DNA from: a virus
Direction: 5' to 3' (one strand)
Virus record (IMG/VR): IMGVR_UViG_3300012210_000006
Coordinates: 5,860 to 69,859 of that record
Length of the DNA: 64,000 bases
Shown here piece after piece: positions 1 through 64,000 of the stretch. Positions within the stretch are counted from its first letter, which is position 1. Every line of letters begins with the position of its first letter. Both the position numbers and the translations under genes were made by a program. A model generated the notes under the pieces. That model did no database searches. It saw only the letters and a program-made list of their open reading frames with translations, and was not told the origin of the DNA.

Positions 1-50
1 ATTTGAAGAAGAGGTTGAACCAAGTTGCAGTTGTCCTTCGGAGAATTAAT

Positions 51-470
51 ATGGAACGAAAATCTTGGGATGAATATTTTTTCGATCTTGCGAAACTTGT
101 AAGTACGCGAGCAACCTGTTCACGCGCACAAGTTGGTTGTGTACTTGTTAAGGATAAAAGGATTATTGCTACGGGATATAATGGTGCTCTTGCTGGTAGA
201 AAACATTGCAATCATGGGAATCAGGATATGTTATGGATTCATGGATCGCCCCCGCCTCCAGAATATCTCGCGAAGAAAGACCTATATATGATAGATGGCA
301 TCACACATTGCTTAATCGCCGTCCACGCAGAACTTAATGCCGTCGCAGACTGTGCAAGGCGTGGTATTTCCTGCGATGGAGCAACGATGTATATTACTAA
401 GAAACCATGTGATAATTGTTTAAAGTTAATTTATTCATCTGGAATTTTCGATATAAAGGTATGTGAATAA
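51..470 (+). CDS. dCMP deaminase (ComEB/DCTD family)
   Basis: RATC..AQVGCVLVKD..IIATGYNG, HAE and PC..C zinc motifs; ATG at 51 preferred over the ORF-track start at 3. Confidence 0.93.
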   Translation: MERKSWDEYFFDLAKLVSTRATCSRAQVGCVLVKDKRIIATGYNGALAGRKHCNHGNQDMLWIHGSPPPPEYLAKKDLYMIDGITHCLIAVHAELNAVADCARRGISCDGATMYITKKPCDNCLKLIYSSGIFDIKVCE

Positions 471-751
471 TGTTTAAAATTGGTTTTCGCAATATATGGA
501 TGCAAATAGGACTCAATGAAGAGAGTTTTATATGTTTTTGTTTTCCGAATAAAACTCCATATTTTTAGTTTAAAATAAAACTATTTTCGTTTGAAAATAT
601 AAAAAATGTTTTTCAAATATTAATTGGGTTAGATATTGCAATTGATAAAATCAATCAAAATTCTATTAACATTAATTTAAATTTATTAATCATAAGAATT
701 GGGATTTCATTTAACCAAATGAATTGTCTGAAGGAAATTAAGGGGAAATAA
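470..751 (+). pseudogene. Gap-filling ORF interrupted by one in-frame TAG (566-568)
   Basis: ATG overlaps the upstream TAA; the frame stays open to TAA 749-751 apart from one amber codon. Confidence 0.4.
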
Positions 752-753
752 AT

Positions 754-936
754 ATGCTTACATTAAATGATATAAATTTATTAAAGGAAATAATGCCAAA
801 TCATATTAATGTTCATCCAAATGTTTCAATTCATGGAATTAGTTGCGAAAGAATTTATAAAAATTGGTTGTTTTGGGAAAACAATAATAGTGGAGAAATT
901 AATAATTATTTGAAGAAATATAAGAAAGGTAACTAA
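754..936 (+). CDS. Hypothetical protein
   Basis: AAGGGG RBS; stop overlaps next ATG. Confidence 0.6.
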   Translation: MLTLNDINLLKEIMPNHINVHPNVSIHGISCERIYKNWLFWENNNSGEINNYLKKYKKGN

Positions 937-1574
937 TGTTTTACGGACAACGACAAGAAGATCAAAAGATATGTGAACTTCTCGGTGGAGAAAATATACA
1001 TCGAGAGGGTTTTTACATAGATGTAGGTGCATGGGACCCCAATAAGGAATCCGTGACGAGATTCTTTTACGAAGAATTAGGGTTTACTGGCATTAATATC
1101 GAACCTGTTACACGTCTTTGGAATAATTTTTATCCCGCTCGTGCAAAAGATATTAATCTGAATTGTGCTATTGGTAAAAATATTGGTAAACAAACAATGA
1201 AAGTTGTTTGTAATGGACATGAGATTACTGGATTGAGTACGTTGCATAAGCAAAACTCTGATAATGCCTGTGCAGGTCGTAACTCATATGAACAGGATGT
1301 TGAGGTTTTTACATTAGAGAGCATCTGTGATACATGGGCACAAGGAATTGAAATAGATTTTCTGAAAATCGACGTTGAAGGATATGAAGCGGAAGTTATT
1401 TATTCTGGTAATTGGGCAAAATATCGTCCAAAGGTGCTTTGTATAGAAGCGACTGTTCCCTTATCGGATGTAAAATCAGACTCTTGGGATAGTTATGTCA
1501 GAGTGATATGTAAATATGATTTTGTTTATTTTGACGGACTTAATAATTTTTATGTTCGTAGGGAAGGTTGGTGA
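936..1574 (+). CDS. FkbM-family SAM-dependent methyltransferase
   Basis: YIDVGAWDP, GINIEP, IDFLKIDVEGYEAEVI, VLCIE motifs. Confidence 0.92.
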   Translation: MFYGQRQEDQKICELLGGENIHREGFYIDVGAWDPNKESVTRFFYEELGFTGINIEPVTRLWNNFYPARAKDINLNCAIGKNIGKQTMKVVCNGHEITGLSTLHKQNSDNACAGRNSYEQDVEVFTLESICDTWAQGIEIDFLKIDVEGYEAEVIYSGNWAKYRPKVLCIEATVPLSDVKSDSWDSYVRVICKYDFVYFDGLNNFYVRREGW

Positions 1575-1577
1575 TTT

Positions 1578-2021
1578 ATGGGAATTGAAGAATTGCTACA
1601 AGGTTGCTATGTTGTTTGTCACTTTTGTAAAGAAGGTAAATTTACTACTATTGATAATGAAACGACAACTGATTTTGAAAAATATCATTTATCACATGGA
1701 ACAATTGAGATAATTCCAGCTCAGAAGTTTCTGTCTGAAAATCTAAGTTCACAATACATTGATGTTGATCGTCCTGAGCAGAAATCAATTGGAACGTCAA
1801 TTGGTCCGGTAGAAAAGAAAGATATTATTGAAGTTTTCAAATCTAGTCAATCTGCAAGGATGAAATATTTACAAAAGCAAACCAATAATGCAATTAAGAA
1901 AAATGAGAGTTATTTCCCCATCATTCCAGCATTGACTTTACCTGTGATCATAATTAATAAATTCGATGAATATATATTTACGAAGGAGGATTGGCTAACT
2001 CCTCAAGCAATAAAAGACTAA
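1578..2021 (+). CDS. Hypothetical protein with N-terminal CxxC
   Basis: 147-aa ORF filling the gap, coupled to neighbours. Confidence 0.65.
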   Translation: MGIEELLQGCYVVCHFCKEGKFTTIDNETTTDFEKYHLSHGTIEIIPAQKFLSENLSSQYIDVDRPEQKSIGTSIGPVEKKDIIEVFKSSQSARMKYLQKQTNNAIKKNESYFPIIPALTLPVIIINKFDEYIFTKEDWLTPQAIKD

Positions 2022-2025
2022 TTGA

Positions 2026-2035
2026 CTATCTTATA
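2026..2035 (+). promoter_or_regulatory. CTATCTTATA motif, putative late promoter element upstream of terminase
   Basis: Identical 10-mer at 14314 and 31101, each intergenic upstream of a late module. Confidence 0.4.
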
Positions 2036-2057
2036 ATCTGCCAGGGGATATTATTTA

Positions 2058-2726
2058 ATGGCGAAGACTCAATATAAGTTGGCAAAAACTCTCTCACTCC
2101 AAGCAAGACTCAAGCAGGTAATGCGTCTTCACCTTGGAGGTCTTTCTCATTACGCCATAGCGAGAACAATGGAATATAGTATCGAACAGGCAAAAAAGGA
2201 TGTTGCCACGATTTCACATGCGACAAAAGAATGGGAAGACGTTGGGGAACATTTAAAGGATACTGTTGCAAGAACTGGTGAGTTATTAAAATCTTTGAAA
2301 TTTCAACAGGACTTGCTTCAAAAACAACTAGATTATGCGAACGAATGGGTTGTTCAATTGGATCAAATGGGTTCTCCTTTACACGAGAGATTAGATAATG
2401 GGGAATTAGGTCCAGTTTTATATGGTCCTCGTGACTCTCGTCTTTCTTTAGCTTTATCATCAAAAATTACCGACTTAACAGAACAACAAGGAAAACTTCT
2501 TGGTGTGTATGCAAAAACGATGGACGTTACGGTTCGCTTAGAAGAATCAGAACAAACAACAATGCTTGTTCTTCAGGCGATTCAAGAGTGTGCTCCTGAG
2601 TTACAATCGAAGATTGTTCGCAAACTGAAAGCATTAAAGGCTTCTGAGGACACTTTTTCTAATATTGAAGTAGAAACAATCGAAGGTGAGTATGAAAATT
2701 TTGAAGGACGTAAATTAAATGCCTAG
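2058..2726 (+). CDS. Probable terminase small subunit
   Basis: N-terminal HTH-like segment (LSHYAIARTMEYSIEQAKKDV), helical body, overlaps the TerL start. Confidence 0.7.
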   Translation: MAKTQYKLAKTLSLQARLKQVMRLHLGGLSHYAIARTMEYSIEQAKKDVATISHATKEWEDVGEHLKDTVARTGELLKSLKFQQDLLQKQLDYANEWVVQLDQMGSPLHERLDNGELGPVLYGPRDSRLSLALSSKITDLTEQQGKLLGVYAKTMDVTVRLEESEQTTMLVLQAIQECAPELQSKIVRKLKALKASEDTFSNIEVETIEGEYENFEGRKLNA

Positions 2727-5631
2727 TAATCCAGGTGGAGTTGATGGGCATCATTTAGGTGGCGGAGCGAGGAAAAAGAATCGCACGTATCTTGATATTG
2801 ATAATGTTTCGTCTAAAGCATCGAAATTAATGACCTCTCTTGATGATTATTTGGCGGCATTACCAGACGAAGATGAAGTAATTGATGAAGTTTTTAAGGA
2901 AAAGTTTGTTGATTTAAAAACATGGTTATATGCTCCTGAGTATATGGGATTAGAGATTCGTCTTTCTACAATTCAATATGAAGTTCTGGAAGCTATGGGG
3001 GATTATAATCCTAAAACTAATCCTTATACTGAAGGAGTATGTGAATGGGGAAAAGGTTCGGGGAAAGACTTTATCTCTGCTTTATGTGCATTAAGGTGTG
3101 TGTATTGGTTATTGTGTCTTAGGAATCCATATATTTATTATGGACTTGCTAAGGGAACTGGTATTCAATTATGTAATATTGCATATACTGCCGAACAGGC
3201 AATTTATGTTTATTTTAAACAATTAACAGGATTAATTAAAGCATCTCCTTGGTTTATGAAGCAAAAACCTGATATTAAAAAATCTCGTATTGATTTTCCC
3301 AATGAAATTACCCTTGTGTCTACCTCAACAGATGGAGATTCGGCTGAAGGACAAAATTTAATATTTGCCGTTATGGATGAAGCCTCTGCATTTAAGGATT
3401 CTAAAACAATTAAGGCACAAACAAGAAAGGATGGTGTCAAGGTTGATCGTGCTGCTGACGCTATTTATAAGGTATTAAGAAGTTCTGTGAACTCTCGGTT
3501 TCCTAATGCTGGTAAGGTATTGATAATTTCATATCCTCGCTATAAAGATGATTATATTGAGACTAAATTAGCTGAAAATAAAGAAGCGAATAAGGGTTTT
3601 GTTTCTGGTCCATATGCAACCTGGGAGGTTAATCCTTCAAGAAAAAGAGAACATTTTAATGAAGACTATGAAAAGAATCCAGAATTAGCAGATGCGATGT
3701 ATGCGTGTGTTGGTGAAAATACATTAGTAAATGATTGGTGGGGAGGATTAACTTTAATTAAGGACTCTAATAATTCAATTTATAAAGGAAAAAAACAAAC
3801 TTTTAGATTAAAAACATTATTAGGGTATGAAATTGAGACAACTGTGGATCATCTATTATTAGATGAATATCAAAATTGGAAAAAATTAGAAGATTATAAA
3901 ATTGGTGATAAAATAAGTGTTTGTCAAAATGAGCAGAAATTTGGTTCTTATGAAGAAGATTTAAGAATTGCCGAATTAGTCGGACAAATGGTTGGAGATG
4001 GATGGGTTGGGAACGAAAATAATAAAAAACCAGAATGTGGATGGGCTTATGCAACACAAGATATGGATTTAATTCAAAGACATATGGGATTTCTCCTAGA
4101 ATTAGGAGAAAATTTTAATGTTAGTGCTGTTCGAACATTGAGTGGTAAAAAAACTTGCACAGGTATAAGACTAAGAAATCAAGATGCATATAATAGATGG
4201 TTCACCTTATTAGAAGGTCATAAAATGGCATGGAATAAAAGAGTGCCTTCTTGGGTTATGCAAGGAACAAAAGATGTTGTTGTTGCATTTTTACGAGGAT
4301 TATTTGAAGCCGACGGATGTGTTAATAAACAATTAGACTGTAGTTATTCAAGTGTTTCTTTTAATTTAGTTAAAGAAGTCCAATTATTATTAGGATTATT
4401 TGGAATAACTTGTCCAATTAGACAACACCAAGGTAAATGGAATGAATCTTTAAATGCAAGAACTAAAACTTCTTGGACAATTCAATTATCTCATGTTAGG
4501 AGTAGACAATTCTTTAAAGAAATTGGATTTATTTCCAATAGAAAACAAAATAGAGGAATTGAATTATTGAATTCTCCTGAATGTAAATGGGTTCGACCAA
4601 CTCATTTAGAATATTATCCAGATATTATTGTTTCAATTGAGGATTCTGGAATTCAGGATGTTTATGATTTATTAGATATGCCAAATCACATGTTTTATGC
4701 AAATGGATTAATTGCTCATAATTGTAACCCTCCGTTTTCTGAGGATGGGTGGGTAAAATATCCTGATCGTTTTCTGAAGTGCGTTGCAAATTCTGTAAAA
4801 CTTGGAACATTAAAATCTCCGATAGATGAAGATGGGATTTATGATCCGTTTTTCCAAGGCATCCCAGGAAAATTATATTGTATTCATGTCGATTTAGCTT
4901 TAAATGCTGATAAATGCGCCTTATCTCTTGCTTCACAAGGAAATCCGATCATAAAGGAGAAATGTCCATGTGGAGCAAATGCTCCCTGGGACGAACGATA
5001 TGAAGTTTGTAGTTCCTGTGGTCTTGCTAAGGAGAAATGGCTTAAAATAACGATGCCTACAATGGTAGTTTCTCTTTTGAAGCATTTTAAACCAAGAAAT
5101 TCTGCGTCAGGTAGAAAAGAAGTTCATTTTGCAGATATTCGTGAGGAGATATTATTTCTTCGTGATCGTGGACACAAAATTTGGGCCTTATCATATGATG
5201 GATGGCAATCAAGGGACTCTATTCAGACAATGCAGAGGTTGTTAGGGAAGAGAATTATTAAAGATCGTTGGGGTCAGCCTCTTAAAGAAGAGGAAATTGC
5301 TCAAACATTATCGGTTGATCGTGATACGAAGGCATATGACACTTTAAAAGAGTTTATTTATGACGAAAGGTTTTATATTACTCCTCCTGCAAGTGTGAAG
5401 AAAAAAGAAGATTGGGAAGAATCAGAGGACCCTGTGGCGATTGCTTATCGGGAATTTAGAGGATTACGCCTAATCAACTGGAAGAAAGTAGATCATAGCC
5501 TGGGGGCTTCAAAGGATTTTACAGATGCTTTAGCTGGTTGTGCCTATTGGGTATCACAAATGCCAATGTCACGAGGTAGAGGGCCATCTATTAGTGGTTG
5601 GCGCGAAAACATGGATATTGTTAGGAGATGA
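2719..5631 (+). CDS. terL: Terminase large subunit (intein-containing)
   Basis: Walker A GKGSGKD, Walker B FAVMDEAS, RNase H-like CIHVD...SYDGWQS...DFTDALAG. Confidence 0.95.
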   Translation: MPSNPGGVDGHHLGGGARKKNRTYLDIDNVSSKASKLMTSLDDYLAALPDEDEVIDEVFKEKFVDLKTWLYAPEYMGLEIRLSTIQYEVLEAMGDYNPKTNPYTEGVCEWGKGSGKDFISALCALRCVYWLLCLRNPYIYYGLAKGTGIQLCNIAYTAEQAIYVYFKQLTGLIKASPWFMKQKPDIKKSRIDFPNEITLVSTSTDGDSAEGQNLIFAVMDEASAFKDSKTIKAQTRKDGVKVDRAADAIYKVLRSSVNSRFPNAGKVLIISYPRYKDDYIETKLAENKEANKGFVSGPYATWEVNPSRKREHFNEDYEKNPELADAMYACVGENTLVNDWWGGLTLIKDSNNSIYKGKKQTFRLKTLLGYEIETTVDHLLLDEYQNWKKLEDYKIGDKISVCQNEQKFGSYEEDLRIAELVGQMVGDGWVGNENNKKPECGWAYATQDMDLIQRHMGFLLELGENFNVSAVRTLSGKKTCTGIRLRNQDAYNRWFTLLEGHKMAWNKRVPSWVMQGTKDVVVAFLRGLFEADGCVNKQLDCSYSSVSFNLVKEVQLLLGLFGITCPIRQHQGKWNESLNARTKTSWTIQLSHVRSRQFFKEIGFISNRKQNRGIELLNSPECKWVRPTHLEYYPDIIVSIEDSGIQDVYDLLDMPNHMFYANGLIAHNCNPPFSEDGWVKYPDRFLKCVANSVKLGTLKSPIDEDGIYDPFFQGIPGKLYCIHVDLALNADKCALSLASQGNPIIKEKCPCGANAPWDERYEVCSSCGLAKEKWLKITMPTMVVSLLKHFKPRNSASGRKEVHFADIREEILFLRDRGHKIWALSYDGWQSRDSIQTMQRLLGKRIIKDRWGQPLKEEEIAQTLSVDRDTKAYDTLKEFIYDERFYITPPASVKKKEDWEESEDPVAIAYREFRGLRLINWKKVDHSLGASKDFTDALAGCAYWVSQMPMSRGRGPSISGWRENMDIVRR
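3706..4722 (+). mobile_element. Intein with LAGLIDADG homing endonuclease (339 aa)
   Basis: Block A CVGENTLV, block B TTVDH, LVGQMVGDG and FLRGLFEADG, block F VYDL, terminal HN followed by +1 Cys. Confidence 0.95.
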
Positions 5632-5632
5632 A

Positions 5633-7246
5633 ATGCCTTCTAAATTAAACAATAATGTTAAACAAGAAAGAAAAAAGTTTAATTTTGAGGTCCTGAAAAG
5701 TAGTCAGGATTCTTTTCAACGTGATATTTCTGCTTTTATGGAGAATATAACAAAAAGAAGATTTTTTGAATTATCAGAACAAATTAAGAATTCCACTGTT
5801 GCACAGAAAAAGGGAGTAGGCAAGAATTTAAAATTGCGTCTTCCTATTTCGACTATTGCTGGATTTGGTAATCAATCAGAACAAACATTAATGTCTGCGT
5901 TCGGATGGTACTGGGAACCTCTTTTGCATGATCTTGCTTTTTTTGACGAAATGCGAGCAGCAGTTTCCCTTATGTCTGGTCAGGTAAATAAATTAGTCGA
6001 TACTGCTCTTTGTGGATTTCGCATTGCAAATGACGATCCAGATGTGTTACGAGATTTAAATGAATTACTGATGTATAATCAGAATGTAAATTTGAAAGAG
6101 TCTATTCGTAATGCAATGGTTGATCTTTTCTCCCTCGGTAATTGTTATAAAAAACCAGAATGGACGAAAATTAAAGACGGGAGAACAACCCTAGAGGTTA
6201 TTCGTCCTATTCGTTCAAATGCTATTCGTAAACTTAGGAATGACCATTTAGCGACAGAGGGATATGTTCAATTATTGCATCGTCCCTCTGAGTTTATTCT
6301 TGGTGGAACGCCGCATACACCTACAATTTACCTATATGACGAAGTATTATGTGGAATACAGCGGTCATTTGGATGGTATGCATACGGCGAACCTCTTGGT
6401 GCATCATTGCCTTTCGCAATAAGGCTTAAATTACAAATGGAACGTGATCTTGCAGAAATGCTTCATCAACATTTGCCAAGAATTGTCGTGACGTTTTCGC
6501 CCGATGAACAAATGAATCAAGAACAAGTTGATAAGTCTAGGGATGATTTAAAAACACAAATTTCACAAATGCGACCAACAGATAACTTTGTGACAACTCC
6601 CGATGTTGTTGTTTCTTACGCTGGTCCACAAGGACATGCATTAGACTTCTCTTCTACACAAAAACATATTGAAGAGCAATTATTTTATGTTCTTCCTTTT
6701 GCTCCGGCGATTATGGGGCTTGATTCTAAAGGAAACCCTTATGATTCTCAACAACATTGGACTGTTGCTTGTTATACCGCCTATGATCTTCGGCATGAAA
6801 TAGACGTAATGTTCCGACCTATGTTTCGTATCATAGAAGAAGACTGGGGATGTGGTCCAATTACTCTTGCTTACGACGATCTTGATCCCGAGATGACTGC
6901 GAAACATGCTGAGACTGATGAATATGTTGCGAATAATGCGGTATTAAAACGAGATAATGGATTTATCGACCAAGATACTGCTGCACAACAGGCAACCGCT
7001 CATCATCCAGACGGTCCTGTTAAAAAAGCTGCAAAACCAGGAGCAATTCCTCCTCCGGTCGATAATACAGGAGTAAAAGACGGAGGAGCACCGGGAGGTT
7101 CTGGTTCTAAGGTAAGAACAAAAGGTCCTAAAAAGGATGGAACGAAGGTTCCCGATAAGGATAATCGCCCAAGAGGGAAAAGACATTCCCGGCAACAATT
7201 TGCGATTACGGAATGGGCGCTTGCACAATTAGAAGAAGAGGATTAA
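5633..7246 (+). CDS. Portal protein
   Basis: Follows TerL; about 537 aa; AGGAG RBS before ATG 5633; helical pattern and AYGEPLG motif; disordered basic C-tail. Confidence 0.85.
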   Translation: MPSKLNNNVKQERKKFNFEVLKSSQDSFQRDISAFMENITKRRFFELSEQIKNSTVAQKKGVGKNLKLRLPISTIAGFGNQSEQTLMSAFGWYWEPLLHDLAFFDEMRAAVSLMSGQVNKLVDTALCGFRIANDDPDVLRDLNELLMYNQNVNLKESIRNAMVDLFSLGNCYKKPEWTKIKDGRTTLEVIRPIRSNAIRKLRNDHLATEGYVQLLHRPSEFILGGTPHTPTIYLYDEVLCGIQRSFGWYAYGEPLGASLPFAIRLKLQMERDLAEMLHQHLPRIVVTFSPDEQMNQEQVDKSRDDLKTQISQMRPTDNFVTTPDVVVSYAGPQGHALDFSSTQKHIEEQLFYVLPFAPAIMGLDSKGNPYDSQQHWTVACYTAYDLRHEIDVMFRPMFRIIEEDWGCGPITLAYDDLDPEMTAKHAETDEYVANNAVLKRDNGFIDQDTAAQQATAHHPDGPVKKAAKPGAIPPPVDNTGVKDGGAPGGSGSKVRTKGPKKDGTKVPDKDNRPRGKRHSRQQFAITEWALAQLEEED

Positions 7247-7262
7247 TTTCAGGATTGTGACA
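7243..7262 (+). repeat. 20-bp exact repeat TTAATTTCAGGATTGTGACA, copy 1 (putative promoter/operator)
   Basis: Identical to 16666-16685. Confidence 0.8.
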
Positions 7263-7322
7263 GGGAAATTATTTAGGAGATTATTCTATATTCAATAATG
7301 ATTAATTAGGAGATTTTTTATT

Positions 7323-7397
7323 ATGGCGAAGAATAAAGATAAACATAAAGAGAATAAGAAACCTAAAAAAACTGAAGATAAAAAGAAGAAAAAATAA
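7323..7397 (+). CDS. 24-aa lysine-rich micro-protein
   Basis: TAGGAG RBS, MAKNKDKHKENKKPKKTEDKKKKK, TAA overlaps the protease ATG (TAATG). Confidence 0.6.
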   Translation: MAKNKDKHKENKKPKKTEDKKKKK

Positions 7398-9154
7398 TGC
7401 CTGATATTCAGACGAAATTACAAGAAACAATTAAATCGCTACAAGAATCTGGTGATTTAATTGGTTCTACTATTTTGGCTGAAGAATCTGCTTCAGGACA
7501 GAAAATTCCGTCTTCTCATCTTAATAAGATTCGGAAATGGATAAGAGAAGATATAGACGTAGAAAGAATTCATACTTTTCCTGTTATTATGATTGATACC
7601 GCTCCTACGAGGAATTTAGTCATATATACAGCAAAAACACAAAAGAAATCTTTAAATGGATGGTTTGGAAGAACGGTTCTGTTTAATTCAACTGGGGTTG
7701 GGAATGTAGGTTTGTTAGGACAGGCAGATCATTCTCTTCAAGCTTCTTCTCAAGTAGCGCGCATATATGATGCAAAGATGGTTAAAACTCCCGATGGTGA
7801 AATTGGGACTCTTGGATGGATATTTGCAGTTGAAGGCGTTGACCCTGTTATAGATTCTTTTATTAATAAATTAAATGCTGGTGTTTTACGAGAAGTTTCT
7901 ATCCATGTTGCGGTTGCTGAAGGAATTTTTTGTTCTATAGATGAAAAACAATTTGCATCATGGAGTGATGATAAAACTGAAGAAAATGAAAAAATTATAT
8001 GTTTCGATCATCAACCTGGGAATAAATATGGAAAACAAATTTGTTATATGTCGACCGGGGACCATAGAGTTGAACCCTTAGAACTATCGGTTGTTGCTTG
8101 TCCTGGTTCGATAAATGCTAGAGTATTAAAACCTGATGAAGTTGAAGATTATACAATGACCTCTCTTAGTGAGGCATTAGGTGGTTCAAAAGAAGTGAAG
8201 GAGAATATCATGGCTAAGAAAAACGAATCATCTGATCCCGCATTGAAGACAATATTTGAATTGGCAAAAGAAGCTGGTCTTTTAATTTCTGAAAAGAAAG
8301 ACGATAAGAAAGAGTCTAAATGTGGAGAGTGTGGTCATCAATCACATGAAGGTTCTTGTTCTGCTAATTGCAATTCTTGTAAGGAATCAAAGAAAAAGGA
8401 TGAAAAATACGATAAAGAGTCTTTGAACTCCGAGAAAAAGGATAATGTCGTTGATGACGGTGACGACGATGATAAGAAGAAAAAGAAAGAAGAGGAAGAA
8501 GCTAATCCAGATCAAAAGAAACCGGGTACGAAATCTAAGGATTCTAAAGAGGAAGAAGAGTCTAATCCTGACCAAAAGAAACCTGGGACAAAATCAAAAG
8601 ATTCCAAGGATAAAGATAAAGACGACGAAGAAGAGAAGAAGGCTGATCCACCGGAAGGCGATGATGATACAAAAGAATCATTTTTGTTTATAGAAGGTGA
8701 TTGTCCTGCCTGCGGGCGTTCCGAGGCTTCATCTAACACAGATGAAGAGGCCGTGAAGAATTTGCGCGCTAAAATGACCGAACAGGTTCAATTGATTATT
8801 ACGGAAGCGAAAAAGAGAATTAAGGCGAATTCGGAAAAAGCGGCTCAATACGATGCTATTTTCTCCCTGTTCGTAGAGGAAACTGCATCGCTTGCTGTCG
8901 AGACGGGATTAAAGAAGTTTCAGGAACGTGACAATTATATTGAAACCTTAAAATCTCTGTCTTTTAATGCAGTACAGGAAATTCGTCTTAGTCTTTCTGC
9001 AAAACAGAAACCTTCTCGTGAAAATAAGGTTGAAGAATTGCACCAATCAATGTTGGAAAGAGCGAAACAAAATCTTGGAACAGTGATTGAAGAGAAAGAT
9101 GGCAAGAAGAAATCTGTAAGCGGCTTAACTTCTCGCCCTAAGTTCGCAGTATAA
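7397..9154 (+). CDS. Prohead protease-scaffold fusion
   Basis: N-terminal REVSI...HQPG..Y...ELSVVACPG protease-type motifs; charged, coiled-coil C-terminal half; between portal and capsid genes. Confidence 0.8.
   Translation: MPDIQTKLQETIKSLQESGDLIGSTILAEESASGQKIPSSHLNKIRKWIREDIDVERIHTFPVIMIDTAPTRNLVIYTAKTQKKSLNGWFGRTVLFNSTGVGNVGLLGQADHSLQASSQVARIYDAKMVKTPDGEIGTLGWIFAVEGVDPVIDSFINKLNAGVLREVSIHVAVAEGIFCSIDEKQFASWSDDKTEENEKIICFDHQPGNKYGKQICYMSTGDHRVEPLELSVVACPGSINARVLKPDEVEDYTMTSLSEALGGSKEVKENIMAKKNESSDPALKTIFELAKEAGLLISEKKDDKKESKCGECGHQSHEGSCSANCNSCKESKKKDEKYDKESLNSEKKDNVVDDGDDDDKKKKKEEEEANPDQKKPGTKSKDSKEEEESNPDQKKPGTKSKDSKDKDKDDEEEKKADPPEGDDDTKESFLFIEGDCPACGRSEASSNTDEEAVKNLRAKMTEQVQLIITEAKKRIKANSEKAAQYDAIFSLFVEETASLAVETGLKKFQERDNYIETLKSLSFNAVQEIRLSLSAKQKPSRENKVEELHQSMLERAKQNLGTVIEEKDGKKKSVSGLTSRPKFAV
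8210..9154 (+). CDS. Putative nested in-frame scaffolding protein
   Basis: AAGGAG 6 nt before an in-frame ATG at 8210, at the domain boundary. Confidence 0.55.
   Translation: MAKKNESSDPALKTIFELAKEAGLLISEKKDDKKESKCGECGHQSHEGSCSANCNSCKESKKKDEKYDKESLNSEKKDNVVDDGDDDDKKKKKEEEEANPDQKKPGTKSKDSKEEEESNPDQKKPGTKSKDSKDKDKDDEEEKKADPPEGDDDTKESFLFIEGDCPACGRSEASSNTDEEAVKNLRAKMTEQVQLIITEAKKRIKANSEKAAQYDAIFSLFVEETASLAVETGLKKFQERDNYIETLKSLSFNAVQEIRLSLSAKQKPSRENKVEELHQSMLERAKQNLGTVIEEKDGKKKSVSGLTSRPKFAV
8489..8608 (+). repeat. Tandem 60-bp (20-aa) duplication EEEE[A/S]NPDQKKPGTKSKDSK
   Basis: 19/20 aa identical; 12 synonymous differences. Confidence 0.9.
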
Positions 9155-9170
9155 TAAGAGGAGCATTCAA

Positions 9171-9713
9171 ATGCCTGCACAATTTCCGAGAGTCAACGGG
9201 GTCTTAGTTGATCCTCATACTGCACAAATTAATTCTTTGTATCCTGATCCGTCGCTTTTGGCTGGTTCAACGAATGCTTCTTCGGTTGTGCCGATAACGG
9301 GTTCGAGTGCTCAATACGGGCAATTGTGGCGTGGAATGCCAGTTTATATTAATAACACGACTGGTAAATTGGTTCCTCCGAATGATGCAGGAGTTTCTGG
9401 TTCGACTTCGATTTATACGGGTGTGCTTGTTGATGATCTATCATCTTTTAAGCTTGCACAGGGAACGAAGGTTTCTTATATTATGCGTGGGCGTATTCGT
9501 TCTTACGCTGGTGGGGCCTTAATGGTTGGAGATTGGGTTAAACCTGATGTTTCTGCTAATTTTTCAGGTTTTGTTAAATGGGTCGATGGAACCGACGATG
9601 TGATTTATCGTGTTGGACAGTTTCTTCCTATAGATGATGGTTCGGCTGAGAATGGTTCTTCTGCTGGAACTGCTGCTGTTCAAGGTGATTCGATTTTCGT
9701 TAATCTTGTCTAA
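9171..9713 (+). CDS. Head decoration/cement protein
   Basis: Beta-rich 180 aa immediately upstream of MCP; GVLVDD...MRGRIR...LMVGDWV pattern. Confidence 0.7.
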   Translation: MPAQFPRVNGVLVDPHTAQINSLYPDPSLLAGSTNASSVVPITGSSAQYGQLWRGMPVYINNTTGKLVPPNDAGVSGSTSIYTGVLVDDLSSFKLAQGTKVSYIMRGRIRSYAGGALMVGDWVKPDVSANFSGFVKWVDGTDDVIYRVGQFLPIDDGSAENGSSAGTAAVQGDSIFVNLV

Positions 9714-9767
9714 TAAATAATAGGAGATTATTTCAGTAATATTCCTCTCGTTCTAGGAGAGACTACA

Positions 9768-10880
9768 ATGTCAGTTTTGAAAAAAATAAATCTTCAAGAA
9801 GCCGTTACGAAATTGGTTTCGGAGATTGGCGAGCGCATCCCTCTGAAAGCTTTTGATAAAGTCAAGAAAACTTCAGTTGCTGCACAATGCCGTGAAGCTG
9901 GCATCTCTCTTGGAGAACTTGCGGAGTCTCTTGGGTATGATGGTGCTGCTTCATTTTTGAAACAGCAAATGGGAGTGGATGTTAAAACGCTTCGTTTAGA
10001 AGAACTTTGGACTTCTGACGAATTGCACGGTATGCAACCGGAATTGTTCTTGGATACAATTTTGATGGCAAACCTGAATGCAATGGTTATGCATAATGTT
10101 GTCACGGAGATTCCGATTGAGCGTGGCGAGATTGTGATTCGTACGTTTGAAGATGCTGGTCAGGTTTATGAACTTGGTCAAGGACAAACGATTCCTGACG
10201 ATCAGGGTATTATCATCCGTCGTACGCATTATGTGAAGAAAATTGGTCGTGGTCTTAATTGGTCTTATGAAGAGCAACGCCGTACGCAATTTCCTTTGAT
10301 TCAGTTGAATCTTATGCGCGTTGGTCTTCGCATGGCTCTTAAAAAAGACTTGGACATTCTTAATGTGCTTCGTACGGGTATCCCTGCACAGTTGGCAAAT
10401 GGTCAACAGCCTGCCCAGGCGGCTATTGCGACTCCGACTTCGATTTCACAATCGAATACGGTTGGTTCCGGTGTGCCTGCTGGACAGTTGGTTTTTGCCG
10501 ATGTTGTGCAAATTGTTACGGACATTGCGAATCGTAATTACCATGGTGATTTCGCGGTTATGTCGCCAGTCACATATGGTAAGTTCGCTCTTATTCCCCA
10601 GGTTTCTAATTACCTGAATGCCGGTCCAATGGCATCAAAAGTTCTTGAAACTGGCGTGATTTCACATTTCTTTGGTCTTGACTTGTTTATTACGAAGCAG
10701 ATGCCCGATAATGAAATTCTTGCTGGTCAAAAGGGATTCGCAGGAGTATTGTTTGTCGAACAACCGCTTCTTCTTGAAGAAGAAAAGATCATTTCGAAAC
10801 AGATTGAGCGTTGTCAGGTTACGGAATGTTATGTTCCGGCTGTGTTGTATACACAAGCTTTGACGAAAATGGACTTCTAA
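9768..10880 (+). CDS. Major capsid protein (HK97 fold)
   Basis: 370 aa, strong RBS, high-expression codon usage (CGT, GGT), KKIGRGLNWSYE and LFITKQMPD motifs. Confidence 0.9.
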   Translation: MSVLKKINLQEAVTKLVSEIGERIPLKAFDKVKKTSVAAQCREAGISLGELAESLGYDGAASFLKQQMGVDVKTLRLEELWTSDELHGMQPELFLDTILMANLNAMVMHNVVTEIPIERGEIVIRTFEDAGQVYELGQGQTIPDDQGIIIRRTHYVKKIGRGLNWSYEEQRRTQFPLIQLNLMRVGLRMALKKDLDILNVLRTGIPAQLANGQQPAQAAIATPTSISQSNTVGSGVPAGQLVFADVVQIVTDIANRNYHGDFAVMSPVTYGKFALIPQVSNYLNAGPMASKVLETGVISHFFGLDLFITKQMPDNEILAGQKGFAGVLFVEQPLLLEEEKIISKQIERCQVTECYVPAVLYTQALTKMDF

Positions 10881-10905
10881 AACTAGAAACTGTTCTCTAG
10901 GAGAA

Positions 10906-11361
10906 ATGAACGTGAAGAAACTTCTGTCGCTTATATCCTTACTTGCAATTACCTGTGGTATTGCTCAAGCACAAAGCATTTCTCTTTCTCCTGGTGTTGC
11001 CCAACAGGCCGTTCCTGAGTTTTCTCGCTGTGGATATTCTGTTGCAATATCTTCTTCGACAGCCGCAACAACTCTTTTATCTGATGGTACGTTGGTTGGT
11101 CTTGGACTTCATGTATGTGGTTTCGAAGTTCAAATTGTTTCTGGGACTTCACCGACTTTTAAATTAGTTTATGGTACGAAAGTATCTACTGACTGTGACA
11201 CTGGTGCAATTAATGTAACTGGTGCATTTGCAGGAACTGGTGTATTTACTTCTAGTGGTATTGGAATGCAAATGAATATATCAAGTGGAAAGGAATTATG
11301 CATCATTGCGGGGGGAACATCTCCTGTTCTCGCGGGATTTGTGACCTACGGGTATTGGTAA
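10906..11361 (+). CDS. Secreted beta-sandwich-like protein A
   Basis: Sec signal MNVKKLLSLISLLAITCGIAQA|Q; 4 Cys in the mature part. Confidence 0.8.
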   Translation: MNVKKLLSLISLLAITCGIAQAQSISLSPGVAQQAVPEFSRCGYSVAISSSTAATTLLSDGTLVGLGLHVCGFEVQIVSGTSPTFKLVYGTKVSTDCDTGAINVTGAFAGTGVFTSSGIGMQMNISSGKELCIIAGGTSPVLAGFVTYGYW

Positions 11362-11362
11362 G

Positions 11363-12148
11363 ATGCAAAAATTCAAAATAATAGGATTGCTGTTTTTAGC
11401 AATCCTATTAGGCTTTGTTCATGTCGGTAATGTTTCGGCTCAAACATTTGGGACGAATATTCCTTGTTTTAATGCTGGTCTTCCTGTTCCTACTCCAGCA
11501 GTGACGGGACAAGTAACCGCTCCTATATGCATTAATGGAAAATTACAAGTAAATGCGATTGGTGGTTCTACTCCTGTTCCCTGTGTAACTGACGGAGCAG
11601 GCATATGCTATGTTCATCCGACCGCAATACCGACATTGAACGTACATAGCGTTGATCCTACTCCTATTCCTGTTCCGACTTGTAATTTAGGAATTCCCTG
11701 TGTGCAGATAACCGGAGCACCTACATTTCCGCCTTTGCCGACGCCAATTCCAAATTCAACGTCAGTGCCGTATTTCGTGTCGTGCATTGTTGTCTCTTCC
11801 GGCGTATGTCCAACTCCGTTAGCAATTCAACCTGTATCGCCGGCTACAACCGTGACTCCCGCCACGCAGATAACAGCAGCGGCTTCAATAACGTCGATTG
11901 TGTTGTTTGCTGGAAATGCTTCATTAAATGGATTTACGATTTGTAATTCATCTACGTCTGATGCCTATTTCAACTTCGGGACAACTGCGACGCTAGGATT
12001 ACCTTTTTGGCAACACTTTCCTGCGGTCACAGTATCTCCTACGGTCGTAGAACCGTGCTTTACTTTATATGGAGTTGGCATATATCGTGGCCCTATATCG
12101 GCTATATCGACATCGGCAACAGGATTCTATGTTTTGACGTGGTGGTAA
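11363..12148 (+). CDS. Secreted Pro/Thr-rich protein B
   Basis: Sec signal ...GNVSA|Q; PTP linkers; 10 Cys. Confidence 0.8.
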   Translation: MQKFKIIGLLFLAILLGFVHVGNVSAQTFGTNIPCFNAGLPVPTPAVTGQVTAPICINGKLQVNAIGGSTPVPCVTDGAGICYVHPTAIPTLNVHSVDPTPIPVPTCNLGIPCVQITGAPTFPPLPTPIPNSTSVPYFVSCIVVSSGVCPTPLAIQPVSPATTVTPATQITAAASITSIVLFAGNASLNGFTICNSSTSDAYFNFGTTATLGLPFWQHFPAVTVSPTVVEPCFTLYGVGIYRGPISAISTSATGFYVLTWW

Positions 12149-12149
12149 A

Positions 12150-12968
12150 ATGATTATATTATTGCGATCTTTTATTACTCTGTGTTTTGTTGTTGTTCTT
12201 AATTCAGTGGTCACGGCGCAATCATGGCCCCCATCGAGCGGAGGCGGGGGCGGAGCAGTTTCGTCGGTTTCGAATACCGACGGCTTCCTTGATATTTCCC
12301 CTACAACGGGAGCCGTTGTAGGTGGCCTGCATGTTGAGCCTGGAACACAGTGCTCTAGCGTTTTCGGCACCTCTTTTGCCTTTATCAGCACCGCATTCGG
12401 TCCTCCCACAGGGATGACATTTGACGGTTTAAATATCGGCGTTTGCTCAGATATTTACGCCTCCCAGATGCATGCTAGTGTATACCAAGCCTTGCAAACC
12501 ACAATCACTCCTAGCGAGTATATGTGGGTCGATTATACCAATAATCCAGGGAACGGCATCGGAGCAGGTACGGGCGTGCTCAACGGGATAACCTGCGAGA
12601 TTCTTCAAATCTCAACGAACACGTTCGGCGGGACAACCGCATGTACTCTCGGGATGGACAGAAACGGTACGTTGACCACGCAAAGCGGGGCTGTTTTTGG
12701 CCCCGGAACCGTAAAAACATTCCCCTGGCATCCGGCCACTGATCCATCGTGCACCGTGTCGGCGGGCGGCACTTCCTGCACGACGACGTTCAACGTTCCG
12801 GATACTTCAATGCGGTGCACCGCCAATGACGAGGCTACGGCGCTGGGCGGAATCGGCTACTCAATTGCTGTATCCGCTCCGTCAAGTACGACCGTCACGC
12901 TAACATACGGGGCAGTTGGCGTCATAGCGGGTGGAGGAGTTGCGACCTTCTCGGTGGTATGCAATTAA
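12150..12968 (+). CDS. Secreted protein C (GC-rich mature domain)
   Basis: Sec signal ...SVVTA|Q; Gly linker; 8 Cys in the mature part. Confidence 0.8.
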   Translation: MIILLRSFITLCFVVVLNSVVTAQSWPPSSGGGGGAVSSVSNTDGFLDISPTTGAVVGGLHVEPGTQCSSVFGTSFAFISTAFGPPTGMTFDGLNIGVCSDIYASQMHASVYQALQTTITPSEYMWVDYTNNPGNGIGAGTGVLNGITCEILQISTNTFGGTTACTLGMDRNGTLTTQSGAVFGPGTVKTFPWHPATDPSCTVSAGGTSCTTTFNVPDTSMRCTANDEATALGGIGYSIAVSAPSSTTVTLTYGAVGVIAGGGVATFSVVCN

Positions 12969-13012
12969 AAGAGAGCAGGAATGTTTTCGATTTTAATCGA
13001 AGGAGATTATTT

Positions 13013-13456
13013 ATGAAGTTTTTAGCATTTCCGATTTTAGCAATTATTCTTCTTGGTGCTTCTCGTAATGAAATTCCTATTAAAGAATTAACTGTTCGGC
13101 ATGAAACACAATGCGATTATTCATATGATCGTCAGGAAAAAATAGCTGTTGATTTTTGTTTATTGGCAGCAGACGAATGGGCACAGGTCGCTGCAAAATA
13201 TAATAAAAAACCAGAAGGACTTTTCGCAGAGATTATGGAAGCATTAACAAGGACGCAAACATCTATGGCAATGAAACATGAAGGTAATGTTAATGCATTA
13301 TCACAAATGGACTTAGCATTTACTATTGTTAAGGGAGTTTGTCGAGAAGATGAAGCAGAGTTTGCAATTCAAGCATGTAATGCTGTTGGACGTGCCGCTG
13401 TAAAGAACTTTCCAGAAGTATATACATTTACAAAACCACAGGAGAAAATAAAATGA
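13013..13456 (+). CDS. Exported or membrane-anchored helical protein D
   Basis: AAGGAG RBS; MKFLAFPILAIILLGA signal/anchor; 4 Cys. Confidence 0.75.
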   Translation: MKFLAFPILAIILLGASRNEIPIKELTVRHETQCDYSYDRQEKIAVDFCLLAADEWAQVAAKYNKKPEGLFAEIMEALTRTQTSMAMKHEGNVNALSQMDLAFTIVKGVCREDEAEFAIQACNAVGRAAVKNFPEVYTFTKPQEKIK

Positions 13457-13680
13457 AATACCTTTGCTTGTTAGGTCTTCTTGCTCTTACTGCGTGCAAA
13501 ACTGGTTTTGGTATAACGGTTGTCGGCAGTACGCCGGTTAAAATTAGTGTTCCGATTCCAGGAACCTCCCCATTACTTCTTACCTGTTCGACAAATACGT
13601 TTGTTTGTGAAGGAGATATGGTTGTCGGTGGACAAGTAGTCCATATTACGGCTTCAAAAGCTGTTCGCGTTGTTCATTAA
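13453..13680 (+). CDS. Predicted lipoprotein E
   Basis: MKYLCLLGLLALTA|C lipobox; ATGA overlap with D. Confidence 0.75.
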   Translation: MKYLCLLGLLALTACKTGFGITVVGSTPVKISVPIPGTSPLLLTCSTNTFVCEGDMVVGGQVVHITASKAVRVVH

Positions 13681-13708
13681 TTTTTACTTGACTTGAGGAG
13701 ATTTTTCA

Positions 13709-14296
13709 ATGTCTTTATCTTCAGAAGAAAAACGTAATCTTGATACCCTTGGTGTGACGCATATCTCTATTGAGAATGGCGGATTTTATCAAGGTATTAC
13801 CCCAGGTGGTTTCCCCGATGTGCAAACGCATATTAAGGTTCCAGGACCAAAGGTGGAATTTGTTGATGCTTTTAGTCGAGAGATCAAAGCATTTAAAGAA
13901 ATTCCTGAGCCCGTTCAATTTCCTCATTTTAAAATTGTTCTTGAGAAAAATGAACGGTCTGGGTTGTTGGAAGAAATTGAACGGGATTTTAATGCGATGG
14001 ATATTGACCCTATCCACCTTGGATTGCTTTTTGCTCTCCAGACTGGCGTCATTCGTTATGTTCCAGAATATGAAATGCAAGAGAAATATCCTGATACGTG
14101 GGCAAAACGCTCTTTGAAACTTGTTTGGCGCAATGCGTCGGATAAGCCGGAAAAAACGAATCGTCAATTGTTGGATGAAGCGGAACAATCCGACTCGTAC
14201 TTAAGGAACTCTAAGGAAGTTTCTACTCATGTAAAAGCGGTTCAAACTGCTCTTGCAGAGGGAAAGGTTCCTCCGAAGCCTCTTGCGTTTAAGTAG
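13709..14296 (+). CDS. Hypothetical head-module protein
   Basis: GAGGAG RBS; 195 aa; high-expression codons. Confidence 0.75.
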   Translation: MSLSSEEKRNLDTLGVTHISIENGGFYQGITPGGFPDVQTHIKVPGPKVEFVDAFSREIKAFKEIPEPVQFPHFKIVLEKNERSGLLEEIERDFNAMDIDPIHLGLLFALQTGVIRYVPEYEMQEKYPDTWAKRSLKLVWRNASDKPEKTNRQLLDEAEQSDSYLRNSKEVSTHVKAVQTALAEGKVPPKPLAFK

Positions 14297-14306
14297 GGTA
14301 AATAGC

Positions 14307-14341
14307 AAAAGCCCTATCTTATACATAGGGCTTTTCTTTTT
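14307..14341 (+). terminator. Rho-independent terminator after head operon
   Basis: AAAAGCCCTAT-cttatac-ATAGGGCTTTT followed by T-rich tail. Confidence 0.85.
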
Positions 14342-14359
14342 AGAAAGGAGTGCATTGAT

Positions 14360-15088
14360 ATGATTACACTTACTACAGATCAATTGCGTTCCGTTCTCCA
14401 GTTACCGGAGCGCCCTTATTCCGATCCTCGTTTTTATGACGGATCATTATATTATGAACTTGAGCGTTTTGAAGTTGCAAGAATATTATCTGTAAGCGGA
14501 ACTGCTTCTGGTTCTGCTTATTTGTTTCGGCCTAATGTTGATTATCATCTTAATTATGATTCAATTGATTTTACGGGATCACTTGTTCCTCCAGATTTGA
14601 ATTCGATGTTCATTACGCAATATACATATTCGCGTCTTGGTAGTTCTCTTGCTTCAACTGCTTGTGCGAATGCTGTAATGATTACGACACAAGACTTAGG
14701 TCCATTATATCCGTATGCTTCGCATACTTCAAGTAATATTTCAACTGATCAACTTGCAACTTTTATTGCATCATTTCGTGCTGCCGCTGAAGCATGTAAG
14801 GGAATATCTTCTTCTGAAATTGAATTGGCACAGAAACTTAGAAGAGGAGCGGTATTATTCGATGACTCGAAGAAAACATCTGATTGGTTAGATCAGTCAA
14901 TGAAGTGGGAAACCGAATATAAGAAATATTTAACTATGGTAAGACCGAGCGGAATGGTGAGAGGTTTTTCTCTTGCTCGTCCTGTGGTAGAAAACTTAGT
15001 CATGGGTGAAGCAGGAAGAGCATGTTTCGATGGATTGTTCAATGGTTCCCTTCCCTTAACTGGTTCTCCGTGGGGCGGGATTTTCTAA
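14360..15088 (+). CDS. Putative head-tail adaptor
   Basis: Position between head and tail genes; AAGGAG RBS. Confidence 0.55.
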   Translation: MITLTTDQLRSVLQLPERPYSDPRFYDGSLYYELERFEVARILSVSGTASGSAYLFRPNVDYHLNYDSIDFTGSLVPPDLNSMFITQYTYSRLGSSLASTACANAVMITTQDLGPLYPYASHTSSNISTDQLATFIASFRAAAEACKGISSSEIELAQKLRRGAVLFDDSKKTSDWLDQSMKWETEYKKYLTMVRPSGMVRGFSLARPVVENLVMGEAGRACFDGLFNGSLPLTGSPWGGIF

Positions 15089-15663
15089 TGTCAATAAATA
15101 GGTCCAGTCTAGCGCAAAGGGAATTTTCCCAAATATTAATGAAGACTGCTCCTCAGAAGTTATTACTTATTCACGCACTTCCATTGAATTGTACTGGCGG
15201 GAATTGCTTTCAAAATGGGAGAGGATCAATCTCTGCATTATGCTCTATATGTGATGGCACAGGATATTTGACTGGATCACAATCGGGAGGTGCGGCACAA
15301 AAACCCCCCTTTTCACAAGCACCATATGCAACATCTGTGTTTATTTATGGTGATCTTCAGCAGGGACATGGATTATACGGCGCAGGCGGAGATTTCCTCA
15401 AATTGATTGCTGATCTCGGTAAACAAGATGTTGGGGATGGAACTTTATTTTGTAAGATGTGGGATTTTAATCAATTAACTGGAGAAATAGTTTATCCTGT
15501 GGTCGATGCGACATTACCGCGACCAGATATCATTGTAAGTGTTTATGGTCAACCATATAATATAATTAGGGAAATGATAGCAGAAGTGGGTAATGAGCAA
15601 ATTGCTCGTATTTTTTCAGTAGAAAAAGGTAGTTTTTCATCAATGTCTAATGGTGGTCGATAA
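15088..15663 (+). CDS. Putative head closure protein with Zn-finger
   Basis: CTGGNC...CSICDGTG motif typical of neck proteins; TAATG coupling. Confidence 0.55.
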   Translation: MSINRSSLAQREFSQILMKTAPQKLLLIHALPLNCTGGNCFQNGRGSISALCSICDGTGYLTGSQSGGAAQKPPFSQAPYATSVFIYGDLQQGHGLYGAGGDFLKLIADLGKQDVGDGTLFCKMWDFNQLTGEIVYPVVDATLPRPDIIVSVYGQPYNIIREMIAEVGNEQIARIFSVEKGSFSSMSNGGR

Positions 15664-16166
15664 TGTTTCAGGTTAAGTGCGATATTCCAGAAGATTTAGA
15701 ATCTAAGTTTGCAATTGCATTATCTTCTGAAATGTTGACAATTCGTACTATTGCTATTGCTCAGGAGGCCGGTGTAACGCTTTTGAACCATGCTGTACAG
15801 GCATGCATTGATAGTGTTTACGGTGCTAGTTCTGGAACAACAGACTCAGAACATGAATATGAACGTACTCTTGCATTATTAGATTCTCATATTGTGCAAG
15901 ATAATGGACTAGAACAATTTGTTTGTGTTGACCCCGATTCCGAAGCGATTGATCCTCATAGCGGAAGAGAATCGGTATTAGATTATGCCATTCCTGTGCA
16001 TGAAGGATATGAGCAATGGTTTATGGGGAATAATACAGGAGAATTTCATCCTGGTAAATTCTGGTTTGATACAACACTTGCGGAAGCTTCTCCTGTTATT
16101 TTTCAGTATATTTCTCTTGCATATGAAACAATCGTTATGGAACTGTTATCGGAGGTCTTTGGATAA
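15663..16166 (+). CDS. Putative tail completion protein (HK97 gp10-like)
   Basis: YA..VHEGY...PGKFWFD motif; neck synteny. Confidence 0.5.
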   Translation: MFQVKCDIPEDLESKFAIALSSEMLTIRTIAIAQEAGVTLLNHAVQACIDSVYGASSGTTDSEHEYERTLALLDSHIVQDNGLEQFVCVDPDSEAIDPHSGRESVLDYAIPVHEGYEQWFMGNNTGEFHPGKFWFDTTLAEASPVIFQYISLAYETIVMELLSEVFG

Positions 16167-16168
16167 AT

Positions 16169-16669
16169 ATGTATCCCGCCGGAGAAAGTTATTCAACTCT
16201 GATGTCTGTTGCATTTCTTAATGCTCTCCAAGATACTAATATGGTTCAACCTACGGGAGTCGCATCAACGGCGTTATTCCCCTCTGATCGTTTTAATATA
16301 ATTCTTGGGAATGACGCTGCGGTTGTTGGTTCTAAGGATAAAATAAAATTACCCTTAAATTTACCAACGGCATATATTGCGATAGGAAGACCATACGGAA
16401 CAGAACACGGATACTGCGGTGCAGAAAGTTTCGTTGATGTGCGAGCATATATTCCTTTTTCGGTATACGCAATGACGGCAGCAACACAAGACGATACCGA
16501 ACAGCGCCTTTTATTCTCTAGGCAACATCGGCAAAACGTATATTCCTCACATGGTTTAAATATTTGTGTAGCGAATACAACAGTCCGTGGTCGCCCAAGA
16601 ATGCCTTCTCCGATTACTGGATTAATGATTGTGGATTATCAATGGAATTTTTGGTATAGCCGTACTTAA
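16169..16669 (+). CDS. Putative tail terminator
   Basis: 166 aa directly upstream of the tail tube gene. Confidence 0.5.
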   Translation: MYPAGESYSTLMSVAFLNALQDTNMVQPTGVASTALFPSDRFNIILGNDAAVVGSKDKIKLPLNLPTAYIAIGRPYGTEHGYCGAESFVDVRAYIPFSVYAMTAATQDDTEQRLLFSRQHRQNVYSSHGLNICVANTTVRGRPRMPSPITGLMIVDYQWNFWYSRT

Positions 16670-16685
16670 TTTCAGGATTGTGACA
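16666..16685 (+). repeat. 20-bp exact repeat TTAATTTCAGGATTGTGACA, copy 2
   Basis: Identical to 7243-7262; upstream of the tail tube gene. Confidence 0.8.
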
Positions 16686-16770
16686 CCTATTTTTATTTGA
16701 GTATTTTCTATTTTTTAAAATGACATAGCGGATATTATTCTATCTTCAGGTTTTCTCTAGGAGAAATATC

Positions 16771-17490
16771 ATGGCGCAGAAGACTTTAACAGGTAGAAAT
16801 ATTCGTTGGTACTTCAATGGCGAACCTTTTGCTATGTCGCGCTTGACCATGTTGAAGCCTGATATTAATCAGGGTCTTGATAAGGTTTTGGAATGCGGTA
16901 ATCCGAATATTATCGAATATGCGAAGAAAGTTCCTGAAACTTCATTGTCTCTTGGTTTTACGATTATAAATAAGGCACAATTGGCTGTTGCCGTTGGTGA
17001 ATCTCTTTCGGTGACTGTAACAACGGGTGAAGTTCCCCCGTTGCCGGATAATATTGATATTGTTGAACGTCGGATACAACCTGGAACAGAAGGGACGACT
17101 TCTGAAGTTGTGCAAGGGTATTCAATTTATCAGGCAGTTATGATTGAGAAACAGGCGTTTGACCAGGAAGTTGATAAACTTCTTGCTGAAACGGTTTCTG
17201 CGAAATGTCGGGCTCCGCGTGACTTTGAAGGAATCAATGGGATCGCCTTTCAAAATTTCACTGGTAATGGTTCTACGACTGCGTTCTTGCTTGCTTCGCA
17301 TTCAGCGTTCAATATGCTTTCAGATGGGACTATGGCGATTCGAGTTGAAGCACCGTTAGGGAATGTTCTTCGCTATGGATCGGCAAACGATTATGTCACG
17401 GCCAGTACGTCGAGTACGACAACGGTTACATTTAATGTTGCTCCTGCTTCGAGCACGACTCCGAACGTGTTAGTCGTGTACGCTTTCTAA
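16771..17490 (+). CDS. Major tail (tube) protein with Ser/Thr-rich C-terminal domain
   Basis: Strong RBS, high-expression codons, siphovirus synteny; FTGNGSTTAF...VLVVY accessory domain. Confidence 0.75.
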   Translation: MAQKTLTGRNIRWYFNGEPFAMSRLTMLKPDINQGLDKVLECGNPNIIEYAKKVPETSLSLGFTIINKAQLAVAVGESLSVTVTTGEVPPLPDNIDIVERRIQPGTEGTTSEVVQGYSIYQAVMIEKQAFDQEVDKLLAETVSAKCRAPRDFEGINGIAFQNFTGNGSTTAFLLASHSAFNMLSDGTMAIRVEAPLGNVLRYGSANDYVTASTSSTTTVTFNVAPASSTTPNVLVVYAF

Positions 17491-17544
17491 GATATAGAAT
17501 TTACAAGCGGTTTGAAACCGCACAAGATTGAGGAGATTATTTCG

Positions 17545-17625
17545 GTGAATACTTATATCCTAAAAGTTCCACAATTAAAACTCTTTGGTATTAAATTACC
17601 TGAGAGTTTTTCTTTGTTGCAATAG
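17545..17625 (+). CDS. 26-aa micro-ORF
   Basis: GAGGAG RBS, GTG start, MNTYILKVPQLKLFGIKLPESFSLLQ. Confidence 0.35.
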   Translation: MNTYILKVPQLKLFGIKLPESFSLLQ

Positions 17626-17638
17626 GAGATTATTTAAA

Positions 17639-18880
17639 ATGTTTAATAAAAAACATAAAATTCTTGCTTTGTCAGATTTTGGTGTGAGCGGAATTTCCGA
17701 GAGCGCGATTGGGCCGCTTAAACATTGGCACGAACAGGGTTATGAAATTTTTCATCTTGCTTTGGGATTTAACGGAATATCTGCTGGAGTAGATGAGCGT
17801 TTATATCCTTGGAGAAATCGCCTTATGCCGGTTAATCCCGGTTCCGAAGCTACCAAATTCGGGCAATTGCAAATTAAAAACGCACTTGAAATTTCTCAAG
17901 CAGATGTTCTTCTTACCACGTTCGACGTTTGGATGTGTGCGTATATCTCGCAACCAGAAAATGCTACAAATTTAGACGAAGCAACGCGCAAAGTTTTGTC
18001 ACATCAACATCGTAAGTTTCACCATATCATGTTGTATCCGATAGATGGTGCTCAACAAAATAAATACTTGCCATTGGGAATGGAAGAATCAATACTTGGG
18101 GCTGACACTCCAATTACATATTCTAAGTTTTCGCAAAACTTGATGAAAACGAATTTCAATATCGAAGTTCCATATATCCCAATAGCACATGATCCTAAAA
18201 TATTTAAACCGATGGATAAAAAAGAATGTCGTCGGCAGTTGTATTTAAAAGAAGACGGTTTTTATTGCGCGATGGTCGGAACGAATCAATACCGAAAGTT
18301 GTTTGGAGATTTCTTTGACGGAGCAGTTCCGTTTGCAAAAGCACATGATGACGTGTATTTGATTCCCTTTACGACCTGGGATATGCAGATTTTGGGAGGG
18401 ACGGATATAAAATCTCATGTGTATAAATCAGGAATTGGTGATCGCATTATTGATCCCTCTAATCTTGTTGGAAAACTTTCTGCCGAGGGCATGAGCATGT
18501 TTTACAATGCTATGGATGTTATAGTATTGTGTACCGTTGGAGAAGGAGCCGGGCTTCCTCCATTGCGCGCCCGCGCTTGCGGCGTACCTGCGTTGGTGTC
18601 AGGTAATACTTCCAATATTGAGTTTGCGGGGCATCAGTTTGAGCTTATCAAGAATCGCGGCAAATACTACGATAATTTCGGTTCCAATCTTGAGCGATAC
18701 CTTACTGATACTAACGATCTTCGCGAAAAACTAGAAACCTTATATAATAATCCCTCATTTCGACATGAGGTGGGACAAGCGGGACTCGCACATATGAAAC
18801 AATTCGAAGTTGATAATGTAATGCCTGCGTGGGATAAAATTCTTGATAATATTCCTGATCGAACCGAAGAGGTGGCGTAA
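17639..18880 (+). CDS. GT-B (GT4-like) glycosyltransferase
   Basis: MVGTNQYRK, MFYNAMDV, EGAGLPPLRARACGVP motif of Glycos_transf_1 type; AGGAG RBS before ATG 17639. Confidence 0.88.
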   Translation: MFNKKHKILALSDFGVSGISESAIGPLKHWHEQGYEIFHLALGFNGISAGVDERLYPWRNRLMPVNPGSEATKFGQLQIKNALEISQADVLLTTFDVWMCAYISQPENATNLDEATRKVLSHQHRKFHHIMLYPIDGAQQNKYLPLGMEESILGADTPITYSKFSQNLMKTNFNIEVPYIPIAHDPKIFKPMDKKECRRQLYLKEDGFYCAMVGTNQYRKLFGDFFDGAVPFAKAHDDVYLIPFTTWDMQILGGTDIKSHVYKSGIGDRIIDPSNLVGKLSAEGMSMFYNAMDVIVLCTVGEGAGLPPLRARACGVPALVSGNTSNIEFAGHQFELIKNRGKYYDNFGSNLERYLTDTNDLREKLETLYNNPSFRHEVGQAGLAHMKQFEVDNVMPAWDKILDNIPDRTEEVA

Positions 18881-19515
18881 TGCGATATATAATTATTTCG
18901 CCAAACCAAATTAACGATCCTCATGTGTATAAAATTGCACAACTTCGAAATGAGTTTATGCATAATGCTAGAGTGGTGAATGGCGATGAAGTCGAATCTA
19001 TGGAAATTATTGATTTTAGTATTTTCGATTATCAGTATGAGGATTTTTATAAAAACTTTAATGAAAAGAAAGAACTTGACGGCTCCTGGAAATCTATGTG
19101 CTTTCTTAATGAAGAAGTTTTACCTGATCTTAGAAAAACTTTGGTAAGTTTAATTCGGGATAAAGAAAAAGATATTATACATGTTGATCTTGGGAAATCA
19201 ATTCTGCCTTTATATCTTGCGTATTTCGCAATTCTCGAAGGTGTTGCCCTTAACGTAACATTTCATGTTCCTGATCCTACCGATGAGAAACCAAGTTTTA
19301 ATATTGGAGGAGATAGCGCATATTCAAATCCTCGGAATAATCTGCGTCGTTATCTCGCAACACAGATTATGAAAAATGCAATGACTGTTTTTATTGATGA
19401 TCCCCGCATTGTTCAAATTCTTAATCATTTGTTCCCTCGTGTAAATCGCGAGATTCATCTTGATCCTCTTGTTCGTATAGAAAAAGAAGAGAGCGAGTTA
19501 CAAAATGTTAAATGA
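18880..19515 (+). CDS. Hypothetical protein resembling a GT-B N-terminal Rossmann domain
   Basis: MRYIIIS...DIIHVD...VTFH...A.TVF pattern; coupled to the GT gene. Confidence 0.5.
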   Translation: MRYIIISPNQINDPHVYKIAQLRNEFMHNARVVNGDEVESMEIIDFSIFDYQYEDFYKNFNEKKELDGSWKSMCFLNEEVLPDLRKTLVSLIRDKEKDIIHVDLGKSILPLYLAYFAILEGVALNVTFHVPDPTDEKPSFNIGGDSAYSNPRNNLRRYLATQIMKNAMTVFIDDPRIVQILNHLFPRVNREIHLDPLVRIEKEESELQNVK

Positions 19516-19732
19516 TCGCGAAAAACTCAAGGACTTTGTTACCTCTACAATCGAGCAGAGATTTGGTGTTATTGCCGATAGCATTAGAAATTTTATTGAA
19601 AAGAAAGAAATTTCTGGAGTTGTCGGAGAGATACTTCAAAAGTTCGCGAGAACCCAAGGGAATTACGCGATACGGACGATCCATCAACATCTGGACTGCA
19701 ATGATGTTACTCATAAAAATAAAGGAGATTAG
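19505..19732 (+). CDS. Hypothetical protein
   Basis: Fills the gap with overlapping start. Confidence 0.5.
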   Translation: MLNDREKLKDFVTSTIEQRFGVIADSIRNFIEKKEISGVVGEILQKFARTQGNYAIRTIHQHLDCNDVTHKNKGD

Positions 19733-19734
19733 TC

Positions 19735-20196
19735 ATGTCAGTTATACGCATTCCCCGTAAAATTAAAACCTTTGAGTATGAAGGTGCTAAGTTTGGTCTT
19801 CGTCGTCTTCGTGTTGGAGAAATGGCGGAACTAACCCGTCTTACTTCGCTGTATCTTGCTTCAACGAGAAAAGAATTGAAGCAAGTTGTTGAAGATAAGA
19901 TTACTGAATTTGCTGTTGTTCAAGGTGATCTTGGACTCATGCACGATGCACAGGTGTATTTGGCAAAGACGGCGGTCATTGATGTTACATCTCAATTGCC
20001 GATTTTCTCTGGAGATGAAAAGATTGAAGACATTGATAACGATTTTATTAATGTTGTTTGGAATACCTACAATACTACCGATGAAGTAAAATCATCTGTG
20101 CCGGATGATAAGAAAGAAGAACCTGCCCGCCCTTTGGACCTAAAAACGACCCCGTTAACGACGACATTAAGCTCCGCAGAAACATCCTCAGTATAG
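19735..20196 (+). CDS. Tail assembly chaperone (gpG-like)
   Basis: AAGGAG RBS; upstream of TMP; slippery heptamer near the 3' end. Confidence 0.8.
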   Translation: MSVIRIPRKIKTFEYEGAKFGLRRLRVGEMAELTRLTSLYLASTRKELKQVVEDKITEFAVVQGDLGLMHDAQVYLAKTAVIDVTSQLPIFSGDEKIEDIDNDFINVVWNTYNTTDEVKSSVPDDKKEEPARPLDLKTTPLTTTLSSAETSSV

Positions 20197-20426
20197 CAGA
20201 GTATTTCCATATAAACCCCTTAGACGTTTGTAAATGGGAATATTGCTATTTTCTTGAAGTAGTAGAGGATGTAAATCGTTTCGTCGAGGAGAAGAATGCT
20301 CGGCAAAATGACAAGGTTCCTGAGCCGGAAAGAAACGAAGACGGAACATACTTTAATACTGAGTTTCAAGAAGCACATGAAATGTCAGCGGAAGAAATGC
20401 TCGCCGAATTAAAGGGAGATTTCTAA
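20130..20426 (+). CDS. -1 frameshift extension of the tail chaperone (gpGT-like)
   Basis: C CCT TTG (X XXY YYZ) at 20130-20136; the -1 frame is open for 98 codons to the TAA adjacent to the TMP start. Confidence 0.85.
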   Translation, partial: PFGPKNDPVNDDIKLRRNILSIAEYFHINPLDVCKWEYCYFLEVVEDVNRFVEEKNARQNDKVPEPERNEDGTYFNTEFQEAHEMSAEEMLAELKGDF

Positions 20427-23400
20427 GTGTTTGAGCGGAGTATTGGAATACGATTAACTTTGTTGCCTGCCTTTGCAGAAGCGACAAAGTTAATCTTGTC
20501 TGATATTGGGGAAATTAATAAGGGTCTTCAAAGCATCAATGAAAATGGCAGTAAAATTAATGTAGATGGCTTGAAGGTTCTTAATACTGAATTGAGTAGT
20601 TTGGTTGGCGGAGCAAATGCAGCGGCAAAAGCAATAACAGAGCTTAACGGAATTAAAATAACAAAAAATACCTTATCTGCAATGCAAATAGGCTTACAAG
20701 AAGTAAGTGTTTCGGCAAAACAAACGCAAAAAGATATTGCGGGACTTGGCGATCAAACTGCACAAACAGCAAAAGTTATCGAAGAGGAAGTCGGAGCAGC
20801 GGCTAAATCATTTTCAATTTTAGGTCAACAAATATTAAATGCTGAGAGAGCATTAGCCAAACTTGGCTTGTTTGCAATGCCGAATATGAATACGTCGATA
20901 ATCGGTATGCATAATATTGTTTCTGAAATAATGCTTGCGGAATCTGCAATGCGTCGCTTAGATTCGTTTGCTCCGCGACAACTTGAGGATACGGTTCTTC
21001 GTCTGAATTCAGGGCTCCAAAATTTACGGATGTTGGCAAGTAGTCAACAGCCCCTTATGCTCGGTCCTGGGCCTGCTTGGGCTACAGGCAACGCGGCATA
21101 TAATAATGCGCGCACAATGTCTCTTGGGGCAGGCGCGGCACCAGAACAGGCTCCTTGGACTTCAGTTAGAGGTAATTCTCCCTATATGCTCGGTCCTGGG
21201 CAATGGAGCGGAAATAATATAACGCCATATGCTCTAAATCAAGGAATTAATCCACAGTCAACCCCATATGAGCCAGGTAACCGTGGACAAGTTTATGAGG
21301 GTCCTGGTGCGATTACACCATATGTTCAAGATTTGGGACGCGGACAATGGCAGTCTCGTAATATACCAGGTTCTCCGAATTATGGACCGATGATCCCGGC
21401 GAATTATGGTAGTGAAGGCACAATGAATGCTGGTCGTGGGATTATGCGACATGGCGATGTAATGCAATCTGCTGGTTGGTCAGGAGCAATGAATGCAATT
21501 ATTCTTGAAAGTGTTTTAAGTCCGCTTGTTAAGTCACAAATGGATATTCAGGATTTATATGGTGTTGCCGGAGAAGCATTGCAGGCAGTAGGGGCAAGAC
21601 CTAAGAATTATCAAAATATTATGTCTGGAGCAGAAGAGGCCTCTACGAAATATGGTGGTTCACTTCGCGAAAATGTTTCAGGGATGTACACTTTTGCATC
21701 TTCTGTTCCTACTCTTTCTAAGATTAATTGGAATGACCCACAACAAGCGGAATTAATGAAAAAATCATATGAGAAAATAACCGAAGGAAGTATTATTGCT
21801 GGTCGCTCAACACATCCTGTTTCACAGGAACATTCTATATTAGATATTTTAGCATCTGTTACTAATCTTGGCATGCCTATGAAGAACGCTAAAGAACTTG
21901 GAAATTCGATTAACGTCTTAACTGATGTTTTTACAAATATTAAGAATTCAACTTCTACGGACTTTGATTTACTTGGGACAACTGTTAGAAATGTTGGAGC
22001 AGTTGCCCACAATATGGGAGTATCTTGGCAAGACACGATGGCCCTTACGGGATTACTTGCTGAAGGTAAATATCGTGGTTCGATTGCTGGTACATCTTTA
22101 AAACGTATTTTTTCTCGTCAGGCAATGGACCCTAAGCAGGCTGCAAAAATGGAGGAACTTGTCGCTTCATTTGGTGGCAATGTTTCTATGTATGATAAAC
22201 AAGGGGCAGCGTTATCTCCCTTGGGTTTCTTCGCAAATATTGCCAAATTTGAAGATCAACATTTGCGTGGACCTAATGGAGCAAAAGCAAGGTCAAAATT
22301 AGAAGGTTCTCTCTCTGGTTTATATGCTGGTGCTCCTATGGGAGAGCTAGTTAATCTTGCTCGTGGTTTTGGAGGGAGTGAAGGTCTTAAAAAATATGAA
22401 AAAGATTTAGTTGGCGGGGCTCCTGGTGCAACTGATAGAGCATATCAAACACGAGATATGAATGGTCAAAATATTAAAATCGAAGGACAGAAGGTTGATA
22501 ATTCTTGGCAATTAGAAATGCACAAGACGTTTGTAATGATGCAACCTGACCTTGTAAATGCATTGCATGGAATTCAAAAACTTATTGGTATATGGCATGG
22601 TATGTCTGATCCGGTGAAGAAATTTATTTTAGATGCTGCTGCACTTGCATTGGGATTATCGGCGATCACCGGCATTAGTGGTATTCTTATTGGGAATTTC
22701 TTAAAGATGGGAGGAACATTAATATTCCTGAGTGGTAATGCCTTGAAACTTGTAGAACATTTTAGCGGATTTGTTTCCATTATCCCTCGCATGATTGCTG
22801 GTGCAAGCGGACTTGTTGTTGCAATGGGACCTATTGGTTGGACAATTTCCGCAGTAATTCTTGCAGTTGGAGCATTAGCTATTGCCTGGTCGAAAGATTG
22901 GGGTGGTATACGTGAAAAAACTGCTGAGGCAACTTCTGGAATTACTACTGAGTTTCATAATATTATGAATGGATTATCAAATCTTGCTCAATCGGGAATG
23001 ACCTATGCAAAACAATTTGGAGATGGAGTTGTTCATGGTTTTCAGGATGTCGCGTCACGAGTTAAAAGTGCATTAAATCCAATTGGTAATCTTTTTCCAC
23101 ATTCAGAACCGAAGGATTCATCTTCTCCTCTTGCTGGAATGGGACATTCTGGACAAGCATACAGCGATCAATTTATTGAAGCAGCAATTATGGGGTTTGG
23201 AAGTGGGGCAAAGAAAGTTAAGAAAGCTGCAAAACCTATTGGAGATGTTTTCATTGAATTAAAATCTGAAAGTGTGCAACATGTTCAAGAAATGGCAAAA
23301 CAAATCGAACAGGAATTAATTAAGGCTGGTACGATTGTAAAAAATCGTTGGATTGATCTGTATAATCCTAAAACCGGACAAATTACAAGAGTACATGGAG

Positions 23401-25613
23401 ATATCCAGGCATATAGGGTAGCAGTTGGTAAAACTGAGCATGATGATTCAGTCCAAAAAGCCCATGATTATTTACAAAAGATTCATCGTGAAATTTTATC
23501 TGGTATGCCGGTGAATATTGATAAGGCAATTGCGACATTAACAAGTTTATCTGTTCATGCATTATCCGAACATGCAATGGCTCAAATTAATCAAATGATC
23601 TTTATGCTTCGTGGAGCATCGGAAAAAGCTGGAAATGAAATCAAAAAAGCATTTGAATCTAAAAAGACAAGTTTTGATTCTCAATTACAAACCGTGAATA
23701 ATGCTGGAAATAGATTTGATCTTATTCAACAGGATTCAAAAATCCCTACTTTAAGTAGTGAACCAACTTCCAAGGAACTGCAATCCGTAATTAAGGCTGA
23801 AACCTCTGAGAGAAATATCCTTGCTTCTGTACTTTTGAACGAGAATGAAGATGTAACGAGATTACAAGGAACATATGAAAAATTAGAAAAAGATATTGCC
23901 ACATTAAATGGAACATCTAAATATGAAGCACAAATTAGAGCACAATTAAAGGGAGAATTATCTGCTGCTAATGATGAGTATGGGCAAGTAACAGCAAAAA
24001 TGACACAACAGAAGGCCGTTGTTGATGGATTAACTGCATCAGTAAAACAGCAAACGGATGCGATTCATAAAACAAAAGACACCTGGTCAGGGATGTTCTA
24101 CAATATTCAACAGCATAACGCTGCAATATTAATAGACCAGAATTTTAAATCGCTTGCCGATCATGTACAGAATTATTTTAATCTTCAGAATTCCTCAATG
24201 GGTTCTGCTGGTAATTCTGCTGGTCGTCAACAGGCAAACAATTTTGCTAATCAGGCGATTCAACAATTATTTCAACAGATGTTTGATACCTCTGCAACCT
24301 CAAGTTTAGTTGAGAAAATTTTTTCGGGACATGCTGGTAAAAAGGGGAATAAGCATGAAGCGGCGATACCTCCGACTCTTGCGGAAACAAAATTAATTGA
24401 ACACATAGGAAAGGCAAATACACAATTAGATAAGATTGCAAAAAATACGGAATATTTAAATCCAAAGAATATTAGCGGTATGCCTACTCCTGTGACAATG
24501 TTCGATCAATCGGGTGGAACCGATCTTGGACAATCTTTGGTTGATGTGCAGAATGCTATTCTTAATAATAATGTAAGTGCAACATATAGCGGTGGAAGTA
24601 GTATCTCTAATAATGCGGGAGAAAAATCTAGTTCACAAACTTCATTGCAGAAATTCCAAGGTTTAGCAGGACAAGTTTCTGAGGGATTAAGTTTAATTAA
24701 TGGATTAAAAGCAGGTGGATTAGGCGGAGCGATTCAATCTGGCTCTACTGCATTTCAAATGACAGGTAATCCATATATTGCTGGAGCAGCAGCATTAGTT
24801 GGTTTCCTTGGTATTGGTCCTCATGAAACACCGGCACAGCAACCTGATCTTAATGATACAACATATCAACAACTCTTACCAAATTGGGCCGGAACGCAAC
24901 AAATCCTTGGTAATCAGGTAATCCAACCGAATCAACAATATTCAAAGTATGCTGGTAATCAGAATATGGCTCAACAAACATATTCGTTTATTTCTAATCC
25001 ATCCTCACAAATTGGGATGAACCCTCAACAAATACAACAAATACAACAACTGCAAGCTTTAGCGAATAATAAATCCGGGATCAGTATGGGAGCATCAGGA
25101 TTAGCAATCAAATCGGAACACCAGGGACAATTAACGCTTGCATCTGGACAAACTATTTCTGTTACAGATTTTGAAACCCTTGTAAATAGTTCACAAGGTA
25201 TGTTATCAGCATTCAATAATAATGTTCTTCAGCAGCAGCAAAATGCTGATCGTCTTGCATCTTCATTTACTTCATTTGTATTAAATGGACCACAGGGATT
25301 TAAGATGCCGGATTTTGTTGGGGGTGGTTCCGGTGGACTAGGTGTACACCATGTAATTCCTTCTACTGGTGCAAGTTCGACAATTAGAACATCTAATATG
25401 GGATTATCGAATACCGTTGGAGATTTAGGGCAAAATCAACAACCTGCTCCAATTACGATTAATATCCTACAGGGTGGTTCGATTCATGGTTCTGACCAGG
25501 CATCTATTCAGGCAGCAATTCAAGCAGAGATTCCATCTATTATTCAAGCTGTTGGTGGATCACATAATACAACAACGAGGTTAACGGGTTCTTATGTTTC
25601 TAATACCTTTTGA
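20427..25613 (+). CDS. Tape measure protein
   Basis: 1728 aa, Ala/Gly/Gln-rich; TP901-type core (DLLGTTVRNVGAVA...GSIAGTSLKRIF); follows the chaperone. Confidence 0.93.
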   Translation: MFERSIGIRLTLLPAFAEATKLILSDIGEINKGLQSINENGSKINVDGLKVLNTELSSLVGGANAAAKAITELNGIKITKNTLSAMQIGLQEVSVSAKQTQKDIAGLGDQTAQTAKVIEEEVGAAAKSFSILGQQILNAERALAKLGLFAMPNMNTSIIGMHNIVSEIMLAESAMRRLDSFAPRQLEDTVLRLNSGLQNLRMLASSQQPLMLGPGPAWATGNAAYNNARTMSLGAGAAPEQAPWTSVRGNSPYMLGPGQWSGNNITPYALNQGINPQSTPYEPGNRGQVYEGPGAITPYVQDLGRGQWQSRNIPGSPNYGPMIPANYGSEGTMNAGRGIMRHGDVMQSAGWSGAMNAIILESVLSPLVKSQMDIQDLYGVAGEALQAVGARPKNYQNIMSGAEEASTKYGGSLRENVSGMYTFASSVPTLSKINWNDPQQAELMKKSYEKITEGSIIAGRSTHPVSQEHSILDILASVTNLGMPMKNAKELGNSINVLTDVFTNIKNSTSTDFDLLGTTVRNVGAVAHNMGVSWQDTMALTGLLAEGKYRGSIAGTSLKRIFSRQAMDPKQAAKMEELVASFGGNVSMYDKQGAALSPLGFFANIAKFEDQHLRGPNGAKARSKLEGSLSGLYAGAPMGELVNLARGFGGSEGLKKYEKDLVGGAPGATDRAYQTRDMNGQNIKIEGQKVDNSWQLEMHKTFVMMQPDLVNALHGIQKLIGIWHGMSDPVKKFILDAAALALGLSAITGISGILIGNFLKMGGTLIFLSGNALKLVEHFSGFVSIIPRMIAGASGLVVAMGPIGWTISAVILAVGALAIAWSKDWGGIREKTAEATSGITTEFHNIMNGLSNLAQSGMTYAKQFGDGVVHGFQDVASRVKSALNPIGNLFPHSEPKDSSSPLAGMGHSGQAYSDQFIEAAIMGFGSGAKKVKKAAKPIGDVFIELKSESVQHVQEMAKQIEQELIKAGTIVKNRWIDLYNPKTGQITRVHGDIQAYRVAVGKTEHDDSVQKAHDYLQKIHREILSGMPVNIDKAIATLTSLSVHALSEHAMAQINQMIFMLRGASEKAGNEIKKAFESKKTSFDSQLQTVNNAGNRFDLIQQDSKIPTLSSEPTSKELQSVIKAETSERNILASVLLNENEDVTRLQGTYEKLEKDIATLNGTSKYEAQIRAQLKGELSAANDEYGQVTAKMTQQKAVVDGLTASVKQQTDAIHKTKDTWSGMFYNIQQHNAAILIDQNFKSLADHVQNYFNLQNSSMGSAGNSAGRQQANNFANQAIQQLFQQMFDTSATSSLVEKIFSGHAGKKGNKHEAAIPPTLAETKLIEHIGKANTQLDKIAKNTEYLNPKNISGMPTPVTMFDQSGGTDLGQSLVDVQNAILNNNVSATYSGGSSISNNAGEKSSSQTSLQKFQGLAGQVSEGLSLINGLKAGGLGGAIQSGSTAFQMTGNPYIAGAAALVGFLGIGPHETPAQQPDLNDTTYQQLLPNWAGTQQILGNQVIQPNQQYSKYAGNQNMAQQTYSFISNPSSQIGMNPQQIQQIQQLQALANNKSGISMGASGLAIKSEHQGQLTLASGQTISVTDFETLVNSSQGMLSAFNNNVLQQQQNADRLASSFTSFVLNGPQGFKMPDFVGGGSGGLGVHHVIPSTGASSTIRTSNMGLSNTVGDLGQNQQPAPITINILQGGSIHGSDQASIQAAIQAEIPSIIQAVGGSHNTTTRLTGSYVSNTF

Positions 25614-25628
25614 GAAAGGAGGAATAAT

Positions 25629-26600
25629 ATGGCAATCACGCTTACTCCGCAATGGTTGATTGATAATGTGGCATTACCTCGTAATCCGAATTCCTTTAAA
25701 TATACTTTTGATAAGGTAAATGCGACATATGAAAAACAAGCAGATGGTCGTCAAATTCGTATATCTGCTCCTAAATTGCAAACAGCTATCGACATTGTTT
25801 TAACATGGAAATATGCGCCACGTCGTATTATCCGCTCAATTTTACAATACTGTAATCGGACAACTATTGAATTCGATCAACCTCATATTATCACAATTAC
25901 AGGAATTCAACCTCCTCTTATTATTAAGGGATGGTTTGATACGCCGGAAATAACAATGTCTCAGGAAAATGTAACATCTAGAGTTGGAGAGGGAGGTACA
26001 TTTCAAGATTTACAATTAACACTACGATCAGATGCATTTGGTTTTCAGTCTGCTAATTTTATTCCAACAGGTTCATCGGCGATATATGCTACAATTGCTT
26101 CTAATTTTGGTGGAATAATTGGCAATTCCTTAGATTATTTACCTGCTTCACAATGGGATGGTGTTTCATATTGGCAGCAACCTTTTGCTTCTTCTACTAA
26201 TATGACAATTTGGAATCTTGGAGATCAACAATGGTATCCAATGATTCAAATAAATGGCCCATTTACGAGTTTTACATTAATTCAAAACAGTATTAAATTA
26301 TCATATGCGGCGCAACTGGTTCAATTTCTTTGGACAGGAGGCGCAGTTGCATCTGGAAATGCAGTTATTTATGATATGATGCAGAATCGTTGTTATCTTG
26401 TGACCGCTTCTGGAACAGTCAATACTGAAGTATATACGTATGCACTCCAAACAACTGGAGATAATTTACCATTTGGTTATTATCCCGGTTTAGTTGTTGG
26501 AAGCAATTCTTTTTCTATTTTAGCAACAGGTTCTTTTACTGCTGCAACAAATATAGATTTTTCCCATAATGGAGCAGAACGCTTTAGGTATTGGGGATAA
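25629..26600 (+). CDS. Distal tail protein (Dit-like)
   Basis: Directly after TMP; WNLGDQQWYPMIQINGP pattern. Confidence 0.65.
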   Translation: MAITLTPQWLIDNVALPRNPNSFKYTFDKVNATYEKQADGRQIRISAPKLQTAIDIVLTWKYAPRRIIRSILQYCNRTTIEFDQPHIITITGIQPPLIIKGWFDTPEITMSQENVTSRVGEGGTFQDLQLTLRSDAFGFQSANFIPTGSSAIYATIASNFGGIIGNSLDYLPASQWDGVSYWQQPFASSTNMTIWNLGDQQWYPMIQINGPFTSFTLIQNSIKLSYAAQLVQFLWTGGAVASGNAVIYDMMQNRCYLVTASGTVNTEVYTYALQTTGDNLPFGYYPGLVVGSNSFSILATGSFTAATNIDFSHNGAERFRYWG

Positions 26601-26601
26601 T

Positions 26602-26730
26602 ATGAGGGCAATAAAAAACTTACAAGATTTTCAATTACATGATTTCGTAAGTTATAATTTTAAAAATTATCAAATGTATTATATTATTATCTATGATACA
26701 AATTTCGTTTGTCAAGTGAGTAAGAATTAA
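26602..26730 (+). CDS. 42-aa hypothetical micro-protein
   Basis: Fills the Dit-Tal gap exactly. Confidence 0.35.
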   Translation: MRAIKNLQDFQLHDFVSYNFKNYQMYYIIIYDTNFVCQVSKN

Positions 26731-26731
26731 A

Positions 26732-29395
26732 ATGGGAAGTCCAACGATTTTAAAGCAAGCAACACTTGGTTTATCTAGTATTGGCGCACAACCTGTTATG
26801 TTTGGAGATTGGCTTGCCGCATTTGATCCTACTCTTACATATCGACCTGCTAATGGAAACCTTATTGTTTTAATAGGACAAGGAAACCCAGGTCCAACTC
26901 CTTTTGATGGAAGATTAGGAACAGGGTGGCATGGACTTGATATTAAACCTCCTCCACCCCCAGGAGGAACATTTAATTGCTCTTCAAATTTTTATACATT
27001 TGTTATATGGAAAATATGGGAAGACTCAGATACTGTTGGGGAAATAGCATTTATTTCAACTGCAAATTATAGTATATTTGAAATTACTGGTTATGATCCT
27101 ATGAATCCTATTCAACAAGTATTATGTTCAATCACTGCACCAGTGTATTCTCCGGTCACTACAGTTCCTATAACTCCTGATTCGATTGGAATGTTACCAA
27201 TATTCTGTGTTGCTAATGAGAACAATGCTGCTGCCCCAAGTGGTCCTACAAATTGGACTGGAGCAACTCTTGTTGGATACAGTTATGCTGTATTTCCAGA
27301 TGATACTCCATCTATCTTTTCTACTGCTATTGGATCAATAACAACAGATACAATTACTCCAATATCTGCAATTGCTACACTTGATTCTAATAATCAATCA
27401 GGGAGTAACCCGAGTTGTCAATTTGAATCTGTTGTTATTCTAATTGGTCCCGGAAGCGGCGGAGCACAAACTCCTTCTGGGCCTGACCCAATTAATCCTC
27501 AAAATGGATTTCCAGTTGGTGCGCTTGTAAATATGAAAAAAGCGCAAACAAGTTCCTTTTTATTACAAGTATTTAGAAACGGAAATTGGATAGATATTCC
27601 TGTTCGATCTGCAACTGGAAGTATTAAAAAAGCCTCTGCTGGTCAAATGACCGCAGTTATTAATGACAATCTTGGTGATCTTCAACGATCACATTTGTAC
27701 GAAGGGGAAAAAATTCGAGCATATAAGGGGACACTTGGAAGCGGAAGTGTGCGAGTATGGACTGGTTTTGTTGATGCCCCAACAGTTACAGATAACGGTT
27801 TGATTTCTAGGTCAGTTGTTATGACTGATAATGTTCAAGAGTTGAATACGGCAATATTACTTGATGGACACGTTTTTGATAATATTGATCCTATGTATGT
27901 TGCTGCTTCATGTATTCAACACGCGATTGATACCTCACAATATATTCCCACAGACGATAGTGGAAATCCATTAACGGGAGCAACCGCTTCGTTTTCGAAT
28001 CCAAGTGGAAATGCATTATGTTATTTTCCCGATTTATATAATCTTGACGGTTCTTTGTTTACAATGGCATCTGGACAATTAGGATCATATACTTCTGGTC
28101 CATTTGCTTATGCATCATTGATGGTTCCAATTGCTTCAGCAGGACAGGCATATTTAACATATACGTTACCAAATCAATATTTAATTGCTTCTATGACGGC
28201 GATTCTTGGATCAACGATGACCCTTGCTAGTACAAATGTCGTTCCTCCTGCATCTGGACAATATGTCGCTGATTATTACAATGGCATATTATATTTTAAT
28301 AATGCTAATCAAGGACAAACATTATATCTTTCTTCAACATATTTTCAATCTCCAAATTGGGCATTCGCTCCAGGAACCTCGATTTATGATATTATATCTG
28401 AGGTAATGGATAAATCGGGTTGTCGTTGGGGAGTTGATGCATATGGTAAATTTTGGTCTAAGTTTATTGATTCTACAGGGGCACCGACCCATATTTATAA
28501 TAATGGTAATTATATTGATCTATCAATCCAAATTAACCGTGACCGTCGAAATATCATTGTTTGTGAGGGATGGAATGCACAGTATTCTCAACTTATTGTT
28601 GCCTTAGCTGTAAACTATACAGATATTACCTCTCCTCCTCCAATTGGGCTTGGTAAACGTCAATATATGATTATCCAGGATCAATCTTGGAAGTCCCAAG
28701 ATGTTGTAAATCAAGCAGCATATTATGCTGCACAACAAATTGGGAGAAGAGGTAAAATTAAAAGTATTAAAATTATTGATGATCCAACAATTCAAGTTGA
28801 GGATGTTATTGGCTTCATGCCTGCATTTTCAGAATTAACACCAGGGGATTTCTTCTATGTTGATTCATATGAATGGAATTTTAATATACCAAAGGGAGGA
28901 GGAATGAACGCAACAGCCACATTAAGCGGAGGATCAATTCCGGGACAGGGACTTGTTTTTATTAATGCGATGACCGCAAATTCAAAGTATGCTTCGACCT
29001 CAACAAACTCAACCGTTCAAGGATATGCAATTCAAAATGTTGCTCCATTAGCATCATGTTCATTATCTCCAAATGGAGGAAGTTATTATAGCACTTTCAG
29101 TATTGGAAATGGACTTACATTAAATTATAATGTTGCATCACAATACAATAATTTATCAACACCAGATGGATTCGGAGGTTTTATTTTAACTCACGGGACA
29201 GGGACATTAGAAGTTTATGGTTCTGATACAAGTTATCAAAAATTTACAGGATTACCTAATGCAAATGGGGTAAATAATTATGCAATTCCAATGACAAATT
29301 TTCATTTTGGAGTTTTTTATGTTTTAAAATTTACCTATCAGGACTGTTGGAACAATATTTCAGTATATCGTGATTTCTCCAATGCTGGAATATAG
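26732..29395 (+). CDS. Tail tip/hub protein (Tal-like)
   Basis: 887 aa, beta-rich; GEKIRAYKG, VWTGFVD, IQVEDVI hub-type motifs. Confidence 0.65.
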   Translation: MGSPTILKQATLGLSSIGAQPVMFGDWLAAFDPTLTYRPANGNLIVLIGQGNPGPTPFDGRLGTGWHGLDIKPPPPPGGTFNCSSNFYTFVIWKIWEDSDTVGEIAFISTANYSIFEITGYDPMNPIQQVLCSITAPVYSPVTTVPITPDSIGMLPIFCVANENNAAAPSGPTNWTGATLVGYSYAVFPDDTPSIFSTAIGSITTDTITPISAIATLDSNNQSGSNPSCQFESVVILIGPGSGGAQTPSGPDPINPQNGFPVGALVNMKKAQTSSFLLQVFRNGNWIDIPVRSATGSIKKASAGQMTAVINDNLGDLQRSHLYEGEKIRAYKGTLGSGSVRVWTGFVDAPTVTDNGLISRSVVMTDNVQELNTAILLDGHVFDNIDPMYVAASCIQHAIDTSQYIPTDDSGNPLTGATASFSNPSGNALCYFPDLYNLDGSLFTMASGQLGSYTSGPFAYASLMVPIASAGQAYLTYTLPNQYLIASMTAILGSTMTLASTNVVPPASGQYVADYYNGILYFNNANQGQTLYLSSTYFQSPNWAFAPGTSIYDIISEVMDKSGCRWGVDAYGKFWSKFIDSTGAPTHIYNNGNYIDLSIQINRDRRNIIVCEGWNAQYSQLIVALAVNYTDITSPPPIGLGKRQYMIIQDQSWKSQDVVNQAAYYAAQQIGRRGKIKSIKIIDDPTIQVEDVIGFMPAFSELTPGDFFYVDSYEWNFNIPKGGGMNATATLSGGSIPGQGLVFINAMTANSKYASTSTNSTVQGYAIQNVAPLASCSLSPNGGSYYSTFSIGNGLTLNYNVASQYNNLSTPDGFGGFILTHGTGTLEVYGSDTSYQKFTGLPNANGVNNYAIPMTNFHFGVFYVLKFTYQDCWNNISVYRDFSNAGI

Positions 29396-29404
29396 GAGAT
29401 TATT

Positions 29405-31081
29405 ATGAGTGGAATTGATGCACATGATTGGTCACGTAAGGCATTACAGAAACAAAATCAAAATCTTCGAGGAACTAATCAATCTTCTGGTCGAAGTGCA
29501 GTAGGTCCCCGTGGATTAACAAAGGGAATTCAAGCCGGTGGTTTAACAGGAGGCGGAATTGGACAAGATGCAATAAATACCGACCAAATGGGAAATGTTC
29601 AAACATCATCGCATTTGAATATACAACATTCTGTTCTTCCTCTTGTTTCTGACGCAACGATTGTAATAACAGCAAATGGCTCCAATAACACTGTTGATAT
29701 TCAAATTTATGGAGTAGGAGGAATAGGAACTCATATTTCAGTAAATCGACCAGATCAAAGTATTATGCTTTGTCCGCCGGTTTTAACAACGACACAATCA
29801 CATAATTTTACTTCTCCACATTCTGTTTATTGTTTAGTGTATTATGATGTTTTCCATGATGCATTAGGGAATGGACAATTTGTTGTTCTTTGGAAAACAG
29901 TTCCATTTACTGCAATTGAACTAGCAACCGCTTATCAGGATGGAAAAATTCCATTCCTTGCTAGTCCATCCAGTACAATCACTGGATTAACAAGTGGAAC
30001 AGCGGGAACATATACACAATCATTGTTTGGAACATTTGGTGCGTCTGGAGGGATAGGTGGGGTGTCTGGAATTATTTCTATTGCTACACAAAGTGGACCT
30101 GCAATTACATTAGGATCATCTGATTCTTCTGTGACGATTACTCCATCTGGTAATAATATTGATCTAACATCTGTTGCAACTTTTGCTTCCCAAACACAGA
30201 ATCTTATTTTTGCATCTCCAAATGGGAGTTCTGGTATTCCAACATTTCGTCCTTTAGTTGCTGCTGATATTCCGAATTTAAATTTCTCTAAAATTACCAC
30301 AGGTATTGTCCCTGTTGCACAGGGAGGCATGGGAGTTTCTCTTGCGAGTACTGGCGGAACGTCACAGGTATTGAAACAAACAAGTGTTGGTGGAAATATA
30401 ACAGTTGCTCAATTAACGTTCACAGATATTAGCGGTTCTGTTGCTGCTACTCAATTACCTAATCCTTCTGCAAGTACATTAGGCGGTATACAATCGCTTG
30501 CAGCGGCTTCACATAAATGGATAAATACTATTTCTACTTCTGGAGTGCCTTCAGCTACACAACCGGCATTTACTGATTTAAGTGATTATGCCGCCGGAAC
30601 ATCATCTCCTGAATTTGGGGCCTTTAGTGCTAATGGATTATTTACAAGTCTATCCGGAGGTATTACATTTAATGATAATCCAGGTGGAGGTACTCAAGGA
30701 ACTCTAAATGACTATGAGGAAGGAAGCTGGACACCAGTTGATGTAAGTGGTGATAGTCTCGCACTTTCTGGTGCATCAGGAACGTATGTTAAAATAGGGA
30801 AATTAGTATTCGTGAGTGGCACATGGAATTATCCATCCACCGCTGGAAGTACCCATAATGCACTTATTGGAGGTCTTCCATTTACTAATATATCCGGGAC
30901 TGGCGGACAAACATCATTCAATATAGGATTCTGTAATATTGGTAGTGTCGTCAATATCCGTCAGATCTCGTCTAGCACATCATTTGCATTGTTATACGCG
31001 ACTAACGGAAATGCGATCCCAAATACGGCAATGAATACTGCAGTTGTGTATATGTCAGGAGTTTATAAATCTTCTTCTTAG
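29405..31081 (+). CDS. Tail fibre / receptor-binding protein
   Basis: Gly/Ser/Thr-rich fibre repeats; C-terminal TLNDYEEGSWTP...YVKIGKLVFV domain. Confidence 0.8.
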   Translation: MSGIDAHDWSRKALQKQNQNLRGTNQSSGRSAVGPRGLTKGIQAGGLTGGGIGQDAINTDQMGNVQTSSHLNIQHSVLPLVSDATIVITANGSNNTVDIQIYGVGGIGTHISVNRPDQSIMLCPPVLTTTQSHNFTSPHSVYCLVYYDVFHDALGNGQFVVLWKTVPFTAIELATAYQDGKIPFLASPSSTITGLTSGTAGTYTQSLFGTFGASGGIGGVSGIISIATQSGPAITLGSSDSSVTITPSGNNIDLTSVATFASQTQNLIFASPNGSSGIPTFRPLVAADIPNLNFSKITTGIVPVAQGGMGVSLASTGGTSQVLKQTSVGGNITVAQLTFTDISGSVAATQLPNPSASTLGGIQSLAAASHKWINTISTSGVPSATQPAFTDLSDYAAGTSSPEFGAFSANGLFTSLSGGITFNDNPGGGTQGTLNDYEEGSWTPVDVSGDSLALSGASGTYVKIGKLVFVSGTWNYPSTAGSTHNALIGGLPFTNISGTGGQTSFNIGFCNIGSVVNIRQISSSTSFALLYATNGNAIPNTAMNTAVVYMSGVYKSSS

Positions 31082-31125
31082 TTAAGAAATAAAATAATTG
31101 CTATCTTATAGCATGTGGAGGTTTT

Positions 31126-31554
31126 ATGAGTGATTTTATTGCGAATCATTTACAAGGTCTTGCTGCTGCTATTTCCGCTGGAATAGCTCTCGCTGGAGTT
31201 ATTCTTGCCTCTCCGCATCTTAAGAAGATATTAAATATATTTAAATCGAAAAATGATTTAAATAGTGCATATTATGCATTATTAAAACAGTTTACTGAAG
31301 ATCGTGAAGCCTGGCGCGAAACAATGGTTTCCTGGAAGGGAACAGCAACAGCCCTACGATCAGAGATGGTTGTTCTGAAGGAACGTCTTGGTCGATTAGA
31401 GGCAGAACTTGAGCGATTAATTCCTAAATACAGATCGGCGTTAAAATTTATTCTCGAATTGAAAAGTCATATTGTTGAAAAAGATATGCCTAAGACTCCA
31501 GAATTAATTGAACATGATTTGGATCAAATTTATCAGGAGATACAACCTCAATGA
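31126..31554 (+). CDS. Putative holin
   Basis: One N-terminal TM segment plus coiled coil; overlaps the endolysin start. Confidence 0.5.
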   Translation: MSDFIANHLQGLAAAISAGIALAGVILASPHLKKILNIFKSKNDLNSAYYALLKQFTEDREAWRETMVSWKGTATALRSEMVVLKERLGRLEAELERLIPKYRSALKFILELKSHIVEKDMPKTPELIEHDLDQIYQEIQPQ

Positions 31555-32177
31555 ATATTTTAGATGTTTCATATTCACAAAAAAATATAGATTATAAAGC
31601 AGTAAAAGAAAGTGGTGAAGTAGAAGCTGTTTGTATCAGAGCTTCTCAAGGGCACACCATTTCGGATGAAATGTTTAAAATTCACCATGACGGATTTAAA
31701 TCTGTTGGTATACCTATTGGTGCATATCACTTTTTTATGTTTGATTCTTCCCCTGCACAACAAGCACAATTCTTTTTAGAGCAAATCGCCGGTCGAGAAG
31801 GTGAACTGTTACCAATGGTTGACTGTGAGGGGGATAGCCTGTTAAACGATCCGCACAGTTCCATTGGTGATCGTATGCAATGGTTACACACTTTCAATGC
31901 ATATTTGTTAGATCATTTCCCTGCTCCGTGTCATAATTTACTTCTATATACTCCTCTTGATTTTTGGAATACGAAAATGAATGGGACCTCTGCCTTTCAA
32001 GGTCATTTTTTATGGTTAGCTGAATACAACAATGATTCTCGTCCAGAATTACCAAAAGGTTTTGTTGATTGGAAGCTTTGGCAACATACGAGTAAAGGGG
32101 CAGTAACTGGAATTGATTCCCCGGTTGATCTTTCTTATTTTAATGGATTTTCTCTTGAGGAGATTACAAGAAAATGA
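31551..32177 (+). CDS. Endolysin, GH25 muramidase
   Basis: LDVS, IGAYHF, catalytic DCE, LWLAEY, WQHTS, VDLS. Confidence 0.92.
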   Translation: MNILDVSYSQKNIDYKAVKESGEVEAVCIRASQGHTISDEMFKIHHDGFKSVGIPIGAYHFFMFDSSPAQQAQFFLEQIAGREGELLPMVDCEGDSLLNDPHSSIGDRMQWLHTFNAYLLDHFPAPCHNLLLYTPLDFWNTKMNGTSAFQGHFLWLAEYNNDSRPELPKGFVDWKLWQHTSKGAVTGIDSPVDLSYFNGFSLEEITRK

Positions 32178-33499
32178 AACAGCATTTAAAGCATGCCGAT
32201 TCAAAAATGAATCCTATTAGAAAAAAATCTGGTATTAAAAAACAAGAAATATTGCCACTTCCAAAACAATCGAAATATACTGATGAGCAACTTTTAAAAA
32301 TCGAAAGTGCATATATTCTTCCAAGAGCAAGAGCATTGGTTGAAAAATTTGGAAGTATGGATAATGCTGCACGTAATGTTGTTCGTCTTGATCCAAGAAT
32401 GAAATGGAAGGGGGTAAAGCAAGCGATTCAACATACACTTAGTGATCGTTTAACAACGAAGAAACCAATTAAGTGGGGATTTCCATGGCCCTATGATTTT
32501 ATTAATGATAAATCATTATCGCAGTTTGAACCTGAAAATTACGAACAACAAGACTGGTCAGTAAATGATCTTCATATTTTAGACGATTCTGGTGAAGCAC
32601 CAAAAGATTTTAAAAGTATGATTGGTGCATTTAAAGACGCTCAAGCAGAACGTCAAAAACATGATTCCGAAGCAAGACATGCTGTTGTTGATTTTTCAAA
32701 AAAGAAACTTCCGATTCTTATATTTCAACATACTGATGTCCATTGGGGTTCTGTTGAAACTGATTACGAAGCAATTGCAAGACACATTAATTTTGCAAAA
32801 ACAATTGAAGATTGTTATGTATTTTCGACCGGAGATTTAGCAGAACTTGCAAAGATTCGTCATCGTAGTGCCCTTGAAACACAGGTATATGGACCAACGA
32901 TGCAGCTAAAGGGTGCTCGTAGTGCAATTCTTGAAATTTGGGATAAGGTTCTTTGTTTTGTAAATGGTAATCACGATGAGAGAATCTTCGATATGACAGG
33001 ATTTGACATCGGGGAGTATTTAATTGGTACACCACCGCCGGGAAAACATAAAATTCCCTTTCTTCGGGACGGTGGGCTAGTGACCATTAAACTTGGTTCC
33101 CAAGTGTATACCAATAATATCTTTCACGGTGATTCACGGTTCGGTACGATGTTCAATGAGAATCATAAAGGACGACAAACAGCGCGCATGGTGGATGGAT
33201 ATTGTGACCTGACCTGGAACGGTCATACCCATAATCCCGCCGTACAGGACGCTAATGAACCCAAGGGGGACATGCAAGGGTCCCGTGACTGTGCCTACCT
33301 ACAAGGAGGGTCGTACAAGGCTGATCCCGATGGTTTCTCGCGCCGGGCGAAATTCTTCACTGTGGATGAAGTCCAAATGCCTGCGGCTATTTTATTGCCT
33401 GATTGTCATAAATATTTCATTTTTAAAAGAATCGAAGATGCAATTTATGTGTTTAAATTAATTAGAGAAGCATATAAGAAAGGAAATACGTACAAATAA
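32174..33499 (+). CDS. Calcineurin-like metallophosphoesterase with N-terminal extension
   Basis: DVHWG, GDL, GNHDER, FHG, GHTH motifs. Confidence 0.88.
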   Translation: MKQHLKHADSKMNPIRKKSGIKKQEILPLPKQSKYTDEQLLKIESAYILPRARALVEKFGSMDNAARNVVRLDPRMKWKGVKQAIQHTLSDRLTTKKPIKWGFPWPYDFINDKSLSQFEPENYEQQDWSVNDLHILDDSGEAPKDFKSMIGAFKDAQAERQKHDSEARHAVVDFSKKKLPILIFQHTDVHWGSVETDYEAIARHINFAKTIEDCYVFSTGDLAELAKIRHRSALETQVYGPTMQLKGARSAILEIWDKVLCFVNGNHDERIFDMTGFDIGEYLIGTPPPGKHKIPFLRDGGLVTIKLGSQVYTNNIFHGDSRFGTMFNENHKGRQTARMVDGYCDLTWNGHTHNPAVQDANEPKGDMQGSRDCAYLQGGSYKADPDGFSRRAKFFTVDEVQMPAAILLPDCHKYFIFKRIEDAIYVFKLIREAYKKGNTYK

Positions 33500-33822
33500 T
33501 GAGAATTTATATTGCTGGTCCAATGACAGGAATAAAAAGTTTCAATTTTCCAGAATTTAGAATCGTAAAAAATAATCTTTTGTTACAGGGCTATGATGTT
33601 ATTTCTCCTGTTGATTTAGACGAACAAGAATACCCAAACCATGATTTTGAATCTGGTACTCTTCCTTCTAATTGGAATTATAAAACACAATTAGAAGTTG
33701 ATATAATGAATTTAAAATTATGTGATGCTATTTTCCTATTAAAAGGATGGGAAAACTCTAATGGAGCAAAAATTGAATTATGTAATGCCCTACAACTTGA
33801 CTTAATGGTAATGTTACAATAA
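33499..33822 (+). CDS. DUF4406-like protein (nucleoside deoxyribosyltransferase-like fold)
   Basis: MRIYIAGPMTG..FNFPEF...CDAIFLLKGWENSNGAKIE. Confidence 0.85.
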   Translation: MRIYIAGPMTGIKSFNFPEFRIVKNNLLLQGYDVISPVDLDEQEYPNHDFESGTLPSNWNYKTQLEVDIMNLKLCDAIFLLKGWENSNGAKIELCNALQLDLMVMLQ

Positions 33823-33863
33823 AATTTTTCCTAATTATATAACAAATTGAAGGAGAAATCAAA

Positions 33864-34094
33864 ATGAACTTTTTTCAAAGAATTGGTCAATCATTAAGTA
33901 AGTTCCTTGGTTCACCACAGGCACATGATATTGAAAAAGCAATAATAAACGAAGTGGCTCCTGTTGCGGAAGCAGCACTTCTTGCGGTTTCTAAAGCAAA
34001 TCCTCTTGCAACGATCATTGTGCAAACTGTTGTTGTTCCAGCCGTTCAAGCTGAAGTTACAGATATGAATAAACCACCGAGTCCCGGTTTGTAA
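33864..34094 (+). CDS. Small amphipathic protein
   Basis: AAGGAG RBS; 76 aa. Confidence 0.7.
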   Translation: MNFFQRIGQSLSKFLGSPQAHDIEKAIINEVAPVAEAALLAVSKANPLATIIVQTVVVPAVQAEVTDMNKPPSPGL

Positions 34095-34098
34095 AACA

Positions 34099-34242
34099 AT
34101 GACACATTCTGAATTAATTTATATGATTAATCGGATGACTCTCAAGGAATTAGAAACTGTACGAGAATTAATTGATATTAAAATAAAATTGAAAATAATA
34201 AAAGCGCATAAACAAATTCTAAAAATAAAACGCCCTGATTAG
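34099..34242 (+). CDS. 47-aa hypothetical protein
   Basis: Open frame ending in the terminator hairpin. Confidence 0.4.
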   Translation: MTHSELIYMINRMTLKELETVRELIDIKIKLKIIKAHKQILKIKRPD

Positions 34243-34253
34243 GGTGTTTTATT
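34224..34253. terminator. Bidirectional terminator between the convergent arms
   Basis: AATAAAACGCCCT-gatt-AGGGTGTTTTATT. Confidence 0.85.
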
Positions 34254-34655
34254 TTGCCAAGGTTTTGGTGTATCACCGTACGGAATTTGAATAAAACATA
34301 TTCTCATTAAATTATTTCCACATCGAGAACATTCATATGTTTTGTATGACCCTGTAATGTCCAATCCATTGTTAATTTGGTTATACCATATTCTATTGTA
34401 ATTTAAAGTATATGTATTATCACAATTTGCACATACCCAACGTGCAACAGTTACAATATACTCGGGCTTTAATTGACTGGCGTGAACTAACTTAGGAACA
34501 ATTTGTTCATTTTGTTTTTCGTTTTCTTTTGCTTGTTGTTCTTTAATATATTTAATAAAACATTCGCGTAATTCAACTCTTGTTTTTCTTTCTGAGAAAA
34601 ATAAGACCGTAGGAATTAAAATTAACAGTACAATTATGGTAACAATTTCAATCAT
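34239..34655 (-). CDS. Membrane-anchored protein with Zn-ribbon
   Basis: N-terminal TM segment; CANC...CSRC. Confidence 0.65.
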   Translation of the reverse strand: MIEIVTIIVLLILIPTVLFFSERKTRVELRECFIKYIKEQQAKENEKQNEQIVPKLVHASQLKPEYIVTVARWVCANCDNTYTLNYNRIWYNQINNGLDITGSYKTYECSRCGNNLMRICFIQIPYGDTPKPWQNKTP

Positions 34656-36556
34656 ATTAATTCACAACTCCCCCCGCTGCAAGCAAGTTCTTTGGCTCCA
34701 ATTGTGTGATCTGATTGTTCTAGTTGATCTAAAATAGAATAATCTATTTCAGGCATTGCTGCTTTTCTTTTTTTGTATTCTTCCTCCGTTATTTCTTCAT
34801 AGGGAGCAAGACGATACACATGGTCAGAAGTAGGTAGAAAAGATATACCTCCAATATGTTTCCAATTGGAATATACCAAATATTGTAATTCAATCCATTC
34901 AATTATTTTTGCATAAATTGTCACCGACTGGTTATGTTCACACCATGATTTTTTCATCATTAACCAATGATTAAATTGTTGTTTTGCTGAGAAATCATGT
35001 CTAGTAATTGCTGTTGGAGGAGCTTTTATGGGGAATTCCAGAACCCATGTTGTTGCATTTGTTTCGTTCTGCCCGATTTCTGGAACAGCAGGCACACCCG
35101 ATGCCTGGACCATTTTAAATAATGGATCAGAGGCATTAATACGAACACGACGGATAAAAAACTTACTCCACCATGTATGACATCCTGATCCACTGAAAAC
35201 AACTTGAGATTCTGTGCCAGCTGGCTTACCCGTTGTGATTGCTGCGCTTTGATTAATACCTAGAAGTTTTGCATATTTCTTATTTACCTTAATCGCATAT
35301 TGCCTTAGTAATGACAAACTCTCCCCAGAATTATTATAAATAAATGGGCAATCCATTTGACCAGTAATACTTACTCCAAGAAGTCTTTCTTCATCGCAAT
35401 TTTGTTTCCATTCATCACTAATATAAGTAAAATCAGTAAACATTGATTGAATTGTTCCGACAATTGTTGCTAATTTAATTTTCTCAGCTAGAGAATCAAA
35501 ATTGTCTTCTGGTCGAGCAATAACACTAGATAAATTACAGAATTGTCTTGAACGAAGATTAATCTCACCGCAAGGGTTCGTTCCAAAGGTGGGCCAATCT
35601 TTGCGCCTTGGAGAAGTACTTAAAATTGATGCACGATTAAATATCCCGCGTTCTCCTGATCCAGATTTCACAAGTGATAAAAATTCCTCCATAAACACAG
35701 AAGCTTCAGGTTGTTCATTATATGCTACCGAATTATTCGCCATTGCGCGAAATGGAACAGAGGACCAAAATGCTCCGAATTTAGCATTTCTCATTTCCAT
35801 ATCGTCTACATTCGATAAGGAAATTAAACTAGACCGTCGTACGCCGCCGGAAACGACGACCTCCCCAATAGTACACATAATGTCATGTGCGTCTATCGAA
35901 CGTAACCTACGGCCCGCACGGGACCTTATTTTTTCTTGGGTGAAGTCCAATAACCTCTTAAGAGGTTCCGGTCCACTAGAGCGCCCTCCCATCGTTTTCA
36001 GAATCGCACCACTTGGGCGTAAAATAGAATAATCAAAATTAACATGAATGCCATTATATGCCGATTCGATGGCAAGTCGTAATGCAATTGCCCATCCTTC
36101 TCTGGAATCGTCAATAAGATGATTCTTAATTACTTTACTGTCTTTTGCGGCAATTTGAGGGAGTGATTCAATATATTCAGATTCTACTGAAAAACCAAAT
36201 CCACTTCCTGACATAAGAATAAAAAGAGCCTCATCAAATACGCGAAGATCAGTAATTGCAGCATAAGCACAATTGAAAATAGCACAGTTATTTTTTGTTG
36301 CCGCAATTCCCGCTGACCATAAAAGGCGCATACTCGGAAGAATTCTGTGGTCATAAATTGCTTCAGTAATTTCTTGACGGTCAAGGTCTGATAGCACATT
36401 GCCGGCCTTTGCAAAAAGAAATTCTGTTGCCCGATCAACAGTTTCTGCCCAATTTTCCCTACGTTTTAGGTCATCTATCCAACGAGGATATGTCCGTACA
36501 AACACAAACTTCGCTAGTGGAGTTTTAAATGGTTCCGGTCGATTTTCAAGTAACAT
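34652..36556 (-). CDS. nrdJ: Class II (adenosylcobalamin-dependent) ribonucleotide reductase, monomeric RTPR type
   Basis: RILPSMR, FNC, TNPCGEI, KPAGT, WCEHNQS, C-terminal CSGGSC. Confidence 0.95.
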   Translation of the reverse strand: MLLENRPEPFKTPLAKFVFVRTYPRWIDDLKRRENWAETVDRATEFLFAKAGNVLSDLDRQEITEAIYDHRILPSMRLLWSAGIAATKNNCAIFNCAYAAITDLRVFDEALFILMSGSGFGFSVESEYIESLPQIAAKDSKVIKNHLIDDSREGWAIALRLAIESAYNGIHVNFDYSILRPSGAILKTMGGRSSGPEPLKRLLDFTQEKIRSRAGRRLRSIDAHDIMCTIGEVVVSGGVRRSSLISLSNVDDMEMRNAKFGAFWSSVPFRAMANNSVAYNEQPEASVFMEEFLSLVKSGSGERGIFNRASILSTSPRRKDWPTFGTNPCGEINLRSRQFCNLSSVIARPEDNFDSLAEKIKLATIVGTIQSMFTDFTYISDEWKQNCDEERLLGVSITGQMDCPFIYNNSGESLSLLRQYAIKVNKKYAKLLGINQSAAITTGKPAGTESQVVFSGSGCHTWWSKFFIRRVRINASDPLFKMVQASGVPAVPEIGQNETNATTWVLEFPIKAPPTAITRHDFSAKQQFNHWLMMKKSWCEHNQSVTIYAKIIEWIELQYLVYSNWKHIGGISFLPTSDHVYRLAPYEEITEEEYKKRKAAMPEIDYSILDQLEQSDHTIGAKELACSGGSCELI

Positions 36557-36949
36557 TTATTTCTCCAATGATGTTGAAGTTATTCCGTAATTTTTATCAG
36601 GAGTGGGATTTCCATTAATGTCTTTGTTTTTAACAATAAGGCCATTTTTAACAACACAACACTTCTTGCGATCAGTAAGTTTTTGAACGACATATCGAGA
36701 TACTGCTTTTAATGAGTATCCAGAGTTAATTGCATGCATTAAACACGTTACAAGAACATCTCCGAATTCTTTTTCCTGTTCTTCTCGTGACCATCCTTTA
36801 TTAATTGTTTCAGCAAGTTCTCCTAGTTCACCGCAAATCTTTAAAGCAGTTTGTGAGGGTAATGGTTCTGTTGCTTTATTAAGAACATAGAAATGCTCGT
36901 AGAAATCAGCAACAGCTTCTTGTATTCTGTCTAGTGGGGAACTAATCAT
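36557..36949 (-). CDS. MazG-like nucleotide pyrophosphohydrolase
   Basis: KICGELGELAE...EKEFGDVL. Confidence 0.8.
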   Translation of the reverse strand: MISSPLDRIQEAVADFYEHFYVLNKATEPLPSQTALKICGELGELAETINKGWSREEQEKEFGDVLVTCLMHAINSGYSLKAVSRYVVQKLTDRKKCCVVKNGLIVKNKDINGNPTPDKNYGITSTSLEK

Positions 36950-37751
36950 TGAAATCTCCCAGTGCAGCAACTTTACCAAATTCAGCAATAATTTTTTGAT
37001 TTGTTTTTTGAATAATTTGTCTGATACGAGACGATCCTATTTTTGTTTTATATTCCATTTCCATAGTGAGATATTCATCAATTTGTTCAACACTTTTTCC
37101 ACTAAACCAATGTAGTCTCCAAATCTCTCCATCCGGTTTAGGAAATATTTTTTCATTAAAAGAAATTTGATATATAGTTTTCAATATTTTAATACATTTT
37201 TCATTGCGTAGATTCTCTAATTCTTTTTCCTCACAATCCATAATATTAGCAAGAGTTGCTTCGTATATTTCTTTTGCAAACTTTGAATCTTCAAAATAAT
37301 TATTTGAATGATATGCAATATTCATATCTATTGATAATTCATTTTTCCACCCATGTTTTTTCAACTTTTCTTGTATACTGTATAATACACGATGATATAA
37401 TTTGTTTTTAATATAATTTCCAAAAACTGCTAAATTTTCTTCCTTATTTTTAATTTTGAAATCGTTAACAACAAGGTCATAAAATTCAAGTAAAACATCT
37501 TGGTAAATATCGTTATATTCATAACTCTTTTGTGCAAGATTATATTTGATATAAAAATGAGTAGTATTCTTTTTAAGAAGATATTGAAACTGCTCAGTTA
37601 ATTTCCAAAGTGCATCATCTCTTTCATCTTTTGTATAATGTTGATTAACATTTTGAATAATAACAATAAGTGTTTCGGGAATAACATATTTTTTCTTATT
37701 TGTACAAAAAGGACAATCTTTGATGGTTCCGGCACAAATTGGACATTTCAT
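36942..37751 (-). CDS. Sigma-70-like transcription factor with N-terminal CxxC-CxxC
   Basis: Region-2-like DDALWKL...DIYQDV...FGNYIK and region-4-like C-terminus (IWRLHWFSGKSVEQI...IRQI). Confidence 0.65.
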   Translation of the reverse strand: MKCPICAGTIKDCPFCTNKKKYVIPETLIVIIQNVNQHYTKDERDDALWKLTEQFQYLLKKNTTHFYIKYNLAQKSYEYNDIYQDVLLEFYDLVVNDFKIKNKEENLAVFGNYIKNKLYHRVLYSIQEKLKKHGWKNELSIDMNIAYHSNNYFEDSKFAKEIYEATLANIMDCEEKELENLRNEKCIKILKTIYQISFNEKIFPKPDGEIWRLHWFSGKSVEQIDEYLTMEMEYKTKIGSSRIRQIIQKTNQKIIAEFGKVAALGDFND

Positions 37752-40700
37752 TGTGAAATAACCTTTAAAATTGAAACATCGAAATATCCCTTCCACTTAT
37801 CAGGATTTGATTTACGACCAAGTAAGTCCACAATCATTCCCTTCTTCAATTCTGGATTATTAAACTTATTCATTTGTGCTGCATTAATAATCATTTTCAT
37901 GGTGAAAGATTCATCTTCAAGATCAATCATATACATGAATTTTCCATCTTTTTTACTTTTCTTTTTAATGATGTTTGTTATCATTACGCGAGTACGATGT
38001 TCTATATATTTTTCAATTCTTCGTTGTCCATATTTTGTAAAGGACATTTGTTTTTCCATTCGCCAGTCATCTTCAATCTCTTGCAAGGTTACTAAATTAG
38101 CAACTTCTTTTTGCCACTGTGAACGGCCTACTTGACACGGATGACCTGAAATATGAAATCCAAACAAATCATATTCTTTTTCAAGAGTAATTGCCGTCGT
38201 TACGTTATCAACCTGATCGAAACACCCCGATTGATGTAATGCATCCAAAACCTTAGAAGTTGCGTGACGAGCAGGAATACGTTCTCTCCAATTTATACTA
38301 TTTTGATAGTATCCATTTTTTTCTCTTTCTTCTACGATATGTTCGACGCTTGCGGGGCCAACTCCTCTTATGCAATCGAGTCCAAGCATAATTGTTTTTT
38401 TATCAAGAGCGATAAATCCCTTACCTGAATAATTAATATCAGGAGGCATAAGAAAGCATCCAGCTATCTGTGCATCTCGAATTAATGTTGGGATATTATC
38501 TTTCGTACTAGAATTCTCTGCTGTTAAGCAGGCCGCGAGAAAGTATGCGGGGTAGTAATACTTCGCCCAGGCCGTTTGTGCTGTTAAGTATGAATAAGCC
38601 ATGGCGTGAGATCGGTTAAAAACATACTCGGCCATTGGAAGAATTTGTCCCCAAAGAGTTTCTCCAATTTCTCTTGTAATATGTGAATGCTCAATAAGAC
38701 CATTGATAAGCTGTTCCTTATATTTTGGAATTTTATCAACTTGTTTTTTGCCCATTACCTTACGGAGATCGTCTGCTTCTGCAAGAGAAAATCCAGCGCA
38801 TTGATTCGCAATCGCCATAATACTTTCTTGAAATGCACATACACCAAGTTCCTTTTCAAGAATTGGTTTTAATTCAGAGAAGAGGTAATGAACTTGTTCT
38901 TGTCCGTTTCTGCGAGCGATATAGGTTGCCGTATCTCCTGATAACATAGGTCCAGGGCGACATAATGAATTAAGGACTGCCAAATCTTCAACACAAGTTG
39001 GTTTGGCCTGTTGAAGTAAACGAACATAACCGCCTCCTGCTGCTTGAAATATTCCCATTGTTCGACCAGATGTTAATAAGGTATAAATCTGTGGATCATC
39101 GAGGTTAATATTGTCAAAACTGAAATTAGGATCGTCATTTTTTCTAATCTGTCTTTCTACTGACTTTAAAATATCAAGAGTAATGAGTCCAAGAATATCA
39201 AACTTGATTAACCCAAATGCCTCAACATCTTGCATATCTAATTGAGCAAGTATTATTTCTTCTTTCGTCCCTGTTGATTTCGCAACCATAAGAGGAATAA
39301 TCTCGTTAACAGGCTTTGATGCAATAATGATACCGCTTGCATGAGTGCTGGCATGAGTACCAAGAGAACGTAGGCCGCGAGCATAATGTAAAAGATATAA
39401 ACCTGGTTCCCCAAGGGACTCAATAATTTGTCTAAATTCATGTGATTGTGTCCATACGTCGTCGAGTGAAAGACCGTGAGGTTCTGCCGCTGGTCCTGCC
39501 CCTTGCAGCGAGGATTCCCCTTCAGGGATAATTGCTGTTATCTTATTTGCGATTCCTAAATCAATCCCTAAGACTTGACATAGCTTTTTAACAAGTTTCG
39601 CAGGGCCAAAAGTCGAATAAGTGCCAATCTGACAAACATTTTTTTCTCCATATCGATCTCGAAGATATTGTATAATTTCCTGACGGCGTTCTTTCTGAAA
39701 ATCGAGATCAATATCCGGGGGAGCAAACCGTTCTAGACGACCAGGATTAATGAACCTCTCAAATGGGAGCTTTCGGGTTATAGGGTCTACTCCGGTGATC
39801 CCTAAGACCCAACAGACGAGGCTTCCCACGGCGCTGCCGCGTCCGCATCCTACCATAATATCTTCGCGCTTACAAAACTGCATCAAATCCCAAAGAACGA
39901 GAATATATTCTACGAAGCCTGCTTTAATAATAACTGTCATTTCGTATTCTAAGCGTTCTGCATATTCTTGCGGAATAATTGATAGAATAGGAATGTTTAA
40001 TTTTTCACACAATCCACCCCAACATTTGTCTTGAAATGTCCTTTCTTTATCAGCTTCGTGAAAACTATTTGCAGGATATATATCAAAGGGTAATTCAGGA
40101 ACAAACCATTGTTTCCGAAGGGGAAGTTCGAATTCTACTTGATCGGCAATCTTCTGAGTATTCTCTAATTCCCATGGATTAAATAATGCTGACATTTCGT
40201 CAGTAGTCTTTAACCAACATTGATTCGTAGGGAAACGCCATCTATCTGGATCGTGTTTTTGAGCAGCAGTGTTGCAACACAATAACGTGTCATGTGAGTC
40301 ATAATCTTCTTCATTTAGATAATGACAATCTGATGAACATATTATCTGTTCTTTGGAGAAATTTTGTCTATACCAAGTATTGAGTTTCTCCTGCGTTGAC
40401 TCCGCACCATGCCACTGCAACTCCGCGTAGAAATTGTCGCCGAACGTTGATTGAAACCACTGACATTCGCCTCTTGCAATCTCTTCGCTATATGCACATT
40501 TTCCTTCGCCTTCTCCATCCAAGCCGCGCGAAAGTCTTTGAGCAATGATTCCACCGAGGCAAGCGGTTGTGACAATGAGTCCATCGGAGTATCGAGCAAG
40601 GATTTCATGGTCGATGCGAGGTTTTTTATAGAAACCCTCTGTAAACGCGAGAGTGGAAAGGGTTTTGAGGTTATTCCAGCCTTGTTCTGTTTTCGCGAGG

Positions 40701-40981
40701 ATGATGAGGTGAGCGGCATATGATTCTCCTTTTAAATAGTGTTTACGATGCCTTGAATCTAATGCAATATACGCTTCCATGCCTATAATCTGTTTCACGC
40801 CGTACTTATGACATGCATCGTATGCTTTTACAACCGACGCAAGATTACCGTGCTCCGTGAAGGCTATTGCCTTTTGTCCATCATCTGCAATCTTTTTGAC
40901 AGCAGAATCAATTCTCACCATAGAATCTAGGAGAGAATAACCGGAATGACAGTGCAAGTTACAAAATGGGATTTTAGACAT
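37748..40981 (-). CDS. dnaE: DNA polymerase III alpha subunit
   Basis: PHP domain LHCHSGYSLLD, GRGSAVGS, PPDIDLDF, KFDILG, FNRSH. Confidence 0.97.
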   Translation of the reverse strand: MSKIPFCNLHCHSGYSLLDSMVRIDSAVKKIADDGQKAIAFTEHGNLASVVKAYDACHKYGVKQIIGMEAYIALDSRHRKHYLKGESYAAHLIILAKTEQGWNNLKTLSTLAFTEGFYKKPRIDHEILARYSDGLIVTTACLGGIIAQRLSRGLDGEGEGKCAYSEEIARGECQWFQSTFGDNFYAELQWHGAESTQEKLNTWYRQNFSKEQIICSSDCHYLNEEDYDSHDTLLCCNTAAQKHDPDRWRFPTNQCWLKTTDEMSALFNPWELENTQKIADQVEFELPLRKQWFVPELPFDIYPANSFHEADKERTFQDKCWGGLCEKLNIPILSIIPQEYAERLEYEMTVIIKAGFVEYILVLWDLMQFCKREDIMVGCGRGSAVGSLVCWVLGITGVDPITRKLPFERFINPGRLERFAPPDIDLDFQKERRQEIIQYLRDRYGEKNVCQIGTYSTFGPAKLVKKLCQVLGIDLGIANKITAIIPEGESSLQGAGPAAEPHGLSLDDVWTQSHEFRQIIESLGEPGLYLLHYARGLRSLGTHASTHASGIIIASKPVNEIIPLMVAKSTGTKEEIILAQLDMQDVEAFGLIKFDILGLITLDILKSVERQIRKNDDPNFSFDNINLDDPQIYTLLTSGRTMGIFQAAGGGYVRLLQQAKPTCVEDLAVLNSLCRPGPMLSGDTATYIARRNGQEQVHYLFSELKPILEKELGVCAFQESIMAIANQCAGFSLAEADDLRKVMGKKQVDKIPKYKEQLINGLIEHSHITREIGETLWGQILPMAEYVFNRSHAMAYSYLTAQTAWAKYYYPAYFLAACLTAENSSTKDNIPTLIRDAQIAGCFLMPPDINYSGKGFIALDKKTIMLGLDCIRGVGPASVEHIVEEREKNGYYQNSINWRERIPARHATSKVLDALHQSGCFDQVDNVTTAITLEKEYDLFGFHISGHPCQVGRSQWQKEVANLVTLQEIEDDWRMEKQMSFTKYGQRRIEKYIEHRTRVMITNIIKKKSKKDGKFMYMIDLEDESFTMKMIINAAQMNKFNNPELKKGMIVDLLGRKSNPDKWKGYFDVSILKVISQ

Positions 40982-41145
40982 TAAACCAAATCACCAAGTG
41001 CTTCAATAATAGAATTTACAGTTATCCAATCTTTATGATTTTCATATAGAAACTGAGTTGTATCTTTAATTATAAATTTAATTCTTTGAATTGCCTGTGT
41101 TCTTTTATCTGCCAAATTTAACTCTTCATCATTTAATAATTGCAT
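40981..41145 (-). CDS. 54-aa hypothetical protein
   Basis: Fills the PhoH-DnaE gap; stop overlaps the dnaE ATG. Confidence 0.55.
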   Translation of the reverse strand: MQLLNDEELNLADKRTQAIQRIKFIIKDTTQFLYENHKDWITVNSIIEALGDLV

Positions 41146-41146
41146 C

Positions 41147-41776
41147 CTAATTTCCCTCGTACTTTCTTACAATTTTTCCTACTAAACCATGTCTCTGACA
41201 ATCTTCAATTTTGAACTTAACGATTCCTATTTCATCTTTCCAATTTGGACCATCGAATCTTTCAATAACATCGCTTAATCCATTAATAAAATTATTATCA
41301 AGATCACACTGCCGAAGATCACCAAGGATAACCATCTTGGAATCTTTTCCTAATCTAGTCAAGAACATTTTCATTTGATTCACAGTAGAATTTTGTGCTT
41401 CATCAAGAATGATGAACGAATTTGAAAACGTCTTTCCCCTCATAAATTCGAGACATTCGAAGCGTACTCTGTCATCGGAAATCAATTTCTGATACTGTTC
41501 GCATAATGCCTCTTGAAAAAACTCATCAAGAACCTGTTTATATGGAGCAGTTTTCTCATCGAGATCACCTGGTAAAAAACCAAGATCACCGTCTACTTGA
41601 ATTAAGGGTTTACTAAATATAATCTGTGATCCACGGTGTTTTTTTAACCATTCTGAAGCCATGTTTGCCGCTAAGAAACTTTTGCCTGTTCCGGCAGGCC
41701 CGAAACCAAATATAATGTCTTTTTCTTTTATAAGTTTAACGAATTCGGTTTGTCTTTCTCCGCGCGCTTCAAACAT
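41147..41776 (-). CDS. phoH: PhoH-family ATPase
   Basis: GPAGTGKS, LGFLPGDLDEK, MRGKTF, LDEAQN, GDLRQCD; AAAGGGG RBS before ATG 41776. Confidence 0.95.
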   Translation of the reverse strand: MFEARGERQTEFVKLIKEKDIIFGFGPAGTGKSFLAANMASEWLKKHRGSQIIFSKPLIQVDGDLGFLPGDLDEKTAPYKQVLDEFFQEALCEQYQKLISDDRVRFECLEFMRGKTFSNSFIILDEAQNSTVNQMKMFLTRLGKDSKMVILGDLRQCDLDNNFINGLSDVIERFDGPNWKDEIGIVKFKIEDCQRHGLVGKIVRKYEGN

Positions 41777-41926
41777 TACATCCCCTTTGATTCGAGATAC
41801 GTAATTAAATATTGAACTTGTTGAAAATCTTTTAAGGGATATATGTTTATCTGCACATCCCCATAAAAAACGAAATAACACCTTTCTCTTACACACCAGT
41901 AAATTATGAACGGTCCCTTCCAAGAA

Positions 41927-42292
41927 TCAGGTTGTAATTTCATAAACACAAACTTTTAGATTATACTTACGGGCTTCCTTGATCATATGTCTTGTTCCTG
42001 GTCCCTTACCGGGAATAGCAAGTAATGCGTCAGCTTTTCCTTCAACAATCATTTGAGTATTTCTAATTACCCCTGCTGCCCTACGATGTTTATTCCAATC
42101 AGCCGGAAATTCAATCACAGGAATTCCATTTAATATTGCCCATTTCCAACCAAGTGTATCAACTCCTGGTGCCATTCCACAAATAACTGTATTAATTTCT
42201 TTTGCAAATGGACATATATCTAATGCATCAAATAAAATATCAGGTAAAACAATTTCTCTACCTCCTGCTATAATACATCTCATATAAACCAC
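41927..42292 (-). CDS. SLOG/YspA-like (DUF2493) protein
   Basis: IIAGGR, CGMAPGVD, ADW...AAG.IRN.QM, GPGTRHMI. Confidence 0.88.
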   Translation of the reverse strand: MVYMRCIIAGGREIVLPDILFDALDICPFAKEINTVICGMAPGVDTLGWKWAILNGIPVIEFPADWNKHRRAAGVIRNTQMIVEGKADALLAIPGKGPGTRHMIKEARKYNLKVCVYEITT

Positions 42293-42310
42293 CCTTGGTC
42301 AAATAACATT

Positions 42311-42475
42311 TTAAATTCCCTTCAATATAGATAATTTAAAATTATTAATATTTTTAGAATACTTTTTATTTCGTAATCTTCGCATTGCATTAGCACATAT
42401 TCTGCATCTCTTATATTTACAAGAGAGTAAATTGTCCTGTGTTTGTGAATGTCCACATTGTTTAAACATATCCAT
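42311..42475 (-). CDS. 54-aa Cys/His zinc-binding micro-protein
   Basis: CGH...N...RCRIC pattern. Confidence 0.5.
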   Translation of the reverse strand: MDMFKQCGHSQTQDNLLSCKYKRCRICANAMRRLRNKKYSKNINNFKLSILKGI

Positions 42476-42476
42476 A

Positions 42477-42758
42477 TTAAATATGTCCAAATGCGATTAT
42501 AAAATGACTGAGATCATCTTCTACAAAATCCCTGCGGAAAACATATGCGACTCCCTGAAAATCGTGAATAAGTCTTCCGTGTAAAATTCCGTTTGTTTTT
42601 CCATAACGATCAAGACAAACTGTTACACCTACTGATCGAGTATCAATTTGGTGGTTAGAAAGAAGATTTTCTAATTGACATTTAATTGAACCATCGTCAA
42701 CAGGAATTTCAAATATTAGCTTGTAACCTTCGGGATGTTCGATTCCACCTGGGTGCAT
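42477..42758 (-). CDS. Hypothetical protein
   Basis: Packed in the - strand operon. Confidence 0.55.
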   Translation of the reverse strand: MHPGGIEHPEGYKLIFEIPVDDGSIKCQLENLLSNHQIDTRSVGVTVCLDRYGKTNGILHGRLIHDFQGVAYVFRRDFVEDDLSHFIIAFGHI

Positions 42759-42759
42759 A

Positions 42760-43047
42760 TTAATCCCCTCTTAAATACTCATGTTTCAATTGTTTATTAC
42801 AAACTAAGCATGTATTTATTACATACAGTGACTTACTACTATAAGAACCAGTATAATCTGAGTGTTCACTATATTCCCATTTCTCTTCCTTTTTTATATC
42901 CCAATGTTGGCACTTATTCATCCAAAATTGTTTTTCTTCATACAAAAGAGTTAAATCAGTCTTTGTTAAGGCAAGTTTTCCATTTTCATAATTTTTAATA
43001 TTTGTTAGGACTTTGTTAAACTTTTCTACCCAAAATTCCTGTGTCAT
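42760..43047 (-). CDS. Hypothetical protein (CxH...CxxC)
   Basis: ATGA overlap with the upstream gene. Confidence 0.6.
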   Translation of the reverse strand: MTQEFWVEKFNKVLTNIKNYENGKLALTKTDLTLLYEEKQFWMNKCQHWDIKKEEKWEYSEHSDYTGSYSSKSLYVINTCLVCNKQLKHEYLRGD

Positions 43048-44420
43048 TGTAATTCTTCCCTCTCCTTAAATTGTTTAAATTCTTGGCGCAAGTTTGCTTT
43101 AATATCCTTAGATAAGATTTTCTTTAATAATTGCATCGGCTCAACAAATTCTTGAAGTTCTTTAACCTCATTTTGTAGTCTTTTTATATGTTCTATTGTT
43201 GCTTGAGCACGATAATTACTTCCTGAATTCATTTCCTTTTCGCAGATTTGTAATTCAAAAATACGATTCTGTAATAGTGTTGCGTCTTCTGTCATTGAAT
43301 TAATTTTCTTTTGAAGAGTTGGAATTATCTTCTCCATTTCATGCAGATATTTCGTTGGAACAACCGACATTCCTGATTCAGAATTTTCATCAACAATTTC
43401 CTTTTGAAACTCTTCGAGATTCAAGCTTTCAATCGTTTTGAAGTGGTTAATATTTACATCGTTAATTGTCCAAGTTGATTCCGTTTTTGGTTCATAAATA
43501 TGATCCGTCAATTGTATACGTCCGTTCATATATATACAATCGCCTGGTTTCATTGCTTGTACTTTTGTTTGTACATCCGAAAGACCACAAATCTTCTCAT
43601 AAATATCCATGTCATTCGGATATGTCACATAATGTAATAGAAAAATGTAACACTGTGTAAGAACATCCTTAACAAGAGAAGCAGGACGTTGTGACATAAC
43701 ACAAAGAGATATTTCTCTTTTTCTGCCACGTTTAGCAAGTTGAATAATCTGTTTTAAAAGAGGATCATCTTTTTGAATTCCTGCTCCTTGTGGGCACATT
43801 TCATGTGCTTCTTCGATGAAAATTCTGTGATAATGTTTATTCTCTGGCGTTGCTGCTTCAAAAATTCCCTGAAGATATGCCTTCACATATACACGCTTAA
43901 CATCATCTTCAATTCCGGCGAGAAGAAGAACCACGTTCATCTTTTTAAGATATGCTTTTCTTCCCATCTCATAAAATTCGTTACTGTTCGATAATTTAAT
44001 ATCCAATTTAACGGAATCAAAGTTTGTCAAAGAAGCAGGAGACATATCATCAATTTTTTTGGATACCGACTCCATAGTAATAGGCGGTCCGGCAATAATA
44101 ACTTCACCAAGTGTTTTCAGGAAATGATATTCATTTTCAATATCAAGAATAGTAAATCCTAAATTAAGCCGAATATGCTCTTCCATGAAGCGGCGCGCCG
44201 AAGTCGATTTTCCACTGCCGGTCGAACCTAAAAGAGCGATTGACCTCCCATTAATCTCTAATGGATCAAGAACAATTGTAGGAGCAAGAATAATATGCTT
44301 AGTATTATGCTGTACAGGTTTTAGATTTACACCTAGAGTAACAGAAGGAGGTACGCCAAAATTCATTGGTTTTAGATTAGGGCGCGGAGGAAGAGGAGGC
44401 AATCCTGGCAGTTCTGACAT
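43044..44420 (-). CDS. HerA/FtsK-superfamily ATPase with C-terminal coiled coil
   Basis: GSTGSGKS, DIENEY, IFIEEAH, KRGRK...MSQRPA. Confidence 0.85.
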   Translation of the reverse strand: MSELPGLPPLPPRPNLKPMNFGVPPSVTLGVNLKPVQHNTKHIILAPTIVLDPLEINGRSIALLGSTGSGKSTSARRFMEEHIRLNLGFTILDIENEYHFLKTLGEVIIAGPPITMESVSKKIDDMSPASLTNFDSVKLDIKLSNSNEFYEMGRKAYLKKMNVVLLLAGIEDDVKRVYVKAYLQGIFEAATPENKHYHRIFIEEAHEMCPQGAGIQKDDPLLKQIIQLAKRGRKREISLCVMSQRPASLVKDVLTQCYIFLLHYVTYPNDMDIYEKICGLSDVQTKVQAMKPGDCIYMNGRIQLTDHIYEPKTESTWTINDVNINHFKTIESLNLEEFQKEIVDENSESGMSVVPTKYLHEMEKIIPTLQKKINSMTEDATLLQNRIFELQICEKEMNSGSNYRAQATIEHIKRLQNEVKELQEFVEPMQLLKKILSKDIKANLRQEFKQFKEREELQ

Positions 44421-44560
44421 TATTCATCCTCTCCAAACCGTGAATCATAATAGCAATTTTCTTCAGAATCGAAAAGTTTATATTTTTTGTTAATAACTGG
44501 ATTTTTTTCAACAGGAATTTGATTTTCAATATTGTTCAAATCTGCTTCTACTCCGTACAT
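44420..44560 (-). CDS. 46-aa hypothetical protein
   Basis: Fills the gap; AGGAG RBS; TAATG coupling. Confidence 0.5.
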   Translation of the reverse strand: MYGVEADLNNIENQIPVEKNPVINKKYKLFDSEENCYYDSRFGEDE

Positions 44561-44561
44561 T

Positions 44562-45077
44562 TTATTTTCTCCTGCGTTCCTGAATTTCGTGTGTTAGGTA
44601 CCATGAAGCTTTTTTCAAATCTTCGATTGGAGCATTTTTTAATGATTCTCTCCAAATATATTTAATACAGTTTCCTAATGCAAATCCGAAATGTTTAGAA
44701 ATGTCAATGCATTCGATTGGTTTACTGCAATGAACACATCTGATTTTATCAGAGTTATAATGTTTGGGATTATTAACATTATCTGAAATTGTAATTTTAA
44801 TGGGAATTTTTCGATTTAAATCTAATGGTGGATTAAAATTAGGGTTTCCAACTGCTGATCCGTCATTTTCGTAAAACCCGTTATATGGATCACCCTTAGC
44901 AAATCCGATTATTTGTTTCTCAGGAATAATGTGAGAAATTAATTTTGAGTAATCGTGATAAACTTGATACCGTTTCCCTGGATTTATACATGAAATAATT
45001 ACAGCATCTGTGCAATTACCCTTTTTAGGCCAATCTCTTACTTGAACAAATTGATTACATTTATATTTATGATTCAT
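44562..45077 (-). CDS. DUF3310-domain protein
   Basis: DNVNNPKHY...IECID...GNCIKYIWR...KN..EDLKKASWY. Confidence 0.88.
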   Translation of the reverse strand: MNHKYKCNQFVQVRDWPKKGNCTDAVIISCINPGKRYQVYHDYSKLISHIIPEKQIIGFAKGDPYNGFYENDGSAVGNPNFNPPLDLNRKIPIKITISDNVNNPKHYNSDKIRCVHCSKPIECIDISKHFGFALGNCIKYIWRESLKNAPIEDLKKASWYLTHEIQERRRK

Positions 45078-45079
45078 AA

Positions 45080-47698
45080 TTATCGACCTTTCAAAATTTC
45101 AAATTCTTTAATTTGTAAATTTGATGTTTGAGGATTCGAATCAAAAGAAAGGCGAATTGTCCCCTTGCCTCCTCCGCGATTCTTGCCTAATATTCCAAGC
45201 ATTCCATCTGATCGTTGTGTAAGCAGAAATACTGCATGAGCATCCTGTGCAAATTTAATTGATGAAGCAAGATGTTCTACTGCTGGTAAATCTTCTTTTT
45301 GAGATTCTCGATTTAACTGTGCAAGAATTATGATTGGCACATTCAAGGAGTCAGCGAGATTTTTAATATCTTGAGATGCTTCTGCGTATTCCTCATGTTT
45401 ACCAAATTTTCCTCTATTGTGATATGGAGAAAGGTCAAGTAATTGTATGTAATCAATTAAGATATAGTCAAGATTTCCCTGTGACTGTAAGATGCGCGCT
45501 TGCATCGCAATTTCCTTGACGGTGTTTTGTTCTGACATCCATGTAATCCGTGATTTATTTATTTTTTCTGCCGAATTAATAACAAAATCTATTTGTTCTT
45601 GTGTTTCATAGCGCGAAGCTTTTATAAATGATTCCGGCATTCCAGAATCTATTGCGAGCAAACGGAAATTATTTTCGGTCGGTGTCATTTCCATACTCAC
45701 GAGGAGGCCTCCGGCATGCGCCGCGCCGGGAAAATCGGCGATAGATAGGGCATGTACCCAATTCATGCCTACAACGCTCTTGCCGACTCCCAAAAAGGCT
45801 CCTATAAGGTAGCAGCGCCCGCCTTGCAGGCCTCCTAGCATAGAATTCATCCAGGCCCAAGCAGGCCCCAGGGAAAGCCCTGCAAGACCGTTTTCGGTGC
45901 CTGTCCGGCGCTCCATTTCCTCAATTGTTCTCCGAATCGCAATAGCGGAGGAACAAATACGTTTTTCGTTTTTTACTTCTAGGGTACCTGTAATATCTTG
46001 GACAATTGTTGAAAGTGTTTCTTGTATTGGGGAAAGAGTATCCTTAATTTGTAATTGTGATCGCGATAGAATATCTCTTGCTTGGCGACGAATTCCTTTT
46101 TCATAGATTTCTTGCGTGAATTTCTCAACATTATTTCTTTGTACTCCCTGTAATTTATTGATCGTATTAATAATTTCTTCGCCACATTTTTTATTCGATG
46201 CTTCAGTAATAAGCAATGCGATATTTACTTCAGCATATTCTGTGTATATTTCTTTCATTATTCGATATATTATTTTATATCTATTTAGAGAGAAGTCTCT
46301 TTCAGAAGTTTTTGAAAGGGTAATCCATGCCTTAGAATTTAATGCAAGTTCTGCAAGGATTATCATCTCTGCTTGAATATTAACAAGAGACTGATCTCCT
46401 GTTTCAGTTATGTAATCTTCAATTGATTCTTTCGCTAGTTTTGTTATTCCAGAAAGAGATGCAATTCCTAATTCTCGATTAATAGACTTAATAGGATAAG
46501 CAAGTAGAAAAGGCTTAATATCATCCAAAAGGCGGAGTTTTGCCGAAGGAATTTCCAAATTAATATTAGTGAATCTTGTTTTATACCACAAAATGTAATC
46601 TAACGGGGGAATTGTTGAATCGCGCAAATCATTAATAAAACGTTCGTGACCGTGTTTACGAATTGAATCTTCAGGTTCACTTTCGGTAATTAAGAACGAA
46701 CAGGATATATCTGTGAATTCCGGGCACTTCCTAGCAAATTCAAACATCCCTTCTTGTCCGCCGTTATCATTGTCTAGGCATATAATTACTTTTCTGATCG
46801 AATGTTGTTGTAATACTTCAATTTGTTCCTTGGATATTTTCGTACCACAAAGACCAACAGCGGGGATTCCGTACTGTTGACACATCATTACATCGTGGAA
46901 TCCCTCAACAATAACAAGAGGTAAATCAATATTTCTTAGACGATTCCTTGCTTTAGCGAAAGCAAACAAACGACCAGATGATTCAAAAAGTTTTCCTTGA
47001 CTTGAGGTTCCGATATACTTTGGTACATTCGCTTCTCTCGTATCAGGTTGTCTTGCGAAAAATCCAAAAATTCTATCTGAAATTGTCCGTTGGGGGTAAA
47101 GAAGTCTTCCACCAAAAATTCTGGAATGATTGGATAATGTGGGTTCGATGAAATGTAAGACTTCCCCTGAACAATAATTTTGAGCAAATTGCATGGAAGG
47201 GCAATAACCAATGCAGAAGTCGTTAAGTGTTGTTTCGTTAATTCCACGTTCAAGAAAAAATTTAAGTTCTTGTGGAGTATTGAGAAGCTGTTGGTGAAAC
47301 ATGTCGGACACTTGTCCAAGAATGTTATAGCCATTTTCTTTCTCCTGTTCTTCGCTAGAAAGTTCTCTCTGATATTTTGTAAGATCGAAATTAGTTAGTT
47401 CTGCGATAATTTCAATTGCCTCTATAAAATTGACATTATGAATCTTCTCAATAAAAGCAAATAAATCTCCAGCTACGGAGCATGAAAAACATCCCCAACA
47501 TCCAAGTGTTCCGTCTTTATATTTCTGATAAGGAGAAATCGTAAAAGACGGATTCGTATCGTGATGGAACGGACATAAAGTTAAGAACCGTTGACCTTGT
47601 TTTTTTACCTCTCCTGTATACTTTGATATTAACCCAACAATATCAACATGAGAGCGTAATGCAGTTTTTAATTCAACAAGATCATTGTATTTTTTCAT
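45080..47698 (-). CDS. DnaG-type primase / DnaB-type helicase fusion
   Basis: CPFHHD..PSF...C..C zinc finger; Toprim VEGFHD and DND; helicase GVGKS, DYIQL, LAQLNR. Confidence 0.93.
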   Translation of the reverse strand: MKKYNDLVELKTALRSHVDIVGLISKYTGEVKKQGQRFLTLCPFHHDTNPSFTISPYQKYKDGTLGCWGCFSCSVAGDLFAFIEKIHNVNFIEAIEIIAELTNFDLTKYQRELSSEEQEKENGYNILGQVSDMFHQQLLNTPQELKFFLERGINETTLNDFCIGYCPSMQFAQNYCSGEVLHFIEPTLSNHSRIFGGRLLYPQRTISDRIFGFFARQPDTREANVPKYIGTSSQGKLFESSGRLFAFAKARNRLRNIDLPLVIVEGFHDVMMCQQYGIPAVGLCGTKISKEQIEVLQQHSIRKVIICLDNDNGGQEGMFEFARKCPEFTDISCSFLITESEPEDSIRKHGHERFINDLRDSTIPPLDYILWYKTRFTNINLEIPSAKLRLLDDIKPFLLAYPIKSINRELGIASLSGITKLAKESIEDYITETGDQSLVNIQAEMIILAELALNSKAWITLSKTSERDFSLNRYKIIYRIMKEIYTEYAEVNIALLITEASNKKCGEEIINTINKLQGVQRNNVEKFTQEIYEKGIRRQARDILSRSQLQIKDTLSPIQETLSTIVQDITGTLEVKNEKRICSSAIAIRRTIEEMERRTGTENGLAGLSLGPAWAWMNSMLGGLQGGRCYLIGAFLGVGKSVVGMNWVHALSIADFPGAAHAGGLLVSMEMTPTENNFRLLAIDSGMPESFIKASRYETQEQIDFVINSAEKINKSRITWMSEQNTVKEIAMQARILQSQGNLDYILIDYIQLLDLSPYHNRGKFGKHEEYAEASQDIKNLADSLNVPIIILAQLNRESQKEDLPAVEHLASSIKFAQDAHAVFLLTQRSDGMLGILGKNRGGGKGTIRLSFDSNPQTSNLQIKEFEILKGR

Positions 47699-47880
47699 TT
47701 AATCTTACTTAAAATGTTCAAATTTTGCAGAAGAAACTGTGCATATTTCAAATGCAAATCGGCAGCAATTCTAGCAATGCGGGTAAGATATTCTTCATTA
47801 CTTTCTGAAGAATTTCTAATTACAATTTTCTGAGAAGAAATATTAAGACATTCAACTGCAAGAGGATTATCTTCAATCAT
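47695..47880 (-). CDS. Hypothetical protein
   Basis: Overlap-coupled small ORF; start chosen at the internal ATG. Confidence 0.5.
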   Translation of the reverse strand: MIEDNPLAVECLNISSQKIVIRNSSESNEEYLTRIARIAADLHLKYAQFLLQNLNILSKIK

Positions 47881-47881
47881 G

Positions 47882-48109
47882 TTACCACGGTTTCCCCTCT
47901 TTGTGCCATTTGTAAGCATTACGACCCTGAATAATAAAAAGAACTAAGCCAATAAGGATTAAACTCCATACGCCGTGCATAATTCCTACGGTCGTTGTAA
48001 AAAATTCAGCAATAAATGTCATAACCGGACCACGTAGTCGGTTATTCCCGGTTTGCCATATTCCGTAAAATAGAGGAAATGCAGATAATGACTGAAGAAG
48101 TAAATCCAT
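47882..48109 (-). CDS. Small membrane protein (weak PnuC-like pattern)
   Basis: Two to three hydrophobic segments; RNAYKW tail. Confidence 0.55.
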   Translation of the reverse strand: MDLLLQSLSAFPLFYGIWQTGNNRLRGPVMTFIAEFFTTTVGIMHGVWSLILIGLVLFIIQGRNAYKWHKEGKPW

Positions 48110-48288
48110 TATTCTATTTCTCTCATTTTCATTTCAAGTGAAATTCCAACAGGTTTAATCTGTCCTAATTTTAGAACAGGATTTTCATTTATTTTTTCTT
48201 GAATTCGATCAGTTTGCTTGTTGGTTAAATCTTCAAGAATTTCTTTTTTGTTTTTCAAGTACTGTTGACTTGAACCACGTTTGTTCAT
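48109..48288 (-). CDS. 59-aa hypothetical protein
   Basis: Fills the gap with overlaps at both ends. Confidence 0.55.
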   Translation of the reverse strand: MNKRGSSQQYLKNKKEILEDLTNKQTDRIQEKINENPVLKLGQIKPVGISLEMKMREIE

Positions 48289-49733
48289 TTAAACTCCTTA
48301 AAATTAAAATATTTTTCATTTTTATAAATCGAAATCCGGCGTTTCGCATGATATGCTAATAACTCAACACTTGGCTTATAATCAGCAACCTCCGCATGAT
48401 CCTTGCCAAGAGCAGGACGCAATGCTCTTCCGATGCGCTGATATACCTTCACTGTTGATTTTCCACCACCTGCCAAATTGACACAATTGACCACAGGCAA
48501 ATCTAGACCCTCGTCGGCGATTGTGGTCGCTATGAGATGTCTTAATTTTCCATTTCTTACATCGTTAAAAACTTTTTCACGATATTCAACAGAATCCGAT
48601 CCACTAAGGAAGATAGTCTTAATAGAATTAGCATTATGTAATTTCTCCAATACAACCCCGTGTTTAATCGCTGTTACAAGAGTAAGAATCGTTTTGCCAT
48701 CTAGGAACCATTTCCGATTCACTTCGAGAACCTGTTGATGGAAATTTTCATTCTTAGAATAGTATGTTGAATTCAACGTTTGCCAATTCTCCTTTGGAGA
48801 ACACATTTGCTTTGGTTCTGCTTGAGGATACACTGTCACATGTGCGGGAACTAAATACCCCTGTTCGACAAGATCACTAATTCCGCAATCAAAGATTCGA
48901 GGACCTACTGCCGATTCAATTAATAAATCTGATCCGTCGTCTCTCCAATCTGTTGCAGTAAGTCCTAATCTATATCGTGCATTTTTGCATTTTTTCATAA
49001 CTGCCGCAAATGTCTCTGCAATAATATGATGAAGTTCATCAACAATAACAACATCTGCTGATTCTAATAGTTTAATTACTTCCTCTTTTTTTACATTTAA
49101 TACTTCTTGTTTTTCTTCAGATTTGTTTTCATCTTTAATATCAAGTGCGGCTGTTATTGTTTGCATCGTGCAAACGGTTATAATATTCGGTTCAAATATT
49201 CCTCCGCCACATACACCCACGATGTTATCAAAATGCAATAACCCCTTTAATACTTCAGTAAATTGTTTCAGTAAGTCTATTCTATGGACAAGAATAACCG
49301 TACGTCGTTCCAATTGTGCAACAATGTGAGCAGCACATACCGTTTTGCCACCTCCTGTAGCAAGACGAATAATTCCACACTTATTGTGAATCGCTGATCG
49401 AACAGCCTCTTCTTGATATGGTCGTAATACTGTATTGACTTTCGTAGGCATAAAAAATTCACAAGGCGGGTCAATTCGATTATCTTTTATTGTATATTCT
49501 AATCCAAATTTATCCAGAATTGAGCAAACACGAAACAAAAGCCCTGTTGCAAATATTCTTGTACTTGGCGTAATCAGGTATTTCCTTTCTTGAACATGAG
49601 GATTAAATTTCTTTTTATGAAAAAAATCTGGATCGCGAAACGAAAGTTCCTGATACAAGATTGTAAATATCTTCGTATCAATAACTCCTGTCAGTTTGGA
49701 TTGCGTTGATCCAACGTCTATCGTAAGGCTCAT
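48285..49733 (-). CDS. SF2 helicase (UvsW/XPB-like)
   Basis: LRPYQ, TGGGKT, VDELHH, GLTAT, EGLD, QRIGRALR. Confidence 0.93.
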   Translation of the reverse strand: MSLTIDVGSTQSKLTGVIDTKIFTILYQELSFRDPDFFHKKKFNPHVQERKYLITPSTRIFATGLLFRVCSILDKFGLEYTIKDNRIDPPCEFFMPTKVNTVLRPYQEEAVRSAIHNKCGIIRLATGGGKTVCAAHIVAQLERRTVILVHRIDLLKQFTEVLKGLLHFDNIVGVCGGGIFEPNIITVCTMQTITAALDIKDENKSEEKQEVLNVKKEEVIKLLESADVVIVDELHHIIAETFAAVMKKCKNARYRLGLTATDWRDDGSDLLIESAVGPRIFDCGISDLVEQGYLVPAHVTVYPQAEPKQMCSPKENWQTLNSTYYSKNENFHQQVLEVNRKWFLDGKTILTLVTAIKHGVVLEKLHNANSIKTIFLSGSDSVEYREKVFNDVRNGKLRHLIATTIADEGLDLPVVNCVNLAGGGKSTVKVYQRIGRALRPALGKDHAEVADYKPSVELLAYHAKRRISIYKNEKYFNFKEFK

Positions 49734-50287
49734 TTTGATAACCTAAATTTGGTAATGCGATCAAGCCATTGATTCAACTCCTCTGTCCTATATGCATGTT
49801 TTGATTTATTACACATTTCACAGCAAGCGAAACAATTACCCACAACATAACTGTCTTTATTATTTTCCCTGTCTATTCCGTTGTAAGTATATTCTCCATT
49901 GTATCCCTTACATTTCAGAATCTTCGACGGGATGATACCACAATAATAACAATTCTGTTTGATTAAATCTTGAAAATACTCAATTGTTAAATCAAAATCT
50001 AGTTTCCTGATATTAGCATTATATTTGTAGTGGTAATATAAATTATTTAATGTTGAAACACCGGGAGAAAGACTAACAGTTTCCTTGTGTAGACATCCAC
50101 AACTCTTCGTTGTTCCTTGTCTAATGCTGCCAGAGTGATAGTCTTTAATTGTACCGCAATCACATTCACAGGTAAACCATGTCGTGTTGCATCTCCCTGT
50201 AAATTTATAAAATTGCTCGATAACAATTAGTCTGCCAAATCTTTGTCCAATGCACGAACCCATTAGTTGTCCACCAGATTTAATCAT
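49730..50287 (-). CDS. Putative HNH-type homing endonuclease
   Basis: GQRFGRL, CECDCG, KSCGC, CYYCG, GIDREN..Y..GNC..CC..CN..K. Confidence 0.8.
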   Translation of the reverse strand: MIKSGGQLMGSCIGQRFGRLIVIEQFYKFTGRCNTTWFTCECDCGTIKDYHSGSIRQGTTKSCGCLHKETVSLSPGVSTLNNLYYHYKYNANIRKLDFDLTIEYFQDLIKQNCYYCGIIPSKILKCKGYNGEYTYNGIDRENNKDSYVVGNCFACCEMCNKSKHAYRTEELNQWLDRITKFRLSK

Positions 50288-50645
50288 TTCTAGTTATCTC
50301 TTGGTATGCTGTTAATAGCCTTGAGACACATTCATATCTTTTACCACATGAAGAAACCGCAACCTCAATAAAATCTCTGGCCGCAATTCTGTGGGATTCC
50401 TTTCTGTCGCTTTCTAGGCGTAACCTGCCCCATAAGGTAACTAAGAAAGAATGTTGATTGCTATAATAAGCCAGTAGCTTGATAATCCGATTAATGTTCT
50501 CTTTTGAAGGAACCTCATCTGGAATGTCCATAGATGGATTATCTATGATATCCTGAATCTCGTCTAATAAGGCAATCGAACATGAATCCGCATATTCCAA
50601 CACATTATTCACAGACAATAGTCCCCGTGCTTGTCGTGCGTTCAT
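50280..50645 (-). CDS. Hypothetical protein
   Basis: Helical 121 aa, coupled to neighbours. Confidence 0.65.
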   Translation of the reverse strand: MNARQARGLLSVNNVLEYADSCSIALLDEIQDIIDNPSMDIPDEVPSKENINRIIKLLAYYSNQHSFLVTLWGRLRLESDRKESHRIAARDFIEVAVSSCGKRYECVSRLLTAYQEITRND

Positions 50646-50697
50646 TTTTAATCGTGGTACTCAATTTGTTTAAATGGACGTTGTACAATCTGAAACA

Positions 50698-51216
50698 TTA
50701 TTTCTTTTCCTTCTTAGGTTTTTTAGCAGCTTTTGGTGCCGTAAGTTCAAATGTTTTTTCGATAATAGCCTCGCCGCATTTCGCTATTGCGAAAGCATCT
50801 CTTTCGTCCTGTGACGGTAACTCAACATTAAATTTCTTATATATCGCTAAACTCATAAGGTCTTTAGTTTTTTCACCCTTAGAGATACCTAAAAACCGTC
50901 TTATTGTTGCGTTTGCTAATTTTGTAAATGGAATATCATGATTGAATGATGTGCGTTCGATAATATATTCTACTTTCCCGGATTCTTCAACACCGTTACT
51001 AGCACAATATGCAATTCCCTCGTGAAATATAACATCAGGTTTATATTGTGTAAATACTTTATCTAATTCAATTTCAAGTTGAATTAACTGGTGTATTTTT
51101 TCGTCCTTTTTTGCATTTTTAAAAATCTCAATTTTCCAAGTTTTAAAATCCTTGAGATCATCTATAAAACACAAACCCATATTCGTTTTTCCAGGATCAA
51201 TCCCTAAAATTTTCAT
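50698..51216 (-). CDS. ruvC: RuvC-like Holliday junction resolvase
   Basis: MKILGIDPG, FHEG, DERDAFAIA. Confidence 0.85.
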   Translation of the reverse strand: MKILGIDPGKTNMGLCFIDDLKDFKTWKIEIFKNAKKDEKIHQLIQLEIELDKVFTQYKPDVIFHEGIAYCASNGVEESGKVEYIIERTSFNHDIPFTKLANATIRRFLGISKGEKTKDLMSLAIYKKFNVELPSQDERDAFAIAKCGEAIIEKTFELTAPKAAKKPKKEKK

Positions 51217-51339
51217 AAAAGACTTACCAAATAATCTCCTAAATGAATATTATTTTCATAACACATATCTAGGATAAAATTTAAGGAATTTACATATTGT
51301 AAATCTGGTAAAAATTCTTCAATTTCGAAATCTCCATTA

Positions 51340-52410
51340 TTAAACATTTTTTAATCCATCCGCAAGACGATAAATTTCCTTTACAGCATCATTATTCTTA
51401 CGAATCTCTTCTCGAAACTTATCAAATCCATTTTCACGAATCTCTTCAACGCCGCCTTCACAAACAAACTGAAGAATATAGATATTACCCGTTGGCGTTT
51501 CCTTAAAACTATTTCCCTGTAACGCAAGGAAACTAAGCATATCTGAAACCTTATCAAATCCGGTCTTATAGTCCAGATGTAAATGAATCGGTGCGCTTAC
51601 AGAAATAATCTTTGATCGTTTCGCTTCAACTTTCAAATCATGTGATAAGGGATTTTTGTCATCGTCTTTTTCATAATTCGTTGCTGTTACCCACGTTTTG
51701 GTGGTAGCGGCATACTTGAGAGTTTCGCCACCGCATCCGTAACGAGGATCACCGAAGGACATGCCGGGCTTTAACCGCAATTGATTGATCCAGAATAAAG
51801 TAATTCCTCTACGCCCTGCGCTTGAAACAAGTCGGGGGAGCCACAAGCTCCCAACTCTTGCCAAAGCTGCCATACCCACGGTTTTGGTAGCAGAACCACC
51901 CCAGGAGTCATAGGTAATTGTATCAACCGTTTTGAGTCTAGGATTAAATTCCCATTCATTTTTATTTTCCTCGTACCCCATAAGGTTCATGGCAATAAGA
52001 CAAGCTTCTTCAGCCGTTTCGGGTCGAATGATAATAAGACGATCAGGGTCACAATTTACCCCGAGCATTTCAAAAAATGTAATATTTGCAGTATGTTCGA
52101 GATCAATAAGCGCATGAATAGAATTCGGATGTGCTCGCTGATATGCACCCACGGATGCAAGAGCGATAGAGGTTTTTCCCGAGCCAGGCGCACCTTCAAG
52201 TACATGCAGTCTTCCTTTCGCCCATCCTCCGATTCCCAAGATTTTATCCAATGAATAAAAACCAGAAGAGAATGTTTCGATATGTTTAATTGCTAAGGGA
52301 TCAGGAACAGAAAGAGGAGAGGTTAATTTTGCAATCCTCTCTCTCATATTATCTGCAATATTATCGGAGAGAGCAGGCGCGCTCTCCCCTGTTTTCTTTG
52401 GCCTTGCCAT
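51340..52410 (-). CDS. recA: RecA-like recombinase
   Basis: GFYSLD.ILG.GGW.KGR, GAPGSGKT, IDLEH, NQLR, GG..LKY. Confidence 0.92.
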   Translation of the reverse strand: MARPKKTGESAPALSDNIADNMRERIAKLTSPLSVPDPLAIKHIETFSSGFYSLDKILGIGGWAKGRLHVLEGAPGSGKTSIALASVGAYQRAHPNSIHALIDLEHTANITFFEMLGVNCDPDRLIIIRPETAEEACLIAMNLMGYEENKNEWEFNPRLKTVDTITYDSWGGSATKTVGMAALARVGSLWLPRLVSSAGRRGITLFWINQLRLKPGMSFGDPRYGCGGETLKYAATTKTWVTATNYEKDDDKNPLSHDLKVEAKRSKIISVSAPIHLHLDYKTGFDKVSDMLSFLALQGNSFKETPTGNIYILQFVCEGGVEEIRENGFDKFREEIRKNNDAVKEIYRLADGLKNV

Positions 52411-53889
52411 TTACAAACCAATTGCCTGTGTAACGGCGTCGTTTCCTTGTGAAGCAAATTCAATAATCTGCTTGAGGTGTTCTACATCGTTAATCTGTCG
52501 CACAGTGCGAATCGTCCCATCGGGGAAGAACAGCTTCAAGAATTGCATAATATTTGCAGGACTCTTAAAAACCGGCAACGACATAAGAATCTTCGTAAGT
52601 TCCGCTCGCGAAGCATCTAGATCGCTTACTGCGCTACCCACAGGCACAACAACAGCCGTAGGAGTAGGCATTACCTGACCAGGAAGCTTCGGCAGGCCCG
52701 GCAACACAGGTTTCACAATCGCTTCAACAGGAGGGCCAGCGAGAACAAGTTGTGCTCCGGCTACAAGTTCCGCCGTAAGCGAATATTCTCCTAATTGTTC
52801 CGTCGTTGCCTCCGCAATAAACTGTAAGTATTCCGAATGCAGAAGATCGACTCCCCACGGATCAACAAGGGCGCATGCAGCATCATATGCTACACGAACA
52901 TTTGGTTTTACTACAGGAACAGGCATCTGATTAATTTTCCCAATCGTTGGAGAAACTTTCAATCCTGACATGGGGATAATGACCGGAGCTTGCGTAATCG
53001 TCGAATGCAGTTCTTCAACTGGAATCGCATTCTTTGGGGGCCTACCACGTTTCTTTTCTCCCGATTGCATTGTAATCTGTTGTACGGCAGGAACGGCAAC
53101 CGGAGTAACATTCCGCAAACCAGGAGGAACGCTTGGTAGTCCCGCGCTTGTCGGTAAAGACATTACCTTTGATTGCGGCAATGCAGTGTTGTGCGTTCCA
53201 ACATTTTCACTCGCACTCTTCAAGGCTGCTTTTGTTTGTGCACTATTATACCATTCTTCTTGTTGTTGCGGCGTCGTCAATGGATTAAGATAGAATTTCC
53301 TAAAATCAACAAGCATTGGAAGGTCCGTATCACCATACTCTTCTTGAGCAGGAAATTCCAAAAGATTAATCTCTTGATCCAATGTATCAGAAATTGCCGT
53401 ACAATTGTACTTTGTGTTAAATTGTCCTTCGCCAGTTTTAACAATGATCCAGTCTATTGCCCAAAGTTGGTTTTTCTCAAGTCCAAGCATACTAAGTTGT
53501 TCACCCATGCTTTTCCACAAAGAAAGACGCATATTGAATCCGAGAATAAAACTCTCCGTATATGTCTTTTCTTTCGCATTCACCCCGTCATATACAACGA
53601 CGTTAATAAGATTATCGTACGTCGTATCCCACGAGAGAAGTCCTTCATGAAAAATACATCCATTCCGAATGCCGATGCAATCAACTGGACGCGCACCAAT
53701 AACAGCCTTCACATCGTCTGGCGGGAAATGTTTGGACTTGTCCCAAGTTCCCTTAGCATACAAAGAATCGGCCGGGATTGCCGCAGCGACCTGTGGAGAA
53801 AGAATCCTAATACGAACAGGGTGATCTTTTTCCAGTTTGAGCAGTGGGAGGGGTTTCGATTCCGAAAGTTCTTCGACAGTCCAAGCCAT
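52411..53889 (-). CDS. Putative ssDNA-binding protein with Pro-rich linker and AT-hook-like motif
   Basis: N-terminal phage-SSB-like pattern (VRIRIL...KTGEGQFNTKY); KKRGRPPK. Confidence 0.55.
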   Translation of the reverse strand: MAWTVEELSESKPLPLLKLEKDHPVRIRILSPQVAAAIPADSLYAKGTWDKSKHFPPDDVKAVIGARPVDCIGIRNGCIFHEGLLSWDTTYDNLINVVVYDGVNAKEKTYTESFILGFNMRLSLWKSMGEQLSMLGLEKNQLWAIDWIIVKTGEGQFNTKYNCTAISDTLDQEINLLEFPAQEEYGDTDLPMLVDFRKFYLNPLTTPQQQEEWYNSAQTKAALKSASENVGTHNTALPQSKVMSLPTSAGLPSVPPGLRNVTPVAVPAVQQITMQSGEKKRGRPPKNAIPVEELHSTITQAPVIIPMSGLKVSPTIGKINQMPVPVVKPNVRVAYDAACALVDPWGVDLLHSEYLQFIAEATTEQLGEYSLTAELVAGAQLVLAGPPVEAIVKPVLPGLPKLPGQVMPTPTAVVVPVGSAVSDLDASRAELTKILMSLPVFKSPANIMQFLKLFFPDGTIRTVRQINDVEHLKQIIEFASQGNDAVTQAIGL

Positions 53890-53928
53890 GAGATTTCTCC
53901 TGTTCGAGATTAGTGAGGGATTATATAT

Positions 53929-53957
53929 TATATAGGGAAAATGCTAGGAATTTTCTA
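53929..53957 (-). promoter_or_regulatory. Putative promoter TAGAAA-N17-TATATA
   Basis: Same architecture at 58299-58327. Confidence 0.5.
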
Positions 53958-54462
53958 CTTTGGCGGGTTCCTTAACCCGAATTTTAGGAATTTCAATCCA
54001 CTTATAAAAATCAGCAATGTCAGAATAAATTACCTCTTGTCCAATTGCAACTACTCTTCGCAGAAGAGTTTGTTCAATTCCCATTATGAAGAGTTGAATC
54101 ATTTGAGGTAGTTCAAAATAATCCTTTATATGTGGATAAGTTGTAGCAAAATTATTCTTATCTCCGCTTTGATAATTATCTTTCGGATATGATAAATCAC
54201 GGTCGAACCAAATCGCAAGAGCATCACATTTATTTGCACGAATATCAACATTTGTATTATGAAATCCAATTTCTCTAATATCTCCTCCAATTTTCAAAAC
54301 ACCAATTTTTCGATTTTGAAAATGAAGAGTTTTAAGGCGGGGAATATTTTCATTTTTATCCAATACACATTGAAGAGTCTCTCCACATATTCCCAACGTA
54401 GGATTAAAATGATTATAATTAATTTCAGAAGGAAAAATTGTTTTCAAATCAACTTTTGACAT
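53944..54462 (-). CDS. Hypothetical protein
   Basis: 172-aa ORF in the operon. Confidence 0.7.
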   Translation of the reverse strand: MSKVDLKTIFPSEINYNHFNPTLGICGETLQCVLDKNENIPRLKTLHFQNRKIGVLKIGGDIREIGFHNTNVDIRANKCDALAIWFDRDLSYPKDNYQSGDKNNFATTYPHIKDYFELPQMIQLFIMGIEQTLLRRVVAIGQEVIYSDIADFYKWIEIPKIRVKEPAKVENS

Positions 54463-54863
54463 TCTTATCTCTTTCTTCGAGAAATTTTAAAACTAACTGT
54501 TCACGAACATATTTAGATGACACATCAATTTCTTGGTCCGGTTGTTGAAAAGCATTATTTAATTTTATCATTTTTTGCTGTTGTTTATTCTTTTTGGACA
54601 TTATTTCTCCATAAAAGATTTAATAACTTGTTTTTCTAAATCTTCAAGTTCTTTTTTATACCAATTTGCTGTATTTTCATTTTCAGAATGGATAATTAGA
54701 GATTTTGTTTCCTTAATTCTTGTGTACAATTCTCTTCGTTATGTTTCCTGTAAGGTTAAAGCAGGTGATCCAACGAATTTTTCAATTTTAATTCCTTCTG
54801 TTTCTTTATTATCGCCATAGCCACCATGCCAACTAGTATTATTTCCATCATATTCAGCAGGCA

Positions 54864-56237
54864 TTATTTTTTATCCTTTTCTTTGTTTACAATCTTTGGA
54901 TATGAAGCACCGGGAACAAGAGAGTATGTATTCGGTAGGGAATCTTCAATCTCTTGTGCTTTTATAGGATTCGTTTGTCGTAATTTTTTAATTTCTTCCT
55001 CAATCTTTATTTGTGATAAACTTGCATGTTTTACGAAGAAATCTATTCCTAGTAATTCAGCAAGTTTCTTATTATTGTAATCTTTATTTTGAACATGCGT
55101 CATTTTTATATCTTTGCCGATTGAATCCAAGGAAATTCGCTCTTGATGCTCTTGTTGCATCCAATTGCGAATCACGGAATTAATTTGCTTACAACGGTCT
55201 TCCGCATATTTCTTAACAGTATTATACTTTTCATGCTCTTCCCAAATCTTATTCCAATCGACATCTCCTGTCAAGTTCACCTGTGAGGAATACAACATCA
55301 TCTTTTCAAATGTTTTACAAACTTCCTTACGATGACACCATGCACACCATTTATTTTGTTTTTCTTGTGTAATTATGTAAGTTTCTTTTTCTTGTGTCGT
55401 TTTCAGCTTATCATACTCAATCCAAGTATTTACCATTTGTTGAGATATATTTTTGATATAATCAATCGTTGTTTGATGATCGAATTCACTTTCTTCGATC
55501 GAAACACAGGTTCCTTGTGCAATATATTCCCAAAGTCCTAAAATATTTTTAACGATATATCCTTGTTCTTCCAGAATCGGAACAAGTATTAAACGACAAT
55601 ACAGCATATATAATGCACATTGAATATTCTCAGTAACAAGTTCTTCTTTTGTAGAAGCCCATCCTGTTTTTTTGTCGATCAAGAGTAATGTTATATTTTT
55701 CGGATTTTGTAATTCTGCAATAATTGATAATTCATCAATCGCTCCCATGCACGGAAGGCACCATGAATGATGTTGAAATAAGTTTCCATCTGTATCTATA
55801 AGTTTTTGTTCTACATTCAATATTTGTTTATTCTGAATAGGAATTTTAGGATGGAAATTATTCATGCGAAACATTTGTTCACATTTATTTTTCGCATCTT
55901 TAAACATTGAGAATGATTCGGCGAATCGTTCCTCTTGACAAACCTGCTCGAAGCAAATCATCATTTGTTCTAGGGATTGTGTGTTCCAATTGTTTTCTGG
56001 TTTATAAAATTTTTCTGAAACGGCATGCACAATAGACCCAACGTCTGCTTTTTCGTTCTTTTGTTGGAGTTTAAATTCTGGATCATATCGTGTCAGATAT
56101 CGCGCAGGACATTCGGAATAGTTTTGAGCTGCACTCGCGCTATTATGTTTAATCACAGAATTTATTACTCCAATGTGCGGGACCATTATTGAGGAAATTA
56201 TGCAATGATCGTTCACATCTATTATTAAACATTGCAA
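54864..56237 (-). CDS. Cas4-like PD-(D/E)xK exonuclease with 4-Cys cluster
   Basis: ECP, GSIVH, GAIDEL, IDKKTG, QCALY, WCAWCHRKEVC; the real start may be 56186. Confidence 0.8.
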   Translation of the reverse strand: MQCLIIDVNDHCIISSIMVPHIGVINSVIKHNSASAAQNYSECPARYLTRYDPEFKLQQKNEKADVGSIVHAVSEKFYKPENNWNTQSLEQMMICFEQVCQEERFAESFSMFKDAKNKCEQMFRMNNFHPKIPIQNKQILNVEQKLIDTDGNLFQHHSWCLPCMGAIDELSIIAELQNPKNITLLLIDKKTGWASTKEELVTENIQCALYMLYCRLILVPILEEQGYIVKNILGLWEYIAQGTCVSIEESEFDHQTTIDYIKNISQQMVNTWIEYDKLKTTQEKETYIITQEKQNKWCAWCHRKEVCKTFEKMMLYSSQVNLTGDVDWNKIWEEHEKYNTVKKYAEDRCKQINSVIRNWMQQEHQERISLDSIGKDIKMTHVQNKDYNNKKLAELLGIDFFVKHASLSQIKIEEEIKKLRQTNPIKAQEIEDSLPNTYSLVPGASYPKIVNKEKDKK

Positions 56238-56327
56238 TAATAAACCAAGGAAAGAAAAATAAACATAAACACAGTATCCTGATTAGCATTAATGGTATAC
56301 CAATGAGAATAATTTTTCCTGTGTAAG

Positions 56328-56501
56328 TCATCTCCAATTTATCTTTCTAGCATAACCAGCAAGTTTGTTTTTGATACGATTTATTTTGCGCCGTTTCGCG
56401 CCCATACCTTTATCAAATTGGCGATAGATATTAAGAATTTTCAAACGATCTTGCTCTTTTTGAGTACGCTGTTGTTTTTCGATAAAATCAATGTCTTTCA
56501 T
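56328..56501 (-). CDS. 57-aa basic hypothetical protein
   Basis: Gap-filling ORF with ATGA overlaps. Confidence 0.5.
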   Translation of the reverse strand: MKDIDFIEKQQRTQKEQDRLKILNIYRQFDKGMGAKRRKINRIKNKLAGYARKINWR

Positions 56502-56701
56502 TGTACTTCCTCAAATTGTATCATTAATCTCTGTTTAGTATAATGTATATTATCCCCAGGTAAACAACTCATTGGAGAGATTGAAGTAATCCGAAATGAT
56601 TTTGCGATACCATCTTCACGGATTTCAATTATTTCACCAACAGAATCTTTACCACTCCAAGCCTGTAAAGAAGAATGTAATATTGATCCAATTTCAAACA
56701 T
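56498..56701 (-). CDS. Hypothetical protein
   Basis: TAATG coupling to thyX. Confidence 0.55.
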   Translation of the reverse strand: MFEIGSILHSSLQAWSGKDSVGEIIEIREDGIAKSFRITSISPMSCLPGDNIHYTKQRLMIQFEEVQ

Positions 56702-57591
56702 TATTTCACATATTCCTTTTCAAATGTTTTGCGATATTGCAACCATGATTCATGGAAATTCCCATTTTGTCTATTGCCGTCAAAATATGTTGGTTTTGCA
56801 ACGTGCTCGAAAGAACTCCAATGACCTGATTGCTCCAAACGAACTGCTAATTCCAAATCTTTTTTTATATCTTTTATCTCGTGATTAAGATACGAAACCC
56901 TGGCACATCTTGCAACAGAGATTCTTTTTAGATATTCAGAAGAGTAGTTATTAATATCCTCTTGAGTGATAAATGGTAAATGCCATTCATTATTATCCAA
57001 TTGAACAGGTTCGTTGTTTTCAATCACATAGCGAATCATTTCGGCAATATGCCTAATCGTAGGATCGGCAAGATCGGAACAACGAAGATGAAAAAAATTA
57101 TTCCAATTTGTAGAACTAATAACCGTCGTAATCCAGACGAACGGTTCAAGAATCCGATTGCAAATTTGTTTGTGGCAATGTATATCATTTAATCTTTTTG
57201 CTTGTTCAATTGCTAATTGACTTGATCTTATCCAATCATTTTGTGCTTGAACAATATTTTCAATATTGTCTCCACCTTGCATACCGCTTTGGTTTTTCTG
57301 CCATTTATACGGCATAGCCGGGTTATTCTGCACCTGTTTAATAATCTTTGATATTGGAATAGCGCGAGAAGAAGCAGCGTTTCGGGAAAATTCACGATGA
57401 GTCATCATCTCTGAATGTACAAAACGCGGGTATCGTGCAGTAATCGTTGTAAGGCGTGATCCAAATTTATTTATTGAATCGGCAATTACTTTTACTTCAT
57501 AACCATTAGAATCTTTCATCCAACCCAATCGTGTTCCAGGGTGACAGGTAATATTTGATTTGGTTGCTTCTTGAGAAATATAATCAAGCAT
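56701..57591 (-). CDS. thyX: Flavin-dependent thymidylate synthase
   Basis: RFVHSEMMTHREFSRNAASSRAIP, CARVSY, HWSSFEH. Confidence 0.92.
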   Translation of the reverse strand: MLDYISQEATKSNITCHPGTRLGWMKDSNGYEVKVIADSINKFGSRLTTITARYPRFVHSEMMTHREFSRNAASSRAIPISKIIKQVQNNPAMPYKWQKNQSGMQGGDNIENIVQAQNDWIRSSQLAIEQAKRLNDIHCHKQICNRILEPFVWITTVISSTNWNNFFHLRCSDLADPTIRHIAEMIRYVIENNEPVQLDNNEWHLPFITQEDINNYSSEYLKRISVARCARVSYLNHEIKDIKKDLELAVRLEQSGHWSSFEHVAKPTYFDGNRQNGNFHESWLQYRKTFEKEYVK

Positions 57592-57620
57592 TGATTAACC
57601 TACACAGTATTTCAAATATT

Positions 57621-58292
57621 CTAGTCATTGTATTTTATTTTACATTTTTGAAATGAAATTGCGGTATAAACTCCACAATCGGAACACTGATACATATAGG
57701 AGTTTCCGTCTTCCCCAAATTCTAGGGTATAATATGCTTTCATTGTTCCTGGGCAACCATTAGGACCGGGATGCAATCTAGAATTAGGACAAAGAGAATC
57801 TTGCCAAGGGCCGGGTAATACTTTCCCGTATTTCTCATCATCTTCAATTGGTTTTATTTCTTTTTGTTTTGTTGACGGTGTTTTTGTTGTCTTAATCGGT
57901 CCTGTTCCATTTTGATTAAAGGTCGATGGATTGATGGGCAATAATTTGAGACCCTGCAAGCCTGTGGGCGGCATAGGAAGTCCATTTTGCACCCCGGCCA
58001 ATCGCAAGAGAGAATTCGGTAATTTTTGCGGTTGTCCTTGCGTTTTTTGGACTGTCTCCACGACTGCCGGGCTTTTCCCGGCTTCGGATCGCGGGGGAGA
58101 ATATGCCTCCTGCATTGGGTCACAGGCAATTTCTACAAGGGTATCATCGAGAAATGCCCCGCACTCGACGCAATAAAAAAATACGCTGATTCTATTAGCC
58201 TCGTGCAAATCTTTTTCATCGCATCGAAGAGCCTGGGCATGCGAACAATCGTTCGTGCCGCTCGGGGTCGGATTTGTTGCTTCTGTTCCCAT
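57621..58292 (-). CDS. Protein with two zinc-finger-like ends and Pro-rich linker
   Basis: CSH...CVECG and CP...CPG...CSDCG; ATG 58292 lacks an SD. Confidence 0.65.
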   Translation of the reverse strand: MGTEATNPTPSGTNDCSHAQALRCDEKDLHEANRISVFFYCVECGAFLDDTLVEIACDPMQEAYSPPRSEAGKSPAVVETVQKTQGQPQKLPNSLLRLAGVQNGLPMPPTGLQGLKLLPINPSTFNQNGTGPIKTTKTPSTKQKEIKPIEDDEKYGKVLPGPWQDSLCPNSRLHPGPNGCPGTMKAYYTLEFGEDGNSYMYQCSDCGVYTAISFQKCKIKYND

Positions 58293-58298
58293 GTCATA

Positions 58299-58327
58299 TA
58301 TATAGGGATAAGTCTTCAAATCTTCTA
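58299..58327 (-). promoter_or_regulatory. Putative promoter TAGAAG-N17-TATATA (leaderless start at 58292)
   Basis: Matches 53929-53957; the -10 ends 6 nt before the ATG. Confidence 0.5.
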
Positions 58328-58419
58328 AGCTTTTTACAATTGTAAAGACCTCTTAATAAAAGTTGACAAAATGAAAATTATTTGGGAAAGTTCTATGTAA
58401 TCATAGCCAAAATGGTGAA

Positions 58420-58850
58420 CCCGCATGTAGGCCAAGATTGGGACCCGATGCCGTCACCACGTCCCCTAAATCACCCTCGAAGGGTAGCGAAAGATTAAGG
58501 GGGTTCTCGCCGGAGATCGGCTCCGAAGCAAGAGAACCATGAGACGCCTATACATATCGGAGCCCTCGCGCGCCCGCGTCATTAAACTACCATTAAGAGC
58601 CCGGAAGGGCGAACAGGTTTCCTCCGTTAGGAGGAACCGCTCGTACGGAGCCAAAGCGTAGTACGCCAAAGCGCCACAACGCAAAGAACGCCGCCGACCT
58701 CGCGTTAGCGAGGTCTTAACGGCGTTCGTCACTATTATTTCATAATATTCGACCAGAGATTATGAAATAGGTTTTGAAGGGCGAAGCCCGAAAAACCTTT
58801 ATCGAAGCGGGGTGAGCGTAGCGAACCCCTTAAGCTTCGATAACTTCCTT
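58420..58850 (+). ncRNA. Highly structured GC-rich non-coding element (ncRNA or ssDNA origin)
   Basis: At least 10 near-contiguous stem-loops, e.g. 58616-58638, 58686-58727, 58736-58769, 58769-58798, 58800-58842. Confidence 0.6.
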
Positions 58851-58919
58851 CGTTTCTGAAATAAATGCGATTACCATATTTCTAAAGATTTTGCTAATGA
58901 AAGAGATTTTAAATTTGTT

Positions 58920-59255
58920 TTAAAAGAAGAAATATATTCCTTTTATTAGATAGCAAGTAAATGAGAAAATTAGGATGATGACGAGGTAGGCGCAGTATCC
59001 AAACAAAATCGTCGTAAAAATACCTAGAGCGGGTTCTGAGATGAAAAAAGCCCACCAGGTGAGACAGAACAGCCCAATTGCTACAGTGCTGAAGAAAGCA
59101 ATATATGCGATGGCTCCGATTACCCCAGGGATGCCCGTATATTCCGGTTCCGGTTCGTGTTGCCAATTCGAGAGATTCCGCCAGGCGCGATTCTTAATAA
59201 GAGAAGCGCCTGGTATATGCATGTGTTCATGGTGTCGAAGGTGTGAATGTTTCAA
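58920..59255 (-). CDS. Small membrane protein
   Basis: Two to three TM segments; start uncertain. Confidence 0.5.
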   Translation of the reverse strand: MKHSHLRHHEHMHIPGASLIKNRAWRNLSNWQHEPEPEYTGIPGVIGAIAYIAFFSTVAIGLFCLTWWAFFISEPALGIFTTILFGYCAYLVIILIFSFTCYLIKGIYFFF

Positions 59256-59399
59256 ACAATAAGACCTATTTTAAAGTATAAATCGTTTGCCTCTTTTAAG
59301 TTTTCTTCAAAGTGGCTTCCAGCTAATCTTAATACGTTTATATGGTTTTTAAGTAAAAAACACAATAATTCTTGTTCTTTAATTGTTATTTTTTTCATT

Positions 59400-59630
59400 T
59401 TAATTCTCCTCTATTATTATGTGTGAATTGAAATCTTCTGAATCTTCAATTGCTTCTGAGAAATTCTCCATCCAATTTCCGAACCATTGGTTGTTAAAAA
59501 TTTCTCCTTTGCATTCCCAATTTTCGGGATGCTCTTTTTGATCCAATTGTATTTCTTTTACAAATTTTATAATTTGTGTGGTGATTATTTTTCCGAATGT
59601 TTCTACGGAAATATTTTTTGGTTTTGACAT
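59400..59630 (-). CDS. Hypothetical protein
   Basis: Coupled to the upstream gene. Confidence 0.6.
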   Translation of the reverse strand: MSKPKNISVETFGKIITTQIIKFVKEIQLDQKEHPENWECKGEIFNNQWFGNWMENFSEAIEDSEDFNSHIIIEEN

Positions 59631-59631
59631 T

Positions 59632-60273
59632 TCATTTATCCTGTTGGAATGGAAGTGTAGAAAATACTCCTCGAAGAGTATATATGCGAGAGTATATTGT
59701 TTTAGACGAACAACCTAATGTGTATGCGATAGTGTTAACTAGATTTCCTGATATTTTTTTATTAACAGGTTTAGGGCATAACGCAATTCCATTTGTTTCC
59801 CCATACATAATGAGTTGCAGAATTTGCCGATCAAGAGGTTTTAATCTTTTGAAAATATCCTCTATATATATATTTCCTAATATTTCATGTTCGAAAGATA
59901 AAGAAAGTTTTTCTGGAAAGTTATATTCATTTTCACTAATAGGAATAAATTGTGGAACAAATTTCCTATTTAAGCGAAATTCTCTAAGTAGAAAATCTCT
60001 TATATTATATATTCCAGAAGTAATACAGTATTTTTCAGGGTCGTTTTTTCCTCGCCCGTCGTCTATTATTTTCGCCCTGTCGATACCACGATTTGCCCCT
60101 AGCATGAAATATTGCGAACATTCATTTGTTATTAGATCAAGTGTTGCGAATTGTCCAGCAATTTTCCGAGAATATGAAAAGATATAATTTTTGTTTCGCT
60201 TTGTTAATGCAATTAAAAATTCATCTCGTAGGAGATTGTTATGACGAATTTTTAATAGTTGCTCGATTGTCAT
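59632..60273 (-). CDS. Second sigma-70-like factor
   Basis: Region-2-like N-terminal half; region-4 HTH LKPLDRQILQL...IAYTLGCSSKTIYSRI. Confidence 0.7.
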   Translation of the reverse strand: MTIEQLLKIRHNNLLRDEFLIALTKRNKNYIFSYSRKIAGQFATLDLITNECSQYFMLGANRGIDRAKIIDDGRGKNDPEKYCITSGIYNIRDFLLREFRLNRKFVPQFIPISENEYNFPEKLSLSFEHEILGNIYIEDIFKRLKPLDRQILQLIMYGETNGIALCPKPVNKKISGNLVNTIAYTLGCSSKTIYSRIYTLRGVFSTLPFQQDK

Positions 60274-60503
60274 AATGTAATCTTATCGCATGAAATGATT
60301 AATCCGTTTTCATTTCTCACTTCAAGAAATGTTGAAAGTTTGAGTATAACAGAAACGCGCCAATTGTCATGTAATGCCTTTGACCAAAATTCATTAAGAA
60401 TTTTCATGCGTTTTGCTTGAGATTCGGAACAAAAAATCTTCAATAATCGACAATCAGAACATAAGCATGCATTTTCTTTTATCCCTACGCCATATCGGCA
60501 CAT
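60270..60503 (-). CDS. Hypothetical Cys-rich protein
   Basis: C...CLCSDC. Confidence 0.5.
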   Translation of the reverse strand: MCRYGVGIKENACLCSDCRLLKIFCSESQAKRMKILNEFWSKALHDNWRVSVILKLSTFLEVRNENGLIISCDKITL

Positions 60504-60904
60504 TTGAGAATTCTCCTATTAAAACCCTGAAAGCATTGTTTAGTCGCCTTAGATATGTGTGAATTTGAAATATAAAACGAGGGGAATCCGTCCCCTTCGC
60601 AAGCGTGAATTTTGTGACAGTATGTGCAACCGAGAAGAAATACAATTGGTTCTTTTCCTTTTTGTTGTTCCTTAATATTTTCGTCAATGTTTTTTGATGT
60701 TATTTCCCAAAAGTTTTCTTCTTTAGTTGACGATAAAATGATAGTGCCGAATTTCAAATGCTTTTCCCATTGATGCTGAACACGAAAAATAGTAGATTCT
60801 TCGGGTTCATTAATTGTGTGAAATTTTCTACGGGCAATAGCGAACCACTCCCATTTTGAGAATGGTTCGCCTCCGTTGTTCCAAGTGTATTTATACTGAG
60901 GCAT
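60485..60904 (-). CDS. Hypothetical protein
   Basis: 139 aa with CTYC. Confidence 0.6.
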   Translation of the reverse strand: MPQYKYTWNNGGEPFSKWEWFAIARRKFHTINEPEESTIFRVQHQWEKHLKFGTIILSSTKEENFWEITSKNIDENIKEQQKGKEPIVFLLGCTYCHKIHACEGDGFPSFYISNSHISKATKQCFQGFNRRILKCADMA

Positions 60905-60913
60905 GTTTTGTTC

Positions 60914-61183
60914 TCACTTTTCTTCCCAATTTGTTACAATTTCATTAAATTCTGAGAATCCTAAAACATCTTGAAAATGCATAGCATTCTCTCGGCAGGT
61001 TTCAAAAATTTTTAAAGCTTTTATCGAATCGGAATCATATCCGTATTCACTTGCCCAATTTTCGAAAGATATTAAAGAAGCGAATGGTCGAGAATTTTGT
61101 ATCGCATCCTTTAAAATCTCTTCGAGAGTAGGACGAATAGGCCTCCCCTGTGTGTTAATATGTACGCTTCTCTTGGAATACAC
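60914..61183 (-). CDS. Conserved-looking phage early protein
   Basis: PTLEEIL...FENWASEYGYDSDSIKA pattern recalled from phage hypotheticals. Confidence 0.6.
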   Translation of the reverse strand: MYSKRSVHINTQGRPIRPTLEEILKDAIQNSRPFASLISFENWASEYGYDSDSIKALKIFETCRENAMHFQDVLGFSEFNEIVTNWEEK

Positions 61184-61600
61184 AACTTCATACGAGCGTT
61201 CTTTTTTATGGGTGCGCGAATGATTGTTAGGCTGCGGGTAAATTTGTGCCCAATTTGTTCCATTTTCTAAGATATGTTCACACAGGTCACAACCCCCCTT
61301 CGGGATGCGAATGATTCTTACGTTGAAATGGAAAGCTTCCTTGTCCCATTTTTTCCGTTCTGTCGATACTGCGTTCGATGCGCTGATTTTCGATTAGGAT
61401 AAATCGATATTTTTTGATAACGTCTTCTGTTGAGAGCTTATCAATTTTCATTTTATTTTGTTCTTTCCAACGATCCAATTGTATTACCGTTAATATCATA
61501 ATAAAAACCAGAACATTTTCCATCATTGATTCCTTCAATGATGTTTTCTAAATTTCTGATAATTTCCCTATTAGAAGACATTCTTATGATTAGTCGCATG

Positions 61601-61891
61601 TTATTTTCCTTCTTTCTGTTTACGGGCTTGTGCAATCATCATATCCGGAGTTACTAAGGATTCAGAAGAAAAAACAACTTCCTTAAATATCTTTGGATAT
61701 TCGGCAGTTTTATGCGAAATTGATTGATGATGAGAAGTTGTGGTCGAATATTTTGTCACATTGAAGATATATCCTATTTCACTGTGAAAAGTGCGAATGC
61801 ATTGCTTATAGGAATATACATCTCCAATTGTATTCTCTCGGTATGCAGAATTGCGACCGGGTAAGCCTGTTTTTGAACACATTTTAGCCAT
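61601..61891 (-). CDS. Conserved-looking phage early protein
   Basis: SY...N.TKYSTTTSHHQS pattern; start at MAKMC. Confidence 0.6.
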   Translation of the reverse strand: MAKMCSKTGLPGRNSAYRENTIGDVYSYKQCIRTFHSEIGYIFNVTKYSTTTSHHQSISHKTAEYPKIFKEVVFSSESLVTPDMMIAQARKQKEGK

Positions 61892-61937
61892 TATTTTATC
61901 TCCCCATTGAATCCGAATGAAATATGAAAAAACGGTT

Positions 61938-62501
61938 TCACATTCTTTTCCTTTCACATTTGTTAATAAATGCTATATCTATTTTCTTTCGAACGTCGCA
62001 GGATTCCCAAAGTTCTTGCGAAAAATGCTGTCCGTGAAATAAACAAACAGAAATGCCTTCGTCTTTGGCTATTTTCACAACCGGAACAAAATCGGAATCT
62101 CCTGTTACGAGAATCGCTTTCGTTATTTTCCCTTTTATTGCAAGGGAAAGTAAATCAATTGCAAAAAGAATATCAACTTGTTTTTGAGCAAAAGAAACAA
62201 TATTGTTTTCTTTAATGCAAATAAGCTTTCCCAATCGAACCTCATACCTTGGGATATGGCGTAAAATTGTATAAAATTTATTTGCTTTATGAATTTTATC
62301 GTGCTCTTCGAATGTTGGATTAACAGGTTCAAACGGCAATGAATGATAGTAATAAGTGCGAAACAATTCTTTTTGACATAATTCTAATGAGAATTTTTCA
62401 AAATTCAATTGCTTTGCAGGGTAATCTTTCATTACTTCATTTAGGTAGCCTCCGTCAATAAAGACGGCTGTTCTATTTATCATATATTGTTTCTTCTCCA
62501 A
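61938..62501 (-). CDS. NYN-domain (LabA/DUF88) PIN-like ribonuclease
   Basis: AVFIDGGYL, QKQVDILFAID, LVTGDSDFVP, CD. Confidence 0.9.
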   Translation of the reverse strand: MEKKQYMINRTAVFIDGGYLNEVMKDYPAKQLNFEKFSLELCQKELFRTYYYHSLPFEPVNPTFEEHDKIHKANKFYTILRHIPRYEVRLGKLICIKENNIVSFAQKQVDILFAIDLLSLAIKGKITKAILVTGDSDFVPVVKIAKDEGISVCLFHGQHFSQELWESCDVRKKIDIAFINKCERKRM

Positions 62502-62532
62502 AGGAATGAGAATGAAAAGTGGAAAATCGCAT

Positions 62533-62733
62533 TCATAATTTAGGTTTATTATGATCGATATGGGATGAGTATTTTATTCCATTTACTGTTATTGTATTTC
62601 CTTTCGGAACGATACCATTGTTATACTGTGCCAACGATTCGCGGCATGTACGATAACGATAAGATGACCATTGATAATTTCTTGACATTGAATTGGATGG
62701 TCCAATATACATATCAATTTTAGGATTCTTCAT
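62533..62733 (-). CDS. Hypothetical protein
   Basis: AAGGAG RBS. Confidence 0.6.
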   Translation of the reverse strand: MKNPKIDMYIGPSNSMSRNYQWSSYRYRTCRESLAQYNNGIVPKGNTITVNGIKYSSHIDHNKPKL

Positions 62734-62778
62734 TAAAGTATTTCTCCTTTTTATCCCAATATGTTTCTTTTTCTATAT

Positions 62779-63210
62779 TTAGGCATTTGCAATAATCCCC
62801 ATTATTTCATTATATAACCAATCATAACTAATAGGGGATTGCATTTTTTCTTTGTTTGTTTCAGCCGAAAAAAATGCAATCCCGTTAATGACTTCTGAAT
62901 TTGTTGATTGACATTGAATGATCGTTCTATTGTTATTCCTTACAATTGAAACTGAAACATTTAGCAAATAGCAGTGCGAATCTTTTTCATTTGCTAAGAC
63001 ACTAATGATTTGATTATATCGAATAACGCGATTCGTTGACGATCCACATTGAATAGTTAGTTCCTGTTCGGAGTTAAATTTTCGAATCAGTCCTACATAT
63101 ATTTTGCCGTCGGCAATAAAATGAACCTGGGTGCCTATCACCCTGGGAATTTTATTGCTTGGCACGGCAGGTAAGCCGGACATACCCGCCAGGCTTGGCG
63201 AATTTTCCAT
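62779..63210 (-). CDS. Hypothetical protein, first gene after the leftward promoter
   Basis: AAGGAG RBS. Confidence 0.7.
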   Translation of the reverse strand: MENSPSLAGMSGLPAVPSNKIPRVIGTQVHFIADGKIYVGLIRKFNSEQELTIQCGSSTNRVIRYNQIISVLANEKDSHCYLLNVSVSIVRNNNRTIIQCQSTNSEVINGIAFFSAETNKEKMQSPISYDWLYNEIMGIIANA

Positions 63211-63238
63211 GTGTTAGCTCCTTTTATAGTTCTTGTAT

Positions 63239-63267
63239 TTTGTCACATTCCTGAGGAAATTGCAATA
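63239..63267 (-). promoter_or_regulatory. Putative leftward sigma70-type promoter TTGCAA-N17-(TGa)CAAAAT
   Basis: 17-nt spacer and extended -10; contains TCAGGAATGTGACA, similar to the late repeat. Confidence 0.5.
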
Positions 63268-63349
63268 CCCGCGTTTCTTCCTTATATAGGATTGTTTTTG
63301 AAACAATGTAATAAACAGGTTAAGCGAGCGAAAACAAACCCCAAAAGAC

Positions 63350-63378
63350 TTGCGAATTGAATTGAGGCATGCTAAGAT
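63350..63378 (+). promoter_or_regulatory. Rightward sigma70-type promoter TTGCGA-N17-(TGc)TAAGAT
   Basis: Near-consensus with extended -10, upstream of the 63428 ORF. Confidence 0.65.
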
Positions 63379-63427
63379 ACGTTCATCTCGCGGGTAAATA
63401 CCCGCACACTATAGGAGAGTTTTCCAA

Positions 63428-63682
63428 ATGAAATTCCATCCCAAGGGTTCCGTCTCAGTCAATGCTACGCTTATCCCGGTCGGAGCGATTCCTGGCCAAA
63501 CCGAGGCCGTTTTTCAGGTGGAGGCGGACGAACGGGCGGGTGTTGCCGCCGGGTATTACCTCGCCTCAGAATTCTTGGCGTCTTATCAGCTAGGCCCGGC
63601 GTCCGGCAAATCCACTGCTTCTTCGGTTGCGGAACGCGCCGCCGTTGAGGCGTTGACGGTTGCACCGCAGCACCATAAGTAA
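63428..63682 (+). CDS. Stand-alone GC-rich 84-aa protein
   Basis: TAGGAG RBS; own promoter and terminator. Confidence 0.7.
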   Translation: MKFHPKGSVSVNATLIPVGAIPGQTEAVFQVEADERAGVAAGYYLASEFLASYQLGPASGKSTASSVAERAAVEALTVAPQHHK

Positions 63683-63711
63683 TACGCGGGAGGAGTGAAG
63701 CCCTCGGCATA

Positions 63712-63748
63712 ATAAAAAAGCCCCTCACAGAACCAGGGGCTTTTTTAT
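63712..63748. terminator. Bidirectional rho-independent terminator
   Basis: ATAAAAAAGCCCCT-9 nt-AGGGGCTTTTTTAT. Confidence 0.9.
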
Positions 63749-63930
63749 TATGCAACGCATTTGCAGGTTTTATATCCCCATCGGCGAGCGCCGATTGTCC
63801 CCTTACATCGAGGGCACAATTCCGGAGCGAATTGAGCGCCGCGAAAAGACGGACGCGATTCGTGCATCGGGTCTTGTAGGCCAAGCGCATGAGGTATTTT
63901 TCGTTCTCTGTTTTGCACAATTTTTGCCAA
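63748..63930 (-). CDS. Possible small C4 zinc-finger protein
   Basis: CPRCKGTIGARRWGYKTCKC; stop abuts the terminator; start unclear. Confidence 0.35.
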   Translation of the reverse strand: MAKIVQNRERKIPHALGLQDPMHESRPSFRGAQFAPELCPRCKGTIGARRWGYKTCKCVA

Positions 63931-64000
63931 TTGGCATGATTAATCCGTTTTCATTTTTCACACCCTGAAGGGCGAACTTCATTTTCTTGTTGCATATTTC

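Follow-up and report, generated by a model that had tools for sequence, protein, structure and literature searches.

The window analysed here is a 64,000-nucleotide stretch of viral DNA (IMG/VR record IMGVR_UViG_3300012210_000006, positions 5,860 to 69,859). It comes from an uncultured phage with a 70-kb genome and a GC content of ~37%; an earlier description of this DNA from its letters alone (the sequence-only reading) had spoken of a non-mycobacterial-looking phage. In its tail region, three consecutive genes, encoding a glycosyltransferase (GT) of the GT-B fold and two smaller proteins (ORF2 and ORF3), are located between a gene whose product is, judging by its predicted fold, a siphophage tail tube protein and a candidate gene for the tail assembly chaperone. 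The identities of the genes by fold or profile, their synteny and the conservation of a hairpin in the tube protein were all shown computationally. The positions of the features are presented in Table 1.

Table 1 Features of the tail module and the FkbM gene of the window
Feature	Position	Strand	Characteristics
FkbM-family methyltransferase	936..1574	+	PF05050 at 9e-22
Tail tube protein (by predicted fold)	16771..17490	+	239 aa; fold by AF2 model and Foldseek, 39 homologues
Tube-GT intergenic region	17491..17638	+	2 AT-rich hairpins, T-run after the second; AGGAG ribosome-binding site 17624-17628
GT-B (GT4-like) glycosyltransferase	17639..18880	+	413 aa; ATG start at 17639, TAA stop at 18880; PHROG 2170, Pfam and 5i45/6kih/3oy2 profile matches
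ORF2, stand-alone GT-B N-terminal-half-like	18880..19515	+	211 aa; AF2 model, VIA-align
ORF3, small conserved protein	19505..19732	+	75 aa; counterparts in relatives
Tail assembly chaperone candidate	19735..20426	+	G-like 19735-20196, GT-like -1 frameshift extension to 20426
Tape measure protein	20427..25613	+	1728 aa; length, position, relatives with PF10145
Dit-like gene	25629-26600		after the tape measure gene; PHROG 33

Gene order and its conservation

The genes of the cassette are tightly packed. The GT gene, preceded by AGGAG 10 nt upstream, is joined to ORF2 by a TAATG overlap, i.e., by translational coupling, ORF2 and ORF3 overlap by 11 nt, and ORF3 is separated from the chaperone candidate by 2 nt. 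The RNA fold of the region between the tube and GT genes is mildly stable (z = -2.2). Since a consensus scan of positions 16500-20600 found promoter and terminator sites to be no more numerous than in shuffled sequence, we consider an attenuator role of the two intergenic hairpins no more than a possibility.

The chaperone candidate lies directly upstream of the tape measure gene and contains a correctly phased slippery heptamer, C.CCT.TTG (XXXYYYZ), at positions 20130-20136; the -1 frame stays open from position 20112 as far as 20426. No Pfam or PHROG profile matched it, so its identification is based on its position and the frameshift signal. Orthologues of the candidate were found in clade relatives, and counterparts of the tape measure protein in L012 and L015 carry the PF10145 PhageMin_Tail domain. 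ORF3 invariably follows ORF2; it shows 38% identity to its counterpart in L013, is also present in L001 and L016, and has weak profile matches only (Pfam DUF7437, E 0.041; PHROG 17112 of unknown function, E 0.0069).

The sequence-only reading had described these genes as an inserted cassette. The genes are indeed located where it had placed them, but they do not represent an insertion: the order tube-GT-ORF2-ORF3-chaperone-tape measure is kept in all seven clade members examined, including the window, and in each of them the GT gene is embedded in the virion structural module, in the slot between tube and chaperone. The order was established by sequence for the window, L001/G001, L013, L016, L018 and L012 (in L012, ORF3 and the chaperone were matched through position and size only), while in the seventh member, a JGI contig of 71.7 kb, it was matched through gene sizes only. 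Identity to the window within the clade ranges from 80% down to 44% for the tube protein and from 65% down to 44% for the GT. The cassette thus belongs to the tail module by conserved synteny and is a core feature of the clade rather than a recent insertion, and the word "inserted" is misleading.

The glycosyltransferase and ORF2

The sequence-only reading had recognized a GT-B enzyme and, coupled to it, an ORF resembling a lone GT-B N-domain, and both identifications were confirmed. The GT matches the PHROG 2170 glycosyltransferase family with an E-value of 2e-21. Its score against Pfam Glycos_transf_1 (PF00534), 23.7 bits, falls just below the cut-off of 26.4, and PF00534/PF13692 assignments are found in most of its 48 homologues and, as precomputed entries, in nearly all of the 47 orthologues. 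In a profile search, the C-terminal donor domain matched the GT4 structures 5i45, 6kih and 3oy2 (E 5e-8 to 1e-6).

In an alignment of 20 GT members, the donor loop GEGAGLPPLRARACGVP is invariant, as are R219/K220, of which K220 corresponds to the Lys in the phosphate-binding motif GRxxxxKG (RKTKG in 5i45, RRKG in 6kih), and a further series of polar residues (D96, H129, D136, D156, H184, N216, Q217, E335, D345 and R353). The first Glu of the EX7E motif, E302, is likewise invariant. The second is replaced by R310 in 20/20 aligned members, a residue that falls opposite the Glu of "EAMA" when 5i45 and 6kih are aligned. We count this Arg-for-Glu swap in the GT4 EX7E motif as new. Because of it, donor binding is atypical and catalysis cannot be taken for granted.

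The fold of ORF2 was assigned by an exhaustive VIA-align search of its AF2 model (pLDDT 85.8, pTM 0.85), Foldseek against the PDB being too weak for this task (best E 1.8e-3, weak rows only). Among the top ~45 VIA-align matches, nearly all were GT-B-fold proteins, either glycosyltransferases or UDP-GlcNAc 2-epimerases, with Z of 9-11.8, rmsd of 3.1-3.7 A and 142-180 aligned residues, and the alignments with a compact range cover the N-terminal half of GT-B enzymes. A weak match to Pfam Glyco_transf_4 was also found (E 0.004), and Atlas neighbours of ORF2 carry Glyco_transf_4 / DUF1972. Orthologues are present in L001, L012, L013, L016 and L018. As the donor-binding half is missing, ORF2 is presumably non-catalytic. 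Two further relationships were considered and rejected: a recent duplication of the N-domain of the GT as the source of ORF2 (hhalign probability 0.3%), and homology of ORF2 to the 210-aa gene following the GT of phage Mae-JY09, which has neither similarity to ORF2 nor a Pfam match.

A heterodimer of GT and ORF2 is predicted, a result that is new here. The modelled complex had an ipSAE of 0.87 in three runs against 0.01 for the best control, the contacts agreed by at least 88% across the three runs, and the pLDDT of the partners was at least 82; of 80 solved complexes, 58 reach the mark applied to ipSAE, as do 2 of 110 mismatched pairs, counts that are only approximate because our analysis used its own alignments. 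The predicted interface includes the invariant ORF2 residues L81, P82, Y112 and P186.

Such a complex could also be structural. A GT-like protein that has lost catalysis might, together with ORF2 and ORF3, be a tail-assembly factor or a minor structural component, e.g., a chaperone of the decoration domain of the tube protein. The location among assembly genes, the Arg at the second EX7E position in every aligned member and the below-cut-off Pfam scores of the GT of the window are in line with such a role. We nevertheless consider it decidedly unlikely, as the invariance of the donor loop, E302, R219/K220 and many polar residues is typical of a working rather than a decayed active site.

Relatives of the glycosyltransferase, phage lifestyle and DNA chemistry

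If the enzyme is active, the question of its substrate arises. Envelope glycans are the usual substrates of GT4-type GT-B enzymes, the source annotations designate the GT orthologues as "glycosyltransferase involved in cell wall biosynthesis", and the structural neighbours of ORF2 include the envelope and metabolite GTs BshA, WbnH, PglA and MurG. Moreover, the GT relatives in phage S-EIVl and L002 (most similar) are located outside the structural modules, where they adjoin primase/helicase genes. These observations suit a modification of a host envelope glycan or lipid-linked precursor (LPS, teichoic acid, capsule or S-layer) by GT/ORF2 late in infection, which could mask receptors, so that progeny are spared loss on debris or infected cells, or exclude competing phages. 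However, phage GTs that modify receptors usually belong to prophage morons and are expressed in lysogens, whereas the phage genome contains no tyrosine integrase (PF00589) and no relatives of the phage were found among 185,579 prokaryote genomes (GTDB contigs). Both results argue against lysogenic conversion, which we rejected on these grounds. The cassette is, furthermore, fixed in the tail operon in 7/7 clade members and coupled to tail genes, and sequence inspection revealed no obvious membrane anchor in GT or ORF2, so we regard an envelope substrate as unlikely. Other distant GT homologues do lie within structural modules, accompanied by genes for sugar-modifying enzymes, in the gene orders MCP-GT-epimerase (Mae-JY09) and MCP-FkbM-GT (L003).

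A second possible substrate is phage DNA, glycosylated for evasion of restriction as by the alpha- and beta-glucosyltransferases of T4. The T4 enzymes have the GT-B fold, T4 AGT (1y6f) is one of the structural neighbours of ORF2 (Z 8.6), and the closest homologue of the GT in an isolated phage, that of S-EIVl, has a primase gene beside it. However, the complete genome contains no ThyA-type dCMP/dUMP hydroxymethylase, which argues against glycosylation of hydroxymethylated bases. In the replication arm, nothing beyond ThyX, RNR, PolIII-alpha, primase-helicase, RecA and PhoH was recognized, a scan of 20 ORFs for replication, lysis and tail functions revealed no other hypermodification genes, and the GT gene belongs to the tail operon and not to the DNA-metabolism arm. 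For lack of such genes, DNA glycosylation is retained only as a minor and highly improbable reading.

The sequence-only reading had also proposed that the glycan might be methyl-capped by FkbM. This link is not supported by the comparison of genomes: the FkbM gene lies 16 kb from the GT cassette, is absent from G001, the closest complete relative (GT 65% identical), and has its orthologue in G006/L018 (45% identical) in the head/neck part of the late region. With no co-conservation, FkbM was rejected as an obligatory partner of the GT; at most it may be an accessory enzyme that modifies the glycan. In both L003 and L004, distant homologues of the GT have FkbM genes next to them.

Tail tube protein, its hairpin and the proposed function

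The AF2 model of the tube protein (pLDDT 79) retrieved almost exclusively tail-tube or tube-like structures from the PDB at E <1e-3 with Foldseek (best E 3e-6, TM by target 0.5-0.75). The protein matched no Pfam or PHROG family, and a tblastn search of 50,697 genomes of isolated phages likewise gave no match. It comprises an N-terminal tube fold (residues ~1-154) and a C-terminal beta-sandwich decoration domain (~155-239) with a conserved hairpin, ASTSSTTT (211-218), and a loop, APASSTT (224-230). The Ser/Thr density of the C-terminus that the sequence-only reading had pointed out is real: residues 206-230 contain 52% Ser/Thr and are the densest 25-residue stretch among the 86 ORFs of the genome, in which the 99.9th percentile is 44%. 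The motif at residues 207-221 is also the most conserved segment of the protein, with a conservation of 0.81 (N-domain, 0.69; remainder of the C-domain, 0.62). In L016, which retains the cassette, the hairpin contains an insertion of ~75 residues rich in Ser, Thr and Gly, which marks the hairpin as an exposed loop.

Another important point is what the Ser/Thr density itself signifies. The C-domain alone matches fibre-like proteins with DUF4183 / Phage_T7_tail, and the consensus of this widespread beta-sandwich family, DUF4183 / T7-tail-fibre-N-like (...YT.SG.TLTF.TAP.SG..I), is itself Ser/Thr-rich: in the equivalent window, the Ser/Thr fraction of the family has a mean of 0.34 and a maximum of 0.48, compared with 0.52 in the tube protein of the phage. 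The density is therefore largely a signature of the domain family and, taken alone, is not a glycosylation signature or sequon. This finding is also a caution for genome scans, in which Ser/Thr-rich ends of tail or fibre proteins can be a signature of the fold and not a glycosylation tag. The only outgroup tube protein, that of L015 (28% identity), has no hairpin motif, and L015 has no cassette in the slot between tube and chaperone; the correlation between motif and cassette is consequently that of a single outgroup and is confounded by phylogeny. L015 carries a GT cassette of its own elsewhere.

In view of the conserved position of the cassette, its coupling to tail genes and the conserved exposed Ser/Thr hairpin, the best reading, to which we give about an even chance, is that a two-subunit enzyme expressed late O-glycosylates virion proteins, either the tail tube or others. 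Virion O-glycosylation had been the central proposal of the sequence-only reading; position, coupling and the conservation of the hairpin speak for it, while the Ser/Thr density on which it had drawn is weaker evidence than it had supposed. The place of the S-EIVl and L002 relatives beside primase/helicase genes and the Arg at the second EX7E position speak against it. According to this model, the three genes would form a late-expressed protein-glycosylation unit within the tail operon. Its catalytic subunit would be the 413-aa GT-B enzyme, ORF2 would bind the N-domain of this enzyme as a non-catalytic, acceptor-side GT-B half and, by analogy with the GtfA/GtfB system considered below, recruit the acceptor or stabilise the enzyme, and ORF3 would be a small accessory protein. 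The complex would be made in the cytoplasm along with the tail proteins, take its sugar donor from the host and attach O-glycans to Ser and Thr of virion proteins, either ahead of tail assembly or in its course. The leading candidate for the target is the ASTSSTTT hairpin together with the APASSTT loop of the C-terminal decoration domain. We infer catalytic activity of the GT, a donor, an acceptor and a benefit to the virion, which might consist in shielding, stability or adhesion.

If the tail is glycosylated, the trait extends to an unrelated, low-GC lineage of uncultured phages and to a different enzyme class. The cassette would then be a compact system of three genes whose candidate acceptor is well defined, being one short hairpin of a small folded domain. 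It would also introduce a new GT architecture, in which a complete GT-B is accompanied by a separate N-half subunit, and this could help to engineer glycans onto phage particles.

Comparison with known systems

Mycobacteriophage virion glycosylation affects antibody recognition, and to our knowledge experimental proof of virion glycosylation is confined to mycobacteriophages. [quoted passage not shown] 2023). Thus, glycans have been demonstrated for mycobacteriophage virions, whereas the phage considered here is known from its genes alone and, at 37% GC, has a clearly different host. In both Corndog and this phage, the GT genes lie inside the virion structural module, although in Corndog they directly precede the gene for the capsid maturation protease and do not occupy the tube-chaperone slot. 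Corndog has a sugar-type O-methyltransferase (TylF-type) alongside its GTs, whereas no methyltransferase is linked to the cassette here, FkbM being 16 kb off. The Corndog enzymes are short GT-A proteins (gp37, GT2-like, 230 aa; gp38, GT25-like, 206 aa), in contrast to the 413-aa GT-B with a separate N-half partner, and tblastn of the window proteins, GT and ORF2 included, against Corndog 15-45 kb found nothing at E <=1e-4. Since the mycobacteriophage enzymes are unrelated GT-A proteins, function cannot be transferred from them by homology. The C-termini of the Corndog tube and capsid proteins, unlike that of the tube protein here, have no Ser/Thr-dense stretch.

Among solved structures, those nearest to the GT in sequence by the profile search are chlorovirus NY-2A B736L (3oy2), which is also virus-encoded, 5i45 and 6kih. 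Their similarity is of a generic GT4 kind only, and they keep an acidic residue where the GT family has R310. A split GT-B is known from Alg13/Alg14, in which the N-terminal half is a separate polypeptide that binds its GT partner. The Alg13/Alg14 halves jointly make up one GT-B, whereas ORF2 is an extra N-half because the GT already has an N-domain of its own, with which ORF2 has no detectable similarity in sequence.

A further likeness in arrangement may be offered by GtfA-GtfB, the two-protein cytoplasmic priming O-GlcNAc transferase of serine-rich repeat adhesins, in which a catalytic GT-B works with a non-catalytic GT-B-like partner engaging the Ser/Thr-rich acceptor (PMC6973325); the predicted pairing here would likewise join a catalytic GT-B with a non-catalytic GT-B-like protein. 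GtfA (4pqg) and SRRP GTs (3rhz, 6oyc) are among the structural neighbours of ORF2 (Z 8.8-9.7). There is no sequence homology between GtfA/GtfB and GT/ORF2. GtfB has the full GT-B fold and ORF2 only the N-terminal half, GtfA and GtfB interact via DUF1975, for which neither GT nor ORF2 gave a match at E up to 0.1, and the GtfA/GtfB acceptor is a long disordered repeat, whereas the acceptor proposed for the tube protein is short, a hairpin of a folded beta-sandwich. Tentatively, and with some doubt, it can be suggested that the cassette encodes an undescribed two-subunit protein O-glycosyltransferase, composed of a GT-B with an Arg-substituted EX7E and a free N-half acceptor adaptor, that glycosylates one conserved hairpin on the DUF4183-like domain of every tube subunit. 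In that case, tail glycosylation would be a core tail-operon trait in non-actinobacterial phages, the donor might be an unusual sugar, e.g., an acidic one, and the system would be a phage counterpart of GtfA/GtfB.

Genomic context and conservation of the cassette

The position of the three-gene cassette between the tail tube and chaperone genes, first noticed in a sequence-only reading, was confirmed. The features are presented in the table below. The source virus record (70,111 bp, of which the window covers 64 kb) is rated 100% complete; the window has a GC content of ~37%, and no tRNA genes were found in it. The chaperone-like gene starts 2 nt past ORF3 and carries a slippery heptamer in the correct phase at 20130, from which the -1 frame continues without a stop up to the tape measure start. 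The minus-strand arm harbors genes for RNR, PolIII-alpha, PhoH, primase-helicase, RecA and ThyX; the ThyX homologue scored 34 bits only, and there is no other thymidylate-synthase-like gene in the genome. No pathway that would support glycosylation of DNA, one alternative role for the cassette, was found: the genome shows no ThyA-type hydroxymethylase, and the 20 replication-arm, lysis and tail ORFs scanned show no other hypermodification gene.

Features of the window and the evidence for their assignment
Feature	Position	Strand	Evidence
FkbM methyltransferase	936-1574	+	PF05050, 9e-22
Large terminase (970 aa), LAGLIDADG intein inside	2719-5631	+	PF14528, 3.5e-14; Intein_splicing, 6e-8
Portal	5540-7246	+	
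Major capsid protein	9768-10880	+	
Neck genes	13709-16669	+	Position only
Tail tube	16771-17490	+	AF2 model and Foldseek
Three-gene cassette	17639-19732	+	Profile matches, AF2 model, structural search
GT-B (GT4-like) glycosyltransferase (GT), 413 aa	17639-18880	+	
ORF2, 211 aa	18880-19515	+	
ORF3, 75 aa	19505-19732	+	
Chaperone-like gene	19735-20196	+	Slippery heptamer with correct phase
Tape measure protein, 1728 aa	20427-25613	+	
Dit-like gene	25629-26600	+	
GH25 lysin	31551-32177	+	
ThyX-type (flavin-dependent) thymidylate synthase homologue	56701-57591	-	

The cassette had been described as inserted. Instead, it is a trait of the clade: homologous gene order is identical in every relative examined, with ORF3 and the chaperone of L012 assigned by position and size only. 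The order also matches in a JGI 71.7-kb contig, as judged from gene sizes. The tube and GT families are of nearly equal size (39 vs 48 clusters), and contigs of the same size often occur in both. The GT of L016 is a longer protein that ends in an acidic 467-aa C-terminal tail, and ORF2 there has 272 aa.

Similarity of tube, GT and ORF2 proteins in the clade relatives
Relative	Tube identity	GT identity	ORF2
L001/G001 (IMG/VR)	80%	65%	59% identity
L013 (Logan contig)	63%	50%	33% identity
L018/G006	50%	47%	hhalign probability 95%
L016	44%	46%	33% identity
L012	44%	44%	25% identity

The glycosyltransferase and its predicted partner

The start of the GT at ATG 17639 is backed by the N-termini of its orthologues and by AGGAG 10 nt upstream. 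The protein matches PHROG 2170 (2e-21) and scores slightly below the Pfam Glycos_transf_1 cut-off, above which its orthologues lie. Across 20 aligned orthologues, the donor loop is fully conserved, and both E302, the first Glu of the EX7E motif, and the R219/K220 pair are invariant, K220 being aligned to the Lys of GRxxxxKG in 5i45 and 6kih. Many more polar residues are also invariant. In both PDB alignments, an invariant Arg (R310) takes the place of the second Glu of EX7E, a residue that usually touches the nucleotide ribose in GT-B enzymes. Within the donor loop (18540-18600, residues 301-320), Arg is invariant at 310 and 312, where GT4 enzymes have Glu-Ala-Met. These residues may point to an unusual sugar donor; it is speculation that the Arg at 310 could suit an acidic group of the donor. 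The R310 substitution also suggests a non-catalytic GT with a role in assembly. The way in which polar residues are kept invariant speaks against this possibility, and the GT appears to be active and to recognise its donor in an unusual manner. The main rival to a virion substrate is modification of the host envelope, as GT4 enzymes usually work on envelope glycans; against it stand the late position in the tail operon and two negative search results, namely no tyrosine integrase in the phage and no member of the clade among 185,579 prokaryote genomes.

ORF2 and the GT gene are coupled through an overlapping TAATG, and ORF2 overlaps ORF3 by 11 nt. The suggestion that it represents a lone GT-B N-domain proved correct by its model (pLDDT 86, pTM 0.85), by an exhaustive structural search and by its Atlas neighbours (Glyco_transf_4, DUF1972). 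Nearly all structural matches were GT-B-fold enzymes (Z 9-11.8, rmsd 3.1-3.7 A, 142-180 residues aligned), and the compact alignments covered their N-terminal half (PglA 2-188, MurG 7-163, WaaG 1-167). A sequence relation between ORF2 and the GT's own N-domain was undetectable, which rules out a recent duplicate of that domain.

Prediction of the GT and ORF2 complex yielded an ipSAE of 0.87 in three runs, with contact agreement of at least 88% and partner pLDDT of at least 82, whereas the best of three controls reached 0.01. Among solved complexes, 58 of 80 attained this mark; among mismatched pairs, 2 of 110 did. The counts are only rough since our own alignments were used. The predicted interface comprises N-domain residues 104-176 and the C-terminal helix of the GT, and residues 77-85, 112-119, 151-165 and 183-189 of ORF2, including the invariant L81, P82, Y112 and P186.

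The tail tube protein as a candidate acceptor

Another question is which protein could be the substrate. The 239-aa tube protein has no match in Pfam or PHROG. In its AF2 model (30 homologues as input, pLDDT 79), residues 1 to ~155 gave Foldseek matches that were almost all tail-tube or tube-like (best E 3e-6), and residues 155-239 form a separate beta-sandwich. Residues 206-230 contain 52% Ser/Thr, the highest value for any 25-residue stretch across the genome's 86 ORFs. The model shows a hairpin turn at TSST (213-216) and a loop at NVAPASSTTPN (222-232). Conservation is highest at residues 207-221 (0.81, vs 0.69 in the tube core and 0.62 in the rest of the C-domain), which is unusual in a decoration domain. 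In the L016 tube (L016:8001-8945, 314 aa), ~75 additional residues rich in Ser/Thr/Gly are inserted precisely at the ASTSSTTT hairpin, and L016 retains the cassette, indicating that the site is surface-exposed and tolerant of insertions.

An exhaustive profile search with the tube revealed full-length homologues in five 50%-identity clusters only, along with 57 more proteins (P0106-P0162) matching positions ~155-235 alone. Several of the sampled matches are fibre-like proteins with Pfam DUF4183 or a T7 tail-fibre N-terminal domain; no Pfam model matched the tube's own copy. The C-domain is one member of a family of mobile beta-sandwich repeats of ~70 residues, 'GDGSTT.F.L ... YT.SG.TLTF.TAP.SG..I', which many proteins carry either once or as tandem copies. 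The consensus of this family is itself Ser/Thr-rich (mean 0.34, maximum 0.48 in 21 repeats); thus, much of the 'Ser/Thr-dense domain' is a signature of the fold, and what is specific to the clade is the ASTSSTTT hairpin alone, in its extended and near-invariant form.

The single distant tube homologue (28% identity), in outgroup contig L015, has neither the hairpin motif nor the cassette at the tube slot. A different glycosylation island lies between the head and neck genes of this contig (L015:267-4968), with no GT beside the tube gene; upstream of the neck genes, it encodes a GT9 (heptosyltransferase-like, 612 aa), a Methyltransf_11 protein, a GT2-like protein and a GT4. This pattern agrees with virion glycosylation, as one observation confounded by phylogeny.

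The FkbM methyltransferase, proposed as a source of methyl caps, is not a conserved partner of the cassette. Profile and protein searches found no FkbM gene in G001, the closest complete relative (direct terminal repeats), and the orthologue in G006/L018 (45% identical) is located in the head/neck region. The gene is an accessory whose place within the late region varies; in the window it comes first in the packaging module. One in-frame TAG was flagged in the surrounding open frame of the G006 copy. FkbM genes adjoin distant GT homologues in two other viral contigs from IMG/VR (L003:4437-6981 and L004:2670-6768), where one or two copies lie less than ~1.5 kb from the GT homologue; the L003 pair is situated between a capsid gene and a tail-protein gene. 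Glycan methylation is possible.

Virion glycosylation as originally proposed is partly supported. The cassette has, in our view, about an even chance of acting as a glycosylation unit for virion proteins, the tube being the foremost candidate.

Comparison with known systems

The closest functional analogy for the GT-ORF2 pair would be GtfA/GtfB, in which a catalytic GT-B enzyme and a non-catalytic GT-B-like acceptor-binding partner act on Ser/Thr-rich substrates (PMC6973325); however, that system is defined by DUF1975, which was not found in GT or ORF2. The closest known kind of process is mycobacteriophage virion glycosylation (PMC12363180, PMC11600133). The mycobacteriophage enzymes are of the GT-A type and have no relation to the GT of the cassette, and the tube and capsid ends of Corndog, whose GTs are paired with a TylF-type O-methyltransferase (PMC11600133), are not Ser/Thr-dense, unlike the tube described here.

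Distant GT homologues neighbour replication genes in S-EIVl and L002; in the isolated Microcystis phage Mae-JY09 and in L003 they lie within structural modules. In the cyanophage Mae-JY09 (PP395641, 7905-10626), a capsid gene is directly followed by the GT homologue, a 210-aa ORF, an NAD-dependent sugar epimerase/dehydratase and a head-tail adaptor gene, making this region a candidate for a further virion-glycosylation module. The present system is distinguished by a predicted heterodimer of a GT-B enzyme and a free N-half, an Arg-substituted EX7E motif, a fixed slot between the tube and chaperone genes, and a candidate acceptor that is not a poly-Thr tail but a hairpin within a folded domain.
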